From NCBI GenBank assembly GCA_964016885.1, contig OZ024743.1, positions 342,116,001 to 342,180,000 of the forward strand: 64,000 nt of DNA, in the 5' to 3' direction. This DNA is from Eledone cirrhosa (lineage: Eukaryota). Both the position numbers and the translations under genes were made by a program. The notes under the pieces are model-generated. The model saw only the letters and a list, made by a program, of their open reading frames with translations. It was not told the origin of the DNA and did no database searches. Below, piece by piece: positions 1 to 64,000 of this stretch (the stretch's first letter is position 1; each line of letters starts with the position of its first letter).

Positions 1-650
1 ATCCATATGAAGACATAATATGAAAGAGTACTGGAGGAATGTTCCAGTAAAAACCTCAATAAAATTCAGGCATAACAGACCAGATATTATGATATGGGAC
101 AGGGAAAAGATAGCATGCACAATAGTGGAAGTTAGCTGCCCAGCAGATACCAATATAATATCAAAGATTAGCGAAAAGGAGAATATTTTACGAAGAACTG
201 ATGAGAAATCTGCAGATACTCCACCCTGATTACACCTCCAGATCTATGCCTGTGATTATTGGGGCACTGGGGTATGTTAGTAACTGCCTCAATACAAATC
301 TTGAGAAGCTAGGCTTCACAGGAACAGAAACAACACAACTAGTTAGGAAATTACAAGTACAATACATTAATGGAACAGTAAAAATATGTAAAACATTCCA
401 AAAGTATTGCATCTAATAACTGCATATACACATGTACAGATACAAAATATATACACATGCACACATACAACTCAAAACATCCACATCCACACATACAGTT
501 AAATCCATATCTACACATGCATGCAGACATGCATACATATCTACCTAGTTGATGTTGTGTAAATTCCAATGAGAGTCTTGCGTCTATGTTAGAAACCGAC
601 TCTCTCTCTATTGGTAAAAATTTGTGAAATTATTAAACCAGAAGAACATA
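1..650 (+). mobile_element. 3' fragment of RLE-type non-LTR retrotransposon (R4/Dong-like), frameshifted
   Basis: ORFs 20-229 and 201-416 give HNRPDIMIWD..IVEVS..EKE (PD-(D/E)xK endonuclease) and PVIIGALG; 3' UTR shared with the copy at 672-1350. Confidence 0.85.
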
Positions 651-671
651 CATACACACATAGATACATAC

Positions 672-1350
672 ATAAAATGCAAGCATAAAATACCAGATAT
701 AATGATATGGGATAGGGAAAAGAAGGCATACACAGTAGTGAAAATTAGCTTCTCAGCAGATGCCAATATAATATCAAAGATTAGCGAAAAGGAGAATATC
801 TATCCAGAATTAATGAGAAATGTGCAGATACTCCACCCTGACTATACCTTCAGATTTATGCCTGTGATTATTGGGGCACTGGGATATGTTAGTAACTGCC
901 TCAGTACAAATCTTGAGAAGCTGGGCTTCACAGGAACAGAAAGAACACGACTAGTTAGGCAATTACAAGTACAATCCAATAATGGAACAATGAAATTATG
1001 TAAAACATTCCAAAAGTTCTGCATCTGTTAACAGCATATGTACATATACAGATGCAAAGCATGTGCACATGCACACATATAACTCAAAACATCCGCATCC
1101 ACACATACAATCATATCCATACCTGCACACACATGCATGCATTCATACATATCTACCTAGTTGGTGTTGTGTACATCCCAAAGAGAAAGTCTTGTAAGTA
1201 TGTTAGAAACCGACTCTCATTCTCTCTCTGTGTCTCTCTATCTATCTCTCTATCTCTCTCTTGCTCTCCCTCTCTCTCTCCTTCTCTCTCTCTCTATCTC
1301 TCTCTCTCTCTGTTGGTAAAACATTATAAAATTATAAAACCAGAATTACA
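672..1350 (+). mobile_element. Second 5'-truncated copy of the same RLE-LINE 3' end
   Basis: ORF 624-1031 KHKIPDIMIWD..PVIIGALG..KTFQKF; same 3' UTR ending aaaccagaa. Confidence 0.85.
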
Positions 1351-1359
1351 TACATGTCA

Positions 1360-3615
1360 CTGAGGCCCCTTTCCAGAAAGACATAGAGTCCTGCTGGAGA
1401 ACAATATGGGGTAAACGAAAGATTTAAACCAAGATACAATGTGATGTGGCTAAAACAAATCCAAAAGAACTATTGCTCCTACACTGCAACAAAAACATGC
1501 GAAATGAATGAGGATACCCTTGAGACTGTGATAGAAAAACTCCAAGATGAGAAAACACCAGGAAGACACATGATTGTTGGCTACCGGTGCAAAGAACTAA
1601 TATTCTATCCCATGTATTTTATCGACCTCTACCAGCATGTTCTCACGGGAGATGCACATATACCAGAATGGTTGACATTAGCACAAACTATATTGGTCCC
1701 CAAGAACAAAGACACCCACTTGGCAAGAAACTATCGACCCATTGCATGCCAGATCCTGATGTATAAGATGTGTACTGCCTGCCAGAACCTATTTCCCCAA
1801 TGTCACTGCAACAGTAATCAGATCATTACAGATGAAGAAGAAACTGGAAAGAAAGGTGTTTGGGGGTGTGCTGAACACCTCCTATTTAAGAAAATTGCGA
1901 TATCGGAGGTGTGACAACCTATGAGGTATATGGCTACAGTCTGGCTGGACTACTGGAAAGCATTTGAATCTGTTCCCCACTTTCTGATGATAGAAGCCCC
2001 CCAACTTGCTAAACTCCCTGACATTATTATCAGAGCCATTAAAAACAGAGAAGGGGGACTATATTTTCACTGATAAAATAGGATATCACAGAGGCATATT
2101 TCAAGGAGACAATCTCTTTGTGATACTATTTATCCTGCCATTAAACCCCTTGTCTTTTCTGCTCAAGAAATGTGATGGATACATCATTAGCTCACAGGAG
2201 GACAGAAATACGAACATTTGTGGAAATACGAACATTTGTGGATTACCTGAAACTCTATGCCAAGAACATAAATGAGAGGAAGAAAAATCTTGACCTGGTT
2301 ATAACATTCTCAAAGCATATAGGAATGGAGTTTGGCTCATATATGACTGTAAAGTGTGGAAAAAATAAATCCCAATCTAGCAAAATTTTATCAATGGCCT
2401 AACTGTTTCACCGATATCTGACGTGGACTGACACATATACCTGGTGAAAGATGAGAATGAATCCTATAACGGTATTTGTAATAAGGTACGTGTAACCAGG
2501 GAATATTACACCCGATTAGGAAAAACAGGGTCACCGTAATTCTCTGCGCACAATGAAGCAGTGTGCCTGTCCTAATACCAACATTTGGAATCCTCGAATG
2601 GATGATAGACGGACACCGAGCCATTGATGTTAAAAGTCGAAAAATACTAAACAACACCGGAAACTTCCACATCAACAATAACATAGACCGCCTTTACTTG
2701 AAACGTAAGCAGGCAGACAGAGGCCTAACATCAGTCCAGACAGCATTTGAGTGTCGCATCACACCCCTCTGACAACATTATGAACCTCCAAGCGTAGGAG
2801 CCCATCCTCTGCGAAAGTCTGTCTGCATCAGAAAAATAAGATCATGAGAGGTGGGAAGCAACTCCTTGAAGATACTCTCTGCATGATAATAAAAAAACTC
2901 AAACCCAGGGAAATTGCCCAGTAATACAGCAGCGAATCCATGAATGAAGAATGCATGCTTATCAACAAAAAATCATGCATGCATATGTTGCTAGGAAGCT
3001 TCAGAGTGAGAGTAATATAGATAAGCTAAGTAGCCTATCTTTGACCAACAACCGCTATATTGGCTCCCATTTTGAAGTATATGCTTTTGCAATCTAAGAA
3101 CAGGAAATCAACACAAAATATCTAATTCACAAAGAGATAGGGATGCAGGCAAAACACCTAGATGTGACAACAAATGCAGACTCAGCAGGGTTAACATCGA
3201 AGATGTCACACATGTCATTAGTAGCTGTCCGAGGATGACACCACAGTTCTATCTGCATATGAGGCGTGATGTTGCCAAAACACTGTACAATGCAATCCGT
3301 AGAAAAGATAGCCTCGACAAGAAACAGATTAAAAGCTACAGCAGTGTAGAAGACTTACACATACATAATATGATAAAGTACTGGTAGATTGTTTGAGTCA
3401 ACACTCCAATAAAATGCAAGCATAAAAGACCAGATATAATGACATGGGACATGGAAAAGAAGGCTTGCACAGTAGCGGAAACTAGCTTCTTAGCAGATAC
3501 CAATATACTATTAAAGATTAGCGAAAAGGAGAATATCTATGCTGACACTAATGAGAAATCTGCAGATACTCCACAATGACTATACCTTCATATTTATACC
3601 TGTGGTTATTGGAGT
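1360..3615 (+). mobile_element. Decayed RLE-LINE (RT, CCHC finger, RLE), third copy in tandem
   Basis: NYRPIAC, WLDYWKAFESVPH, GIFQGD..L, FVDYLKLY RT motifs across frameshifts; KCKHKRPDIMTWD at ~3410-3450. Confidence 0.85.
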
Positions 3616-3822
3616 AATGTGATTCTTATGAGTTCTCCCGCCCTTTGTCAGGTTTTGTTTTTTCTCCTGTAGGGTGTCCTATTTCACTCTCCTCACCAAG
3701 TAAACTTGGTGGGGTTGCCGGTATATTCGATAGGTTGTACTGGGCTACATGTTACAAATAGCACTCAAGAGTGACCCGACACACATACATAATACAAATG
3801 TATGTGTGTGTTTTTTTGTGTG

Positions 3823-3867
<45 letters not shown>

Positions 3868-3881
3868 TTGTGTGTGTATAC

Positions 3882-3922
<41 letters not shown>

Positions 3923-5423
3923 GATGCTTTCGTTTCGTAAAATTTTCAAATAAATTCTCCATACTGCAGTTGAATAAAGATTCAATAGAACGTAAATATA
4001 TCTTATATACACTTATACTATTAAAGAAATGTTAAATATTGTTTATAAGCCGAGGTCAAGATATAGATCAAACAGCCTTGTATAATTGCATATGGACTCT
4101 CAAAAACAAAAACCATGGGAATAAGAACGAATAAGCAAATACATAAAATGTTAGATATATAAAGTTCTAACTTTTCTTTTTGATGATACAGCGAAATACT
4201 TTTTGTAATATACATCTTACTTTTTTCTTTTGAAGTTCATATTTATTCGTTTAACATCCAAAGAAAATATCTTTGATGTTCTAAATATATTTCATACAAC
4301 TCCGATCTTCCATTTTTTTATTTATTTATTTATTTATTTTTTTTTTTTAGATTCATTCTTTAATTTATTTGAATAAGTATTTTAAAATCAAATAAAAGAA
4401 GATGTGTAAACATTAGGAAATTATCTGAAAAGAACTGAACAAAGCAGATGTCGAGAACGCAGGTCGAAAAGGAAGTATTGCGATCGCGCACTATATTGGT
4501 CAATTGTTTTCTAAACTCTTAAATTAATAAAAATTCACACAATATAAAGGATTTTATATAAATCCTCTATGTACGACAGTCTTTTATGAGGAGACAGAAC
4601 GTTAGGTTCCTTTTGAGTAGACTAACCTCAACGAGTGCATGCTAGTGGAAAAGCTTAAAATGTCTTTCATTGGGTGATGCAGCTTCGTGCGGAAGTTAAC
4701 TTTCAGGGTTTCACAGCGTTTACAAAATCAGAAACAAAATTCCATCCCCATATTTCTAAAAGCTTCTCTATTTTAAAGCGGTAAGATATGACCTACTGTA
4801 TAAGCAAATGAATATATATTGGTAAATAACTCTGATGATGATGATATCAATTCATTCATTCGTTTTCTCAATATATGTTTAATACTTACACGTTTCTATG
4901 GGTTATTTTGTGTATTTTCTCTCTTTCTTTGACTCAGATTTGAATGTGTAGCATTCCATTTTTTTTTACACAGGTGAGATCTAGTGAGCCTTTAAATCAT
5001 TACATACCTACAATAAAATATTAATTTTAATATAAAAAGAGCTCATACATATGTGTGTCATATAAGGGATAGAGATATAGAATCTGTTAACATTACCTTA
5101 TACGAATGAAATACCTTATATATACATATATACATTATAAATTTATTTCAATCATCTTATACAACAAATCAGCTCAAATATGCTTTCTAAAAAGCCATAT
5201 TTTCCAGAGCATTATTTATTCAAAATTTCATTTAGATACAATACTTAGACATTGCAGTTGTCCACCACTACTGCTGCTGGAATCCACAACACGGTGCTAC
5301 CTGTCAACTTTTTTAATATTCATAGCTAGAAGGCTTCCCAAATGATTATTCGTAAACATACCGTATATCTTTCGATATTCGAAATCCACATACCCGTATG
5401 TATACAGCTATCTTTAAATAATC

Positions 5424-5550
5424 ATTAAATATAGAAATGGCTTCTACATGACTAGAACTGTTTCATTCTTATACAAGCAACAGGAATGCCTGATGAATTC
5501 ATACGAATGAAACAGTTCTAATCTTGTAGAAGCTATTTCTATATTAAATA
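5424..5550. repeat. Short fold-back inverted repeat containing an HHR core
   Basis: Arms ~5427-5472 and ~5501-5545 are reverse complements; CTGATGA-ATTC-atac-GAAT-GAAAC at ~5490-5513; stem I not evident. Confidence 0.55.
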
Positions 5551-5659
5551 GTGATGCTTACGCTCTACTAATGTGTTAAGTACATTTTTTAACTGTGGTT
5601 ATCCCCCAATTTTACTCGGGATCTACATATATATTATATATATATATGGTATCGTAATC

Positions 5660-5892
5660 TCCTTATAATATATAACCAGCAATTTCTCTGTCTGTCTGTC
5701 CGACGCGTACAGAGAGAGTGAGAGTGAAAGAAAGAGACAGACTACAAGAGGGGGATAGCGGGAGGGAGAGAGAGAGACGCTGGAAGAGGGGAAGGAAAGC
5801 TATGTCTTGCTGTCTGCATTACCATACATATATATATACACACACACACTGGGCGCGTCATAATGACGTAATGCAGACAGATATTATAAGGG
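5660..5892. mobile_element. Small non-autonomous element with imperfect terminal inverted repeats (MITE- or HINE-like)
   Basis: ccttataatat...ctgtctg at left and cagacagatattataagg at right. Confidence 0.4.
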
Positions 5893-5954
5893 CGCAACGT
5901 TATATCTATGTATCTATCTAAAAATAAAGACTAAGAATTATATAGAGAGAAGGC

Positions 5955-6127
5955 TAAATCGCCAAATGCTGTCCCTAGGGCATTGGAAATTTGAAATAAT
6001 TTTTGCTCAAAACACTCACAGGACCATAAGTATTACATGTCTAAAGTTTGAAAACAATCGGTTGGATGGTTCTCAAGTTTTAGTGAGCTGACAGACAGAC
6101 AGACATTCTCTGTTTTAGATATATAGA
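5955..6127 (-). mobile_element. 5' portion of non-autonomous Helitron-like element
   Basis: Reverse strand begins tctatatatctaaaacagagaatgtctgtctgtc..taaaacttgagaa..ccaaccgatt..caaacttt, similar to the 6165 element. Confidence 0.6.
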
Positions 6128-6164
6128 CTAGCAGAAAACCGCCCACCGCGTGGTTTTCTGCTAG

Positions 6165-6771
6165 TCTATATATATAAAACTGAGGATGTCTGTCTGTGTG
6201 TGTGTGTTTGAACCCCTAAAACTCGAGAAGTACCCAACCGATATATTTCAAACTTTACATGTGTATTACTAATGTTTCAGGGAGGGAAATGAGAACTCGC
6301 ATTAGCTGAAAAACTGCGTTTTTTTCAGCTTTTTAGGTTCTTTTTAAGGCGTTACGTCAGACCGATTTCCTTGAAATTGTAATTATGTATTAGTCAGTCT
6401 CTTCTTCATACTGTGAGCAAAGAAAATCCAACTTTTTTATGGCCTAGGGCCCGCATTAGGTGAAAAACTTCAGTTTTTCAGCTTTTAAAGGCTTTTTTGA
6501 GGCGTTACATCTAGCCGATTTTGCCTAAATTTCAAGGCATATTGTGCACATAAAAAAAATTCATTCTTGATCCCCTAGGACCCGTATTAGGCGAAAACCT
6601 GCATTTTTCCTGCTTCATCGGGGAAAATCTTAAAGATTATCCAGCCATCAGAGTATTCGGTTAATTTTCTTTACATATTGTCCAGACATGCAGTTTTTCC
6701 ACGATTAGGTCTGTTTGGCGGCCCGCGTTCCAAAATATCTTATCCCGTGCAACGCCGGGTACTACTGCTAG
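6165..6771 (+). mobile_element. Non-autonomous Helitron-like element
   Basis: 5' TC(tatatatataaaactgaggatgtctgtc); 3' hairpin cccgtgcaacgccggg then CTAG; head restarts at 6775. Confidence 0.75.
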
Positions 6772-7120
6772 TAATCTATATGTATAAAACTGAGGATGTC
6801 TGTCTGTGTGTGTGTGTGTGTCTACACACACAAACTGACACACACACATCTCACCTTCCGCCGTCACGCCAAACTTCATTTTTCCTTCCCCCTCTCTCTT
6901 CACCTCTACCCACCCCTTATGCACCACCATACCCATGCCTTCATAGATCCATACACGCCCTAACTTTTTAATATTCTGTTGTTGTTGTTTTTTTTAATTC
7001 TGTTTTCTTTATATATTCCGTTTAATTCTGTTTCTATTCTTTTTTATTTCTATTTTTACCGTCCTTACATGTTTTTCCCGCTAACTCACCCCTCCCTCCT
7101 CTCGGAGTCCCCCCCCCCCA

Positions 7121-7160
7121 CTATCATGATGAAGGGCTTATGTCCGAAACGTTGTAACAG
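7121..7160 (+). ncRNA. Degenerate type I hammerhead ribozyme (PLE pLTR-type)
   Basis: c-ATGATGA-a-GGGC-ttat-GTCC-GAAAC-gtt-GTA-acag; short tail then TA repeat. Confidence 0.6.
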
Positions 7161-7289
7161 CACCACCCCCTACTCTTACTAAGCATGAAGCTAATAACAC
7201 CATGTAACATTTACTCCTGCGTTTGTTTGTTTATTGTTATTTTGAACTGTATGTATATATATATATATGTATGTACGTATGTGTGTGTA

Positions 7290-7344
<55 letters not shown>

Positions 7345-7873
7345 AGTGAAATTATAGGCGGCCAAAAATGTTGAATTTCCTTAATTATTTATTCACTTAT
7401 TCCTGAAAACACTATGAACATTGCAGTGGCCAGGTTGCGTTAGAACCTGGTGACATCTTCAGGTGTAAATTGCGCAAAAGATGTATACCAACGGAATGAT
7501 GTTAAACTTTAAGGAAACAAGCACAAAAAAAAACAGAGAAGAAAAAGTGTGTTTGTGTTTTTGACCCAGAGACAAACGAAGCAGTATGTTTTTATCATGC
7601 CTCGCCGCCTCTGATTGACTTATCCTTCCTGTTAGTTTGCTAAGCGAGTAGGGGATGTATATCCAACTGGGCGAAGCTCTACTTCCTCTCAATTCTAACA
7701 TCCTTCGGACAGCAGGCCAGAAAAGGGGGACGGGTGAGAATATCGTCTTACAGAGAATGGTATGCTACCTGCGTCAAGCAAAGATCTATTCAGATAGGAA
7801 GAATATAGGAACATATCAAGTAGAAAAAGTCAGGTTAAAATTGTTTAGAAGTTAAAGCTAGGGTTACTTATAG

Positions 7874-7926
<53 letters not shown>

Positions 7927-7961
7927 CATTTTCTTGTGTGCGCATAATTCGATATCATAAT

Positions 7962-8176
7962 AGTTTCTTATATAGGCACAAGGCCGGCAATTTGAGGGGA
8001 GGGGAAGACGATTAAATCGACTCCAGTGCATCACTGGTACTTTATTTTATCGACCCGTAAGGATGAAAGGCAAAGTTAACCTCGGCGGGATTTGAACTCA
8101 GATCATAAAGGGCCGTAACTCCATGCTGAAAAGCATGGCGTCCGACGCTCTACCAATACTGCCAATCCACTGCCCT
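7962..8176 (-). mobile_element. tRNA-derived SINE with 18-bp TSD
   Basis: B-box gagttcaaatccc on minus strand; ataattcgatatcataat at 7944-7961 and 8177-8194; multiple copies in window. Confidence 0.85.
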
Positions 8177-8194
8177 ATAATTCGATATCATAAT

Positions 8195-8308
8195 TGTTTC
8201 TACTTTTGGCACAAGGCCAGCAATTATCCCAGTGTATTACTGGTACTTTATTTTATCGACCCCGTAAGGATGAAAGGCAAAGTTAACCTCGGCGGGATTT
8301 GAACTCAG
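8195..8308 (-). mobile_element. 5'-truncated SINE copy abutting an RTE fragment
   Basis: Same SINE 3' half as 7962-8176. Confidence 0.8.
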
Positions 8309-9025
8309 GGCGGTTTCCATCCGGGGATGGGTTGTGTTGATCAAATCTTCATTCTCCGGCGGTCCTGGAACAACGGTGGGCACATCAACAGCCTACCGTC
8401 CTCTGCTTCATCGACTTTGCGGCTGTCTTCGACTCGGTGGATCGGGAAGCCCTATGGCGTATAATGCAGGCGTCGGCATCCCAGTGAAGCTGCTTCGTTT
8501 CATACAAGGCTACTACTGGTCGACTCTGGCTCGAGTGAGGGTCTATGGTGGGGAGACGGAGTCGTTCGATGTAGGGCACATGGGGTGTGCGCTATCGCTA
8601 ACTCTCTTTAACTACGCAATTGACTACACTCTCAACTCAGCGCTCCGGGATTACCCGGGCGTAGAGGTCGGGAGAGAGGTCGTGGTGACGGACCTGGCCT
8701 ACGCGGATGACATCGTGCTGATGGGCGCTGACGGGACAGATGTACAAGGTGCTCTCGAAAGGGTACACACTGCAACCGCCGCTGTTGGTCTACGAATCAA
8801 TGCCGCCAAGTCACTGGTCTCGCCTGATGCCTGGCAGCCAATATCTCACGAGGGCGCGGACCTGGAGGATGTAGAGTCCTTCGTTTACCTGGGCTCAACA
8901 GTGGTTCCAACGGGACAGGGCGCTGCCAGATCCGCTTTGGAGCACCTGCTGCGGTGTCTGTGGGACAGAAGAGAGATCACCTTGGCGACCAAAAGGCGAA
9001 TCTACCAGGCCGTCGTTCGCACCTG
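8309..9025 (+). mobile_element. RTE-clade LINE reverse transcriptase fragment (pseudogene)
   Basis: CFIDFAAVFDSVDREALW (alternate frame), GCALSLTLFN, DLAYADDIVL, GLRINAAKS, VESFVYLGS. Confidence 0.85.
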
Positions 9026-9154
9026 GCCTAGTTTTCTCAACTATCATTTAGAGTGGTTGATTATTATTTCCTTTCATTTATGTTCGCAAGACTGCACTTC
9101 TAATCTTATAGAAACGCACACAGGAACATCCACCCACGCACACACACAGACTCA

Positions 9155-9190
9155 ACTATGATGAAAGAATAGTGTCCGAAACTTTAAGAC
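9155..9190 (+). ncRNA. Degenerate HHR motif, family shared with 39816-39852
   Basis: ATGATGA-aagaatagtgtcc-GAAAC-tttaagac followed by tail and (TA)n. Confidence 0.45.
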
Positions 9191-9264
9191 TCTTTTCCTG
9201 CTATTTAAAGCGTTAAACTTATATATTTCTTCCATGTACTGTGCCGTTTGTTTTGTTATTTCTG

Positions 9265-9338
<74 letters not shown>

Positions 9339-9741
9339 GAGAGAGAGAGAGAGAGAGACAGAGAGAAATTCAGCGAGAATCGGGTAGAGAAAGCGAAACG
9401 CAAAATCAGAGTTATGCTGGCAAGCGCTCAATAGTTAAAAAACCAGTGCTAAACATATATGTTAAAACGCCATACAAACTGAAAAAGGGGTCAAGAAGGC
9501 ATTAACCACCTAAGCCAAAAAACAAGTGAACCTAAACAGGTCACACAAAATAAATGATAAAATCATATATATATACATATACACATATATAACCGACCTG
9601 GACCCATTGGAATTGATGGTAAAAAAAATATATATATATATACACACACACACATATATATATATATATAAAGAAAAAAAGATGAAATCGAAAATGCAAC
9701 TGGAGTCTTATTTTTTTTTAAATATATATATTTATTTGGTT

Positions 9742-9779
9742 CCTTTACCGGTTTCGCAGTTTTTCTGCTTTTCAAAAGT
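9742..9779 (-). ncRNA. Type I HHR, U3:A8 core variant (family A)
   Basis: Minus strand ctt-TTGAAAA-GCAG-aaaaa-CTGC-GAAAC-CG-GTA-aag. Confidence 0.75.
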
Positions 9780-9868
9780 AGAGTTGGGATGGAGGGTCTG
9801 TGGTTCTTCTCACAGCTGGTTGGTCTTTGAATGTTACTTGTTTTATATGCAAAAAAAAGTGGCTCGAA

Positions 9869-9911
<43 letters not shown>

Positions 9912-10740
9912 GTGTATACTGGTAGCTATGTTGCTTCCATAGACGATATGCCAAAATTAGCACTCGATATTCAGCAGAGTAGAGTGTAGATAGTATAGAG
10001 AAAACGAAAAAATCAGTGATGCATCTGGACTTAATTTATTGCGTGTTTCAAATGTTTCGCCGGCAGGTACTCGAGACATGGTCATTGTATGGATCTGGCT
10101 GATTCTACTTCTGCGAGTTCTTTCAGACACGGGTGTTTCATCTGGAGCAAATTTTATCACTGGGGTGTTATCATCAAAAAACACCCTAAAAAAACTCAAC
10201 TTCAACTCTTGTCATGCCATTGGATGTTTATACTTCACGTCATCACAAGTTCTGGTCAGTATCTGCTGCCACACGGTTCATCGGCCATTTTCCGTCCGAC
10301 ACATTTCAATGGAGTCATGTTGGGTTCAGTATTTCACACGTCTGTTCACACTTCAGTGTAAGCACCCATACATACTAAAATACACATATAAACACACATA
10401 CATATTTATGCATACACACACGTACGCCTACATGCGCAGACACACACATCCACACATACATACATAAAAGTATATATACACACACTCTCTCACTTCCACG
10501 GACCCAGTCACACCCACTTGTTGATACATATCGCCACAAGCCTTATGAGGGCTGCTTAGTTCGAGCCCTGTATCAGTTGGGGTAAGCATGGCCTACTCAA
10601 ACATACACATATATACATACATACGTGCGCGCACATACATACGCCCAACCATATATACATTTATATAACTATATACACACTCATACACACACATATATAT
10701 ATACACACATGTGTATACACTTATATATACACACATATAT

Positions 10741-11560
10741 TCCGTCGTCAGGAAAGTCTATTCTCATGTAAGAGAATAGACTTGAATAGACGGAATGCTT
10801 CTCTATGTTATTCTTCGGAAAATATATTTACTCCATTCCAGAAACTAATTAGTTGGAAGTGATATTTTAGTAAGTAAGTTAATTTTATAATTTTCTTATT
10901 TTACGTCTCTTATATTATTGTTCTGCAACCCCATGCATTGAACCACACTGTTATTAAGACAAAACCTATATATTTGCTAGCATTGATATGCATCTGTATG
11001 TATATATATGTTACTAGATATGAATTCTTTATTATTATCTCCAAATTATTTGTCGAGCAATATTGGCCATGACTGCTGCTACGGTTGTAGGCAGGCCGCT
11101 GTCTTATTAGCAAACCACTTTCCACTGATTGACCTCGATGTCACGTGTTAGATTCTTTTTGAATTTGCCACAGACGTAGAGGCAGTGATTTTCTCAATGG
11201 CTTGGAATTCAGTCCGCGCTTCGCTATTTCCTATCCACTGAATTATTTTGTAATAAGTTTCCAGTGTCCTCGCTTTACCTGGAAACTTACATGAGAATAG
11301 ACTTTCCTGACGACGGAATGCTTCTCTATGTATTCTTCGGAAAATATATTTACTCCATTCCAGAAACTAATTAGTTGGAAGTGATATTTTAGTAAGTAAG
11401 TTAATTTTATAATTTTCTTATTTTACGTCTCTTATATTATTGTTCTGCAACCCCATGCATTGAACCACACTGTTATTAAGACAAAACCTATATATTTGCT
11501 AGCATTGATATGCATCTGTATGTATATATATGTTACTAGATATGAATTCTTTATTATATA
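10741..11560 (+). mobile_element. Retrozyme/PLE pLTR-like non-coding element, ~523-bp unit with terminal redundancy and short 5' inversion
   Basis: 10791-11037 repeats at 11314-11560; 10741-10772 is the reverse complement of ~11286-11317; ends in (TA)n. Confidence 0.8.
11301..11382 (+). ncRNA. Type I hammerhead ribozyme with large loop II
   Basis: actttc-CTGACGA-c-GGAATG..CATTCC-a-GAAAC-TAATTA-GTT-ggaagt; stem I 6 bp; palindromic stem III. Confidence 0.88.
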
Positions 11561-11899
11561 TATATATATATATATACAAAAAAAAACGACAACTTAACAT
11601 GCATACACACATCCACATATATACATACATATACCTACGCATATGCCGATATACATACATCTACACATGCATACGCACACGTGTTGCCACATGCATACAC
11701 CTGCACATATGCATATCTTCCTACACACACATGTGCTTCCATATATACATATATAAACAAAATTGTAAATTAAAAGTTAAAAAAATACATTATGCAATAA
11801 AAAACAATATACCATAAAATAACGGTAAATTACCGTAACATAAAAAATATACAATGTAATATAATATACAATATTATTTATTTATATATATATATATCT

Positions 11900-11942
<43 letters not shown>

Positions 11943-12250
11943 TGTACACAGATTCATGCATACATATACGGATATATACGGATATATATAAAGGATATGT
12001 GATAAAGTAATACAACAAGAATAATAGTAATAATAAAAATAATAATAAAAAACCTATATATTCCATATATAATCATCCGCACACATAGACATATATATAT
12101 ATTCATATATACACACATATATACATATACACACATACACCCACATTCCGCCACATATGTACATACATGCACATGTCTGCACATACACGCGCCTATAAGC
12201 TCATGCACACACGCACCCATGCCCATACACACACCCCAGCACCCACCCAC

Positions 12251-12329
<79 letters not shown>

Positions 12330-12551
12330 CACATCTACACGCACACACACGTACATATACCCACGCACAGGTCCACACATAAAAACACACGAATGATAAT
12401 TAAATATATATATATATATAGTGCAAATTTATATATATGATTCCAGTTCCTCAGTGAAATAACAACCCAACCAGGAACTGGGCATATCAGAGTATTGACA
12501 ATATTATACACCTAAACAACATATGTACTTGTCTATACCATACTAATTCAA

Positions 12552-12606
12552 ACTGCCTGAAGAGGTCACAGTCAAAGATGGCTGTCACTGAAATATATAT
12601 AGCAGT
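12552..12606 (+). ncRNA. Type I hammerhead ribozyme with ATATATAT stem III
   Basis: actgc-CTGAAGA-GGTCACAGTCA-aaga-TGGCTGTCACT-GAAA-TATATAT-A-gcagt. Confidence 0.85.
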
Positions 12607-12837
12607 AATAAACGAAGCTAAATTTTAAACATTTGACTTTTTATTTAACTTTATTTTACATTACTCCGGAGTAACCAAACCAACCTGCGCACTTCGTCGA
12701 GTACTCCAGCCTGCATATTGAGATGTTGGTATACAACCAACATATACTCAAAATCTATCTATATATATATATTAGAAAGTGAGGGTTTTTTTACAAAATG
12801 AAAAATAACCGAGGTGTCCTACACGAGTGAAAGTATA

Positions 12838-13127
12838 ACGAAAAAGAGATGAAATCGAAAATGCAACTGGAGTCTTATTTTTTTAAAAATATATATATTT
12901 ATTTGGTTCCTTTACCGGTTTCGCAGTTCTTCTGCTTTTCAAAAGGTGAGTTGAGATGGAGGGTCTGCGTTTTTTCTCAGATGTGAGAAAAATCACAGAC
13001 CCTCCATCTCAACTCACCTTTTGAAAAGCAGAAGAACTGCGAAACCGAAAAAAGGAACCAAATAAATATATATATTTAAAAAAAAAATAAGACTCCAGTT
13101 GCATTTTCGATTTCCTCTCTTTTTCTT

Positions 13128-13130
<3 letters not shown>
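12838..13130. repeat. Fold-back palindrome of HHR family A
   Basis: ~140-bp arms centred near 12981; plus-strand HHR copy 13017-13055 has lost its GTA triplet. Confidence 0.9.
12909..12946 (-). ncRNA. Intact type I HHR, U3:A8 core (family A)
   Basis: cctt-TTGAAAA-GCAG-aagaa-CTGC-GAAAC-CG-GTA-aagg. Confidence 0.82.
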
Positions 13131-13158
<28 letters not shown>

Positions 13159-14566
13159 ATATTCATTTTCTAATCAGTATATATAAACTAATATTTAAAG
13201 TTTTACATTATATTACGCAACATAGCTAATAGCTATTATTGAAATATTAATCATTGAGTGATATTTGAAAATAATTTGGAGACAATGTTGTGAAGTTATA
13301 ATTTCCTTTCTTGTAACACCACATGGTTAGTGAATTATACTTTATCAAAAACGAACTTGTTTTAAACACTTTTAATTGACATTGTTATCATGCCACAAAA
13401 TATGATAAATTGCGTTTGAATAAATACTGCCATTAGTTGTGATTTTGTCTCTCCTGGTTGTCTTTATTGATCCTATGTAATTATATTGCTACGTGTTTTT
13501 CTATCAATTTTGTTTTCAGTATGGAAATCTATTCTAAACTGACATAAGCAGACATGTTGTACTTTTGCATGAAAGCAAATTTATTTCTTCACAATAATGT
13601 GTATATTTTGGTCGGGTTTATTGTCAAAGTAATACAACTGTAAACGCTATCTCATCAAACGTAGAAATAAAAGAATGATTTAAGTGTATCATGCCATGAC
13701 CCAACGAAGGGAATTTCCATTTGTGGGTGACCTGTTAGAATTGGAACTCAAATAATCTTTAAATTACACCGCAATCATGTTGAATAAAGACATCTATAGA
13801 CATATATATTATATAGTTTAGTGGCGATATTATATAATATATGCATATATAGTTATGTACTAGATATATCCACCAATGAAGGAGGATATACACAACCTGC
13901 AAGTGAAGGCAGCCAAATTTCCTGCCAATGCATTTTATTTCCTTAAACAAATATGCAATGGATACTTCTAAAAAATAAAGTCTGAATGATCAAATCTTGG
14001 AAGCTTTTGATACATTTAATTGCACAAGGCTAATATGTTGATAAACAACAAAAACTATATGAAATAACATACTACACATACCAAAAGTACTAGATGTAAG
14101 GCCCTAGCAAAAGCGCGTCTATATGAACACTTTATATGCTAATAGAAATCTTCTTTAATGTTTATTCTAATGTCTCAAAACAAATTGTTTTGTCAATTAG
14201 TGCAAACTATGCTGTCCAGTGGTTAACAGTAGCAACAAAAACAATAGGAAACTACAAATATACTGCCATTTGAGATAATACACATCACAGTAGTCTATAT
14301 CATTCGTCAGTATAATTTGCCATCTGCAGTATGGTAGGCGGATGTATAATACATTTGGAACAATAGATCTGTAGGGAAACCTTAGTTATTAATCGAAAAA
14401 CAACAAGCTATTGGACAGCTTGATCTATTAGAATTGAAGTGTAACTACAGAAGCTACACTAACAACAATACACATACACTCATTCTATCTGCAGGTGCTC
14501 GCACTTAAAATCAAATGGTAAATGATATCGACAAAATTGTAAGGCCCTAGCAAAAGAGCGTCTATA

Positions 14567-14634
<68 letters not shown>

Positions 14635-14637
14635 TAT

Positions 14638-14688
14638 AGAATTAGCCGTCGAAACGGCTTGAGCTCAGCTGTCGGGGTCTTACTGGTT

Positions 14689-14690
<2 letters not shown>
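14638..14690 (+). ncRNA. 3' half of an HHR embedded between TA tracts
   Basis: tagccgtc-GAAACGGCT-tgagctc-AGCTGTC-gggg; same family at 32860-32912 and 50000-50050. Confidence 0.6.
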
Positions 14691-14758
<68 letters not shown>

Positions 14759-14779
14759 TTGGTGCTCTGAAATAGTGAT

Positions 14780-15129
14780 ATTTATATGAATGAATATATA
14801 GTGTATTTTGCAATACACTGTATGCTTAATTAAAAGCATTTTGAAGAGCTAACGCTATTGTTTTAAAGTAGTGACAATGTCACTTACTTCTATTTTCAGC
14901 AAACTGGAATTCTATAAGAATCCAACATTCATAATTTTCAGCAAACAGGAGGAGTGTTGAGCTTTGATAAGTACCAACAAGCACGAAACAGAGCTCTGTC
15001 AGCTTAACTCCCCTTGTTTGGTGAAAATATAAGTAAGTAACATTGTCACTACTTTAAAACAATAGCGTAAGGTTTTCAAAATACTTTTAATTAAGCATAC
15101 AGTGTATTGCAAAATACACTATATATACA

Positions 15130-15130
<1 letters not shown>
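14780..15130. repeat. Fold-back element of HHR family B
   Basis: Arms ~14785-14905 and ~15015-15130 are reverse complements; flanked by TA tracts. Confidence 0.85.
14957..15007 (+). ncRNA. Type I HHR, U3:A8 core (family B)
   Basis: ttgagct-TTGATAA-GTAC-caacaa-GCAC-GAAAC-AGAGCTCT-GTC-agcttaa; stem I extends to 14935/15030. Confidence 0.85.
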
Positions 15131-15167
<37 letters not shown>

Positions 15168-15197
15168 TGAGATTTTAGTCTTCAAATTTATTATTAT

Positions 15198-15253
<56 letters not shown>

Positions 15254-15430
15254 ATAATAATAAATTTGAAGACTAAAATCCAAAGAGGGCTCGATAAGGA
15301 TAAATATATATCAAATATACAAGAACCGTAGAGCAAATATTTATTAAAATAACAGATTAAAGTTTAAGAAAAAAATCGCTGCTTTCACCCTTAACGGGTT
15401 CTTCTGAAACTAACAAAGTCCAACTTTGTT

Positions 15431-15481
15431 AGTTTCAGAAGATCCCGTTAAGGGTGAAAGCAGCGATTCTTTGCTTAAACT
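15431..15481 (+). ncRNA. HHR with CAGAAGA core inside palindrome 15337-15502
   Basis: agttt-CAGAAGA-tCCC-gttaa-GGGt-GAAAGCAG..TTGCTT-aaact; mirrored at 15361-15411; tail fragments at ~36264-36365 and ~63337-63383. Confidence 0.65.
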
Positions 15482-15567
15482 TTAATATGTTATTTTAATA
15501 AACATATATATATATATATATATATATATGAGATATATGTATCAGATATATATGCATATACATATAT

Positions 15568-15614
<47 letters not shown>

Positions 15615-15767
15615 TAGTAAATTTGTATTCCAATGTTACTAAGTAGTCGCATTGGATGGAGTCAACCGACGTCGGAGATTGCTCAACGTATAATAAAGTG
15701 TGTTTTAAAATCCGGAGAAAATATGGAGAACTGTATGAAACGGAAATGCGGGTATAAAGAATTTATT

Positions 15768-15884
15768 AGGTAACAATTGTTTCTATAGTGTATGGGTTAC
15801 CTATACCTCGCTATTTGAATAATATAAAAATATTATCATAAATCGTAAGTACACTGTAAGAAAACACACCATGTCGTCAGACCT
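15768..15884 (-). ncRNA. Type I HHR with ~70-nt loop II
   Basis: Minus strand aggt-CTGACGA-c-ATGGTGTG..TACACTAT-a-GAAAC-AATT-GTT-acct; tail ends at TA tract ~15610. Confidence 0.8.
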
Positions 15885-16751
15885 TTGTAGTAGAATGATA
15901 TGAAAATATTTTATACACTAGATATAAGATAAAGAAGGAGGTAGGAAGGGAAGGGGAAGAGGGAAGCGAGTAAGGGGGAGGGAGTCTTAGGATTTAAGAC
16001 TGTCAGAGTGTTAGAGATTGTAGGGAGAGAGTGCTTTGGAGCAGTTAGCTTAATGAGGCGTGTTAGGGTTGGCGGGGAAGTGAATTCTTCTAGTGGTGTT
16101 GTTTGGACAAAATTTAGTTAAAGGGGTCAAAGTGGTACTGAGTTACAGACAAGTTATTGGGGCTATTATAGTAGCAGGTTATTTCTAAAGGGATCCAAAA
16201 AACAGTGTTTAGTACTATTATTATAGAAAGCCATATCGTGTATATATATATATACGTGTGTGTGTATTCATAAACATTCCAGAAGGTTGTAGTGGAAGAT
16301 AAGGGATAAGATGAAGAATGTGGTACTTTAAGATTCCGTTATATGGAGGTTGGGTTGTCATTGGGATTTGTTACGTTTGTCGCCCAAATTCTCAGGCCAC
16401 GTTCCTACAAATGTGGTTCAATGATGAGTTTTACATGTGACAGAATACGTTTAAGATATAGTTGGGAAAATTAGATTAGTCGTATATAAGAATATTAGGT
16501 AAATATGGCATCAGGAATGGAAGAATCTATATGTGTTAGGGAGGTATGTTTTGGTGTAAATTAAACAAAAAGTTCTTACAAAACTAACAGTTTTGTTAGT
16601 GATTTTTATTTTGTTCCCCTTTTCAAAAAGAAGAATGGAGACTAAATGAAAGATAGGAAATAGGAGAGATTGCAAGAAATATTAAATTGTAACAATAAGG
16701 GTGCTGAATTAGCTGAGTTGTAAGGAACTTGAGCTCCGGATGGCAAGTATA

Positions 16752-16940
16752 TAATTGTTTCTGCTTTTGGCACAAGGCCAGCAATTATCACCAGTGCATT
16801 ACTGGTACTTTATTTTATCGACCCCGTAAGGATGAAAGGCAAAGTTAACCTCGGCGGGATTTGAACTCAGAATGGCAAGGGCCGTAACTCTATGCGTCAA
16901 AGCATGGCGTCCGACTCTCTACCGATACTGCCAATCCACA
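16752..16940 (-). mobile_element. tRNA-derived SINE
   Basis: Same family as 7962-8176 and 25275-25464. Confidence 0.85.
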
Positions 16941-17344
16941 ATATGATGTTGATATATTGTTCTATGTGGTGGATGCATAATTGGTAGTCACACCTGCACA
17001 CGAAAAATAAATAGCTCATTCACTTTGGAAGTGAAATCAGTGTATTTAATGCAAAGATGATACGTTTGGAGGAATTTGGAGAGAAGGATAGCAGATTTGT
17101 GAGTTAGAAATGTTGAAATAAAAGTGAGTTTGAAGATGTTGTATGTGAAGCTATCTAGTAAAAAATGAGATCCAGCATTCTCAAGAAATATAACTATATT
17201 TAAAAATTTACAAATGTGATAACAGAATATTTTATATATTATTCACTGCTCTTTAATAGAGACAACATTAGCAGGGAAACGGTGTTTAAAAATATACAAT
17301 ATATCTCATGAATGAATCTACTGTTAAGTTACTTAAACCCCATA

Positions 17345-17640
17345 GCAACAAAATTATCTTTGTATTATATTTCCAGAAATAATTATTGCGTTTAGCCAGG
17401 AAAATGTACTTAAAAATTCAAATTACACCAGATTTAAAGTTCTATGACACCCCAAAATAATTCTATATCAAGTAATACAATATCAATTTCTGGAGGCAAA
17501 TCGAGTTAATAACATAAAATATGGAGTCTCAGACATCTATATCCCAGAGGAAATATGAAAACTAGAAATGAAATTTACGCTTATGTGTTGTCAATATTAC
17601 ATGTTCCATTGCATTCTTTCCAAGACGAGGTCTTTAAATG
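17345..17640 (+). repeat. Diverged direct repeat, paralogous to ~25625-25915
   Basis: Colinear similarity (gcgttt..aaaatgtacttaaa..gaaatat..atgaaattt.cgcttat..ttccaaga.gag). Confidence 0.7.
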
Positions 17641-17641
17641 G

Positions 17642-17707
<66 letters not shown>

Positions 17708-17808
17708 CGCGTGCATACACACACACACCCACACACCCACACACCCACATATATATATATATATGTATATATTGTGTGTGTATGTGTGTATTTACATAAG
17801 TATATATG

Positions 17809-17886
<78 letters not shown>

Positions 17887-18165
17887 GTTATACTTCAGTA
17901 GGGCTATATTGTTGCAATATTGCCAGAAATAATAACAGAACAAACTCACTGTTTGGTTGGTTTTCGCTTTTTGTATCTTTTATACCTCCACAGTTAATTT
18001 ATTTGGCAATCAACGTTTATCATTGATTGGCCAACGGTAAAAAAATATACACATATATATATATATATATAGTCTATCAAAATTCTTTCGTTTAACATCT
18101 GCAACATCATGAGTGATACTAGTATGTTTCCTCCTGTTGTATTTTATGTCTACGTCATATTTATT

Positions 18166-18200
<35 letters not shown>

Positions 18201-18439
18201 TTCATTTATTTATTTATTTATTCTTGTCTCGGTCTCTGCGCATACGTTTGCGTGTGTATATAATGTGTGGCGTGTGTGTTCGCGTTTGAACGTACGTGTT
18301 TTAGTTTTTATATTCTATCTTTGTTTACTAGTGTGTGTTTATATGTGTTTGTTGTTATTGTACCTGTGTATATATTTATTTATTTATTCATTCACCTATA
18401 TTTCCCTTAAGTCAGTATTGTTTGTTTGGGTATGGTTGT

Positions 18440-19255
18440 TGTTATTCCATTCATTTTTTTCTGTTTAGCTTTGGTCTTCTTAGCTCTATCTCATTTGCTT
18501 CTCTGATTTGCCTTCCTGTTGATATTGTTGGATATTATTTTAATTTTTATGTTGTCTATATTACTGTCATGTCTTTGTCTGGTATGTTCGTATAGTACTG
18601 AACCGTTTTTTTGTCCTTTTAGTTCCCCCCAGTGTTAGTCTATACTTACTCCTATGCTTCGAGCTGTCTCACCTATGTATGTCGTTGTCTGGTTTCTTCA
18701 AGTACCCACTGTACATCTTATGCCATAGACTACATTTCTAGTTGTACAGTTTATCTGGGGGTTCATTTTACATATAAGACATTTATTATTAGTACAGTGG
18801 GTTTTCTTAAAGGGATATGATTTGCTAATCAGGGATTTTATGGTAGTTCCTGGCTTTTATACCACTTTAATCTTCAAATATGTCTTCCTTAGGGCCTTTC
18901 TAGATTGGTTAGCTAATTTTCTTCCAGGGGTAGCATCCACGAACATGACACTATGGTATCTCTGGTTGTCGTACCATGAAGTGGCTTTTCCTATCTTATA
19001 TTTAGTCCTATCTGAGCTAATCCATGATTTGCTCCTGTATAATGGGAAAATTCCTTTCATGTCCACTTCTATGAGGATCTTATATTTCTCCGTAGCTCTT
19101 TTGTATACTCTGATTCTGTCTCTTTGGTTGTCGCCATAGAACTGCATGCGGTTGATGAAGTGTTGGATATGACTTTCCATTTCAGTTGGGTCGCACATGC
19201 GGGACACGTTCTTCATCACTCTTACCAAGTCTGCGAATCAGAATATTAAACTTAT
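18440..19255 (-). mobile_element. Penelope-like element fragment (thumb, Cys-rich linker, GIY-YIG; Neptune-like)
   Basis: PLYRSKSW..VMFVDATPG..IKVV, then KSYPF..CTNNKCLIC..NCTTRNVVYGIRC..YIGETARS with stops. Confidence 0.85.
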
Positions 19256-19269
19256 CAGAGAGAGGGGGG

Positions 19270-20700
19270 AATTCACAAGAATCAAAGCTATGTTCAAAGC
19301 ATTTATTCACTTACAATTGTTTCATCCAAACATAGGCTTGGTATCTTCGGACCATTTTTCAATATTTGTACACATAATTGACCTCCTTTCCAACGCAAGA
19401 GACATACAGGTATATATATATTGATGTACAGTGGAGTGACATATATTATACAATATTATTTCTCTATAGCAATTCAAATTCAAAATCAAAATCAAAACTA
19501 AAATTAAAACAAAATTAAAATACATTCGGCAGTTAACACAGATAATGCAAGAGGATAGTTTGTTAGCCAGATGTAATAGTTAGTGCATGCGTTAGTTACA
19601 CGTGGGGCATGCAAGTGTGTCTCATTTATATATGATTATTGTGTGGCACGGTGTTACATGTAATACAAGCACTTTAAGCGGGTAAGTAAGGGTATTATGG
19701 TGGTTGTAGTGGTAAGGTATTTTATGTATATAATAAACAAGTATGTGTGCAGAAAAATAAAAATAAAAAGGAGAAGCAAAAGAAAGTTATGGTTTTCGTA
19801 TCCACCACCATTTTCACATTCAGGAAAAGTAATATATATAGTTTTTACATCCATCACATAAGTAAAGATGACTCCATATTGGATGCTTGATGCATTAAAT
19901 TAAATTATGTTAGCTTATTGCGGCTCAGTGTTATTTAATCCAAATTTATAGAATATGTTGATTCTGCTGCGAGAATCAACCTATTCTGTGTAAATTCTCG
20001 CAGCAGAATCAACTTATTCTATAAATTTGGATTAAATAACACTGAGCCGCAATAAGCTAACATAATTTAATTTAATGCATGAAACATCCAATATGAAATC
20101 AACGTTACTTATGTGATGGATCTAAAAACTATATATATTACTTTTCCTGAATGTGAAAATGGTGGTGGATACGAAAACCATAACTTTCTTTTGCTTCTCC
20201 TTTTTATTTTTATTTTTCTGCACACATACTTGTTTATTATATACATAAAATACCTTACCACTACAACCACCATAATACTCTTACTTACCCGCTCAAAGTG
20301 CTTGTATTACATGTAACACCGTGCCACACAATAATCATATATAAATGAGACACACTTGCATGCCCCACGTGTAACTAACGCATGCACTAACTATTACATC
20401 TGGCTAACAAACTATCCTCTTGCATTATCTGTGTTAACTGCCGAATGTATTTTAATTTTGTTTTAATTTTAGTTTTGATTTTGATTTTGAATTTGAATTG
20501 CTATAGAGAAATAATATAGTATAATATATGTCACTCCACTGTACATCAATATATATATACCTGTATGTCTCTTGCGTTGGAAAGGAGGTCAATTATGTGT
20601 ACAAATATTGAAAAATGGTCCGAAGATACCAAGCCTATGTTTGGATGAAACAATTGTAAGTGAATAAATGCTTTGAACATAGCTTTGATTCTTGTGAATT
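19270..20700. repeat. 1.43-kb near-perfect palindrome, ~707-bp arms, each carrying a degenerate CCGAAGA HHR
   Basis: Arms 19270-19976 and 19994-20700 with scattered mismatches; ggt-CCGAAGA-taCCAAGC-ctat-GTTTGGat-GAAAC-AATT-GTA at 20617-20661. Confidence 0.95.
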
Positions 20701-20741
20701 TCCCGCCCCCCCTCTCTCTCTCTCCCTCTCTCTCTTTCTCG

Positions 20742-20803
<62 letters not shown>

Positions 20804-20827
20804 TTATTTATATATATATATATATGT

Positions 20828-21770
20828 ATATAAACTAGAAATAGATTGACATATAACTTGCAAAGAATGCAAGCACACATAGCTAGGCAGGTAACAAATT
20901 AAAGTTTAACTAGAACTTCAAATATAGATACCTTTTAAAATGATTAATCCCCTTTGTATATATTTCTTTAAGTAAAAAATATATTTCACCAATTAATCAG
21001 TAAATCACAGTAGTCAAATCCTGGATGGTCACCAAAGGAGAAGAAAATAACTATCTGCGTTTACAAAGCAAATGCAAATATGTTTATTTTATATATATAT
21101 ATGTCAATCTATTTCTAGTTGATATGAAATGCTCGGATCTATTCATTGGAATCTTTGAGCTTATTCTACGGGGGATATGGCGCATGTCTCTCAGACATGA
21201 CAACACTTAATTTAATTTTGGATATATATAATTAATTGTAGAGCTAACTCAGTTGAATGGACTCTGCTGCTATTTCTATCTGTCGATAATCCTATTCACG
21301 CCAGTGGGATGACGCTGTGCGATGTGTGTATTTTTTAAAAATGCAACACGTGGTTCGAGTCATTCACAGATTTGCATTTGCTTTGTAAACGCAGATAGTT
21401 ATTTTCTTCTCCTTTGGTGACCATCCAGGATTTAACTACTTTGATTTACTGATTAATTGGTGAAATATATTTTTTACTTAAAGAAATATATACAAAGGAG
21501 ATTAATCATTTTAAAAGTTTGAAGTTCTAGTTAAACTTTAATTGGTTACCTACCTAGCTATGTGTGCTTACATTCTTTACAAGTTATTCCCTGTGATTGT
21601 TCCATATGTTTATTTTATATATATATATATATATATGTCAATCTATTTCTAGTTGATATGAAATGCTCGGATCTATTCATTGGAATCTTTGAGCTTATTC
21701 TACGGTGGATATGGCGCATGTCTCTCAGACATGACAATCCTTAATTTAATTTTGGATATATATATATATA
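20828..21770. mobile_element. Non-coding element with inverted 5' arm and ~530-bp terminal redundancy (PLE pLTR-like)
   Basis: 20855-21078 inverted relative to ~21372-21587; 21080-21230 repeated at 21604-21765; TA flanks; no clear HHR found. Confidence 0.7.
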
Positions 21771-21819
<49 letters not shown>

Positions 21820-22249
21820 ATGTGTGTATGTGTGTATGTGTGTTTGTGTGTGTGTGTGTATGTGTGCATGTGTGTGTATGTGTGTATGTGTGTGTGTGTG
21901 TGGCGGCATGCATGTATGAACAGTAACATATGTAGTGTTTTAAGTATATAAATGTGGCGTTACTACATTTTGACAACGTCTGTTGTGTGGCAGAGATTTT
22001 ATTCTTGCAAACAGTGCGACCTTGTAGAAATTCCAACTTCGTTTTGCCACCTCAACAATTCATCATATTATCTTCCCATAATATCTTCGCGGGTGTATAA
22101 ATTTCAATAATATGCTTCAAGTGCAAAACTTTGTTATTATATTCATATTTATAAAATACAAGGAAATAATTATTTCGCTTCGGGAAGAGTTTAAAGTATC
22201 TCCATGACCAATATTCAATGGTTAGCCTTTTAACCAATACACTACCCTT

Positions 22250-22745
22250 TCAACTAAAAGCATGAAATCTCAACACAGGAACAAACGCAAAAGCCTTCCA
22301 CCTCCGGTTGTTCATACAGGAGATCAGATGCATGACCTCTGGACGAACAGTGCAACACTCCAGCGGTGATATATGAGGCAGAAGTGACCTCCACCAACCA
22401 GAACCACGTGACAGAAGCTGTGCTTTTTATGTAGGAATGTCAGAGAACCGTTTCAAATGCCGTTTCCTGAATAACAAAACGACCTTCAGATATCTTGACA
22501 AAAAACATTCCATTCCTCAGCTCGCAAACCACCTATGGAATCTTAATGGAAACGTCATTGTGTTCTCCATTAAACGTAGGATGCTGTAACGATACACATC
22601 AATGGAACTAATTTTTCAACTTGTGCAGCTCTGAAAAGTGGAATGTACTTTCACAACTCTCTTTAAAATATCGCGGCTTAAATACGCACCTCGATTGTTT
22701 CAATTGTTGCCCGTAAGAAGGGAAATTTCTTCTGAGAATATGTGT
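22250..22745 (+). mobile_element. Penelope-like GIY-YIG endonuclease fragment (related to 29220-29850)
   Basis: CS.RRSDA*PLDEQCNTPAVIYEAEV..YVGMSENRFK.RF..KTTFR..LANHLWNL..NLCSSEK. Confidence 0.8.
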
Positions 22746-23063
22746 AGACGAGATTCAAAATTCGAGACTCCTGATTTAACACGAGTTATCTAATTTTATT
22801 AGCTCCTTTTGCACTTATATAATTTAATTTATGATCTATTCATAGGATAATTGCAGGATTACTGCCCTTTACATCTCTCCTGTACTAACAAGAATCTCCC
22901 CAGAAGTATTTATATACATGTATATGTCACTGTTATTACTGATTGTATACGCACGTTTATATATATGTATATATATATATATATATATATGAGCGGAACA
23001 AGTAATCATCAAACAATCTCTTAAATAAATTAAAAAACGATTTAAATATTCACCTGTTCTATT

Positions 23064-23143
23064 GCCGTTACCGACGGTTTCACTAATCAAAAGATTGGAA
23101 ATTCAGAGAATTTCCAATGGAAAGAATTAGATCTTCAGACAGC
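23064..23143 (-). ncRNA. Type I HHR within fold-back element 22989-23394
   Basis: gctgt-CTGAAGA-tCTAATT..ATTGGAAATTC-tct-GAATTTCCAAT..GATTAGt-GAAAC-CGTCG-GTA-acggc; arms 22989-23108 and 23275-23394. Confidence 0.85.
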
Positions 23144-23501
23144 TATTTCCGTACTATAAGGTATAAAGCCTCACACTAAGAGAATATATCGCTTCCTGAC
23201 CGTTGCATGGGGTCAGGCCGTTAAAGTGACCCACATACAAAAATAGGCCATAAGTAAAAGCGGGATATTATAAACTCTGAATTTCCAATCTTTTGATTAG
23301 AGAAACCGTCGGTAACGGCAATAGAACAGGTGAATATTTAAATCGGTTTTTAATTTATTTAAGAGATCGTTTGATGATTACTTGTTCCGCTCATTTTTAT
23401 AGTTCTGGTATCTCAAATTAGTACCATCGAACCACAACTATTATAAACATCATGCATATTTCTGTAGGTACTTAGTGCCTGTTGGAATATCCATTCCCTT
23501 T

Positions 23502-23557
<56 letters not shown>

Positions 23558-23558
<1 letters not shown>

Positions 23559-24118
23559 TAGCCGAATTACTCGCGCCTTTCACACATTTTTTTTGTAAGA
23601 AAATGATGATTGATTTTAAAACAGTGATATACTTCGTGGAGAAAAACTTTGCATTTCAATATTACTCAATGTAAAATGTAATGCATGAAAAATTGGAAAA
23701 CATTATTTTTTGTAATATGTCAAATCAAAATTACATTATTAAATCTTATTCTTATTTTGTTTCTTGTAAATAATTTTTTTTTCAAAATATCAATTCAAAA
23801 CCTTTGTGAATAGGCATCATAGGGTTTAACCCCAATTAGGGTGTCTTAATATTATTGAAATTTGCTGAAATTCTGTGAATATGCATCATATCTTGTCATT
23901 TACATATGGTTTAAATTTCATATAAATCGAAGGGAACACATTTTCAGCGGGCGTTTTGTGCCCCCGAGGAACCCTTTGATTAAAATGAAATATACTTATC
24001 CAAGTACCCTGGGCAATGTAGTTTCAGAATATATATGGTTAAGGGGGTATATCTCTAAAAGAATAGGAGGAGTACGTGAACAAACAAACATTCGAACAGC
24101 CAGGTATATATATGTGTA
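23558..24118 (-). mobile_element. Non-autonomous Helitron-like element
   Basis: CTAG 3' end at 23558 with subterminal GC-rich motif; 5' region with tgtttgtttgttcacg microsatellite. Confidence 0.55.
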
Positions 24119-24237
24119 AAGCGTAAACGGAAACAACACAGTACAATGGTGAAATATATTAGTGTAACGCTTGATATAGTAAGAAAATGTTTTTCCGTTT
24201 CGGACACTAGTCTTTCTCTCTATATCTCAATCTCCCT

Positions 24238-24295
<58 letters not shown>

Positions 24296-24359
24296 ACTCT
24301 CTCTTTCTCCCTCCCTCTTTCTCTCTCCCTATCTATCTATCTAACTATCTATCTCTCTA

Positions 24360-25025
24360 CGAAACCTCATGGACAATACCAGGATTAGACATATCTACAA
24401 AGTACGAGCGAAACAATTGATAGTCGGGACTAGAAGAATTTTGGTAAAGTTTATATACATTTTTTCTTTAAACTTACATTTTAGACTTAGCTCCGTTTAA
24501 TTGATTATTTTCTAGTTAATTTCTACGGACTAAGAAGAAAGACTAGGTAAATTTTATCTGACTGTTCCTCGCGGGGGATAGTATTCGAAATTACATTTTA
24601 AACTTAGCTCCAAACTTACAAATTTATATAGCACTGATTAATGATTATTTGCTTAATTAATTTGTTCATTGAGCCACACGGTGAAAGGTCGCCACACTCA
24701 TATATGTATCTGTGACTATGTCTAAATATATACATATACATCCCTATGAATTTATTCTATAGTCCCGTTCGGTCGAGTAAACCTTAGGCGGTAACTGGCT
24801 GTTCCTTTTAGAAGCCAACCTACCTGCCATCTGGCCTGCCCTTCACAACCTTCTACTTTGACCGCTGGCCACGTGATAATTCTTATCCATTTTCAATTCA
24901 TTTTCGGCGACGATCATTGTAGAAATGTTAGTCCTAACTGAGGAGTCTCTTGAAAAGCTCGAAACCTCATGGATAATACCAGGTTTGGACATATTCACAA
25001 AGGACGAGCGAAACTATCGATAGTT
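24360..25025 (+). mobile_element. Retrozyme-like 600-bp unit with a permuted U3:A8 HHR (family C)
   Basis: 24361-24424 repeats at 24961-25024; composite agtctc-TTGAAAA-GCTCG..CGAGC-GAAAC-TATCGATA-GTC-gggact. Confidence 0.75.
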
Positions 25026-25274
25026 TCACAAACTGGAGGGTGGTGTTTTTGTGGCTATGCTATATAAGTGTTTTGGATATAAGGCTTTCTATCAATTATA
25101 TCTTTATATTTAGGCATGGATATAAATAGGTATGATTTTGGTGCCGTATTATAAATTGAGGGGGTATGTATAACTATCATTTATTTATCTACGAACTAAG
25201 TTCCTGACTAAATATGAATTGTATATATATGAAATCCAATAATGATTTAACAGAACATTATATATCACATTTGT

Positions 25275-25464
25275 GGATTGGGCGGTGGATTGGCAGTATC
25301 AGTAGAGGGTCGGACGCCATGCTTTCCAGCATAGTTACGTCCCTTTACGATCTGAGTTCAAATCCCGCCGAGGTTGACTTTGCCTTTCATCCTTACGGGG
25401 TCGATAAAATAAAGTACCAGTAATGCACTGGGTAATTGCTGGCCTTGTGCCTAAAGTAGAGACA
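25275..25464 (+). mobile_element. tRNA-derived SINE with 18-bp TSD
   Basis: attatatatcacatttgt at 25257-25274 and 25465-25482; gagttcaaatccc B-box. Confidence 0.9.
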
Positions 25465-25946
25465 ATTATATATCACATTTGTTGTATTTTAATAAAGAAA
25501 CTCTCCACGTACATTCCACGTTAGCGTAAGGATTAAACCATACGTTATAATTCTGAGAACAAAATGTGGCCTAAACTGTTCTTGCTCCTTAATATTCTAC
25601 TGTTCATTTACAAAGTAAATGTAGCCCAAGAGCTAAAATATTATCTGTGCATTATATTTTCAATAATAGTAAAAGCGTTTGCCAAGAAAAATGTACTTAA
25701 AGATTTACATTACGCAAGACTTAAAATCTATGATATCTCTACATAATTCTTTATCAATAAATAGCATATTAATTTCTGTAGGCCAATTGAGTTGATAACA
25801 GAAAATCTGTAGTCTCATCCAACCATATCCCTCGGGAAATATAAAGAATAGAGATGAAATTTCCGCTTATATATTCTCAATAGGAAATGTACCGTTCCAA
25901 GATGAGATTTTGAATACTATGAATGCGTTATATTTATCTATATTTG

Positions 25947-26505
<559 letters not shown>

Positions 26506-26736
26506 TAGGTAAAATGTGTCAGTTTGTTCTTATAATTTTATGTATATAACGAAACATCTCATACAAAAAATAAAATTGATTTCGCGAAATACTATATTGG
26601 CAATTTCCGTCATTCATGTGGAAAGCGAAATAACCATAACAAACGCTTGAAAACCTCTTAGAAAAAAATTAAAGCAAAATCAACATGTTATCTCAAAGAG
26701 AGGAATCTGGAACATTATCCACTAAAGGTTCCTTAA

Positions 26737-26774
26737 TCCCTGATGAAGGGACTTTTAAGTCCCGAAATATTGGA
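26737..26774 (+). ncRNA. Minimal type I HHR
   Basis: tcc-CTGATGA-a-GGGAC-ttttaa-GTCCC-GAAA-TAT-T-gga; TA tract ~115 nt downstream. Confidence 0.8.
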
Positions 26775-26886
26775 CAGATAAAATAACAAGAACAATAACA
26801 AAGCAAAACGAAGAGTACCAGTTAACTTACTTTTACTTTTCGTTACAATCCATTTTGCATTGTTTAGCCTTCATTCTCTGTCAAGG

Positions 26887-26919
<33 letters not shown>

Positions 26920-27187
26920 AGGTGAGTTTTATTGTAGTACAATAAAGCAGTGCAGATATCGGATAAGAAGCACTCTACAGTTTGTAGGACTGGAGTATAC
27001 ATAATATATAAGATCAAAAGATGGTTAAAAGAGTTCCATGTAAAAGAGTGCCCTGTAAAACACCTGATGTTCTTACAGTGAGCTATTTCTCTTACTGAAA
27101 ATAAAGTAGTAATAAATTACTGACCTTTCCTGTTTATAGTATATACATAACTATAAATAGTATCCTTATTATTATTATTATTATTAA

Positions 27188-27385
27188 GGGCGGTGCATTG
27201 GCAGTATCTGTAGAGAGTCGGACGCCATGCTTTCCAGCATAGTTACGTCCCTTTACAGTCTGAGTTCAAATCGCGCCGAGGTTCACTTTGCCTTCCATCT
27301 TTACGGGGTCGATAAAATAAAGTACCAGTAATGTACTGAATAATTGCTGGCCTTGTGCCAATAGTAGAAACAATTATTATTATTA
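27188..27385 (+). mobile_element. tRNA-derived SINE with (ATT)n tail
   Basis: Same SINE family; ATT repeats on both sides. Confidence 0.85.
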
Positions 27386-27429
27386 TTTACTGCTCCATAC
27401 TGTTGAGCTAACATACATTAAATTACCAG

Positions 27430-30400
27430 TATGCTAATCAAAGATCACCTTCCTATGTCCACTAAGAACATACCTATACCATCTAAAGTTACATATGAAA
27501 AATTATTGATCAATAGTGTCAACTCTTTTATCAATAGAGTGAGATGGAGTACATTCCATTACAATAGAAACGGATCAAACAAAAACAGTGATACTAACAA
27601 TTCCGACTCTTACGGCTTTAAAACCTTTAAAAGCCCTCCTCACAACACCTTATTAAACTCTTTTGGAAATGATCTAATTAAACATAAAGTACAAAAAGCA
27701 TCGTAATAGAAACAATACCTTCTTAAACAACCTTAACTCCACTATTAAAGAAATTAATAAAAAAAAAAAATATTATAGTACATGCAAATAAAACTAATAA
27801 TATATATAGCTTAGATTACGATACATATAGAACATTTATATATAAAGAACTACATAGGAGCTATAAGAAAACTACTATTAAAAACTTAGAAAATATAATA
27901 TAGAAGACCGTAGTATAGTGTGTAAATTAAGACTTCAGAGACATACAGAGTCATGCACCCCAAACCCCCCGAGATTCTCTCTGAAAGACCATAAAGAAGA
28001 CTTCATTAGTAACCCTTCGATAAGACTAATCTGCCCTTCCAAATCTGACATTGGTATTATCAGCAAGAAAATATTAGATAGAATCATCCCACAGATTAAG
28101 CACAAAATATATCTTAACCAGTGGGGAAATACAGGGGAAGTTATTGAATGGTTTAAGGATATTAAAGAGAATAAAAATAAAAAATGTATACAATTTTATA
28201 TCAATTCATGCTACACCTCTATTTCCCCTATCACATTAAATAAGGCACTAATTAGTGACCTGACTAGATCTCAAATTGATGTCATACGTGCGACCCAAAA
28301 AACCATAATTACATTTGAAGATCAATTATGGATCCGCAAAGATACGCATAACAACTTTGACATAACTATGGAATCTGGTGACTCGGCGCAGGTCACTGAT
28401 TTGGTGCTCCTATATCTACTAAATGAAATTCATAAGAATCTACCCTACCTCAACGGTGATTTATACCGCGATGATGCACTATTCCTTATAGACTATAAAA
28501 AATTTAATATAGAAAGAACTAGGAAACTACTACATAACATTTTCAAAAACTTCAACTTAAGTATCACCTTAGATAAAAACACTAAAAACGTTAACTTCCT
28601 TGATGCTACCCTTTACCTAGACTCTAAAATATATACACCCTTTCATAAACCAAACGAAAAACTAATTCATGTGGATACCAAGTCTAACCACTCTAAATTC
28701 ATATTAAACTCAATTACTAAAGGAATATCTAATAGAATCTCTAATCTATCATATAACGAAACCATATTTAACAATAATTGCCAATACTATAATCAGGCAT
28801 TAGCTAAATCGCCATAAAAATGGGATTGAATTGATACCTATAAAATCACATAGTTACAGCATTATTTCTCACAATATGGCCACGAAGAAAAATAATAAGA
28901 ATACTAGCCACTCTTACTCTAATACGAAGGGTAATATCAAACTTAACTCGCACGAAAGTAAACACCACAATAATAATATAAACAGAAATACAAATACCGC
29001 AAAAAACAAAAATAGAAGAAAAACTAATACATTCTTCAATCCTCCTTTCAATCTAAACGACTCTACCAACTTGCCTAAGGCTTTCTTCTCAATCCTAGAA
29101 AAAAAACTGCCCATCTGGCCACAAATACCATAATCTTATATAATAAAAATACATTTAAAGTCTCTTACTCTACCGCACCTAACATCGCATACCATATAGC
29201 TAGTAGTAATAAAAGGAAGATGAGTAACTATTTCCAACTAATTAAAACACAACAGGAGGTGAACTTACAGAACAATTTAGTACATGTAAACCCTAGTAGC
29301 AATAGTAATAATGATAATAGCACTAATGAAATCAATAACAATAGGAACGACAACCATCATGACCTTAATGCTATCCATAGCAACCAGACTTCTACACAAC
29401 ATAGTAACCGACAAGCTAACATCCAACATACATGTAACTGTAGATCTAATAGAACCTGCCCCTTAGGTAATAATTGCTTAATCAAAGACATCATTTACTC
29501 TTGCACGGTCAAAACAAACAACTCTTCTAAAACTTATATTGGCTCTACTTCAAACTGCTTCAAGACGAGATACAACTCTCACCTCCACTCTTTCAAAAAA
29601 CACAGTCTATCCAACTACACTTCTTTATCTAGCTACATACACTCTCTGAAAACTAGGAATAGACCATACACACTTCAATGGGAAGTAGTAGGTAGGGCCA
29701 CATCGTATACACCACCCAAAAAATGATGTAACCTCTGTCTTCTAGAGACCCATACTATAATATTTTCGAAACTAGACCTCCTAAATTAAAAAAATCAGAG
29801 GTGTTTTCCTCATGCCAGCTCCACTACCGACACTCATTCCATAGCTTTAAACATAGCCGCTAGTATATAACAATGTCAGATTTGAATTCCTCACCACCAT
29901 TAACACTTCACCTCTAGGACTATTCTTCCCCCACATCACACGCTTTGATCTGCTCTTTCCTCTACACAACTATTTATCTCAAACCTTACACTCTACAATA
30001 TCTATTAGAAATAAATATATAGCCACCACCTTTTAAAATAACTACTTTAGATTACTTATAATATATATAGTAATGGATATATAATATGTAGAGACATTAA
30101 ATGTAATATGTGATAATGAATTATATATACATTTATAATTAAATATATAAATTAATAGCATTGTTTATAAAGGATTAAATTATTAACATATGGGATTTAA
30201 TTAATTAATTAATTAACTAATTGGATATGTAAACAGCTATACATTATTCCATATGTTGTCTAATAATGGATAAATAACAATCTAATGAAACTTTTAATAT
30301 ATTATGGGAGAGTAGACTGTATTTAAAATTAAAATTAAAATTGAATATAAATATATAACATTATGAAAAACGGATTCAATTGTGACACTATGTAATGTCT

Positions 30401-31150
30401 ATTAGAGCAAAGGATTTAAATAGTTTAATGAGCTAGTTACCTCCCCTTACGCATTAGCTCCCCTTAATTTTGGATCTCATATTCACTTCCGGAAATTAAA
30501 CCGTTAGATAATTCGCTGTAGAACAACTCTAATCCATGTATAAGAATCCAATAAGACCAATTTACAATCCATTACTATAACTAACTAAAAACATTCAATA
30601 CAAACATTAACAAAAATATAATTTAACATATGTAAGGGATAGGAAATCAATAACTTTCATATTATCTACACATATAAATTTGAACTATACAGAAACTATC
30701 ATCGCATTGCATCCTCCATAATTCTAATACACTAACATATTCCATTAAAGTGCTTGTAGTTTATGTAATATATTGCCATACAGTATTTATATATTCCTTA
30801 TCATATATATGACTAACGCATGTTCACTCTCTACACGCTTGCATATGTACTGATAGTGTCTTCATTCTTTCTCAATGTTTCTTTAATTATTAGATTCTTC
30901 TCTTGTATTATCTGTTGCATGTATTCCACTCTGGTTTTAATTTGAATTTGAATTTTTGTACAATTCTCGTATAATATGTGTCGTATCCATTACAGCCTAT
31001 AAATACTAAACTGTTGTTTACAAAATCAATATAGATGTATCTATATGATTGTTCAGTTAAATAGGAGTGTTCCGATGACTCCAACCGAAGGTTTGGGAGA
31101 AACAATTGTCAGCGATTAAATGATTTGAACATAACTTTGATATTTGTGTA

Positions 31151-31155
<5 letters not shown>
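27430..31155 (+). mobile_element. Near full-length Penelope-like element (RT + C-terminal GIY-YIG; probably Naiad-type), frameshifted, with long 3' UTR
   Basis: KNIPIPS..RVRW; LKDHK..RLICPSKSDIG; FDITM; LYRDD; VNFLD; FNPPF; CNCR..CPLGNNC..IIY..YIGST..FKTRY..H; HHR at 3' end then (TA)n. Confidence 0.9.
31069..31113 (+). ncRNA. Type I HHR with CCGATGA core at the 3' end of the PLE
   Basis: gtt-CCGATGA-cTCCAACC-gaa-GGTTtgGGA-GAAAC-AATT-GTC-agc; downstream tail similar to 20660-20700. Confidence 0.75.
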
Positions 31156-31218
<63 letters not shown>

Positions 31219-31798
31219 AAAAAAGTTGAAATCGAAAATGCAACTCGAGTCTTTTTTTAAACAAATATATATATTTATTTGGTTCCTTTCCCGGTTTTGC
31301 TTTTCAAAAGTAGAATTGGGATGGAGGGTTTGTGGTTTTTCTCACATCTATATATATATAATTATACAAATTATACCTACCTATATATATGTGTGTATGT
31401 GCATGACTGTGTAAATGTGTGTATATATATATACAAATGTATATATATAATTAGATAGTGTGAAAGAGGGGAAGAGACAGAGTGAGAGAGAGAGAGAGTT
31501 GAAACATGGAGCGCATGGAATAGCTGTTAAATCAGCCGGATTTCGTCAATGGCAACCGTATGTACAAATGCACAGGGAAGCACGTATCTTACGATAGTCT
31601 CTTCAAATTAACACAACGTTACGTCAACTGCAAGGCATTGAGGGGAAATCAGGGATCTAATACGAAAGAAAAGATATATTCTCGAAAAAATAATAGGACA
31701 TTTTATCAGTGTTATCACTTATAAAAATTCTACTGGGGAGTTATTTTTCTTTTTGCAGGTAGAATGATATGAAATAAGAATTATATATAATATATACA

Positions 31799-31885
<87 letters not shown>

Positions 31886-31888
<3 letters not shown>

Positions 31889-32655
31889 AGTATGTATACG
31901 TACACACATATATGTATACAGACGCACAGTAGTATGTATATACATACATACATACACACACATATATATATGTACGTATGGGTTTACCGAACATTTATTA
32001 TAATGTTCGGTTTGTTTGTAAACACAGCCGTACAGTGTTCGGCAACCATCGCTGCCCTATTTGTTCAACACTGACAAAGGAACGATGAACTAGTTTCTAG
32101 CTTATTAGCTGTCATCAGCACCGTATACCTTCCTGTCAGTTGATTGAACGTTTGAAAGTATATACTTTCCTTATGCATATTAACGGCTGGGCAACCTAAT
32201 TTGCATATCGAGTGAGTTAGTCGACCGGGAGTACCGAAAACGATAAATGGAAAAAATGAAATTTCATTCCTCACACTTAGTATGGCTGATACTTAAATGT
32301 TATTATGTATACATACATATATGTATACAGACGCACAGTAGTATGTATATACATACATACATGCACACATATATATATGTGTACGTATGGGTTTACCGAA
32401 TATTGTCAGTGTTGAACAAATAGGGCTGTGATGGTTGCCGAACACTGTACGGCTAATAATTCGGTCTGTTTGTTTACAAACAAACCGAGCTTTATAATAA
32501 ATGTTCGGTAAACCCATACGTACATATATATATGTGTGCATGTATGTATGTATATACATACTACTGTGCGTCTGTATACATATATGTATGTACGTATACA
32601 TACTTACATTTAAGTATCAGCTGTACTATGAGTGAGAATTGAAATTTCAATTTTT

Positions 32656-32660
<5 letters not shown>
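31886..32660. mobile_element. Retrozyme-like family D: ~409-bp monomer, partial tandem, inverted arm
   Basis: gacgcacagt at 31921 and 32330; 32405-32660 inverted; TA tracts on both sides. Confidence 0.85.
32082..32124 (-). ncRNA. Type I HHR of family D
   Basis: acggtg-CTGATGA-c-AGCT-aata-AGCT-a-GAAAC-TA-GTT-catcgt. Confidence 0.88.
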
Positions 32661-32727
<67 letters not shown>

Positions 32728-32744
32728 TATATATAATATATATA

Positions 32745-32909
32745 ACGAAAGAAATGTGGTAAGGAAGCAGATGGACCATAACGCACCAAAGTACTCAATA
32801 CTTAGGGTAGTAGAGTGGGTAATAGGAACGAGTAGGACCCCGGCGGCTGACCTCATCCAGAATTAGCCGTCGAAACGGCTTGAGCTCAGCCGTCAGGGTC
32901 CTACTCGTT

Positions 32910-32912
<3 letters not shown>
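32745..32912. mobile_element. Two-armed fragment of an HHR-bearing element between TA tracts
   Basis: Left arm is the reverse complement of the post-cleavage tail; right arm is the HHR 3' half GAAACGGCT-tgagctc-AGCCGTC. Confidence 0.7.
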
Positions 32913-32983
<71 letters not shown>

Positions 32984-33070
32984 GAGATTATATTTAATTT
33001 GTTGGGATTCAACAAGCTTAATCATTTTTATAACTGATATAAAGCACTCAACAATTGGAGTAAATACATA

Positions 33071-33300
33071 ATATATTAATAAATGGAAACTATATTTATA
33101 AAACCATATTTATTTTATTATACATATTTCAAGGGCAACCAAGGCAAATTATGGTGCGCTTTCATTAGATGAATTTATTTATAAAACAAATCTGTATTTT
33201 ATCTGATGAAAGCGCACCATAATTTGCCTTGGTTGCCCTTGAAATATGTATAATAAAATAAATATGGTTTTATAAATATAGTTTCCATTTATTAATATAT
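33071..33300. repeat. Fold-back repeat with HHR (CTGATGA at 33203)
   Basis: 100-bp arms 33071-33170 and 33201-33300; CTGATGA-AAG.GCACC..GGTTGC.CTT-GAAA-TATGTA. Confidence 0.75.
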
Positions 33301-33429
33301 TTTATATATATATATTATTTAATTAGATAGTAAACAATACAATATAACTACTCCATTACCAAAAGTTTCAGGATCCTAGACAATATTAACATACATCTAT
33401 GGTCCTGAAACCTTTGGTAATGGAGTTAA

Positions 33430-34830
33430 CATATGAAGATCAGGCCTATTGTATCGAGCGTGGAAGGACCGCTCTACGTAATTTGGTGGCTCCTAACCAG
33501 AATACTTAAATCCCTACTGGACACCATGCCGGGACACGAAAAACAGCTCCAAGGAAGTGTTGGAGCGCCTACATCAAATGGATCCCGACACCCGAAAGGC
33601 TAACAGGTAAGCCTTCAGCCTTGATGTGGTCGCTCTCTACGCCTCGGTCACGGCGCGCCCGACCGTCCATATGCTGATAGAACGTGTTCAATCTACCAAC
33701 TTATAGTGCTTCGAGCTGACATCACTCCAGCTGACATCCACCAGCTCCTATCCGTCATTGTTGACAACACATATTTCAATTTTCTCGACCAAAAATACCG
33801 GCAGACCTCAGGGCTACCCATGGGCTCAAGCCTGTCGGGTGTGCTAGCGATCTCGTATATGGACAGCCTCGAACGCAAGGCACTCAACGCCTGCCGCCCC
33901 AACGCCGTCGCCTTCTTCTCAAGATACGTGGACGACATCCTCATCCTCACATCTTCCCAGGAGATGCCGAACGGGATTTACGAGACGTTCAGCAACACGG
34001 ACGAGAATATTGTCTTCAGTGTTGAACACCCCGACGGCGACGGTTCCCTTGCACTCCTCGACTTCTGAATCAACATCACAGAGCAGGGAGCGTTCCACAC
34101 CAGCTTCTACCGCAAGGCAGCCTGCAGAGACTTGTTCGTCCATTACACATCTGCCCTCCCTAACAGTGCATCACGAACGAGATGATGTGGATTAAAAACA
34201 GATGCAGCGATCCCGTGAGTAGTGTCACCCATACCAAGCGGTTACTCAGGGTGCTGGAGACGAACGGAAACCCAGCATCATTTACAAGCAGAGTAAGAGA
34301 CACCAGACGCAAGAGGCAGAGAAATACCCAAGGCAAGTGCTTCCTTAAAATCCCGGACCTGGACGAGAAAACCACCAACGCTATCCGCAGGGCCATACGG
34401 AGGGAGGGCCTCGACATCCACTTGGCCCACTCGAGCCCCTCCCTACGGAGATGCCTCTCCAGGAAACCAGAGAAATTGGTTGACACGTGTTACCGCCAGC
34501 AACGGTCCGATGCGCCAAACGAACTGTTTGCTACGCATGTACGTTGTATACAGCGTAGAATGTGACAAGTGCAACGACTACTACATCGATAGCACAATCC
34601 GACCACTACATCTCCGGATCAAGGATCACATCAACACCAGGGCCAGGTCTTTCAAGAAACACATAACCAAATGCGGAAAGAAAGACAGAAGGCCCATTGT
34701 CACTGTGTTAGCGGCAGAACGCAACGTCGCCACATTAAGAATCTAGGAAGCACTTTGGATCAAACGCCTCGGACAACAAATAAATAACCGATCCGAGAAA
34801 AGTGAGAGGAGATGGCTGGTGTAAACAAAC
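33430..34830 (+). mobile_element. Penelope/Poseidon-type PLE (RT + GIY-YIG), disrupted
   Basis: FSLDVVALY; QTSGLPMGSSLSGVLA; RYVDDIL; LALLDF; VVYSVECDKCNDYYIDSTIRPLHLRIKDH. Confidence 0.9.
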
Positions 34831-35151
34831 GAAACAACAACAACACACACACACACAGTGGCAATCGAACGATCGTTATTGTGTGTATAGCGTGTCCACC
34901 ATCCACCGACCAACAAACAACAATCAGGTAAACTACCAATACAACAACACACCTGCCAGTATCAAAGGCTGAATATAAGAAATTGACAGTGAAGATGCGT
35001 ACGCACTCACACATCAGCATCCCACTACTCTAGTATAGAAGAATCGCCTCAACCTTTGTCTGACTGCAGAGTAGTTTAGTTGTACACACACGGTTGACAA
35101 CAGAGGCCACGTGTTGTTCCTCTCCGACTAAAAACTTTCCCCCTCGGAAAA

Positions 35152-35188
35152 CCCCCAGTTGATGGATGCGAAATCCGAAATATAGGGG
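35152..35188 (+). ncRNA. Degenerate HHR downstream of the Poseidon-type ORF
   Basis: cccc-CAGTTGA-t-GGAT-gcgaa-ATCC-GAAA-TATA-gggg (two core mismatches). Confidence 0.5.
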
Positions 35189-35374
35189 CAATTTAATCAC
35201 TTCCACGGTAACTCTATCTCGTGTTATTATTTTTACACTCTTTCCTACGTTCCTCTACACCCTATACGTCTCATTCTACATTTCCTCTTACATCTCTCAT
35301 TACCACCTGATTTTGTTACCCGGAGATTTACCCATCTGCATTGTTGAGGCTTCCAAAACGACCAATTATATACA

Positions 35375-35445
<71 letters not shown>

Positions 35446-36016
35446 GTATATATATATACATATATATACGGCGGGGATGGGATTTGATTTTTTTCCGTTT
35501 ACTGCCAATTACACCCTACGGCTGTGATTTTCCCCTTCGTTAGCGGCTTGATATTGGCTGGGGGTATTTTCTCTGGCTCTCTGATTCCTCAGTGAGTTCC
35601 TTTGTTCTGATTTGCCTTGTCATCCCATACCCACCTTAGCAGCAGAAATGTTTTTTTTTCTGCTGCAAGGGCTGGCATAAAAGAAAATTCTAATCCGTAC
35701 ATTCTCGTGCGAATAAGAGCTTGTAACTCTTATTGGATCTTTTACTTTTTTACTTTACTTATCATTCCTACGTGCCAACATACTCATTTCTTAATCATCT
35801 CTGTGTTTCATCTACTGTTCACCCACCTCACAACTTTCTGTTTCTGTATAGCGATATCTGGCCATAATTTTCTAATCTTAGGACTATATTTTTACCCGAC
35901 TTCTATGCTGTTGTCATTGACGAAATTCGGCTGATTTTACAGCCCCCTCTCTATGTATATTTTAGAAAATAGCATATATTTTCACTAGCTCTGGCAATTG
36001 GCAGGTGGACAGTGAC

Positions 36017-36060
36017 CTGTACTGATGAATGGTGATGCCCAGAAACATTAGTGTCTGCAG
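36017..36060 (+). ncRNA. Type I hammerhead ribozyme
   Basis: ctgta-CTGATGA-a-TGG-tgatgc-CCA-GAAAC-ATTAGT-GTC-tgcag. Confidence 0.85.
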
Positions 36061-36223
36061 TTCTGTTTAATATGCCAACACAAGAGCAAGAATGAAGGGT
36101 TAATTCTACTGACATGCCTAGAAAAATGAGGCTAGTTTGTATAATTGCAAACGAATCGAATGGTAATAATATTCGAAAAACTCAGATTACATTTATGGTA
36201 TTCAGCCATGTAGAGCGAAAATT

Positions 36224-36267
<44 letters not shown>

Positions 36268-36368
36268 ATAATAATAAATTTGAAGACTAAAATCCAAAGA
36301 GGGCTCGATAAGTTTAAATATATATATCGCATATATAAGAACCGTAGAGCAAATATTTCTTAAATTTA

Positions 36369-36431
<63 letters not shown>

Positions 36432-37061
36432 GGTGTTGGATCCTTAAAGCGTCCGTTTGCGGTAGGCCGTTTGAGCACTCGATGCTCTCATAGAGCAGAG
36501 TATGATATCACAGAAAAAAAGAGAATCAGTGTGCGACGAATGGAGTTTATTGGACATTTTACAATCGTTTCTCTGGCGACCAGCTCGATGAACGATCGAT
36601 GTGATGATCGGACCTGACACTGAAAATTGCAAGGTCCCCAGATATGTCTTGATTCTACGAAGCAAATGTTCCTAATGTTCTATTACATCGATATCCTTCG
36701 CCTGTCGGCTTAGATCCTGTTGTCATTCTATGAGTGGTCAAGTATTGTACACGTCATCGATATTTCTAGCCACTCTTAGTTGTCCACTATTTGGTTCTTT
36801 TAATTCTCCATCTGTCAATCAAGGTCGTTTCTTAGATCGGAATTACTACTGTAGTAGGTAAGGGGTTGTATGCTTGAACTGCTGGCGACCCTTCGACGTC
36901 TTCTCTTTCTTTAGGCACCCTCGTCCACACCAATCACGTACACACCCGCAACTGTATTGTGTGCGACAATCACCATAAATAATGCTTGCAGGGAATTTTA
37001 AAAACAAATTAGAAAAATATTTAGCATAACTTTTTTCTGTGATATATATATATATATATAT

Positions 37062-37603
37062 AAGTATGTATGCATACGTACATACATATATGTATACAGA
37101 CATAGAGTAGTATGTATATATATATACATACATGTACACATATATATATGTACGTATCGGTTTACCGAACATTTATTATAATGTTCGGTTTGTTTGTAAA
37201 CAAACAGCCCGAATTAAGCCGTACAGTGTTTAGCCACCATCGTTGCCCTTTTGTTCAACTCTGACCAAGGAACGATGTACTAGTTTCAAGCTTATTAGCT
37301 ATCGTCAGCATCGTATACCTTCCTGCCAGATGATTGAACGTCTGAAAGGGTTGAACAAAAGGGCAACGATGGTTGCTAAACACTGTACGGCTTAATTTGG
37401 GCTGTTTGTTTAAAAAACAAACCGAACATTATAATAAATGTTCGGTAAACCGATACGTACATATATATATGTGTACATGTATGTATATATATACATACTA
37501 CTGTATGTCTGTATACATATATGTATGTACGTATGCATACATACTTACATTTAAGTAACTGGTGTACTAAGAGTGAGAAATGAAATTTTGTTTCATTTTT
37601 TCC

Positions 37604-37608
<5 letters not shown>
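37062..37608. mobile_element. Retrozyme-like family D, fold-back copy (HHR at 37272-37314, minus)
   Basis: acgatg-CTGACGA-tAGCT-aata-AGCTt-GAAAC-TA-GTA-catcgt; inverted arm 37351-37608 crosses the monomer junction. Confidence 0.85.
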
Positions 37609-37652
<44 letters not shown>

Positions 37653-37675
37653 AATACATTTGAAGACTAATATCT

Positions 37676-37762
<87 letters not shown>

Positions 37763-39474
37763 AGTAATGTTGTGTGGTATACCTGTGAGTATAGTTGATC
37801 ATTCTGATTAGTTAACCATGATGCAATATGTTAAAGCCCTCGAAGTTACGCAATTCATCCATCGTAGATGTAGTATCCCGTGGCTGGGGATTTCAAAACA
37901 ATACAAGGTCGAACTGGAAATATTCTCTTTAAATGTTTAATATTGCAAAACACTATACGTTATTCAATGGCCTTGATAGATCTGATTATGATGTAGGATT
38001 CATCGAGTGCGGATTGTAAAATTGTTAATTGATAAGGGGATCACGGCTTACATATACAGAAAATAGAAATTAGAGATGACATGATTCGGAGATGGCCTGC
38101 AAATTCGATGTTATTGTAATGGCGAACCATCTCTGAATAATACACACTCAGCAGAGTACACACTGTTGCAAATCTCCTTACTATCTACCACCTATTGCTG
38201 TTTCGTATCAGGAATTACATCCAAAGTTATTTAGTTTGGCTAGCTCTCTCTTGTACCTCTCGGGGAATTTCTTTTTCACACTGTACTTCGTTTCATTGAT
38301 TTCGTTTTCAGTTACTGGCACCCTAAGTTTTACGTTCAATATGTTCTATTATTTGTGTATTTAGTCGAAAGGAAAATGGTGTATTTTGTCGCCTCGTTTT
38401 GTTGTTTTACAATCTCATGTGTAGTAGATGGAATGATTCTAATGCACAGAAATCATAGCGATCTACAGTATTTAGGTGAAAAAAAGGGCATGTCCATATT
38501 TGTTTTGTTATCTGTCCTTATATGTTTAATTTATATATATGCAAATATAGTAGGTCGTTGTAGGGAAATGTTGCATTGCACTAATTATGTGTAATTTATG
38601 ACATAAATAGCACATACGTATATACAAACTATATTGATACAGGCAGTAATACTATATATAATATGTGAAACAATGTTATAAAATTTCATCATAGTAGTAC
38701 GATGCCAGGCTGTGATTTGAAAGAGATTTAACCGCAAATAGTTTTGTGAAATCATAAAGTGGCAGTTCCATCAGCTTGTTTTGTCTCACATTGTTTCCGT
38801 CTGTGTTTACTATATATTAGTCTTTCTTTTGATTTCCTTTAATTTAGTTTGTACAGTATCATGTTTGAATTTCCGTTTCACTGTTCTTTCAACTTCCGAA
38901 AAAGTATTTGTTAAATTTCGTTGGATTTTTCCATCATAATAAACTGTTAGATTTATCGTTCCAAATCAGTGATTGCTTGCTTTACTAGTTTTAACTTTAA
39001 TGATTGCTTTGCTAAGTCTGCGTGGGTTTAGTAATAAAGAGGAAATGTTACACGTTTCATGTAAGGAAATTATTTAACGAACAATAAACACAAATAATTA
39101 ATTGGTCATTTTGGTCATTTAGAACAAACATAAATTTCATATTAATATTTTTGAAGAAAACATTGAGCTGTCTGTAAGAGATGTATGTGTGTTTAGTATA
39201 CATAAATATTTCATATACTTATATGTTCATAAGCGTCTTTATTCTGAGGCAGGCTGTATTAATGGTAAAAGTAAATAAGCACGCATACGTTTATGTATGC
39301 ACAGATGAATTTTACATTATTGGTGCATTTGAAAATTCGCATGAATTCCTTGTATATAGATTAGATATTTTGCAATTTCATATGAAAATATCCAAAAGAA
39401 ATGTGGACAAAGACAAAATACATACATCCACACATGCAAATACACACGTATTCAAATATACGTATAATATATAA

Positions 39475-39516
<42 letters not shown>

Positions 39517-39815
39517 CTGTGTGGGTGGGTGTGTGTGTGTGTATACATATATATATATATATATAAATATATATATATAATACGTATATATATATATATA
39601 TATGTATATGTATATATAAATATATACGTATGCACACATGCATATATAGATCTTTGTTTATTTATCTGTATCTCTCTCTCTATATATATACATATATGTA
39701 TGTGTGTGAGTGTGTGTGTGTGTGTGCAAAAAATAAACGGATAAATAACACAGCAAAGCGATACATATATATGAAGATAAATAGTAGTTTAAAGCTTGAT
39801 ATAGTATGAAAAGAG

Positions 39816-39852
39816 ACTTAACGTTTCGGACGTTATACTTTCATCAGAATTT
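39816..39852 (-). ncRNA. Degenerate HHR motif
   Basis: Minus strand att-CTGATGA-aagtataacgtcc-GAAAC-GTT-aag. Confidence 0.55.
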
Positions 39853-40992
39853 GAAATAAAAGGGGAATAAAACGATAAACAAGAGTGGGAAGAGAAAAAA
39901 GCGAACCAATTTACAGGGTGGGGGAGAAAGCTTATGCTTGTTCAGTTACCCATATAGGGGAAGTGCTGCTCAGAACGTATTTTAAATAGTAGAGAGGGTA
40001 TGAATGGAGATGATTCATATGTATTTTGAGTGGACATGTGCGCGTAGGTGTGTATGTGTGTGCGGGCGTATGCATGTTTTCTCTGCAAAGCTGTGAAAGT
40101 ATGTGCGTCAGACAGAGCCAAAGCTGGTGTCGTTGGTCGGGTTGTAAACGTGTGAGTTTGTGTGCCTCAGATGACAGTGGATGACAGTCGGGTTCGTGTA
40201 TCGGCGGACACATGTTTGTATGTTTATATTCACTCGCACACATGTAGGCGTAGGTTGATGTTGTCTACATTACCATGAAAGAGCCTTGTGTCTATGTTTA
40301 CATGTGCGTACATATACTGTACATGGACACACAAAGGAAGAAACTGTCGTAAGGCGTTGTAGGGAAATGATGATGATGATGAAGGTGTTTGTCACCTTGC
40401 CTCATATCCGTGGCTATGACTGTAAGAGACACTGCTTAGTGTCGGTGGTACAACTCCAGTCGGGTGAACTATGAAATGTAAAGTCACTGCGTATGTAGAG
40501 GGGATAGCGCCGGGTAGTGATTGTGGACGGAGAAAATGTTGGGAAACATTTAATACCAATGATGCCCTAGCTCCGGCTTGGGTACCACGTGAGCACAGCT
40601 GCATACACAGAAGACACAAGAACACCTACACCCTCAAGTGCAACCCATATAGCGGTGTGCATCGGGGGTGTATGATATCTGGTTATGTGTATATGTGTAC
40701 AGATATACGAGATAGCTAGCTAGCTAGCTAGATAAATAGATAGATAGATATGTTTCTTTATTAACCACAGGGGCACAAAAGAAGGGGACAAATACAAAGG
40801 GGGAAGTTTACATACAATAAAAACGTGTAAAATGTTATCACAAATGGAATTTAAAAAGTTAGTCGATTTTCCCCATATAGAGGGAGACAGTTTATATGGG
40901 TAACAAATACCCCCGAAAAAAAATGTGCAACCCTCATCTCCAGGAGTACGAAGAGTTTGTACTCCCTTCCTCTCCTCCTCCTTTTCCTCAAC

Positions 40993-43900
40993 CTACAGGC
41001 TGATATAGAGAGAAGGCCCATTCACTCGGGCCATTCTCGCCACTTTCACCCACCTTTCATAAAACTTGTGGGGTACAGCACCTCTCTCTCCATCCTGATT
41101 CTTCTTCCAAAGTGGTATTTGAAAAAAAGAATCAGTTGTTCGCCGGAGAGAAAGGTGTCTGACCTCAGCCCTTTCAACCTTGTCCACCATACAACCTCTT
41201 TCGCCAAAGCTATCACACAAAGGAAAACCGCCTCTCCTTCGTTTTTGAAGGAGGGTGGCGGTTTGTTCATGACAATGGACTCGGTGGTCAACTGGATTGG
41301 TCCCACCCGCGACAATAGTCGTTCTACATAGCCCCACAGGTCAGTGACGCCCGGGCTGTGTATGAATGCGTGCGCGACGGTTTCTTCGTGTCGCACGGAC
41401 CTTGGACAGATCTTTTTTGCAGGGTCCCTGCCCGGGCGCCCATGTTTGTAGAGCTTATCTCGAACTGGTAGAGCTCCTCGGTAGCACTGCCAGGCCAGGG
41501 ACTTTGGGAATTTGTCCATCGGTCCCGGGCGGAAGGTCCTACCGAACAGACTGGCCAGTTCATCTTCCTCTACGCCTAGAGTTTCACCGAGCGCGTCGTC
41601 GCACTTGCTGCGGATCAACCCTCTATAGAATGACGAAGTGGAGTCTCCACTGATCGCCAGGTCCGCCTGCCAGAGGGCTGTGAGCGCCTGAGCACATTCG
41701 ATGTGCCAGTTGCCCATTTTCCTCGGTCTTTGCTTGACCCAGGACTGCAGCTCGGTCAGCGAGACGAGTCGTGGGAATGCTCGCCTCACGAACGGGGCCC
41801 ACACCGGTTGTCCGGTGAGGAATACGTAGAGTTGGCGCAGCCTGAGCGCGTGTTGCGCATCGTCAACCACGGCATCCCCAGCCCGCCGTTAGAAGGGTGT
41901 TGGCAGCAGATGGATCTTCTCACCAAAGGAGCCCGCCTCTTCCAAAGATATCGGAAGAGCGCGCGTTCCATTTTGGCGAGCGTTTTGGCTGGACAAGGCA
42001 CGACGGTCAAGCGGTAGTAGATGGCGGACGCTATAAAAGTGTTCGGCACCTCCGCTCGACCTTTCAAGGATAGTTTGCACTCGGCCCACTTCTGGGTGAG
42101 TGCAAACACCTTGGCCGTCACTGGGTTCCAGTTCTCTCCACCTGGAGGTCCGGACCAAACCAGACCCCGAGCAGCTTTTCCTGGTCCTTCCGTCCAGCGT
42201 CCGACGACGCCATCGGAAGGCATCGGTTTGCCTCTCCACGATCCGAGTTGCAAACCGATGGACTTGTCCCGGTTCAGCTTCGCTCCTGTGAAACTTTCGT
42301 ATTCCTTCAGTAAGGTGGCGACTTCCTCGATTTGCGAGGCGCTCAACACCATTATTGTCACGTCGTCCCGGTTCCAGAGGGATGCCCTGCAATAGCTCCA
42401 ACTTCCGCAGTAGTGGCTCGAGAGTCAGTACGTACAGAAGGGAGGAGAGAGGGCATCCCTGTCGAATGAATCGCGTAATATGGAACGGCTCCGAGAGGTA
42501 GCCGTTCACCTTGACCCTTGAGCAGATGTTGCTGTTGTGCATTGCAGCAATACAGCCCCTGAACACGGGTCCGAAGCCTGCCGCCTCGAGCACCGCATCC
42601 AGGTAACGATGGTCAACCCTATCGAAAGCCTTAGACTGATCCAAGTTGAGCAGGGCCCCACCGAAGCCAGGTTTACACCCTACCCTCTCTATGATGTATC
42701 GCATGAGGTGGTCGGGATTGCGCATGTCTGCGCTTCTCCCACCAGGTTCTCGACGACAAGCGCCAGCCTCTTTGCCAACACCTTGGCCAAAATCTGTAAC
42801 ACTGTGTTTAGCAGAGTTATGGGCCGGAAGTTGCCTATGTCATCCCCCTTATTCTCGTCCTGCCTGATTAGTGTGACCCCGCCCCCGGTTACAGAACTGG
42901 GAATTCTCCGGTTCTGTTGCCAGTTGCAGTAGACCGCTTCCAGGAGACCGGTGAATAAGTCCGGCATTGTTACGTAAAATTCGTAGGGTTAAACCGTCGA
43001 GACCCGGAGATTTGCGTTTGCCGCATTGGCTCAGCGCGTCCCCTATCTCACTGGCTGAAATCGGCTTTTCGCAGAACTTTGCCTCGCTGTCCGAGAGTCG
43101 CGGTAGGCCGTCGAGGTATGGACCGAAATCCATAGCCTCTCCCGGCGCGCCGCCCCTCCCGAACAGCTGAGCAAAGTGCCGCTGAAAATCCGCACACATC
43201 TGCTCGGCTCACGTATCACGCGTCCGTTTTGGTCCTTCAAAGACCGAATCGTGGTCTTGTTGCCACTTTTTGCCTCCGTCACTCGGGCCCAGCTAACAGC
43301 TTTGGCTCCCTCGTTTCCCAGAGCACGTATTTTGCTTCTGACAACGCAGCCCTCGTGCTTTGCGTCGAAGAACTGGTCCAAGGCCGTTCTCGTTGCTAGC
43401 ACGCTGGCTACGTTGCCACTTCTAATTGCCTCTTCTACTTTATCTACCAGTTCCTTCTCGGTTCTATTTCTATCTAACGCTAATTCTTTACTAAAAACTA
43501 TCGAGTCTAATCTAACTGCCCTCTTGAGAGAGTACCACCATCTGTTGTTGACAATGGCCCCTGTCAAGTGCTGTTTAACTAAAGTGCTAATCCGTCTACT
43601 GTAGGCTTTGCTTGTCGGTAACGACAAGTTCATCTTCCAGTAGCCGGGTCCTTGTCTATGGGTTCTATCAAGGTTGGCCATGCAGGTCACTAGTTTGTGA
43701 TCTGAATAGGCAACCACGAACATTTGTGGACAGCTTAACATGTCCCTATCCTTATTTCTAACTAGAACCCTATCTAGGTACGATCTAGATGTTTCGCTAC
43801 GATTACTCCACGTCCACTGTGGCGCAGTCGGAAAATCTAGTCGATATCTATCGGCCAGGTCAAATCGGTCGATCAACTGTTTGAGGCTGTTACACCCCCC

Positions 43901-44377
43901 TTTATCGGGACATGCTCCCACATAGTCCCAACGTGCATCTAGTATTCCATTCCAGTCCCCCACTAAAAGCAAGGAGCGGGACGTTCCCAGAAAAGTCTCT
44001 AGACGTCTGAAGAAGTCTGGCCGCGGTGTCCCGGATGGGGCATATGCGGCCACCAGCCTGAAGGCTCCACCTTCACTACCGTCAACGTCTAGGACCAGCA
44101 GTCGACTCTCCGGGTCCAGATGTACCGTCTGTGTTACGAGGCTCAGGTGTTTCCGCAGCAAAACAGCAACTCCGCCCCCACCCCCCGGTTGACAGAGAGA
44201 TGCGTAGATCTCAAAGTCATCGAAGATGGGGGCCAGCTGTCGCTCGCTGTGGATCCTGGACTCGCAAATGGCTACCACATCCATACTGTGCGACCTGAGG
44301 TCGTTTAAGAGTTTGCCCTGTTTCCAGGGCATCCCTAGGCCGCGTACGTTCACACATCCAACTCTTATATTGGCCAT
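40993..44377 (-). pseudogene. Tx1 ORF2 (APE endonuclease + reverse transcriptase), frameshifted
   Basis: CVNVRGL, ICES, AYAP, VGDWN, SYLDR, YSDH; KSPGLDGL; NFRPITLLN; LDQSKAFDRVDH; IRQGCPLS; CPRS..EETVAHAF. Confidence 0.92.
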
Positions 44378-44814
44378 AGATTTTAGACAAGGTGGGATGT
44401 AGTTTCCAGGATAGGTTTTGCACTCTCATTAAGAGGCGGGTATATGTGCCATCCAATCTCCTCTCAAGTTGTGATGTTAGTGTCCACGTTTCGGATCCAT
44501 AAAGTAATATGGGCTTAATGGTTGCTTGGAATATTTCCAGTTTTAGCTTGTTGGTAAGTTCTAAAATCCCGGAGAGCTCAATTTGCTGGCCACTGTCACC
44601 GTGCCAGCAATGAAATCATATCCGCTCTCTTGCTCTGGAACCCTGACTCCAGCCTGACTAGGAGTAGGAAGCTGTCATTCCCTGACGTTATCTCTAGGGA
44701 TACGGCAATCAGTAGACAGGACCTGGGGGCGGCGATGAGGGACAGGGAATTCTGGGGCATGAGAGTGAGATCCATCATCTCGACAGTAGTCGACGAATGA
44801 TGATGATGATGATG
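44378..44814. mobile_element. 5'-inverted RTE LINE 3' insertion with (TGA)n tail and 11-bp TSD
   Basis: Plus 44566-44800 RRAQFAGHCHR..LLLWNP..AMRDREFW then tgatgatga; minus 44378-44560 ILLYGSETWTLT..RRLDGTYTRLL..HPT..IYG; atattggccat at 44367-44377 and 44815-44825. Confidence 0.92.
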
Positions 44815-44858
44815 ATATTGGCCATGTTGGTGCTGAAAAGTTAAAAGAGGAAAAGAGA

Positions 44859-46682
44859 TCACTCACCCTTCGTCTCCTGGGGACCAGGCTGCACGATTTC
44901 CATGGGGGTGTTGGAGGGGTTGTCTGGATGGGTGGTGGTTTCCGGCGGGGTGGGGATGGAGATGTTGGTAGTGGGGTCTGGTGGGATGGGGGTGTCTGGT
45001 GTGGTGAGACATTTGAGAAGGACGCGGTTAAGTGGTTTCACGCAGGAATTCCCCACATCCTTCTCAAATGTTTCTTTTAGGGACCTATAAGTTTGTATGG
45101 GGACCCTAATCAGTTTTAGGTTCAGTTTTTTGTTATTTTTAATAGAGTGGGCGAAAGTTTTCCCTTCGGTTTTCACCAAAGGGTCTTTCGTGATGGTCTC
45201 CATTAGTGTTTTGTTTTCAGTGTTTATGTAAGTGTAAGTGTAATTTTCTAGTGTTGTGTTTGTTTGTGTCTGTAGTTCTTGTGTGTGCTTTCGTTTTGTT
45301 GTAGGTATTTTGTTTTCAGGAGGTGGGGGTTTTGTTTGTGATGCTTTTGTTGTTTGTGTTGGTGGTTGTATGTTTGTGGTAGTGTTTGCTGGTTTTTTGC
45401 TTTTGTGATGTCTTTTCTTTCTTTTCGAGCGATGGGATTCTCCCTCGTCTTCACTGGGTGATGGCGAGATAGCCTCGTCTGTTGTATCGTCTGTGTGATT
45501 GGGACGGGGTATGTCTTGGGGAGCTGTTGTGTCTGTATGTGATTTTGCAGTGGTTTTAGGTGGAGTGGGGTTGGGTGGGACTGTGTTTGTTGTAGTTATT
45601 TTTGTGTGTTGGTGTTGTTGTTGTGGTGGTTGTGTTGTTTTGATGGGTATCGGCAGAAGAGCCTTTTTTTACTCATTAATTTAGGACAGGAAGCCCTCAG
45701 GTGACCCCTGCTAAAGCAATGGTAACATGAAGGCCGCCTACCCTCAACCGAAAAGTTTATGTAGGTGAGTCCGTCCAGGAGTACACGTTGTGGGATCATA
45801 GCTATTCGCTCTGGGCTCATTTGCACCAGAACTTCAATGCTAGTCCCATTGAATACATCTCTGGGGGACTTTCCTACTGACAGTATTCTGTCTTCATCAA
45901 AATTGATGAAGCCGCACAGTATCCACCATATGTTCACCGTTGGTGTGACACTCGTGATTTTAATCTTTTGTGTCCTTTTTCCCATGTATGTAGGGAAAAA
46001 GGTATACAGGTTGGATACAATTGGCGACACAGAGTAATTTTAGGCCGTCAATTGATCCTTCATGAGTACCGAAATACTCCCAAAGAGTTTGCTTCTTTCA
46101 ATGAATGCAATATCATTCATTGAATCTTTGAAAACCAGTCCAATTTCTTTCTGTGACAATTGGACTGGTTTTCGGGTAGAATTGGAAACTGTCCTAAAAA
46201 CTATCGATTTGAGAGCAGTTTCCTTGCGAATTTCTACCAGAGATGACGCTGAAAGCACCATTTTTTTCGAAAGTGACATATCTCCTAGCGACCTTTAAAA
46301 GTTGTTCGGCATTTATTATGTCGAGATATGTCAGTTCCTCCTTTTTTTTAACTGTCTGTGCAAAGGAGATTTTTGGTTTCTTTGTGGAATTATACGTGTT
46401 GGTGGTATTGACATTATTGTTGTTATTGTTGTTGTTATTCTTGTTGTCAATGATATTGATATTATTCGTATTTTCCTTGGTGTTGGTGTTGGTGTTGTTG
46501 TTGTCTTTGATGCTGGTGTTATTGGTGTTGTCTTTATTTTTTTCTTTGTTGTTGTTGTCATTGTTGTTTTTATCATCATTATTGGTGTTGTTATTTTTGT
46601 TGTCATTGAACTGTTTGGTGTCATTTGTGTTGTTTGGATATGAATTTGTTTTTACATTTTCATTTCGTCTTTCCATCTCCAT
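44859..46682 (-). pseudogene. Tx1 ORF1 (Asn/Thr-rich low complexity, CCHC zinc knuckle), disrupted
   Basis: SFAQTVK; VEGRRPSCYHCFSRGHLRASCP; broken into ORFs 46194-46682, 46040-46279, 45596-46030 and 44859-45203. Confidence 0.8.
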
Positions 46683-46989
46683 AGTATCTAGGGAAGAAGA
46701 CGATGTTGACTGCGAGCTCTGTAGTCTTACCGACTCTCCACCACCATTATCGTTGAAACAGCGTTCATAACGTAATCAAACTTCTTCCGATATTTTATTC
46801 AAAATTCGATGGAGAAAAAATTTTAAACCGAATATTTCGCCCCTGTATAGGCGAAAATGAGTTGACCCACCACCTGAAGGTCCAGACGGGGAGTCAAGTT
46901 ACACAATAATATAAAATTTAACTGAAAACTCACGTTTTTTTCTTACATAAATTAACGGAAACTTCTCCGCGAAGTTACACACGTCTGGT

Positions 46990-46997
46990 AGAGAGAG

Positions 46998-47089
<92 letters not shown>

Positions 47090-47090
47090 G
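46990..47090. repeat. (GA)n/(GATA)n microsatellite
   Basis: Direct reading. Confidence 0.98.
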
Positions 47091-47779
47091 GAAACGTGTA
47101 CTTATACGTCTATATACAGCTATAAAGTGGTTGAAAGAGATTGTGTTATAGATATAAATTTGTAAGCAAACGGAAATTATCGGATTTATAAACTTAGTCA
47201 AGTATAAATAGAATAAATGAGAATATTCAGTTTTCAGTTCACAAAACTTTTATTCAAATTTTTATCTTTACTTAAATTGTAGTTTTTTTAATAGAGTGGA
47301 ACTTTGTAGTGTTTCGTTAAAATAAATGTGATATGTTTGCCAAGTATTTCATTATATATACACTGTGTGTTTACCAAATATTATATTACGGAGAATTCTA
47401 AAGTGTTCAAGGAGTTTTACGTATTTATCTACACTATGGGGGCGCGATGGTGATGCTTCAAATATATAAATGATGTAAAGATAAATGCAGTGGCACAGGT
47501 GTAGAAGTTAGACTTACAACCAACCGCTTCCGGGTTCTATTGACTACACTGCCATCCCAATGGCCAAGGAACGTCAGCAACAGAGTTGTGTGAAATTAGA
47601 TATAAACAATATGGTAGGTCCGTCTGCATATAAATACACACACACGTATATATATATATATATACACATACACGCATATATATATATATATATACACGCA
47701 TATATATATATAACTAAATATATATATATAGATATATATATATACATATATACATATATACATATATATATATACATAT

Positions 47780-48246
47780 AAGTATGTATACGTATATACA
47801 TATATGTATACAGACGTACAGTAATATGTAAATACATACATACATTTACGTATGGGTTTACCGAACATTTATTATAATGTTCGGTTTGTTTGTAAACAAA
47901 CATCCCGAATTAAGCCGTACAGTGTTCGGCAACCATCGTTGCCCTTTTGTTCAACACTGACAAAGGGACGATGAACTAGTTTCTAGCTTATTATCTGTCA
48001 TCAGCACCGTATACCTTCCTGTCAGTCGATTGAACGTTTGAAAGTATATACTTTCCTTATGCATATTAACGGCTGAGCAGCCTAATTTGCATATCGAGTG
48101 AGTTAGTCGGCCGAGCGCATCGGAAACGATAAATGGAAATAATGAAATTCCATTTCTCACTCTTAGTACGGCTAATACTTAAATATAAGTATGTATACTT
48201 ATCAGCCGTACTAAGAGTGAGAAATGAAATTTCATTTTTTCCATTT
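47780..48246. mobile_element. Retrozyme-like family D: one ~407-bp monomer, wrap-around and short inverted arm (HHR at 47968-48010, minus)
   Basis: aagtatgtatac at 47780 and 48187; 48200-48246 inverted relative to 48130-48178. Confidence 0.85.
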
Positions 48247-48252
48247 ATGTAT

Positions 48253-48323
<71 letters not shown>

Positions 48324-48579
48324 TATATATATATATATTAATTTCAACAATGTCAGTATCCCGTGTGTCATAATTCTCGATTATCATAGGTTCATGGGTT
48401 TCAAACGACTCCGCCCACCTCAACGACGCCAAACTTCAATTAATATGCATAATGCCAATGAGGGAGTGAGAGGGGAGAGTAAAACACAGAGAGGCAAAGT
48501 GAACGCTGTAACTATTACCATGTGTGCGTGTGTATGTACGTGCGCATATGTTTATGTGTGTGTACGTGCGTGCAGAGTT

Positions 48580-48810
48580 CCACAGAAAGTAAAAGCAATT
48601 CGACTTTATCAAACAGTGAACTTCAGCGGCTACGGCGTGCAGCCAGGAATGAAGAAAAACAGGCCGAACAGCGCCATCGAAATGCCGAACTTCAGAGGCG
48701 AAGACATGCCGCCATGAATGAAGTGGGGCTGGCTGAACAACGCCAACGAAATACTGGAGCCAAGCAGCGACGGCGTGCTGTGATGGTTGAAGACGAACTG
48801 GCTGAGCATC
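48580..48810 (+). pseudogene. 23-aa STPR-like repeats, probable Helitron RepHel N-terminal fragment
   Basis: SNSELQRLRRAARNEEKQAEQRH / RNAELQRRRHAAMNEVGLAEQRQ / RNTGAKQRRRAVMVEDELAEHH; adjacent Helitron end. Confidence 0.55.
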
Positions 48811-48846
48811 ATCTTTTATATTAATTATCTATATCTATATCTACAT

Positions 48847-49188
48847 CTAATATAAAAGATTGGAAATTCCATCATCCATTTGAGAAACGGGGGGCAACCA
48901 CGTCTATGCAATGATACACGTTTTACAGTCAGGCAGAAGATGAACCATCTCCTAGAGGTCACTATTCTAGGTGGGAGCACCTAGAATTGTTCATATACTA
49001 TGCATAAACAGTACAACGAAGAATCTTGTATATCTGGAAGATTTTATTACTGTTTTTTGTATCACACTGACACCACGGACTCGCCTCATACTGTAACCAG
49101 ACAAACATCCAATACAGTCATTTTCTCTTTTATCTGTCTTCTCTTATAATCTGTTGTTTACCCGGGCGAAGCTGGGTACGCCAGCTAG
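48847..49188 (+). mobile_element. Non-autonomous Helitron-like element
   Basis: 5' tctaatataaaag; 3' hairpin cccgggcgaagctggg followed by CTAG. Confidence 0.7.
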
Positions 49189-49284
49189 TATATATATATA
49201 TAAAGAAATAGAGAGAGAGAGAGAGAGATACATAGATATAGGTATACATATGTATATATATATATATATATGTGTATATACATA

Positions 49285-49328
<44 letters not shown>

Positions 49329-49599
49329 TATGTATATACATATATATATATATGTATATACATATATATATATATGTGTATGTATAATATATAATCGTTT
49401 CACTCACTATCAATCACACATGCACACACACATGGTTTCCAAACTTAACGCGTCGCGCAGACTCACGTAACTAAAAATAACAGCCTGGTCCAGAAGACGT
49501 GAGTCTGCGCGACGCGCTAAGTTTGGAAACCATGTGCGTTACATATACACACACTAGCCAGTTCTTTATTTTATTTAGAAGTGATCAGGATACTAATTC

Positions 49600-49684
49600 T
49601 TCACCCGCTGATGAGCCAAGAATTTGATATACCTCTTCACAAATAATATTGCGAAACGGTTCCATCAAAAACTGACCGGGTGAA
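49600..49684 (+). ncRNA. Type I HHR with a true stem III and a non-canonical GAC triplet
   Basis: ttcacccg-CTGATGA-GC..ATTTG..CAAAT..GC-GAAACGGTT-ccatcaaa-AACTGAC-cgggtgaa. Confidence 0.75.
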
Positions 49685-49945
49685 TGGTAGTTACCACAAT
49701 ACTGGTTTGTATTTATTTTTCTTGATTTATTCTTAAATTGAGCTTCGCAAACCCTATTGTCTATAGTTAGTATTTTTTTCACCATAGCGTTTCTGGTCCA
49801 TTACGATTAGAACCCATACATGCATATGTCAGTGTTCGTTTTTTCTTTTTTGTTCAGTGATACTATACGGCTCGGAAAAACATTTTTCCTAGAGCTAAGT
49901 TTACTGTAATGAGACTATTTTAAGTTTCTAACTCAATACATGCTT

Positions 49946-49999
<54 letters not shown>

Positions 50000-50001
<2 letters not shown>

Positions 50002-50125
50002 AACAAGTAAGACCCCGACGGCTGAGCTCAAGCCGTTTCGACGGCTAATTTCCCACTCTACTACCCTAAGTATTGAGTACTTTGGTGCGTTATGGTCCAC
50101 CTCGTTCCTTACCACATTTCCTTCG

Positions 50126-50128
<3 letters not shown>
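50000..50128. mobile_element. Two-armed fragment, same family as 32745-32912
   Basis: Inverted HHR 3' half joined to forward tail cccactctact..ttccttcgt; TA on both sides. Confidence 0.7.
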
Positions 50129-50211
<83 letters not shown>

Positions 50212-50541
50212 GCATATATATATATGCATATATATATATAGGCATATATATAAGCCTATATGCATAATAATAATAATATTGAAACGAAGTCATCGGGAGA
50301 ACCGATGTAACTTCGACTGTTTTCTGACTAACTCAATGTTCTAATTAGGCCAGAATCATTAAAGATTTACTTTGCCTTTCATCCATACGGGGTCGATAAA
50401 ATAAAGTACCAGTGATGTACTGAGTAATTGCTGGTCTTGTACCAAAAGTAGAAACAATTACGATATCAAACAAGAAGGAAAGCAGAGGGCACACTTATAC
50501 GTTACATAGTGAGTGAAACGATTATATATTATACATACACG

Positions 50542-50641
<100 letters not shown>

Positions 50642-50713
50642 AATATACACATATATATATAAATGTATACCTATATCAATGTAACTCTCTCTCTCTCTCT
50701 CTCTCTGTATATA

Positions 50714-50774
<61 letters not shown>

Positions 50775-50783
50775 TTATATATA

Positions 50784-50830
<47 letters not shown>

Positions 50831-50837
50831 TTATATA

Positions 50838-50911
<74 letters not shown>

Positions 50912-50947
50912 CATATATATATATACATATATATATATATTTATATA

Positions 50948-51061
<114 letters not shown>

Positions 51062-51103
51062 CATATATATAGGTATACATATATACATATATATATATAT
51101 TTA

Positions 51104-51660
51104 TACTTGGAGGGGGGGTTCATATTGTTGTAATAGTATTGCCAGAAATAACAACAGAACACATTCACTGTTTGGTTGGTTTTCGCTTCTGTATCTGTAG
51201 TATTCTGCACAGTTAATTCATTTGGTCCTCAATGTTTATAATTGACTGACCAACGCTAAAAATTACAGATGTAATATAGATATAAACACATATATATAGT
51301 CTAACAAAGTTCTTTCGTTGCACATCTCCAACATCATCAGCTGTACTATTATGTTACTCCTGTTGTATTGTATATCTATACCAGAAAAGATGGCGTAGAC
51401 ATACAATACAACAGGGGGAACATGATAGTACGACTGATGATGTTGCAGATCTGCAACGAAAAACTACATATATATATGTGTTTATATCTATATTATATCT
51501 GTATTTTTGACAGTTGGTCAGTCAATGATAAACATTGAGGACCAAATGAATTAACTGTGGAGATATAAAAGATACAGAAACGAAAACCAACCAAACAGTG
51601 AATGTGTTCTGTTATTATTTTTGGCAATATTATTACAACAATATGACCCTCCCCAAGTAT
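51104..51660. repeat. Diverged fold-back element with an HHR on each arm
   Basis: CTGATGA-t-GTTGCA-gatc-TGCAAC-GAAA at ~51434-51461 and its mirror at ~51305-51345; family also at 17890-18150. Confidence 0.75.
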
Positions 51661-51799
51661 AACAATATTTGTTTCGACACACGATTTCATATCAAAAGCC
51701 TCGCAAAACAAATTCATCGCCGTCATTATATATATATATATTGAGTGAGTCAGAGATACATCGCTTTTATCGATGACTTCGTTTCAATATTACTATTGT

Positions 51800-52185
51800 T
51801 AGGCTATGGTATCTCCACCTCTTCCTCGACGGTGATCAGGTGTGGTCACCGTTTGCTAGACGCGTCTTTCCCCAGCTCGTCTCATTGACTGAGCTGCATT
51901 CCTGGGTCAAGCGAAGACCGAGAGGGACCGCTTGGAGACTGGAATGTCTTCAGGCGCTCACAGCCCTCATCCAATCGAGCAATGTGATCGGTGGAAACTC
52001 CATCTTGGCGTTCTATAGAGGAATAGTGGAGGGGAAGAGCGACGACGTACTTGGGGAAAGTCTAGCCGTCGACGAAAATGAACTAGCCAATCTCTTCGGA
52101 AGAACTTTCGGGCCGGGACCTATGGACAACTTCCAGAAATCCCTGGCCTGGCAGTGCTACCGAGGAGCTTTGCCAGTTCGGGATA
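51800..52185 (+). mobile_element. Tx1 ORF2 3' fragment
   Basis: [44 protein letters not shown], homologous to ~41450-41830. Confidence 0.88.
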
Positions 52186-52189
52186 CATA

Positions 52190-52232
<43 letters not shown>

Positions 52233-52234
52233 TA

Positions 52235-52350
<116 letters not shown>

Positions 52351-52489
52351 TTTTTTTTCTACATATATATGTATATATATCGTTTCTGAATTTGTTTAGC
52401 AAGATTCTTTATCTGAAAACGTGACACAAAAACAAGATGGCGTAGGACAGAACAAAGGAGAGGCACAAACACAAAGAAAAGAATCCACA

Positions 52490-52532
52490 GTCAATGAAGA
52501 GGTCACAGAATGTGTGACGAAAGAACTTTGAC
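52490..52532 (+). ncRNA. HHR motif (C3 mutated)
   Basis: gtca-ATGAAGA-g-GTCACA-gaatg-TGTGAC-GAAA-GAACTT-tgac. Confidence 0.65.
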
Positions 52533-52680
52533 AATATACGAACAACCGTCCGGTTGTGGAACCAACCAACCAACCGGAAATTTATTAATTCTTAAATTTA
52601 TAAATTTAATTTATAATAAATTGGAGTGAAAGCAACTGGTGCGTGTGTTTCTTATTGGCAACATGACCCTCCCAAAGCAT

Positions 52681-52731
<51 letters not shown>

Positions 52732-52872
52732 GTATATATATACGATGAATCATAAACTCATCAACTCACCAGATTGCCATAACAATTGTACTTTGGTTTT
52801 GCTTGGCATTTTTAAATATCTAATGCAGTTACTATGCAGTACTGATTGTTATAAATTGTTAATCAATCCTTA

Positions 52873-53074
<202 letters not shown>

Positions 53075-55530
53075 TGTGCGCGCATGTGCGCCCGCACTCT
53101 TGTCATTTCACACTGACTTTCCAAGACAGGACATTCTATAATCTTTTGTCCAGAAATCCCCATTTATTTAGATGTATTATTGCTCGGACAAGCTGTGTTG
53201 AGCAACATTATAGCTTTCAAAGAATGACCACATTTTTGTGGCTCAAACTATGATATGCCCTATCCATGAAAACACAACACTAAACCAGGTGCAGTTGTAA
53301 ACAGCCGTGATATTCTCTATGTGGTTTGGCTACTCTTTAGAGATTTGTTCTTTATGGTAAGCTTTAGTATTTCTCCCCAAATCCTCAAACATATTCATTA
53401 TGGGACATCTGTTTGTGTCTCTATTTGAAGGACCTACCACATTTCTACATTTCGTCGTGAATCCAATGCAAGTCATAGAACATTGTGGATTTGTCTACAA
53501 ACCGATGACATCCAACCTCTATTGGAAGTAATATACACTGCTACTCCCATGCTTAATAGTATTCCCTGTGTCTTTCAGATTTTAAACTCTTATGTTTATG
53601 TGTTTAGTCAAAACTTTATTCTCGAAACAGACTCTACCATAAGGTTGGGGCGTTGCTTTCTCATTGTCAATGTTGGAAACACGAACATATTTTTTGCAAA
53701 CCACTTCCACAATCCAATCGTTAGCAGCATGCATAGGTGTATGTATCGGTTTTCACTGTTTTACGTTGTCACGCTGCTTTTCTCACCCCCTTGTATAAAA
53801 CAACAGGGTTGAACATAGATTTGTTGCCCTGGACTTTCTGCGTTGTAGTTTAGTGTATCAGAAAGCATACTCAATATTTTAGTATACTGTCAACATACAC
53901 CAACGATGCATATCCTACACTCGGTGACAAGTCATATATCTATCATATATTATGTCTGAAGTTTATGTTTATACGTTGCTCAAATGGTCAATATTACATG
54001 AAAAGGGTTTTGAATTACCTACTCTTAAATAAATGTCCTTTTGAAGAAAAACAAATTCATCAAATTGCATGAAATATAACACTTGCAAAAAAAAAAACGA
54101 TTATATATTTATTATATAAATCAATAGAGACGAAACTTTAGACAGCCATTACCAAAGTACCAAAACGTATCTTCATAAAGACGGACTTACGTCACACACG
54201 CATACAAATACATACTTGAACATACACAAAACACAGATACACATACACACACACAATTTTACAGACAAAATAGTTGCTGAAACAAACAAGACTTCTTCCG
54301 ATACGTAGAAATATATCTTTCTCTCTCTCAAAACACACACACAAACACGTTTTCATACACACACAAACAGGCGTGCACACTCAAATGCAGGCACACACCC
54401 ATAAACCAAGAAACCAAAACAAAATCAATGGTGAAACACAGGTGAGAAACTTAATTAGAAGCACTCACACCAGCAAAGCTATATTCAAATGTACCCTGAC
54501 TTCAAAAAGACCTCTACGTAAATATCTCCTTCATTATTTAAACAATTGTTTTAATTCTATCATTAATTATTTCTAACGTTTTTCGTATGTTCTAAAACGA
54601 AAAAGCTTTTTTCCTTGGTTCGTACGCACAAATACAATACAAGATTCACAACTACATAAACATCTTTCAACTTTAAACCATTTTACATTCATTAATTCTA
54701 TTGTTTCAGTCATTTTTCAACGTTGTTTTTCAGTTGTAAAATGACAAAAAACTTTTATAAGGTGTATCTTTTTTATCCACAGCCACATTATCGTCTTCAT
54801 TGAAATGCCAGTGGTTTTGATTTAAAGAGAAAACGAAGTATATTATAGGAACAGCAGATTTATTTCATAGGTATACCACGATTATGTTGAAAGCGGACTG
54901 TCAAAAGCAAGGTCTATGTGATCTGTCCTCTCTATTGTGATTTGTGGTTAGATGAAACCTAAAACCCACACCTAAAAGTAGGAGAGATTGGTGCAAGCCG
55001 AAATACTAGATCTAAATGAAGATCAAGAGCTGCATGTATTGGTATTTGGCATAATCCAATGTCAGCACACTGTGTTGGAAAAATAGTAGATGCATTAAGA
55101 GGTCACCGAAATCAATGATTATGCATACAAGAGGCGGGGATACGTTATATCCCGTGTACAGGACGCGGTTTTTGAAAATAAGTGTATTTGAAAAACATCA
55201 AGGGAGATGACATGGTTGGACTAAAACTTCTCAATTGATGTTCCCCTATAATGTCAAACTATTTGAGCTATTCATTGACAGATGATAATATTTCTCATTG
55301 TAGAAATATGCTCATCTATCAAGTCTATCAAATCTTTGATGATGTATAGGAAATGATTAACTAATTTTCGGAGTGAACAGTCAGAAGAGCATCACACAGT
55401 ATTTGACAGCTATATATATATCGGGACCTCTTATGTTGTCGTCTCCATGTAAGGATTCCATGACAGAGACACTTCACTCTCTTTCTCTCCCCCCTCTCTC
55501 TTTCTCTCTTTTCTCTCTCTTTTTCTCACT

Positions 55531-55605
<75 letters not shown>

Positions 55606-56044
55606 TTTCTCTCTCCCCTTTTCTCTCTCTCACACAGAAACAAGACGGTGAGAAGAAAGGGTTATTATTCAGTTATTTCTTAAGCAAATGTTCCAGATAG
55701 ACTATATATTGTTTCTCAATGGAGTGACGCCCCTACTATTTAAGTCTACTATTACTTAAAGAAGGCAGTGAGCTGTAGATCATGGAAGACATAATTTGGA
55801 AATATTTTTCTGTCATTCAAAGGTGTGTGTAAAAAGGGGGAGGGGGAGGATTGTTTAAGGCTGACGATCCTTGACAACAAACTGCGGGAGTCCGTGAGCG
55901 AACAAGAGCCTTCAGAGTTTTGCTAGATTTGTTTGTCGTCTTGCTAATAAACAAAAAGATAAACAATCCACGGGAATTGGGAAACCTATTAAAAAAAGCA
56001 ATTAAGCTCACTCAATACATTAGAATATGAATATGAACCTCTTC

Positions 56045-56180
56045 AGTCGATCCAGTACCCGATACAACCACGTTTTGCTATGACAGTACATAAAGAACGA
56101 GAACTGACCATGCAAAATGCGTTCATTTCTCTTGGAAAATGATTATTACCAGCTGTATGCGGCTTTACGTCGAAGAATAA
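56045..56180 (+). pseudogene. PIF1-like helicase C-terminal remnant (probably Helitron)
   Basis: IQYPIQPRFAMTVHK..LTM and YQLYAALRR resemble QFP..FAMTINKSQG and GQLYVALSR. Confidence 0.55.
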
Positions 56181-57929
56181 GGAATAAAGGTGTTAAACTA
56201 TTCTTGAAATGTCATTAAAATTGATCTTTAAAAGACCAGGAGATATAATTTTATTTTCTCTTCTAAAAGGTATTTTCTTCTTTAGTATCCAAAGGAATAG
56301 CAATACCGTTAATTTCTTAGTGAAATAATATGAAATTAGAAAAAGACACTGCAGACTAGAGCATCCAGGTTTAGTTGTGATGTTGTATATCCATGGGTGC
56401 AAGGGTTAAGTATGTAAGATTCAAGATGGTGTGAATAATAAAAAGTGTATCCATGTTTAAAATGATATAGATATTTTTTTCTGATATAATAAATACGCGC
56501 ACATATACCACAATTCTCATTTAACAAACTGGCAACCAAATCAATGCATCTTTACAAAGGAATTCTAGCTTAATCTATAAATCTGCTTATCTATCTCTGC
56601 ATATCCTTTCAAGCATGCAAGTACACTTTTTATGAACTGGCTTAAGCCGGAGAAGAATCTTATCCACTGTGGTCATTTTTTATGGACTCTGAGATTGACA
56701 AGAACCTACAAATAATTCGGTGAATCAGATCAGAATACTTGCAACTGAGTAGACTACGGTAAAGTCATTCTATGATGAGATGTCTGAGGAATTGAATCTA
56801 ACACCCCAAGAATAGTTACATTCAATGCAAGTTGACACTCCATATATTACGTCTATGATATTTTATTGACACGTCTTGGTAGAATGCAGTTGGCCGAACC
56901 ACTGCATAGTGCAAATCAAACATGAAAGTATGCAATTGCGAATCGAATTTCGTTAACCACTTAGCTATGACTTGCATTAAAAGATTGTATAGTTTTACTT
57001 TCCAGGAAAATTTAAAGATTTATTTGAAATATTGGAATAATAGTTATAATTGGTATGGAGTTTGCTACCAGATGTTTGGAAAGTATATTTTTGTGTATTA
57101 TCAGTTATTGAACTATGAGGTCTGTACATTCTTGGCGCGATGTTAAGAAGAAAACACACATCTAAAAAACGAGAGTGGGGTGTCGAAAGAAAGGGTTAAA
57201 GATACTCAGAATCAGGAAAAGAAAACGTGTGAGAGATAGTGCGAGATGATTCCGCTTGGTTATAATCTTTCGATAGAAGTTAACTAAAAATAATACAGAT
57301 ATTATATTCAATATTATATGGTTCGATGAATGATAACATAAGGAACTTACAGACGAATTAAATGTCTATTTGTATTTTTTATCGAATAAACTGAAGAAAA
57401 TCTAATTTATAATCGTAAAAAACTATCAAAGAGCAGTCTGCAAAACATACAGATCAATGATAAAGTTGTTCGTCCAATATTATTTTATTGATATTGTACA
57501 AATCTTCCATTCAGTGTCGATTCTCTCTTTCTTATATGTATATATACTAACTTATATGTATATATACTAACAACTTTATATATATATACTAACAACTTTA
57601 TAAATCACATACGAAAGCGCCTCTACATAGTTGGATGGAACACTAGAAATAGTAACCAGATCTCCATTAAAATACACCAACTATTATTGTAAAATTAAAG
57701 GAGATATTGGACAATATCATGGTATGCAGGAGAGAGAGGAGACATGACCGAAATCATATACTTGTTCGTCTAAGCATGAGTTGGGAATGAAACAAACAAA
57801 AAAAGAAATGTATTGCTTATTATTTTTAAACAACACAATGCGCATAATATATATGTAAAATATAGTATAACTATATAAGTTGCACAAGATTTAACCGTCG
57901 CTATAGTACGTTATTAAACATACAGGATA

Positions 57930-59210
57930 ATCTTACACAAAATGACATATAAAACACGTATAACCATAGTATAAAACAGACTGGTTACATACCCGAAAAA
58001 GAACAATATATTACCAGGGGAGAGAAAGGGTGTTTCAAAGCAATGTAAGGCTGTAAATAGCTTCTAATTACACAAGAACAGGACATACAATTCTTAGTTG
58101 TAAATATACATGTGAGATAAAACGCAAAAATGAAGAAAGTTAACAAATTGCTAAAGAAGTTTGGTATTAAAAACTTAACATGACACCACTGAAAATAAAA
58201 TAGCATGTATAATTACGCTATCCATCCCAGTTATAGATTAGAGTTTCAATTTAATCAACTGGACGTTAAACTACAGGAATCTACGAACTGAGTTTCGAAA
58301 CCACATTACCAAATCAGATATATAGAGAGAATATATCTACCCTCAACACACACAGAGATTTGATACGAATAGAAAATTGCTACGAAGGATTAGAAAATGT
58401 ACTGAGAAGAAAGAAATTGAAAACTGATGTTTTTAAGGAAACATGAAGAAAAACGTTTCTATAAATGGCTCAAAATCTCTGGGCTAAATTCAAAACCAGA
58501 ATGTATGATTCTAGCCGCTAAAGATAACTGGCTAGCTATAAACAATTATAAAAATAAAATATTGAAAGAAGGTTACAACAGCAAATGCTCACTATGCAAT
58601 AAAACAGTTTGTTATGCCATATACGGCTTTAAAATCTTTGCCAAGTCCGAGGATATACACAGATACAATAGAGTTGACAGCTATATCTACTGGGTAATAT
58701 GCCAACACATCTATGTGAAAACGTAAATAAAGTGGTATAAATGTGTACTAAACATGGTAAACGACAACGACCTGTTAGTAATAATCTGGAGCATGTGTAA
58801 AATGTTGAGTTTGAACATGCGAAGAACCTTTCCTTGATACCGACCATGTAAAAGTATTATGGGCCATGAAGATTCAAACTGATAAGCAGATGGAGCATTC
58901 ACGCTCAGATAATGAGGTAGAGAGTTTGTCGGTTAATTAATGGTGTCTGTCTATTTGTTACTAGAGAGAGAGAGACAAAACACGCGAGTAAATAGAAAGT
59001 ACCAAGATCTGAAAGGCAAATTACAGGGGATCTGAAAGTGCCACACAGTTATTATTTTTCCAATTGTATTAGGAGCATTAGGGACAATAGCTAAGTTTGG
59101 TTGTTTGGTTGAAAATGTTGCTTATAAAGGTGAATTTGCTAACTGACTATACAGAAGGTTTGGTTGCTTGACAAAGCAAGAATCATGCGAAGAGAGCTGG
59201 ATATCTAGTG
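57930..59210 (+). mobile_element. Highly decayed RLE-type (R4/Dong-like) LINE 3' region
   Basis: WLK..L....E..ILAAKD..L...NY...I.K....KCSLC..RYNRV..YIYW.IC; KYQDLK; PIVLGALGTI. Confidence 0.75.
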
Positions 59211-59259
59211 ATTCAAATGCCGGCACCGAAATGTTGAGAAAATAGAGGATATAAGAAAA

Positions 59260-59935
59260 TAATTGTTTCTACTTTTGGCACAAGGCCAGCAATTATACGA
59301 GTGTATTACTGGTACTTTATTTTATCGACCCCGTAAGGATGAAAGAGGATATAAGAAATAATGAAACAACAACGACAATAATAATACTAATGTTTCTACT
59401 TTTGTCACAAAGGCAGCAATTACCCCAGTGCATTACTGGTGCTTTATTTAAATAATTTTAATGATTTCTACTCTAGGCATGAGGCCAGTAATTTTGTAGG
59501 AAGGGAACGTCGATTAAATTCACTCCGGTGCATTACTGGTGCATTATTTTATCGACCCCGTAAGGATGAAAGGCAAAGCTAACCTCAGTGGGATCTAAAC
59601 TCAGAATGTAAAAGGCCGTAATTCTATGCTGCGAAGCAGGCTGCCCAATGCACTACCGATTCTGCCAATCCACTGATAATAGTAATAATGTATAACGATT
59701 CGTTTGAACTTCGCAGTACACACAAATAGAACCATTAAAATACCAAAATAAGAAAATATGTTTATTGATTGATATGATCACACCATAGGCAGCGAATTGG
59801 CCGAGTCATTAGAACTGTGGATAAAATGCTTTGTTATATTTGTTTCCGCTCTCTACTCTCGGAGTTTAAATCCTGCTTAGGTTAACTTTGCACTTCAACT
59901 TTTCGAGGTCGATAAAAAAGTACCAGTCTAGGACC
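59260..59935. mobile_element. Cluster of SINE copies and fragments
   Basis: Partial minus copies at ~59260-59345 and ~59390-59450; full minus copy ~59462-59672; diverged plus copy ~59788-59935. Confidence 0.8.
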
Positions 59936-60019
59936 GGAATTGTTTCTTCTTCTATATTTCTTTCTCACTTCCATTTTCTCATGCTCTCTTTACTTCTCTA
60001 GAATAAATATACTGTGTTC

Positions 60020-60940
60020 AGACCTAGAGGAGGTGGCCTCCGCTGGGTGTCAATACGGTCCCCCAAATAGGCTCAAAGCCCTCTACTTTAATGATCACCT
60101 TAGGTAACGAAAATTGACTGTATTGAATGCCTTCGATTGATCTACGTTGATCAGAGCCCTACACATACCAAGTTCCTTTGCCCCTTTTCTTCGTAGACGA
60201 AGAAGTCTATATTGAACAGATCTTTCAAGAAATTGCAAGCTTGCGCCTTCCCAAGCAGACGAACAACGACAAGTGCCAACCATGTCACTAAAACCTTGGC
60301 TAAAATTTTAAAATCTACGTTTAGCAGAGATATAGGCCAGGCATTATCTATATGGTCCCCTTGTTAGGGTCCTTTCAAAACAACTCCACTGCCGTTCGGT
60401 TCATAGAACTGGGAATTCTCTCGTTTTGACGTCTGTTGGCGTAGACGTCTGCTAAGTTATCGTCAAACTAGTCTGGGAGATTTGCGTAATTCTCGTAGAG
60501 CAGACAATGCAAACCATCCGATTTGCCCCTCATGCAGCTAGCCAGCGCATCCCATATTTTATCGATTGTTATCAACTTCTCCTAACACTCCGTTTCTGTC
60601 ACAGAGAACCGCGGCTGGCGTCGAGGTAGACACTGAATTCCAGGCCACGATCCGGCATGCCACTCCTGAACATTTGAGCGAAGTGTTGCTGAAAAATTGC
60701 ATATATCTGCTTGGGATCGAATACCATGTGCCCGTCTTGCTTCTGTAACTCGGGCGCATCAAAAAGCTTTCCTCTCCTCATGTCTAAGAGCTCTGACAAT
60801 GAAACCTTCGTGATTCGCGTTGAAGAATTGGTCGAGTGCCAATCCCGCAGCGAGCACGTAGGCTGTGATGCCTTTCCTAAGGTTTCTTTTTTGGCTTCGT
60901 GCTATGAGGGACATCAGTTTCTCGTTAACCTCTCTTATTA
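60020..60940 (-). mobile_element. Decayed Tx1 ORF2 fragment
   Basis: LALDQFFNANHEGFIVR; IFQQHFAQMF; ALINVDQSKAFNTVNFRYL. Confidence 0.8.
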
Positions 60941-63049
60941 ACACAACGTTTTGTGTTACTTGTTGTTCTAGTGGTTGTTGTGCTTGTTTTCGTTTGGCTC
61001 ATTGTGGTGTTGGTGTTGTTATGCAAGTCTTCGTGTTTGTTGTGTATGCTGTCTGCATCTTCTGTTGTAGGTGTGCTCATTGTGCGCGATTTTCCCTTAT
61101 CTTTTCTGTGTCTGTGTTTCAGGTTTTTTAGGTTGATGTAAACCTTCGTCTTCACCGAAGAGAAAACTGTCACTCATACAAGATATACTTTACAACACAT
61201 ACAACATATACTCTACAATTAACAATACAGCACACATTAACATATTATAGACAAACGGACACTAGAATGAGGTAATGCACAGTACGCACAAAAAAGGAAG
61301 AGCAATCGATGCCGCACACAATCTGAAGACAAAGTAAGGCAATAGAAATGTGCATAAAACTATTGAAGAAATAATAACATCAATAATAACAATGATAAGT
61401 GATGAGGCTAAACAGATTTACTAGAGGAATTATAATGCGAATTTAATTATAAAAAATACCCCCAATCTAACCTTTAAGAGAATACAATTAATTGCGAACA
61501 TTAATATCACGCTATATGAGATAAGAGAATTAAACCAAACACAAACTTACAAATAAAGAAAAATCAATGAACTAGACAGTACTACTCATACAAATGACAC
61601 AAACATATAAGAATATTATGGATGCATTAGCTTATTCGTCATAACAGATTTGAATGCAAAAAGATTAAGAAGATCTAGAAATACATAAAATCAAAAATCG
61701 AAGAGTGAACAGAAAAATACGGAAGGATCCTGGGAATAATTATAACGAACAGTCAAATACAAAACATAATCCCAGAAACATATGCCCAATCTACAAAATA
61801 ACTAGCAGTACTTTGAACTGCAAACATATTACGTAGATTGCTGGCATAACAATAGAAAATACTATTATAATAGAGAATACAAAACATAATAATGTAATGT
61901 CAGTAACAAATCATGTAATAAACATGTAACTATAGAAAAATTGTTATAACAGGAAGTTTTCATATTGTATATTAATATTCTATCCAAAACACATGTGCAC
62001 TATAAAAAAGACGTAGGATATTTTGAAATAAAATTAATATAGCAAGTTAAAATGAATAAAAACAGTGGAGAATACATCGAAATGAAATGGAAAACAAACC
62101 TTGAAGAAATTAAATGCACGAAAATATTAGAAAAAAACATAGTACACAAAAGAAACATATTCTACCACAAAGCAATGGAACTCTCATACGATAGGTACGC
62201 TCTGAAAACGGTGAAAAAACTACACATGAAGCAACTATATGCATTATATCAAACTAAAACGGCAACTCAAATCTAAAATAATGAGTAAAAGCATCCCCAT
62301 TGAAAAATACAATTACAGACACAAGAAATAAACACATTCGTTTCCACAGTTAACAGCAAATAGAAAAAAAAACGACATCGCCGCAGTCCAACCACACTTA
62401 GCATTGAGCGGGATCTAACAGGAAAAGAAAAGTAATTCAAATTTAGCATAAACATATAAATTGATATAGATCAAAGTAAATATCTACCTCCAGCATGTAA
62501 AAGATACCAATAATTAAAAAGTGTAATAAATAGGAATACGTATAATCTTAAAAGCAGATAGAAATTAAGCTATGCTTTGAAAAATGTAAATGCATCTTCC
62601 AAGAGAGACCAGGATCAACGGTTATTCAGGCATATTGGAAGCGAATAAGGAACAAAAACATTCAACAAAAGGTTTTAAAATAAAATAGAAGCGCGAGGAA
62701 GAGGCACATTGGCAGCACCGAATTCCCAAGCAATTTAAGTTTAGCTTCTAGGTTTGGTAGCTCCTAACTTCTGAACTGAAGACGTACGGCCAAGTAGATA
62801 TGATACTCATCTCACATTCGAATAATCGTGGCTTTTATCCATAGATTGGTTGAGACACTGAATTTCACCATGAGTACTAGAAGCAACTCAACGATCCGAT
62901 GAACAAGTCACTCACCAAGGGACAGCCGTGTCCATTCAGTCACTTAAGACTTCATAAAACCAGGAAAAGCTCCGACATGAAGACTCTCTAAGCTCGAGAA
63001 AGACTTTACATTCTTGGCTGAAACAACTGACCAGTAATCAGTTCTTGAA

Positions 63050-63210
63050 CATCCATACCCTTACCGTACTTTATATTTCAACGAGGCACATGGCCATTTT
63101 GAATCACAGGTACAAGTGTCTTGGTCAAGGATACAACGTGTTACCGGCAATCAAACTCACGAGCTTAAGATCGTGAGCCAAACACCATAATCACTAATTG
63201 ACATGCATTC
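63050..63210 (-). mobile_element. Diverged tRNA-related SINE of a second family
   Basis: Minus strand tagtgattatggtgtttggctcacgatc..cgtgagtttgattgccgg..ccttgaccaagacactt. Confidence 0.5.
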
Positions 63211-63216
63211 ACACAC

Positions 63217-63307
<91 letters not shown>

Positions 63308-64000
63308 GATATATGTGTTATATATATTTTTTTAAATTAAAATAACAGATTAAAGTTTAAGCAAAGAATCACTGCTTTCACTCATATATATATTACCATA
63401 AACAGCATCAAATAGCAGACCTTAGCAAAGACCACTATATAGATTATCTTTTGTTTTCCGAAATGCTGCGGATGTTTCATTACAAACTTCCGTCAACATT
63501 CCGACAACAATTCGTTGTTTTGCAGTTTCTTCCATTTCAGCTCTTTTGTGTATTATCGATAAAAAAACACTGATAAAATTAAAAAAATGGGACAAATTCT
63601 GCGCTACATTAAGCAGGAAATTGAAGACTATTGTATTGGGAGAGGGAGAAAGACAAATCAGATTGTGACTATTATTTATTCTATGCAAGGTCGCTTACGC
63701 AATCTATAAATACAGTTTTTATGACTATTATTTTAACACTGTTACTCTCAGTAATAACAATAGTGTCTTTTATGTGAGTGTAAATTACCATGTTTTCTGT
63801 TGAATATATTAAAGGGTAATTTTGAGTAAATCGTATTAAGTGGTTATTGTAGAATTTTATGAGGAACTTTAAGATACTAGTTCTGAAATGATAGATTCTT
63901 CTCAAGAACATTATTGAACAGAGATTTTTTCCGTTTTAGTCGTTGTTTTCTGTTGTGCAGTAATTACAGATTTAGTTCTTCGTTATTGGTGTTGTTGCTG

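What the first reader, a model, noticed from the sequence alone, without database searches (positions are those of the whole stretch)
9742..25025. Three unrelated HHR families share a compensatory U3:A8 catalytic core
Seen: family A (TTGAAAA; 9742, 12909, 13017), family B (TTGATAA; 14957) and family C (TTGAAAA; 24950) replace CUGANGA with UUGANAA while keeping stems I-III, GAAA and GUH. Known: C3-G8 is a tertiary base pair, and U3-A8 is a functional but uncommon natural covariant that consensus searches miss. Inference: repeated double substitution in unrelated families indicates selection for cleavage and a large overlooked pool of variant ribozymes.
Basis: partly seen in the sequence, partly recalled or inferred. 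Interest (0 to 1): 0.8.

Follow-up and report, generated by a model that had tools for sequence, protein, structure and literature searches.

The report
Retroelement hammerheads with swapped core pair
Repeats in this animal genome carry hammerhead-ribozyme motifs in which a core C-G pair is replaced by U-A; the swap is already known, but here it occurs in over 20,000 copies and likely arose several times while likely keeping the RNA able to cut itself.

Summary
The U3:A8 cores are real family traits, not decay. With positions 3 and 8 left free, U3:A8 holds in 99 of 100 listed copies of A (12,613 matches), 99 of 100 of B and 56 of 58 of C. Only three of the five cited window copies keep all elements: 13017 lost its GUA, and 24950 lost its helix I 3' strand.

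A is the 3' repeat of a Penelope-like retrotransposon (RT + GIY-YIG). B is a 320-nt non-coding tandem retrozyme-like unit; C is a ~600-nt unit with a long helix II insert. B and C have C3:G8 sister subfamilies. Trees place U3:A8 as derived, twice within the B superfamily (one origin rejected, p-AU 4e-5) and once in C. Mismatched 3:8 states appear only as scattered copies. A genome-wide sequence pattern gives about 23,600 U3:A8 against 61,400 C3:G8 net hits (28%), mostly family A.

U3-A8 is published as natural and active (Perreault 2011) and as about 1,300 Penelope-linked copies in Schistosoma (Cervera 2014). New here are the census and the repeated switches. Cleavage and expression are untested. 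Verdict: new members of a known kind, moderate interest.

The parts
9743..9778 (-). Family A type I hammerhead, U3:A8 core at 9775, helix I 3 bp, helix II 4 bp, palindromic helix III, GUA site; inside a 5'-truncated 3' repeat fragment 9667-9874
12909..12946 (-). Family A hammerhead, intact U3:A8 copy (core at 12942); element fragment 12756-12985
13017..13055 (+). Family A inverted partner copy, U3:A8 core at 13021, cleavage triplet lost (GTA to AAA); fragment 12978-13131
31219..31349 (-). Fourth family A fragment, U3:A8 core but helix II partly deleted
14935..15030 (+). Family B type I hammerhead: long bulged helix I, U3:A8 core at 14964, helix II with one mismatch in this copy, self-complementary helix III, predicted cut after C15000
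14765..15142 (+). Family B element: part of a 320-nt non-coding monomer (14903-15142) with an inverted piece (14765-14907), between (TA)n runs
24944..25025 (+). Family C hammerhead, U3:A8 core at 24950, 5-bp helix II with a 43-nt insert, GAAA at 25010, palindromic helix III; truncated after GT so the helix I 3' strand is missing
24360..25024 (+). Family C element: one ~600-nt non-coding unit between two partial ribozyme copies (24360 and 24960 are in register)

Best explanation
These are type I hammerhead motifs of Penelope-like retrotransposons (A) and of non-autonomous tandem retrozyme-like units (B, C) in which the tertiary 3:8 Watson-Crick pair reads U:A instead of C:G, and which likely still cut their own RNA, probably as dimers. 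Shown: U3:A8 is fixed per family; helix III is self-complementary; A lies about 1 kb downstream of an RT + GIY-YIG ORF on the same strand; B and C are non-coding tandem units with C3:G8 sisters. Inferred: tandem transcripts pair two helix III palindromes, cleave after GUA or GUC, and release unit RNAs that a Penelope-like RT/endonuclease copies into (TA)n sites. The C:G to U:A switch would happen in a master copy, probably through a U:G wobble under AT-biased mutation, and be tolerated because pairing, not base identity, is required. Most genomic copies are passive, decaying products.
For: Fixation with positions 3 and 8 free: A 99 of 100 listed, 12,613 matches, and all 39 C3 copies are unpaired C3:A8 singles, none C3:G8. 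B 99 of 100 listed, 140 matches. C 56 of 58, with position 7 varying T/G/A as expected for the free position. B superfamily, 1,660 matches; first 100 by hand count: 50 U3:A8, 44 C3:G8, 1 U3:G8, 5 mismatched. In 28 aligned copies 93.5% of cells pair (slid controls 35-44%), 7 of 29 pairs change on both sides, and 3:8 is 13 C:G, 13 U:A, 2 other. Trees with 3 and 8 masked, rooted on a C3:G8 relative: B U3:A8 clade 99/97, nested among C3:G8 copies; J (U3:A8) separate; one origin rejected, p-AU 4e-5 (flanks only 0.004). C clade 100/100 among 5 C3:G8 relatives, midpoint root. A: GIY-YIG PF01541 E 5.5e-5 upstream. A related element (49% aa identity) also has U3:A8 in 17 of the 19 loci, of 30, that show the motif. 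Helix III homodimers -8.3, -20.1, -15.5 kcal/mol vs hairpins 0, -1.8, 0. U3-A8 reported natural and active in vitro (PMC3088659).
Against: No cleavage or expression data were obtained. Single-strand folds are weak: z -0.4 to -2.8, and neither intact A copy stands out. Helix I of A is only 3-4 bp, and the A-related family has a U.U at 10.1:11.1 and a bulged helix I. Pairs with two-sided change did not beat the shuffle (31 of 500), further pair types were below shuffled, and relatedness inflates cell counts. Metazoan Penelope minimal hammerheads cleave poorly in vitro (PMC4209133). In an anole Poseidon element, catalytic mutants did not affect insertion in vitro and no RNA-seq reads began or ended at the cut site (PMC11167929). 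No autonomous partner was found for B or C.
Confidence: 0.78

Rival explanations
1. Non-catalytic passengers: the motifs no longer cleave. U3:A8 is two AT-ward transitions fixed in master copies by drift, and the structure is kept for another job such as protein binding or priming.
For: Both changes are GC-to-AT transitions in a window of about 26-53% GC per 2 kb, mostly near 33%. Cleavage was dispensable for insertion in vitro in one Penelope-like element. Activity of minimal motifs is low.
Against: Unpaired 3:8 states appear only as scattered copies (6 non-Watson-Crick of 100; 39 of 12,613), while position 7 and helix II vary between subfamilies. The 3:8 pair belongs to the active fold, so keeping it through several switches fits selection on that fold.
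Confidence: 0.12
2. Positive selection: U3:A8 tunes the cleavage rate (likely slower) to balance cutting against keeping full-length or circular template, and was favoured repeatedly.
For: All polarised switches run C:G to U:A. U3:A8 lineages are successful (A 12,613 exact copies; half of the B superfamily sample). The sister of the B U3:A8 clade is a C3:G8 copy that already has G10.1:C11.1 (96/91).
Against: C3:G8 motifs are still 2.6 times more numerous and C3:G8 sisters coexist. Direction is also what AT-biased mutation predicts. The G10.1:C11.1 sister rests on one copy, and J and the A-related family lack G10.1:C11.1.
Confidence: 0.07
3. One ancient U3:A8 ribozyme was inherited or shuffled into A, B and C, so there is no repeated substitution.
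For: A and a 49%-identical relative share U3:A8 and the same helix III, so that state is probably inherited there. Ribozyme cassettes could recombine between elements.
Against: B-UA is 87% identical to C3:G8 sisters including the ribozyme helices. One origin is rejected within the superfamily. C nests among long-helix-II C3:G8 relatives. Helices of A, B and C are not alike.
Confidence: 0.02
4. Chance matches, or decayed copies of CTGANGA families.
For: Single decayed copies do drift this way (one U3:A8 copy on a C3:G8 background; one U3:G8 copy). Rfam gave 0 hits at gathering score on 8 loci.
Against: Family-wide fixation. Reversed-pattern controls were 0 for family patterns and 645 vs 24,285 for the generic one.
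Confidence: 0.01

Closest known systems
U3-A8 minimal hammerheads of Cercyon Penelope-like elements in Schistosoma mansoni (Cervera and de la Pena 2014, PMC4209133; parts 1-2 of 4 read)
   Same: Same U3-A8 core swap, in Penelope-like repeats, missed by the first descriptor; dispersed single and opposite-strand paired copies; palindromic helix III, dimer model.
   Different: About 1,300 hits there vs about 23,600 net pattern hits here (different descriptors). Family A has a 4-bp helix II, not 7-8 bp. The parts read give no tree of switches.
Natural U3/A8 covariants (Perreault et al. 2011, PMC3088659; passages read)
   Same: C3-G8 covaries to U3-A8 in several natural hammerheads; stated active in vitro.
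   Different: Several examples there; here whole high-copy families with C3:G8 sisters in one genome.
Animal non-LTR retrozymes (Cervera and de la Pena 2020, PMC7229834; bioRxiv 10.64898/2026.07.22.740005; passages read)
   Same: B: 320-nt, 33% GC, non-coding head-to-tail monomers with a canonical-shaped type I hammerhead and a self-paired circular fold (z -5.3). Such elements are proposed to be non-autonomous Penelope derivatives.
   Different: U3:A8 core. The C unit (~600 nt) exceeds the 170-400 nt range quoted and has a 43-nt helix II insert. Circular RNA expression not shown here.
Neptune/Nematis-type EN+ Penelope-like elements (Craig et al. 2021, PMC8557442; passages read)
   Same: A: RT, Cys linker, C-terminal GIY-YIG, 3' hammerhead, 5'-truncated and inverted copies, microsatellite targets.
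   Different: Clade placement not tested by tree. Their core-motif search used the string cuganga, which cannot match these U3:A8 cores.

Membership tests
Type I hammerhead ribozyme | Core Y3-UGA-N-R8-A with a 3:8 Watson-Crick pair, GAAA, and NUH | tested here: met
   Family level. Window copies 13017 and 24950 fail individually.
Type I hammerhead ribozyme | Helices I-III around the core, helix I open | tested here: met
   B: 93.5% of cells paired with covariation. C: helix I 6 bp in 17 of 30 exact copies. A: helix I only 3-4 bp.
Type I hammerhead ribozyme | Site-specific self-cleavage after H17 | not testable with these tools
   Needs an assay or raw RNA reads.
Rfam hammerhead families | Score above gathering threshold | tested here: not met
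   0 hits on 8 loci; no hammerhead among the 150 of 303 window hits shown.
EN+ Penelope-like element (family A) | RT plus C-terminal GIY-YIG ORF upstream of the ribozyme on the same strand | tested here: met
   L123: broken ORF, PF01541 E 5.5e-5, ribozyme about 1,050 nt downstream; GIY-YIG part also in L124, L125, L127. Pfam RVT_1 did not hit L123; RT assigned from motifs read by eye.
EN+ Penelope-like element (family A) | 5'-truncated copies with inverted partners, microsatellite insertion | tested here: met
   Sharp 3' ends and ragged 5' ends; opposite-strand pairs about 70-120 nt apart; window 12756-13131.
Neptune clade | Cys-rich linker between RT and EN | tested here: met
   CxxxxCxxC read directly in L123; shared with Nematis.
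Neptune clade | RT phylogeny within Neptune | not tested
   No reference RT set was on hand.
Non-LTR retrozyme (family B) | Short, low-GC, non-coding head-to-tail monomers with one type I hammerhead each | tested here: met
   320-nt trimer L170; GC 0.33, longest ATG ORF 25 aa; 316- and 311-nt relatives in arrays.
Non-LTR retrozyme (family C) | Monomer of about 170-400 nt in tandem | tested here: not met
   Unit about 600 nt, partial tandems; works like a retrozyme but lies outside the quoted size range.
Non-LTR retrozyme (B, C) | Expressed as circular RNA | not testable with these tools
   Needs raw RNA reads or northern blot/RT-PCR.

The most novel reading that the evidence does not exclude
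The hammerhead 3:8 pair flips from C:G to U:A again and again in this genome's Penelope-like elements and retrozymes, as a rate-tuning switch enabled by changes in helix II. U3:A8 motifs make up over a quarter of the genome's ~85,000 minimal-type hammerhead hits, so CUGANGA-only screens systematically under-count animal ribozymes and may have called some Penelope lineages ribozyme-less by mistake. The matched natural C3:G8 and U3:A8 sister pairs give a ready test of compensatory evolution in a catalytic core.
Probability: 0.3. Interest if true: 0.62.

Novelty: new member of a known kind. Interest (0 to 1): 0.42.

Why it matters
The variant itself is known. What this locus adds is scale and history: about 28% of net hits of one minimal-hammerhead geometry in a 3-Gb animal genome are U3:A8, and one retrozyme superfamily holds C3:G8 and U3:A8 sisters at 87% identity with at least two switches. 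That makes two open points directly testable with natural pairs: whether Penelope/retrozyme hammerhead cleavage matters for mobility, and how a tertiary pair in a catalytic core is exchanged. It also shows that annotation descriptors should use YUGANRA rather than CUGANGA.

Tried and rejected
Rfam scans: no hammerhead among the 150 of 303 window hits shown, all below gathering score; 0 hits on 8 loci. The repeat finder on the whole window was swamped by microsatellites.

An alternative reading of family C with a canonical CTGAGGA core at 24938 was rejected: it comes from a 1-nt deletion in the window copy, most copies read CTGAGGGA, and helix II does not pair.

The idea that B or C are hidden ribozymes of Naiad elements (reported to lack canonical ones) found no support: no coding sequence is linked upstream of B or C in the fetched loci, and nearby ORFs are other insertions. 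A candidate full-length C element (two copies 4.8 kb apart) had no ORF of 110 aa or more (L121).

Expression: no RNA holder listed; laying contigs of two runs of unknown kind could not show ends or strand. Neither is evidence either way.

The AU rejection is an artefact of leaving out one nested U3:G8 row; one search is the valid test (U3:G8 and A3:G8 rows dropped; 12 of the intact B U3:A8 monomers sampled at random; 30 rows in all).

Papers not held: Lunse et al. 2017 and Przybilski and Hammann 2007; only their titles were seen in reference lists. Paper searches for U3A8/C3G8 and C3U/G8A spellings returned 0. Searches with 'octopus' returned no hammerhead census in the listings. Supplements were not read and may list U3-A8 motifs for related animals. 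Earlier scan findings: none.
Full report
Setting. The window is C4:342,116,001-342,180,000 of a 2,996-Mb assembly in 1,796 contigs. It is AT-rich and full of (TA)n/(CA)n runs and retroelement remnants. It looks like an animal genome; the taxon was not determined.

Observation. A type I hammerhead descriptor with positions 3 and 8 free gave 4 hits in the window, two U3:A8 (-12942, +14964) and two C3:G8 (+12557, +33203), against about 0.37 per shuffled window. A relaxed scan found TTGANAA cores with helix II at -9775, -12942, +13021 and +24950. Three of the five cited copies keep all parts: 12909-12946, 9743-9778 (helix I 3 bp) and 14957 (one helix II mismatch). The 13017 copy has AAA in place of GTA, and the 24950 copy stops after GT and lacks the helix I 3' strand. 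Single-strand folding gives weak z-scores of -0.4 to -2.8. Rfam does not detect these motifs.

Fixation. Genome-wide patterns left positions 3, 7 and 8 free; counts of listed rows are by hand. Family A: 12,613 matches, control 0; 99 of the first 100 are U3:A8 and 1 is G3:A8. Only 39 of the 12,613 have C3, all C3:A8 and none C3:G8. Family B: 140 matches; 99 of 100 listed are U3:A8 and 1 is U3:G8. Family C: 58 matches, 56 U3:A8 and 2 U3:U8, with position 7 varying among T, G and A. In 30 fetched C copies, 17 have GTC followed by the exact 6-nt helix I partner and most others near variants.

What the families are. A copies have sharp 3' ends, ragged 5' ends and frequent opposite-strand partners. 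In L123 the ribozyme lies about 1,050 nt downstream of a broken ORF with RT-like motifs, a CxxxxCxxC linker and a GIY-YIG domain (PF01541, E 5.5e-5; RVT_1 did not hit); L124, L125 and L127 show the same C-terminus. That is a Neptune/Nematis-type Penelope-like element by the features in PMC8557442; clade placement was not tested. B is a 320-nt non-coding monomer (GC 0.33) found as head-to-tail trimers with an inverted 5' piece in (TA)n; its circular fold has z -5.3 against 60 shuffles. C is a ~600-nt non-coding unit in partial tandems whose helix II carries a 43-nt insert. No coding partner was found for B or C. A, B and C share no significant DNA similarity. All three have self-complementary helix III that favours a dimer (-8.3, -20.1, -15.5 kcal/mol) over a hairpin (0, -1.8, 0).

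Repeated switches. Scanning 511 kb of loci plus window revealed C3:G8 sisters of B. A superfamily pattern gave 1,660 matches; the first 100 are 50 U3:A8, 44 C3:G8, 2 C3:A8, 2 C3:C8, 1 U3:G8 and 1 A3:G8. On 28 aligned copies, 93.5% of cells pair (35-44% when slid), 7 of 29 pairs change on both sides (31 of 500 shuffles reach that, so not significant), and 3:8 is 13 C:G, 13 U:A, 2 other. These cells count related sequences, not events. Further members are a 316-nt U3:A8 array, a 311-nt C3:G8 array, and subfamily J (U3:A8; most of 175 hits, control 21). A 30-row tree with 3 and 8 masked, rooted on the 311-nt C3:G8 unit, nests the B U3:A8 clade (99/97) in a C3:G8 grade and places J apart. One origin is rejected (p-AU 4e-5; flanks only 0.004, with a less resolved tree). 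The clade's sister is one C3:G8 copy with G10.1:C11.1 (96/91). C is 65% identical over 596 nt to a C3:G8 family, and 10 C copies form a clade (100/100) among 5 C3:G8 long-helix-II relatives under a midpoint root. So at least three switches are supported, most simply C:G to U:A. For A no C3:G8 sister was found. A related element (49% aa identity over 248 aa) has U3:A8 in 17 of the 19 loci that show the motif (1 C3:A8, 1 deleted; 11 of 30 loci lacked it), so the state is probably old there.

Pool size. A sequence-only pattern (core, 12-18 nt, GAAAC-NN-GTH; pairing not required) gave 24,285 U3:A8 hits (reversed control 645) and 61,672 C3:G8 hits (control 295): about 23,600 vs 61,400 net, or 28%. 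Of the first 100 U3:A8 hits, 83 are A-like, 8 the A-related family, 6 one array and 3 other. The pool is large in copies but spread over few families, and long-helix forms such as B and C are not counted by this pattern.

Mechanism. Shown: anatomy, fixation, covariation, element context. Established: C3-G8 is a Watson-Crick pair of the active fold (PMC3884650 passages), and U3-A8 is natural and active in vitro (PMC3088659 passages). Inferred: tandem or paired transcripts fold as dimers, cut after GUA or GUC, and yield unit RNAs copied by a Penelope-like RT/endonuclease; master copies needed a paired 3:8, and U:A was reached by two transitions, probably via U:G. Against a strong functional claim: metazoan minimal motifs cleave poorly (PMC4209133), and in an anole element catalytic mutants did not impair insertion in vitro and cleavage was protein-assisted (PMC11167929 passages). 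Purifying selection on pairing is well supported; an advantage of U:A is not.

Comparison and novelty. Cervera and de la Pena 2014 (parts 1-2 of 4 read) already describe the U3-A8 core in Schistosoma Penelope-like elements, missed by their first descriptor, with about 1,300 hits. B matches animal non-LTR retrozymes (PMC7229834 passages), proposed to be Penelope derivatives (bioRxiv 10.64898/2026.07.22.740005 passages). Craig 2021 used the string cuganga in its core-motif search, so the warning about missed variants has some force. My searches showed no census or tree of 3:8 switches, but Lunse 2017 and Przybilski 2007 were not held and supplements were not read.

Verdict. The feature is real and its kind is known; these are new members, with a useful natural experiment in matched sister ribozymes. 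Interest 0.42.

Noticed in passing
window 12545-12610 (+) and 33190-33265 (+): Canonical C3:G8 type I hammerheads with TA-palindromic helix III; the 33203 copy lies in an inverted repeat (33071-33300) near Penelope-like RT/GIY-YIG remnants at 33625-34746.
   Followed up: partly
window 23138 (-), within 22960-23557: Another long-helix-II type I hammerhead-like motif with a C3:G8 core in an inverted repeat; a related copy in L049 reads C3:A8.
   Followed up: partly
L129, L134, L144, L181, L029 and family C: A superfamily of type I hammerheads whose helix II carries a 40-50-nt insert containing its own hairpin; short-helix descriptors would miss it whatever the core.
   Followed up: partly
G000 C1:1,239,857-1,244,284; C1:5,388,706-5,392,670; C1:5,738,326-5,750,934: Long tandem arrays of C3:G8 hammerhead units (310-311 nt and about 466 nt), some head-to-head; retrozyme-like satellites. 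At least 61,000 such motifs genome-wide.
   Followed up: partly
L013 position 2539 (-): A further U3:A8 motif unrelated to A, B or C (helix I 4 bp, helix II 4 bp with 12-nt loop); one copy seen, family not searched.
   Followed up: no
window 27882-29726 (+), 18729-19237 (-), and L128/L129/L142: Penelope-like RT and GIY-YIG remnants. The L128/L142 family has an RT insertion together with what looks like a C-terminal GIY-YIG in L129 and L135; clade not determined.
   Followed up: no
window 19257-20713: 720-nt inverted repeat, 98% complementary, 17-nt spacer, next to a Penelope-like remnant.
   Followed up: no
window 41046-44425 (-) and 45596-46775 (-): Near-complete non-LTR (LINE) retrotransposon remnant with endonuclease and RT reading frames.
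   Followed up: no
B superfamily and A-related family: Several subfamilies carry U.U at the normally G:C pair 10.1:11.1, with either core state.
   Followed up: no

Follow-up and report, generated by a model that had tools for sequence, protein, structure and literature searches.

A dispersed family of putative non-LTR retrozymes with predicted pseudoknotted type I hammerheads in the genome of Eledone cirrhosa

Non-LTR retrozymes of animals, as described in the parts of two sources used here, are non-coding, AT-rich units with one type I hammerhead ribozyme, which occur as monomers and short tandems, are predicted to form strongly self-paired circles, and coexist with Penelope-like elements (PLEs) (PMC7229834; bioRxiv 10.64898/2026.07.22.740005). 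An origin from PLEs has been reported; 24 of 57 retrozyme families in Xenopus match Repbase elements, nearly all of them PLEs, and 8 of the 9 Xenopus retrozyme dimers tested did not cleave (bioRxiv 10.64898/2026.07.22.740005, in part). The pseudo-LTRs (pLTRs) of PLEs carry type I hammerheads with a palindromic helix III suited to dimers and with U3-A8 covariation, including the U3-A8 form of Schistosoma mansoni Cercyon; these are minimal motifs flanking an open reading frame (PMC4209133, in part). Pseudoknots between stems I and II have been predicted in about 40% of hammerheads (PMC3088659, in part). U3:A8 cores (in PLE hammerheads and beyond), stem I/II pseudoknots, and animal retrozymes are thus all already published.

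Here we report a locus of Eledone cirrhosa and the repeat family to which it belongs (family A). The locus lies in a stretch of 64,000 nt (the window; assembly GCA_964016885.1, contig OZ024743.1, positions 342,116,001–342,180,000), and its parts are listed in Table 1. The original prediction described it as a 600-bp unit with a split ribozyme that ends at its own cleavage site, and took it for a copy of a self-cleaved multimer or circle. We consider it probable that the window copy is instead a 5'-truncated, internally deleted, and 3'-broken copy of a 704-nt retrozyme, which would have been inserted into a TA-rich target by the borrowed reverse transcriptase and endonuclease of a PLE, and whose stop at the cleavage site would go back to a later deletion.

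Table 1. Parts of the family A copy (window positions) and loci of the sister families.
Feature	Position	Strand	Remark
First hammerhead, 5'-truncated	24360..24425	+	Stem II 5' strand to loop II, GAAA, stem III, to GTC; unit positions 639-704
GTC triplet of first hammerhead	24423-24425	+	
Stem I 3' strand, first hammerhead	24426..24431	+	Helix covaries between families
'Tail' part of unit (unit 1-302)	24426..24624	+	Diverged internal sub-repeats; deletions of 22 and 80 nt
Equivalent of commonest family A 3' end	24624	+	From alignment to the 704-nt unit
Remainder of non-coding unit	24625..24938	+	~70% identity to sister families B, C, D
Equivalent of second family A 3' end	~24755	+	Unit ~433
Predicted pseudoknot, 5' strand TGAGG	24939..24943	+	Directly 5' of stem I
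Stem I 5' strand	24944-24949	+	Second hammerhead
Core TTGAAAA (U3-A9, U3:A8 pair)	24950-24956	+	Second hammerhead
Stem II	24957-24961 with 25005-25009	+	Closes a 43-nt loop II
Predicted pseudoknot, 3' strand CCTCA	24965-24969	+	In loop II, complementary to TGAGG 24939-24943
Extra hairpin, then A-rich linker	24970-24997 (hairpin)	+	Inside loop II
GAAA	25010-25013	+	Second hammerhead
Self-complementary stem III	25013-25024	+	Includes GT of the cleavage triplet at 25023-25024
Perfect 18-nt palindrome	25010-25027	+	Stem III extended by the junction
Right flank of element	25025..25285	+	One genome match; no (TA)n at junction
Family B, unit 657-710 nt	L172-L201		2645 first-look candidates
Family C, unit 689 nt	L202-L226		1330 first-look candidates
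Family D	L227-L251		2459 first-look candidates
Family F, unit 485-490 nt	L252-L276		2149 first-look candidates

The repeat and the type I hammerhead halves with their U3:A8 core are real and lie where they had been placed: a direct repeat of 65 nt (24360-24424 and 24960-25024) with 88% identity and a spacing of 600 bp. The ribozyme is not split in any special way; both halves belong to one type I motif, which recurs in two consecutive units that are each truncated. Neither hammerhead of the window copy is complete. In the first the 5' half is missing, in the second the stem I 3' strand: similarity to the element stops at GT 25024, and the sequence 3' of it offers no stem I partner. At its left edge (24360, unit position 639) the copy adjoins a (TCTA)n/(TC)n microsatellite. 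It is 93% identical to the 704-nt unit of family A (about 7% diverged) and has lost about 105 nt, mainly in the two deletions given in Table 1. These deletions account for the 600-bp spacing, and a 600-nt unit is therefore rejected as a property of the family, in which other tandem spacings are 698 and about 693 nt. The two hammerhead copies have no private variant in common and differ from the family A majority at 5 and 3 separate positions, which makes them uninformative on one shared template. An alternative canonical core, CTGAGGA (24938-24944), was discarded; it is the product of a 1-nt deletion in the window copy, lacks a stem II, and does not adjoin stem I.

Family A yielded 2125 first-look candidates in the 3.0 Gb genome, 40 of which were scored. 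The majority unit of 704 nt, in which the usual end lies 302 nt past the cleavage site and a further 402 nt lead to the following one, exceeds the 150–450 bp given in PMC7229834 and falls within the 51–972 bp of bioRxiv 10.64898/2026.07.22.740005 (both in part). It is non-coding: the longest frame starting with ATG has 43 aa on the sense strand and 72 aa on the antisense strand. Most insertions fall short of two units in length, and head-to-tail tandem units are present at three loci (L170, L171, and L007). When circularised, the unit is predicted to fold with a z score of -6.4 (25 shuffles), and the 600-mer of the window with -3.6. The family thus combines a non-coding unit bearing one type I hammerhead with tandems and a self-paired predicted circle, and by these testable features of its sequence it is a dispersed non-coding non-LTR retrozyme of the animal type. 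The origin from an RNA multimer or circle that had been proposed for the window copy is supported for family A in general. A promoter of the U1/U2 (snRNA) type was sought with a matrix built from 8 U1/U2 upstream regions (leave-one-out scores 4.4-27.6); the maximum score in the unit was 2.8, within the range of shuffled sequences (mean 0.9, sd 3.1). Pattern matching in the unit detected neither an A box nor a B box of the tRNA kind. Two copies (L168:3939-4870 and L169:3410-4031) contain internal tandem expansions of 93 nt and about 130 nt directly upstream of the hammerhead, which suggests repeated slippage on the template.

The 5' ends of family A copies are scattered (23 to more than 700 nt upstream), and the 3' ends are concentrated. 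Among 98 3' ends, 58 lie at the end of the tail and are followed by (TA)n, 5 lie there with another flank, 6 run on, and 29 occur earlier, although three of the early ones (L020, L103, L118) resemble internal deletions or artefacts rather than ends. The usual end falls about 302-308 nt past the cleavage site, in (TA)n, and a second one at unit position ~430 (429-439); both sites coincide with TA-like sequence in the unit.

The original prediction had expected 3' ends to cluster at the GUC triplet when other copies were aligned. The sites were recovered with an unbiased anchor, a 21-mer that ends at GT and is silent on the downstream sequence (104 exact genome sites, of which 98 distinct ones within the fetched family A loci were used). 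Past the cleavage site, 97 of the 98 continue, 94 of them ungapped into the stem I partner and 3 through small deletions; only the window copy stops there. Genome-wide, the pattern of a 17-mer followed by N-GGG gave 112 matches. With N and three bases other than G after this 17-mer, there was a single match, the window copy itself; by our estimate, this second pattern would catch only about half of random breaks. Clustering at GUC was thus seen neither in the 98 sites nor genome-wide, and units of this family do not as a rule end at their own cleavage site. The original prediction would have abandoned its reading of the 3' end as a record of self-cleavage if other copies continued past this point, as they do.

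The simplest reading is that the stop of the window copy is likely a later deletion. The copy has neither of the normal family A 3' ends and no (TA)n at the break. The junction 25024/25025 lies inside a contig spanning 24969-25299/25300 that shows zero differences in 3 of 3 runs (one sample), so an assembly error is unlikely. A later insertion that split the copy was also set aside: no remnant of the tail was found elsewhere in the window, which is why a deletion is preferred, and a more distant rearrangement is possible. From the 29 early ends over 290 nt, the chance that a break falls within 2-3 nt of the cleavage site is about 18-26%, a figure to be read with the fact that the locus was picked for its stop at this very site. 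The 18-nt palindrome at the junction could be a trace of fold-back repair.

It is improbable that reverse transcription of the window copy alone began at the 3' end of a linear RNA produced by self-cleavage, in a family that normally starts internally, so that the end of this copy would be a fossil of cleavage. Such an origin would account for a break at position 16.1 or 17, no more than one base from the cleavage site; the junction is real, and a weak in vitro band has been attributed to priming at the template's 3' end (PMC11167929, in part). However, it would have happened at one of 98 sites (1 against 112 genome-wide, by the stop pattern that catches about half of the breaks), and the junction lacks the (TA)n target present at 58 of the 63 tail-ended copies. 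Breaks are common in the family, as the 29 of 98 sites that end early at scattered places indicate, and the stem III palindrome with its three additional bases at the junction would suit fold-back repair equally well. Moreover, a cleaved 3' end bears a cyclic phosphate, and the copy is already about 7% diverged.

Both orientations of the element are present in 22 of 115 distinct family A loci. In a tally of these, 12 have back-to-back arms with one end at ~308 and the opposite one at 429-439. A single locus combines 308 with 312, no locus has two far ends, and in the remaining 9 an arm ends elsewhere or the geometry differs, so that the clean pairing is missing in 10 of the 22. Rare variants are common to segments within an insertion at 7.4 per kb (42 pairs), compared with 0.4 per kb between insertions (14879 pairs), a within-insertion rate that is inflated by subfamily structure and later duplications and that does not tell a circular template from a linear multimer. 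This excess fits the use of one template per insertion. A few near-identical pairs (L170, L082), which could be later duplications, contribute a disproportionate share of the common variants.

Fixed internal 3' ends, variable 5' truncation, an inverted 5'-truncated arm, and AT-rich or microsatellite targets are traits of PLE insertions. The inverted 5'-truncated arm and the microsatellite bias have been described for PLEs (PMC8557442, in part), and an anole PLE has fixed internal ends, two internal start sites of reverse transcription, a tail, and AT-rich targets (PMC11167929, in part). Because the fixed internal ends, the two start sites, and the AT-rich targets of family A match these published traits, its footprint points to a likely mobilisation by a PLE. 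The closest counterpart is Poseidon PAc, with 3' ends at two internal sites downstream of the hammerhead and AT-rich targets; however, the ends of family A are about 125-130 nt apart, compared with a tail of 30-40 bp in PAc, they coincide with TA-like RNA, whereas the PAc start sites are reported not to be homologous to the target, and family A is non-coding, unlike PAc (PMC11167929, in part).

Mobilisation may proceed as follows. Read-through transcripts of tandem units would self-cleave into unit RNAs, probably as dimers because stem III is palindromic, and the cleaved RNAs may circularise. A PLE protein would nick (TA)n in the target DNA, and reverse transcription would start inside the RNA at the TA-like sites 302 or ~430 nt past the cleavage site. 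It would copy back across the cleavage junction and drop off at a random point, which would leave insertions made of a partial unit, a hammerhead, and a tail. The two-armed insertions would arise if, on a single RNA circle, the PLE protein began at two fixed sites separated by about 125 nt, each site serving one DNA strand. For the anole PLE, no RNA reads ending at the hammerhead site were reported, and cleavage was not needed in vitro (PMC11167929, in the portion used).

The genome is rich in (TA)n and contains 10596 GIY-YIG candidates. At L153 (G000:C1:145869000-145876000, minus strand) lies a PLE with an open frame of 937 aa, with GIY-YIG above the cut-off and RVT_1 just below it. Both of its terminal repeats carry a U3:A8 minimal hammerhead, 4979 nt apart, and its tail of about 143 nt ends in (TA)n as in family A. 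Terminal-repeat fragments of this PLE family occur in the window at 9667-9874, 12765-13131, and 31212-31349; the second consists of two arms, whose 3' ends differ in position by about 65 nt. In a single case (L098:1206-1270), a PLE minimal hammerhead directly adjoins, close to the cleavage site of the PLE, a family A fragment that is truncated at its 5' end; a template switch between PLE and family A RNAs is possible. No DNA similarity was found between the family A unit and the terminal repeats of autonomous PLEs in 30 GIY-YIG loci, 15 larger PLE loci, and two PLEs, a search for a partner that covered 30 + 15 loci of the 10596 candidates. Family A is thereby set apart from the many Xenopus families with matches to PLEs, no homology to a pLTR having been found for it.

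The repeat might also be the solo or tandem pLTR of an autonomous PLE, left behind by 5'-truncated insertions, and not an independent non-coding element. We regard this as highly improbable. PLE pLTRs do bear type I hammerheads, including U3-A8 forms (PMC4209133, in part), truncated PLE insertions leave the same pattern of ends, and the autonomous PLE at L153 has an identical core string. However, tandem units adjoin each other directly with no frame between them, both at L170, where three hammerheads lie about 693 nt apart or less, and at L171, and no frame with reverse transcriptase and GIY-YIG domains was found between family A repeats in the loci examined. A PLE protein match within -1600 to +1200 was present at only 2 of 117 family A sites and at 1 of 106 sites of families B, C, D, and F, and the 5' ends do not cluster at a junction with a reading frame. 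The hammerhead of family A, with its 6-bp stem I, 5-bp stem II, and large structured loop II, differs from the minimal pLTR motifs (PMC4209133, in part).

The pursuit of weak matches brought up the sister families B, C, and D, which share about 70% identity with A, and family F, which has no blastn similarity to A in this region (Table 1). All four are non-coding, with C3:G8 cores, a long loop II, and fixed (TA)n ends; their best copies are 94-99% alike, which indicates that they are younger than family A. In this group the core (C3/U3-U-G-A-N-G8/A8-A), GAAA, and an NUH triplet follow each other in type I order, and the 3:8 pair, U3:A8 in family A and C3:G8 in the others, covaries within the group, as in PLE pLTR hammerheads (PMC4209133, in part). 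In all five families, stem I has 5-6 bp, stem II has about 5 bp, and loop II measures about 40 nt; stem III is palindromic in four of them. Across 15 sequences of families A-D, 94.9% of the cells in stems I-III are paired, compared with 34-42% in slid controls; the sequences are related, and these percentages are not a probability. Double changes occur at 7 of 13 stem pairs, and the pairs of stem III never vary. Among 71 copies of family A, the core varies at position 7 only (44% majority, compared with a mean of 96% for the other six). The Rfam hammerhead models gave no match in the window; at E up to 1, they also missed the motif in 7 of 7 loci with a long loop, as well as the minimal motif of the PLE.

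The pseudoknot that had been suspected between TGAGG and CCTCA is borne out as a prediction that covaries across the sister families. In all five, a strand that lies 0-1 nt 5' of stem I is complementary to one that lies 0-3 nt past stem II. These partners are TGAGG/CCTCA in A, GAGC/GCTC in B, TGAGTT/GACTCA in C, TGAGTT/AGCTCG in D, and GAAAAG/CTTTTC in F; within loop II, the second strand is succeeded by a hairpin whose sequence differs between families. The pairing was scored by script, since the MAFFT alignment shifted the strands by one or two columns from one family to the next. Three pairs are invariant in A-D, and the pair next to them is G-C in A, C-G in B, U-A in C, and U-G in D. The predicted pseudoknot is probably genuine; it would supply the contact of stem I with stem II that active hammerheads need.

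It is unlikely that the motif is a hammerhead in decay or of weak activity, carried passively, to which the pseudoknot and the hairpin are incidental. The three invariant pairs may reflect descent, strands swapped among families A-D also pair, shuffling within single families gave modest p values (0.03, 0.20, 0.04, 0.45, and 0.07), and nearest-neighbour folding favours other structures in A, B, and C. Yet the pair beside the invariant three differs in each of A, B, C, and D, family F has its own 6-bp helix in the same place despite its lack of blastn similarity to A there, and the placement is the same in all five families, each time with a following hairpin of its own sequence.

When folded without the pseudoknot, the family A hammerhead is in 3 of 3 copies 8-10 kcal/mol less stable than an alternative rod, whose pairing of the upstream strand across the cleavage site buries that site; the corresponding gap is about 8 in B, about 6 in C, 0.2 in D, and 3 in F. 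According to these models, the preference of family A for the rod may represent a switch or a sign of weak activity. In the former case, the upstream strand would protect the circle while held in the rod and would activate cutting once paired with loop II. As a tentative overall picture, held with somewhat less than even confidence, at least five families may have an undescribed loop II, invisible to Rfam, that combines a pseudoknot with a stacked hairpin; the upstream strand of family A would act as a switch, and the two-armed insertions of these families would record two starts of a PLE protein.

In animal retrozymes, the place of this loop is taken by the canonical contact between loop 1 and loop 2 (PMC7229834; bioRxiv 10.64898/2026.07.22.740005; both in part), which the ~40-nt loop II with its predicted pseudoknot and hairpin replaces in family A. 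For the pseudoknotted hammerheads of PMC3088659, the main-text passages, supplements apart, describe neither an additional loop II hairpin nor the context of an animal retrozyme, and the permuted hammerheads of PMC10085705 (in part) are not applicable to family A. Literature searches on hammerheads, retrozymes, cephalopod PLEs, enlarged loops, and three-way junctions, supplements and subscription papers apart, turned up neither family A nor a loop II with pseudoknot plus hairpin.

The window contains further repeats. A frameshifted LINE (41046-44425, minus strand) has endonuclease, reverse transcriptase, and a weak zf-RVT match in separate frames, and a fragment of a reverse transcriptase domain lies at 8274-9161 (RVT_1, E 3e-09). 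To the left of the element is a fragment of a high-copy repeat (23940-24060). Two copies of a very high-copy repeat of 190 nt (25280-25469 and 27188-27377) are 92% identical; we presume a resemblance to a tRNA-derived SINE, and ARAGORN detected no tRNA in this repeat.

The locus is not a genomic fossil of ribozyme cleavage; that headline claim fails, and the main inference drawn from it is wrong for family A. The study adds a naturally covarying set of long-loop type I hammerheads with predicted pseudoknots in animal retrozymes. Because standard Rfam models miss such hammerheads, elements of this kind are probably undercounted, and the young families B, C, D, and F lend themselves readily to cleavage assays. 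It also adds two fixed 3' ends that are paired across two-armed insertions, and with them exact predicted start sites of reverse transcription, which let the copying of non-coding RNA in trans by PLEs be tested. Such copying has been proposed in print, and a demonstration for retrozymes was not found in the parts of the retrozyme and PLE literature examined. Both the structural variant and the paired ends add modestly, and in a testable way, to what is known of retrozymes.

What the first reader, a model, noticed from the sequence alone, without database searches (positions are those of the whole stretch)
31886..48246. Retrozyme-like family D: ~408-nt monomer with circular-permutation junction and recurrent end points
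Seen: three copies (31886-32660, 37062-37608, 47780-48246) of a non-coding unit with one HHR and an extended stem I. Each copy reads through the tail-to-head junction and then switches strand. In all three, the outer ends fall at the same two TA-containing sites (..catactta|TA and ..ttttccat|TA). Inference: these derive from a circular or multimeric RNA copied by PLE RT, primed internally by microhomology from both ends of a cut (TA)n target.
Basis: partly seen in the sequence, partly recalled or inferred. Interest (0 to 1): 0.75.

Follow-up and report, generated by a model that had tools for sequence, protein, structure and literature searches.

The report
Hammerhead repeat with Penelope insertion scars
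A short non-coding repeat carrying a hammerhead ribozyme motif sits beside TA repeats with the same insertion scars that Penelope-like retrotransposons leave, so it was most likely copied by their enzyme; it is a clean new example of a known kind, and whether a circular RNA served as template is untested.

Summary
The window holds three copies (31886-32663, 37064-37609, 47779-48248) of a non-coding unit: 409 nt in copy 1, about 425-428 nt elsewhere in the genome. Each copy is two arms head to head. One outer end lies at ..CATACTTA(YAT), the other at ..TTTTTTCCAT(TTAT), both against TA repeats.

The minus strand carries a type I hammerhead motif with a 1-bp helix III, a palindromic CUAG loop and a long helix I. 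Rfam sees it only below threshold.

In 115 further loci of this 3-Gb genome the same two ends recur. They are 3' ends of the hammerhead strand, 56 nt apart, and both lie on AUUUA. The 5' ends scatter, and arms reach 2.5 units. Paired arms nearly always combine one end of each type (24 of 28).

This matches the published signature of Penelope-like elements: partial tandems, an inverted truncated copy, a "tail", two internal start sites, both strands primed, AT-rich targets. GIY-YIG elements abound in the genome.

Verdict: a non-autonomous, ORF-less Penelope-type element, retrozyme-like, and a new member of a known kind. A circular RNA template is neither shown nor excluded, because no RNA runs were listed. 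Tail-ended arms show an excess at about one unit length (9 of 45; 2.7 expected), which stays unexplained.

The parts
31806..31885 (.). (TA)n run abutting the left (no-tail) end of copy 1
   Evidence: Sequence read directly.
31886..32404 (-). Copy 1, left arm. Its RNA-sense strand is the window's minus strand. It spans 1.26 units, and its sense 3' end lies at 31886 (the no-tail site, ..CATACTTAC|ATAT read on the minus strand).
   Evidence: The direct repeat 31901-31995 against 32310-32404 is 95% identical.
32065..32136 (-). Hammerhead motif of copy 1. Core CUGAUGA lies at 32118..32112 and GAAA at 32097..32094. Helix III is A-U closing a CUAG loop. The predicted cut lies between 32088 and 32087.
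   Evidence: Hand model. Rfam HH9 scores 20.7 bits, below the gathering score of 52, E 0.0031 in a 111-nt scan. Core pattern match.
32243..32298 (-). The 56-nt 'tail' segment lying inside the left arm of copy 1, at the unit-to-unit junction
   Evidence: Block A hit. It is followed by the internal continuation TTATCGTTTT.
32403..32663 (+). Copy 1, right arm, sense on the plus strand and 5'-truncated just 3' of the ribozyme core. It ends with the tail ..TTTTTCCAT at 32659, followed by ATAT.
   Evidence: The inverted repeat 31876-31969 against 32524-32617 is 94% complementary.
32660..32745 (.). (TA)n run abutting the right (tail) end of copy 1
   Evidence: Sequence read directly.
37064..37348 (-). 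Copy 2, left arm (0.66 unit), with a no-tail end at 37064. Its hammerhead core lies at 37308..37283 and reads CUGACGA.
37347..37609 (+). Copy 2, right arm, ending with the tail ..TTTTTTCCATTTAT against (TA)n
   Evidence: The inverted repeat 37117-37200 against 37410-37493 is 98% complementary.
47779..48199 (-). Copy 3, left arm: one unit plus about 15 nt, with a no-tail end at 47779. Its hammerhead core lies at 48004..47979.
48200..48248 (+). Copy 3, right arm: the tail alone, ending ..TTTTTTCCATTTAT

Best explanation
Family D is a non-coding repeat of about 410-430 nt with a hammerhead-ribozyme motif. It was most likely spread by the reverse transcriptase/GIY-YIG endonuclease of Penelope-like elements (PLEs) acting in trans. 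That enzyme would have begun copying the repeat's RNA at two internal sites 56 nt apart, from both strands of a cut in or beside (TA)n.

Shown here:
- the unit, its hammerhead motif and the polarity of that motif;
- two recurrent 3' ends, both at AUUUA, and scattered 5' ends;
- arms longer than one unit;
- head-to-head arm pairs that nearly always combine one end of each type;
- TA repeats at the 3' junctions;
- thousands of GIY-YIG candidates in the same genome, some of which, where examined, also end against (AT)n.

Inferred:
- The template would be a multi-unit RNA of hammerhead polarity, either a tandem transcript or a circle.
- The nicked target 3'-OH on each strand would prime cDNA at one of the two sites.
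- The two cDNAs would be joined in the middle by a template switch at short homology, giving inverted, 5'-truncated arms.
- The 56-nt 'tail' would be simply the stretch between the two start sites.
- The element would be an ORF-less derivative of a PLE flanking repeat that kept the ribozyme and the start-site region.
For: 1. End points, unanchored sample of 29 loci plus the 3 window copies. The tail motif occurs 65 times. In 38 cases the next unit follows (TTATCGTTTT). In 27 it does not, and 24 of those 27 run straight into TA-type repeat. In the arm table of 69 arm pieces, 26 end at the tail site and 23 at the no-tail site. Three have a damaged internal tail and 17 are fragments or end elsewhere.

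2. All 118 loci, automatic classes, 255 arm pieces: tail 112, no-tail 61, other 60, internal 21, edge 1. These counts are inflated by anchoring, because 57 loci were chosen by a tail end and 29 by a no-tail end.

3. The fixed ends are 3' ends of the strand that carries the hammerhead. The other ends scatter over the whole unit. That is the polarity expected of target-primed reverse transcription.

4. In copy 1 the sense unit holds ATTTA exactly twice, at the two end sites.

5. Arms run on through unit junctions, up to 1037-1049 nt or about 2.5 units (L010, L062).

6. There are 75 head-to-head pairs. In 28 of them both outer ends lie at the recurrent sites: 24 mixed, 2 tail/tail, 2 no-tail/no-tail. 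Tail-anchored loci have a no-tail partner 10 times and a tail partner once. No-tail-anchored loci have a tail partner 7 times and a no-tail partner once. Fisher p = 0.0012.

7. PF01541 (GIY-YIG) gives 10596 first-look candidates. 150 were scored and all are over the curated cut-off. 7 of the 20 fetched PLE loci end about 950 nt after the endonuclease at ..CCCTGTTTTC|(AT)n or a close variant of it. A different coding PLE family ends ..TTTTTTCCAT|(AT)n in the window.

8. Literature. PMC11167929 (main text): two internal start sites equal the tail, both strands extended, AT-rich cleavage, multi-copy unprocessed RNA as template. PMC8557442 (passages): partial tandems, an inverted 5'-truncated copy, a tail at one end, (TA)n targets, non-autonomous relatives. 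Preprint 10.64898/2026.07.22.740005 (abstract and section 14): animal retrozymes related to PLE flanking repeats.

9. Non-coding. The longest stop-free frames are 75-107 aa and low in complexity, with no Pfam match over cut-off.
Against: - No protein partner is identified. The unique part of the unit (319 nt) has no significant match in the 25 PLE loci fetched (best E 0.056), a tiny sample of more than 10000 candidates.
- Mobilisation in trans is inferred from scars alone. No empty site, polymorphism or RNA was seen.
- The hammerhead is below Rfam's threshold. It has C and A where G10.1-C11.1 is usual (35 of the 42 copies itemised out of 47). The copies are too alike to show covariation: observed equals shuffled.
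- 16 of 47 copies have a damaged core.
- Copies differ by about 7-8% pairwise, within an insertion as much as between loci, so the family may no longer be active.
- Frangieh et al. report start sites without homology to the cut DNA, whereas here every junction is ambiguous by 2-5 nt.
- About a quarter of arm pieces (60 of 255) end at neither site.
Confidence: 0.8

Rival explanations
1. True retrozyme cycle. The unit would be transcribed, cut out by its hammerhead acting as a dimer, ligated into a circle of about 425 nt, and the circle would be the template on which the PLE enzyme runs round (rolling-circle reverse transcription). This is a special case of the best explanation, not an alternative to PLE mobilisation.
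For: - Arms exceed one unit and cross the ribozyme cut site without a scar.
- The 3' ends are not at the ribozyme cut, so a cut linear monomer alone cannot be the template.
- The sense monomer folds stably as a circle: -122 kcal/mol, z about -5.3 against 15 mononucleotide shuffles.
- Tail-ended arms are over-represented at about one unit: 9 of 45 at 384-444 nt against 2.67 expected, binomial p 0.0011. Also 8 of 16 arms at risk end in the 392-447 bin. An enzyme meeting its own start on a circle would give this.
- Circular RNAs of 170-400 nt are documented for animal retrozymes (PMC7229834, passages).
Against: - No RNA data were available.
- The one-unit excess is diffuse. The 5' ends lie from about 30 nt before to about 30 nt past the start site. 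It is absent in the 27 no-tail-anchored arms (2 against 1.6 expected).
- A protein or hairpin block at each unit of a linear multimer would give the same pattern.
- In the only biochemical study, unprocessed RNA was the main substrate, ribozyme mutants did not affect insertion, and no reads ended at the cut (PMC11167929).
- Helix III is 1 bp and 10.1/11.1 are unpaired, so self-cleavage may be weak.
Confidence: 0.25
2. The two-armed and tandem structures are not single events. Later copies would have landed in earlier copies, because the PLE endonuclease recognises its own tail region (self-targeting).
For: - Passages in PMC11167929 say the enzyme may nick 'its own pLTR', and that the Drosophila Penelope endonuclease needed the tail sequence for recognition.
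- Several loci are clearly compound (L019, L021, L025).
- TA runs are hot targets that hold other elements too.
Against: - Inner junctions lie at scattered unit positions, not at the AUUUA sites, and carry no TA repeat between the arms.
- The outer ends are coupled: 24 of 28 mixed, and partner type depends on anchor type, p 0.0012. Independent hits would not give this.
- Arms of one insertion are no more and no less alike than copies at different loci, so age gives no separation.
Confidence: 0.12
3. The unit is only the flanking repeat (pLTR) of a coding PLE, and the copies seen are truncated remains of full elements.
For: - PLE flanking repeats carry hammerheads and give the same scars.
- Retrozyme families in frogs match PLE termini.
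- The tail end of D shares ATTTCA-N(1-2)-TTTTTTCCAT with the 3' end of a coding PLE family.
Against: - In all traced multi-unit arms the sequence 5' of a unit is another unit, never an ORF.
- No D-specific sequence occurs in 25 PLE loci.
- No RT or endonuclease domain lies in or between units.
- This does not exclude a rare or extinct coding parent.
Confidence: 0.08
4. A different mobiliser or none: a SINE-like element moved by a LINE, a foldback or MITE DNA transposon inserting at TA, or a satellite spread by recombination.
For: - A LINE with an AP-endonuclease and RT lies in the window (41046-44425).
- TA is the target of some DNA transposons (recalled, not from a call).
- The arms are inverted.
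Against: - The two termini are not inverted copies of each other; they are offset by 56 nt.
- Arm lengths and inner junctions differ from copy to copy, and one-armed copies are common.
- There is no A-rich or LINE-like 3' tail.
- Copies are dispersed on more than 20 contigs with precise ends.
Confidence: 0.03

Closest known systems
Insertion signature of endonuclease-bearing Penelope-like elements (Craig et al. 2021, PMC8557442; Frangieh et al. 2024, PMC11167929, Poseidon of Anolis)
   Same: Partial tandems. An inverted 5'-truncated copy with the 3' ends facing outwards. A short extension ('tail') at one end only. Two adjacent internal start sites. AT-rich or (TA)n targets. A hammerhead upstream of the start sites on the same strand.
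   Different: - There is no ORF. The whole element is about 425 nt.
- The tail is 56 nt rather than 30-40 nt.
- The start sites lie about 200 and 258 nt downstream of the ribozyme cut, against roughly 90 nt in Poseidon.
- Both sites here read AUUUA and overlap the TA target by 2-5 nt, whereas the paper reports an AC-rich stem-loop and no homology.
Animal non-LTR retrozymes (Cervera and de la Pena 2020, PMC7229834; Li et al. 2026 preprint 10.64898/2026.07.22.740005)
   Same: A non-coding, AT-rich (35% G+C) unit in the 170-400+ nt class. One type I hammerhead per unit, with short helix III and a palindromic loop, so likely active only as a dimer. Head-to-tail repeats. Proposed dependence on PLEs.
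   Different: - Arrays are short. The longest same-strand run reliably traced is about 2.5 units; a lenient tracer gave 3.4 for L133, but a stricter one could not follow it.
- Arrays are usually paired with an inverted arm.
- RNA, self-cleavage and circles are untested.
- The passages I read in those papers do not mention tails, start sites or inverted arms. The words 'tail' and 'initiation' are absent from the preprint.
Non-autonomous Chlamys elements such as MRC1 of Chlamydomonas (Craig et al. 2021, passage)
   Same: ORF-less PLE derivatives that make pLTR-like partial tandems and multicopy head-to-tail insertions.
   Different: They belong to the green-alga lineage with an N-terminal endonuclease. 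Those PLEs lack canonical hammerheads, and their similarity to the parent is at the 3' end.
Twin priming of LINE-1
   Same: The second DNA end primes on the same RNA. This gives an inverted, 5'-truncated arm joined by microhomology.
   Different: In LINE-1 the second priming site is arbitrary and the event is a minority outcome. Here both primings use defined sites and pairs are the rule.

Membership tests
Hammerhead ribozyme, type I (metazoan form) | Conserved core C3-U-G-A-N-G-A9 and G12-A-A, A15.1-U16.1 pair, H17 cleavage nucleotide | tested here: met
   CUGAUGA ... GAA A..U U| in copies 1 and 3. Copy 2 has CUGACGA and H17 = A. 31 of 47 genomic copies keep the CUGANGA + GAAA + CUAGUU string.
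Hammerhead ribozyme, type I (metazoan form) | Three helices in the right places, with helix I open and helices II and III closed | tested here: met
   Helix I is 6 bp, extended to 22 bp with two interruptions. Helix II is 4 bp with an AAUA loop. Helix III is 1 bp with a CUAG loop. 96.4% of cells are paired on 46 copies, against 30-48% when the partner is slid (that control is biased because I derived the structure from these sequences).
Hammerhead ribozyme, type I (metazoan form) | G10.1-C11.1 pair next to the core | tested here: not met
   C and A stand at these positions in 35 of the 42 copies itemised out of 47. One search printed only the 8 commonest helix II strings, one of which has a U-A pair there.
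Hammerhead ribozyme, type I (metazoan form) | Score over the Rfam gathering threshold | tested here: not met
   0 matches at gathering score. HH9 scores 20.7 bits against 52.
Hammerhead ribozyme, type I (metazoan form) | Covariation supporting the helices, and self-cleavage | tested here: inconclusive
   Covariation equals the shuffles because the copies are 94% alike. Cleavage cannot be tested with these tools.
Non-autonomous derivative of Penelope-like elements | Partial tandem (pLTR-like) arrangement | tested here: met
   Arms of 1.1-2.5 units run through unit junctions.
Non-autonomous derivative of Penelope-like elements | Inverted 5'-truncated copy adjoining | tested here: met
   75 head-to-head pairs in 118 loci. 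All 3 window copies show it.
Non-autonomous derivative of Penelope-like elements | Tail: a short extension present at one end, bounded by two start sites | tested here: met
   A 56-nt segment lies between the two recurrent 3' ends. 24 of 28 pairs have it at one end only.
Non-autonomous derivative of Penelope-like elements | AT-rich or microsatellite target | tested here: met
   24 of 27 tail ends abut TA-type repeat in the unanchored sample. Whether the repeat pre-existed on both sides is unclear: a TA run of at least 10 nt lies at the 5' flank in 6 of 16 one-armed copies.
Non-autonomous derivative of Penelope-like elements | No RT or endonuclease of its own, with coding PLEs present in the genome | tested here: met
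   No domain in the unit. GIY-YIG: 10596 candidates, 150 of 150 scored over the cut-off, with open frames up to 1096 aa.
Non-autonomous derivative of Penelope-like elements | Sequence shared with an autonomous partner | tested here: inconclusive
   Only about 16 of 18 nt at the very 3' end are shared with one coding family. There is no significant match in 25 PLE loci.
Animal non-LTR retrozyme | Short non-coding tandem unit with a type I hammerhead in each repeat | tested here: met
   Arrays are short and often inverted.
Animal non-LTR retrozyme | Expressed as linear and circular RNA of unit length | not testable with these tools
   No RNA holder was listed for this stretch.

The most novel reading that the evidence does not exclude
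The two start sites are not alternatives but partners. In one insertion event the two DNA ends of a double-strand cut are each handed to one of the two AUUUA sites on the same bound RNA, presumably by a dimeric PLE protein. That is why two-armed copies almost always carry the tail at one end only. The excess of one-unit arms records the enzyme running once round a circular, ribozyme-processed monomer until it meets the start region again. Family D would then be a natural minimal template of about 425 nt, holding every cis signal a PLE enzyme needs.
Probability: 0.2. Interest if true: 0.65.

Novelty: new member of a known kind. Interest (0 to 1): 0.36.

Why it matters
That animal retrozyme-like repeats are moved by Penelope-like elements has been argued from co-occurrence and from sequence relatedness. 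Here the insertion scars themselves make the case: two start sites, a tail, inverted arms, TA targets. They are the scars recently explained biochemically for a coding PLE.

A unit of about 425 nt that carries all of them narrows down where the cis signals for PLE reverse transcription must lie. It would also be a convenient substrate for in vitro work.

The coupling of the two end types within one insertion, and the one-unit excess, are small quantitative additions. They bear on whether one bound RNA serves both DNA ends and whether the template is a circle. None of this changes the known picture, so the finding is a well-documented example rather than a surprise.

Tried and rejected
- Rfam at gathering score over the window gave nothing. 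Rfam at E<=10 over 851 nt gave only microRNA-like chance hits in the AT-rich block.
- RNA evidence: no RNA holder was listed. There were 3 runs of unknown kind from one study, kept as contigs. I did not lay them, because low-coverage contigs of a high-copy repeat cannot speak to one locus or to RNA.
- Earlier notes of this scan: none for this genome.
- Covariation on 46 ribozyme copies was uninformative.
- Identity within an insertion against identity between loci, meant to tell one event from two or a circle from a tandem: no difference. Values were 0.92 for same-strand units and 0.93 for inverted arms within an insertion, against 0.918 between loci.
- Search for the coding partner. 20 GIY-YIG loci and 5 long-ORF PLEs were compared with the unit. 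Only AT-rich noise and weak hits at the tail hairpin appeared.
- L051, fetched to see a full L045-type element, proved to be a truncated copy with an inverted partner.
- Methods that failed: fuzzy motif matching was too loose and was tightened. A lenient local-alignment tracer over-extended through the AT-rich block. A block chain that ignored that block broke at the E-F linker missing from the window copy. I replaced both by a stricter alignment to a genomic unit.
- 5' ends at the ribozyme cut (a linear processed monomer as template): no excess.
- 5' end positions taken modulo the unit, counted by hand: no hot spot. Only the length distribution of tail-ended arms shows a peak.

Full report
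WHAT IS THERE.

The window lies in a 3.0-Gb genome (contig C4). It holds three copies of one repeat, at 31886-32663, 37064-37609 and 47779-48248, and no others.

I used copy 1 as a ruler: u1-u409 = 31886-32294, plus the four bases AAAT that follow in most copies. I cut the unit into blocks in RNA-sense order: B C D E F G A.
- D holds the ribozyme.
- G is a 94-nt AT/AC-rich stretch.
- A is a 56-nt 'tail'.

Copy 1 repeats itself after 409 nt. Other genomic copies repeat after about 421-428 nt, because copy 1 has lost about 15 nt between E and F.

The unit has 35% G+C. It has no stop-free frame above 107 aa, the frames are translated microsatellite, and nothing passes a Pfam cut-off.

THE RIBOZYME.

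Rfam at its own thresholds reports nothing in the window, and no hammerhead at E<=10 over 851 nt.

By hand, on the minus strand of copy 1, I read 5'-ACGGUG CUGAUGA C-AGCU-AAUA-AGCU-A GAA A-CUAG-U U|CAUCGU.
- The core is canonical.
- Helix II has 4 bp.
- Helix III is a single A-U pair closing the palindromic loop CUAG.
- The predicted cut lies between 32088 and 32087.

A scan of 111 nt then gave Hammerhead_HH9 over the full model, with the same register. It scored only 20.7 bits against a gathering score of 52, E 0.0031.

Helix I continues outward (GAAGG/CCUUU, CUGAC/GUCAG, GUUCAA/UUGAAC).

The core pattern CTGANGA-N(8-24)-GAAAC occurs 7 times in the window against 0.25 expected. Three of these are family D.

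Weak points:
- The pair next to the core is C/A instead of G-C in most copies.
- 31 of 47 copies keep the core string.
- The losses are mostly C-to-T and G-to-A changes at CpG.
- The copies are too alike for covariation.

A 1-bp helix III with a palindromic loop is what Cervera and de la Pena describe for 'canonical' metazoan type I hammerheads that cleave as dimers (PMC4209133, passages).

THE ENDS.

A search of the genome with the unit gave 3439 first-look candidates. 40 were scored and 30 loci were kept.

In those 29 other loci plus the window copies, the string ending ..TTTTTTCCAT occurs 65 times.
- 38 times it is followed by TTATCGTTTT, the start of the next unit.
- 27 times it is not.
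- In 24 of those 27 it runs directly into TA-type repeat, either as CCAT|ATAT or as CCATTTAT|ATAT.

The second end is ..GTATACATACTTA. Inside arms it continues (C/T)ATTTAAGTATC, the start of the tail. At ends it continues (C/T)AT|ATAT.. or (C/T)ATTTA|TATA...

Of 69 arm pieces:
- 26 end at the first site;
- 23 end at the second;
- 3 have a damaged internal tail;
- 17 are fragments or end elsewhere.

Both sites are 3' ends of the ribozyme-bearing strand. The opposite ends scatter over the whole unit. Fixed 3' ends with ragged 5' ends, on the strand that carries the ribozyme, is the polarity expected of target-primed reverse transcription of that RNA.

In copy 1, ATTTA occurs exactly twice in the sense unit, at these two sites. 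By contrast, the run of 12 alternating A and T in block G is the best match to a TA primer, yet it is an end in only about 2 of the 69 pieces (L002, L020). I therefore read the sites as specified, with 2-5 nt of unavoidable overlap with the TA flank. I do not read them as chosen by microhomology.

ARMS AND PAIRS.

Arms run through unit junctions, up to about 2.5 units (L010 1037 nt, L062 1049 nt).

Many insertions have two arms, 5' end to 5' end, so that both flanks touch a 3' end. All three window copies are of this kind. Each has the no-tail end on the left and the tail end on the right.

To get samples not chosen for a full unit, I searched with 66-74-nt probes across a terminal junction. 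There were two for tail ends and one for the no-tail end, giving 86 new loci after dropping 4 that repeated earlier places.

Over all 118 loci there are 75 head-to-head pairs. In 28 of them both outer ends are at the recurrent sites: 24 mixed, 2 tail/tail, 2 no-tail/no-tail.

Partner type depends on anchor type:
- tail-anchored: 10 no-tail partners, 1 tail partner;
- no-tail-anchored: 7 tail partners, 1 no-tail partner;
- Fisher p = 0.0012.

The remaining 47 pairs include at least one arm classed 'other', 'internal' or 'edge'.

Inner junctions are at varied positions with a few shared bases.
- One junction (u132|u356) recurs in L010, L013 and L022.
- One sits on the ribozyme's ACTAGT palindrome (L072).

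HOW THIS COMPARES WITH WHAT IS KNOWN.

Craig et al. 2021 (passages) list the structural marks of Penelope-like elements: strong 5' truncation, partial tandems that make pseudo-LTRs, an inverted 5'-truncated copy next to them, a 30-40-bp 'tail' often at one end only, and (TA)n targets for some clades. They also mention non-autonomous relatives.

Frangieh et al. 2024 (main text read) purified a Poseidon element of Anolis. They found that:
- it cuts AT-rich DNA on both strands and extends both;
- reverse transcription begins inside the RNA at two adjacent sites;
- the tail is the stretch between those sites;
- a multi-copy, unprocessed RNA is the main template;
- ribozyme mutants did not affect insertion.

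Family D shows each of these marks, on a unit with no ORF.

The genome is rich in PLEs. PF01541 gives 10596 first-look candidates, 150 of 150 scored over the cut-off, with open frames up to 1096 aa. Seven of the 20 fetched copies end about 950 nt after the endonuclease at ..CCCTGTTTTC|(AT)n or a close variant of it.

A 5'-truncated 3' end of another coding family lies in the window at 31215-31345 (minus strand). It ends ..ATTTCAACTTTTTTCCAT|(AT)n, very like D's ..ATTTCATTTTTTCCAT.

Animal 'non-LTR retrozymes' are short AT-rich tandem units with a type I hammerhead, seen as linear and circular RNAs (PMC7229834, passages). A 2026 preprint relates them to PLE flanking repeats (abstract and section 14). 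The words 'tail' and 'initiation' do not occur in it.

My four literature searches turned up no paper that describes the tail and two-site signature on a retrozyme-like repeat. That is a limited search of open-access text and preprints.

MECHANISM I COMMIT TO.

An RNA of ribozyme polarity holding more than one unit would be bound by a PLE protein made elsewhere. The protein would cut in or beside a TA run. Each exposed 3'-OH would start cDNA at one of the two AUUUA sites. Synthesis would stop at varied points. The two cDNAs would be joined by a switch at short homology, giving the inverted, truncated arms. One-armed copies would arise when only one end primes.

Shown: the anatomy and the statistics above. 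Inferred: every step involving protein or RNA.

CIRCLE OR TANDEM.

The genome cannot decide this.

For a circle:
- Arms longer than a unit cross the cut site without a scar.
- Tail-ended arms pile up near one unit. After dropping 4 anchors that proved internal and one arm with an internal deletion, 9 of 45 lie at 384-444 nt against 2.67 expected from a shifted exponential (p = 0.0011). 8 of 16 arms still at risk end in the 392-447 bin, against 3 of 19 and 5 of 24 in the two bins before it.

Against reading much into this:
- Those 5' ends spread from about 30 nt before to about 30 nt beyond the start site.
- The 27 no-tail-anchored arms show no such peak.
- A protein or hairpin block on a linear multimer would give the same result.
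- The biochemical work found uncut RNA to be the substrate.

No RNA run was listed for this stretch, so expression and circularity are simply untested.

AGE.

Copies are about 92-93% identical pairwise, and units or arms within one insertion are no closer than copies at different loci. This fits one past burst from a uniform source, and the family may be extinct.

VERDICT.

It is unproven for the circle and doubtful for microhomology as the cause.

This is a new member of a known kind. Its modest added value is that it shows the PLE scars directly on a retrozyme-like unit and quantifies the coupling of the two start sites.

Noticed in passing
window 31215-31345 (minus strand): A 5'-truncated 3' end of a coding PLE family. 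It matches L045 at about 2790-2950, downstream of that copy's GIY-YIG domain. It ends ..TTGCATTTTCGATTTCAACTTTTTTCCAT against (AT)n, and its last 16 nt or so resemble the tail end of family D. This family is a possible clue to the autonomous partner.
   Followed up: partly
window 5490-5513 (+), 24938-24965 (+), 36022-36046 (+), 39823-39847 (-): Four more hammerhead-core matches that do not belong to family D. The one at 36022 resembles the core found at the start of PLE locus L041. They are probably other PLE or retrozyme-like families.
   Followed up: no
window 41046-44425 (minus strand); window 8274-9161 (+): LINE-like open frames with Exo_endo_phos (E 2.6e-13), RVT_1 (E 2.5e-09) and a weak zf-RVT hit. 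A separate RT fragment (RVT_1, E 3e-09) lies at 8274-9161.
   Followed up: no
window 32747-32912; also L023 right flank and L017 left flank: Another short element (AACGAAAGAAATGTGGTAAGGAAG.. to ..CTACTCGTTCC) lies between two TA runs, right after copy 1. The same element adjoins family D copies at two other loci. TA runs in this genome collect several repeat families.
   Followed up: no
window 33061-33173 and 33198-33310: Inverted repeat with 113-nt arms, 96% complementary, 24 nt apart. Its nature was not examined.
   Followed up: no
L010 about 2474, L013 about 2046, L022 about 2045: The same inner junction occurs at three loci on different contigs: antisense ..AATGCTCGGTTTG joined to sense TTTTCGGTAC, that is u132|u356. 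Either it is a favoured switch point, or a two-armed copy was itself copied.
   Followed up: partly
L072 about 1296 (oriented as): The two arms meet exactly on the ribozyme's ACTAGT palindrome. Two cDNAs of the same polarity could anneal there.
   Followed up: no
one-armed copies in L005, L014, L027, L058, L059, L070, L073, L096, L119, L144 and others: TA repeat is usually present at the 3' junction but often missing at the 5' junction. In 16 one-armed anchored copies a run of at least 10 nt lies at the 5' flank in 6 and at the 3' flank in 14, though the 3' figure is partly due to selection. This may mean insertion at the edge of TA runs, loss of target DNA at the 5' junction, or TA repeat added at initiation. 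It is unexplained.
   Followed up: partly
L031-L034, L036, L038, L042: One coding PLE family ends about 950 nt after its GIY-YIG domain at ..TTCTTCCTAAT(AATCGT)CT(C/T)TTTCTCCCTGTTTTC against (AT)n. A GGAAAAAAA..TTTTTCTTCC hairpin precedes the end, reminiscent of the tail hairpin of family D.
   Followed up: no
L051 (G000 C14:22479500-22489400): An L045-type PLE copy is itself 5'-truncated and paired with an inverted copy (6785-8027 against 4819-3267, 91-99% identical). Coding elements of this genome therefore show the same two-armed architecture.
   Followed up: no
arms of 549-612 nt in L002, L006, L008, L012, L013, L024, L026, L027, L067, L082, L089, L092, L124, L125, L136, L142: A second loose cluster of arm lengths lies near 550-600 nt (1.3-1.4 units). 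It appears for both tail-ended and no-tail-ended arms, so it tracks length rather than unit position. It was not tested statistically.
   Followed up: no
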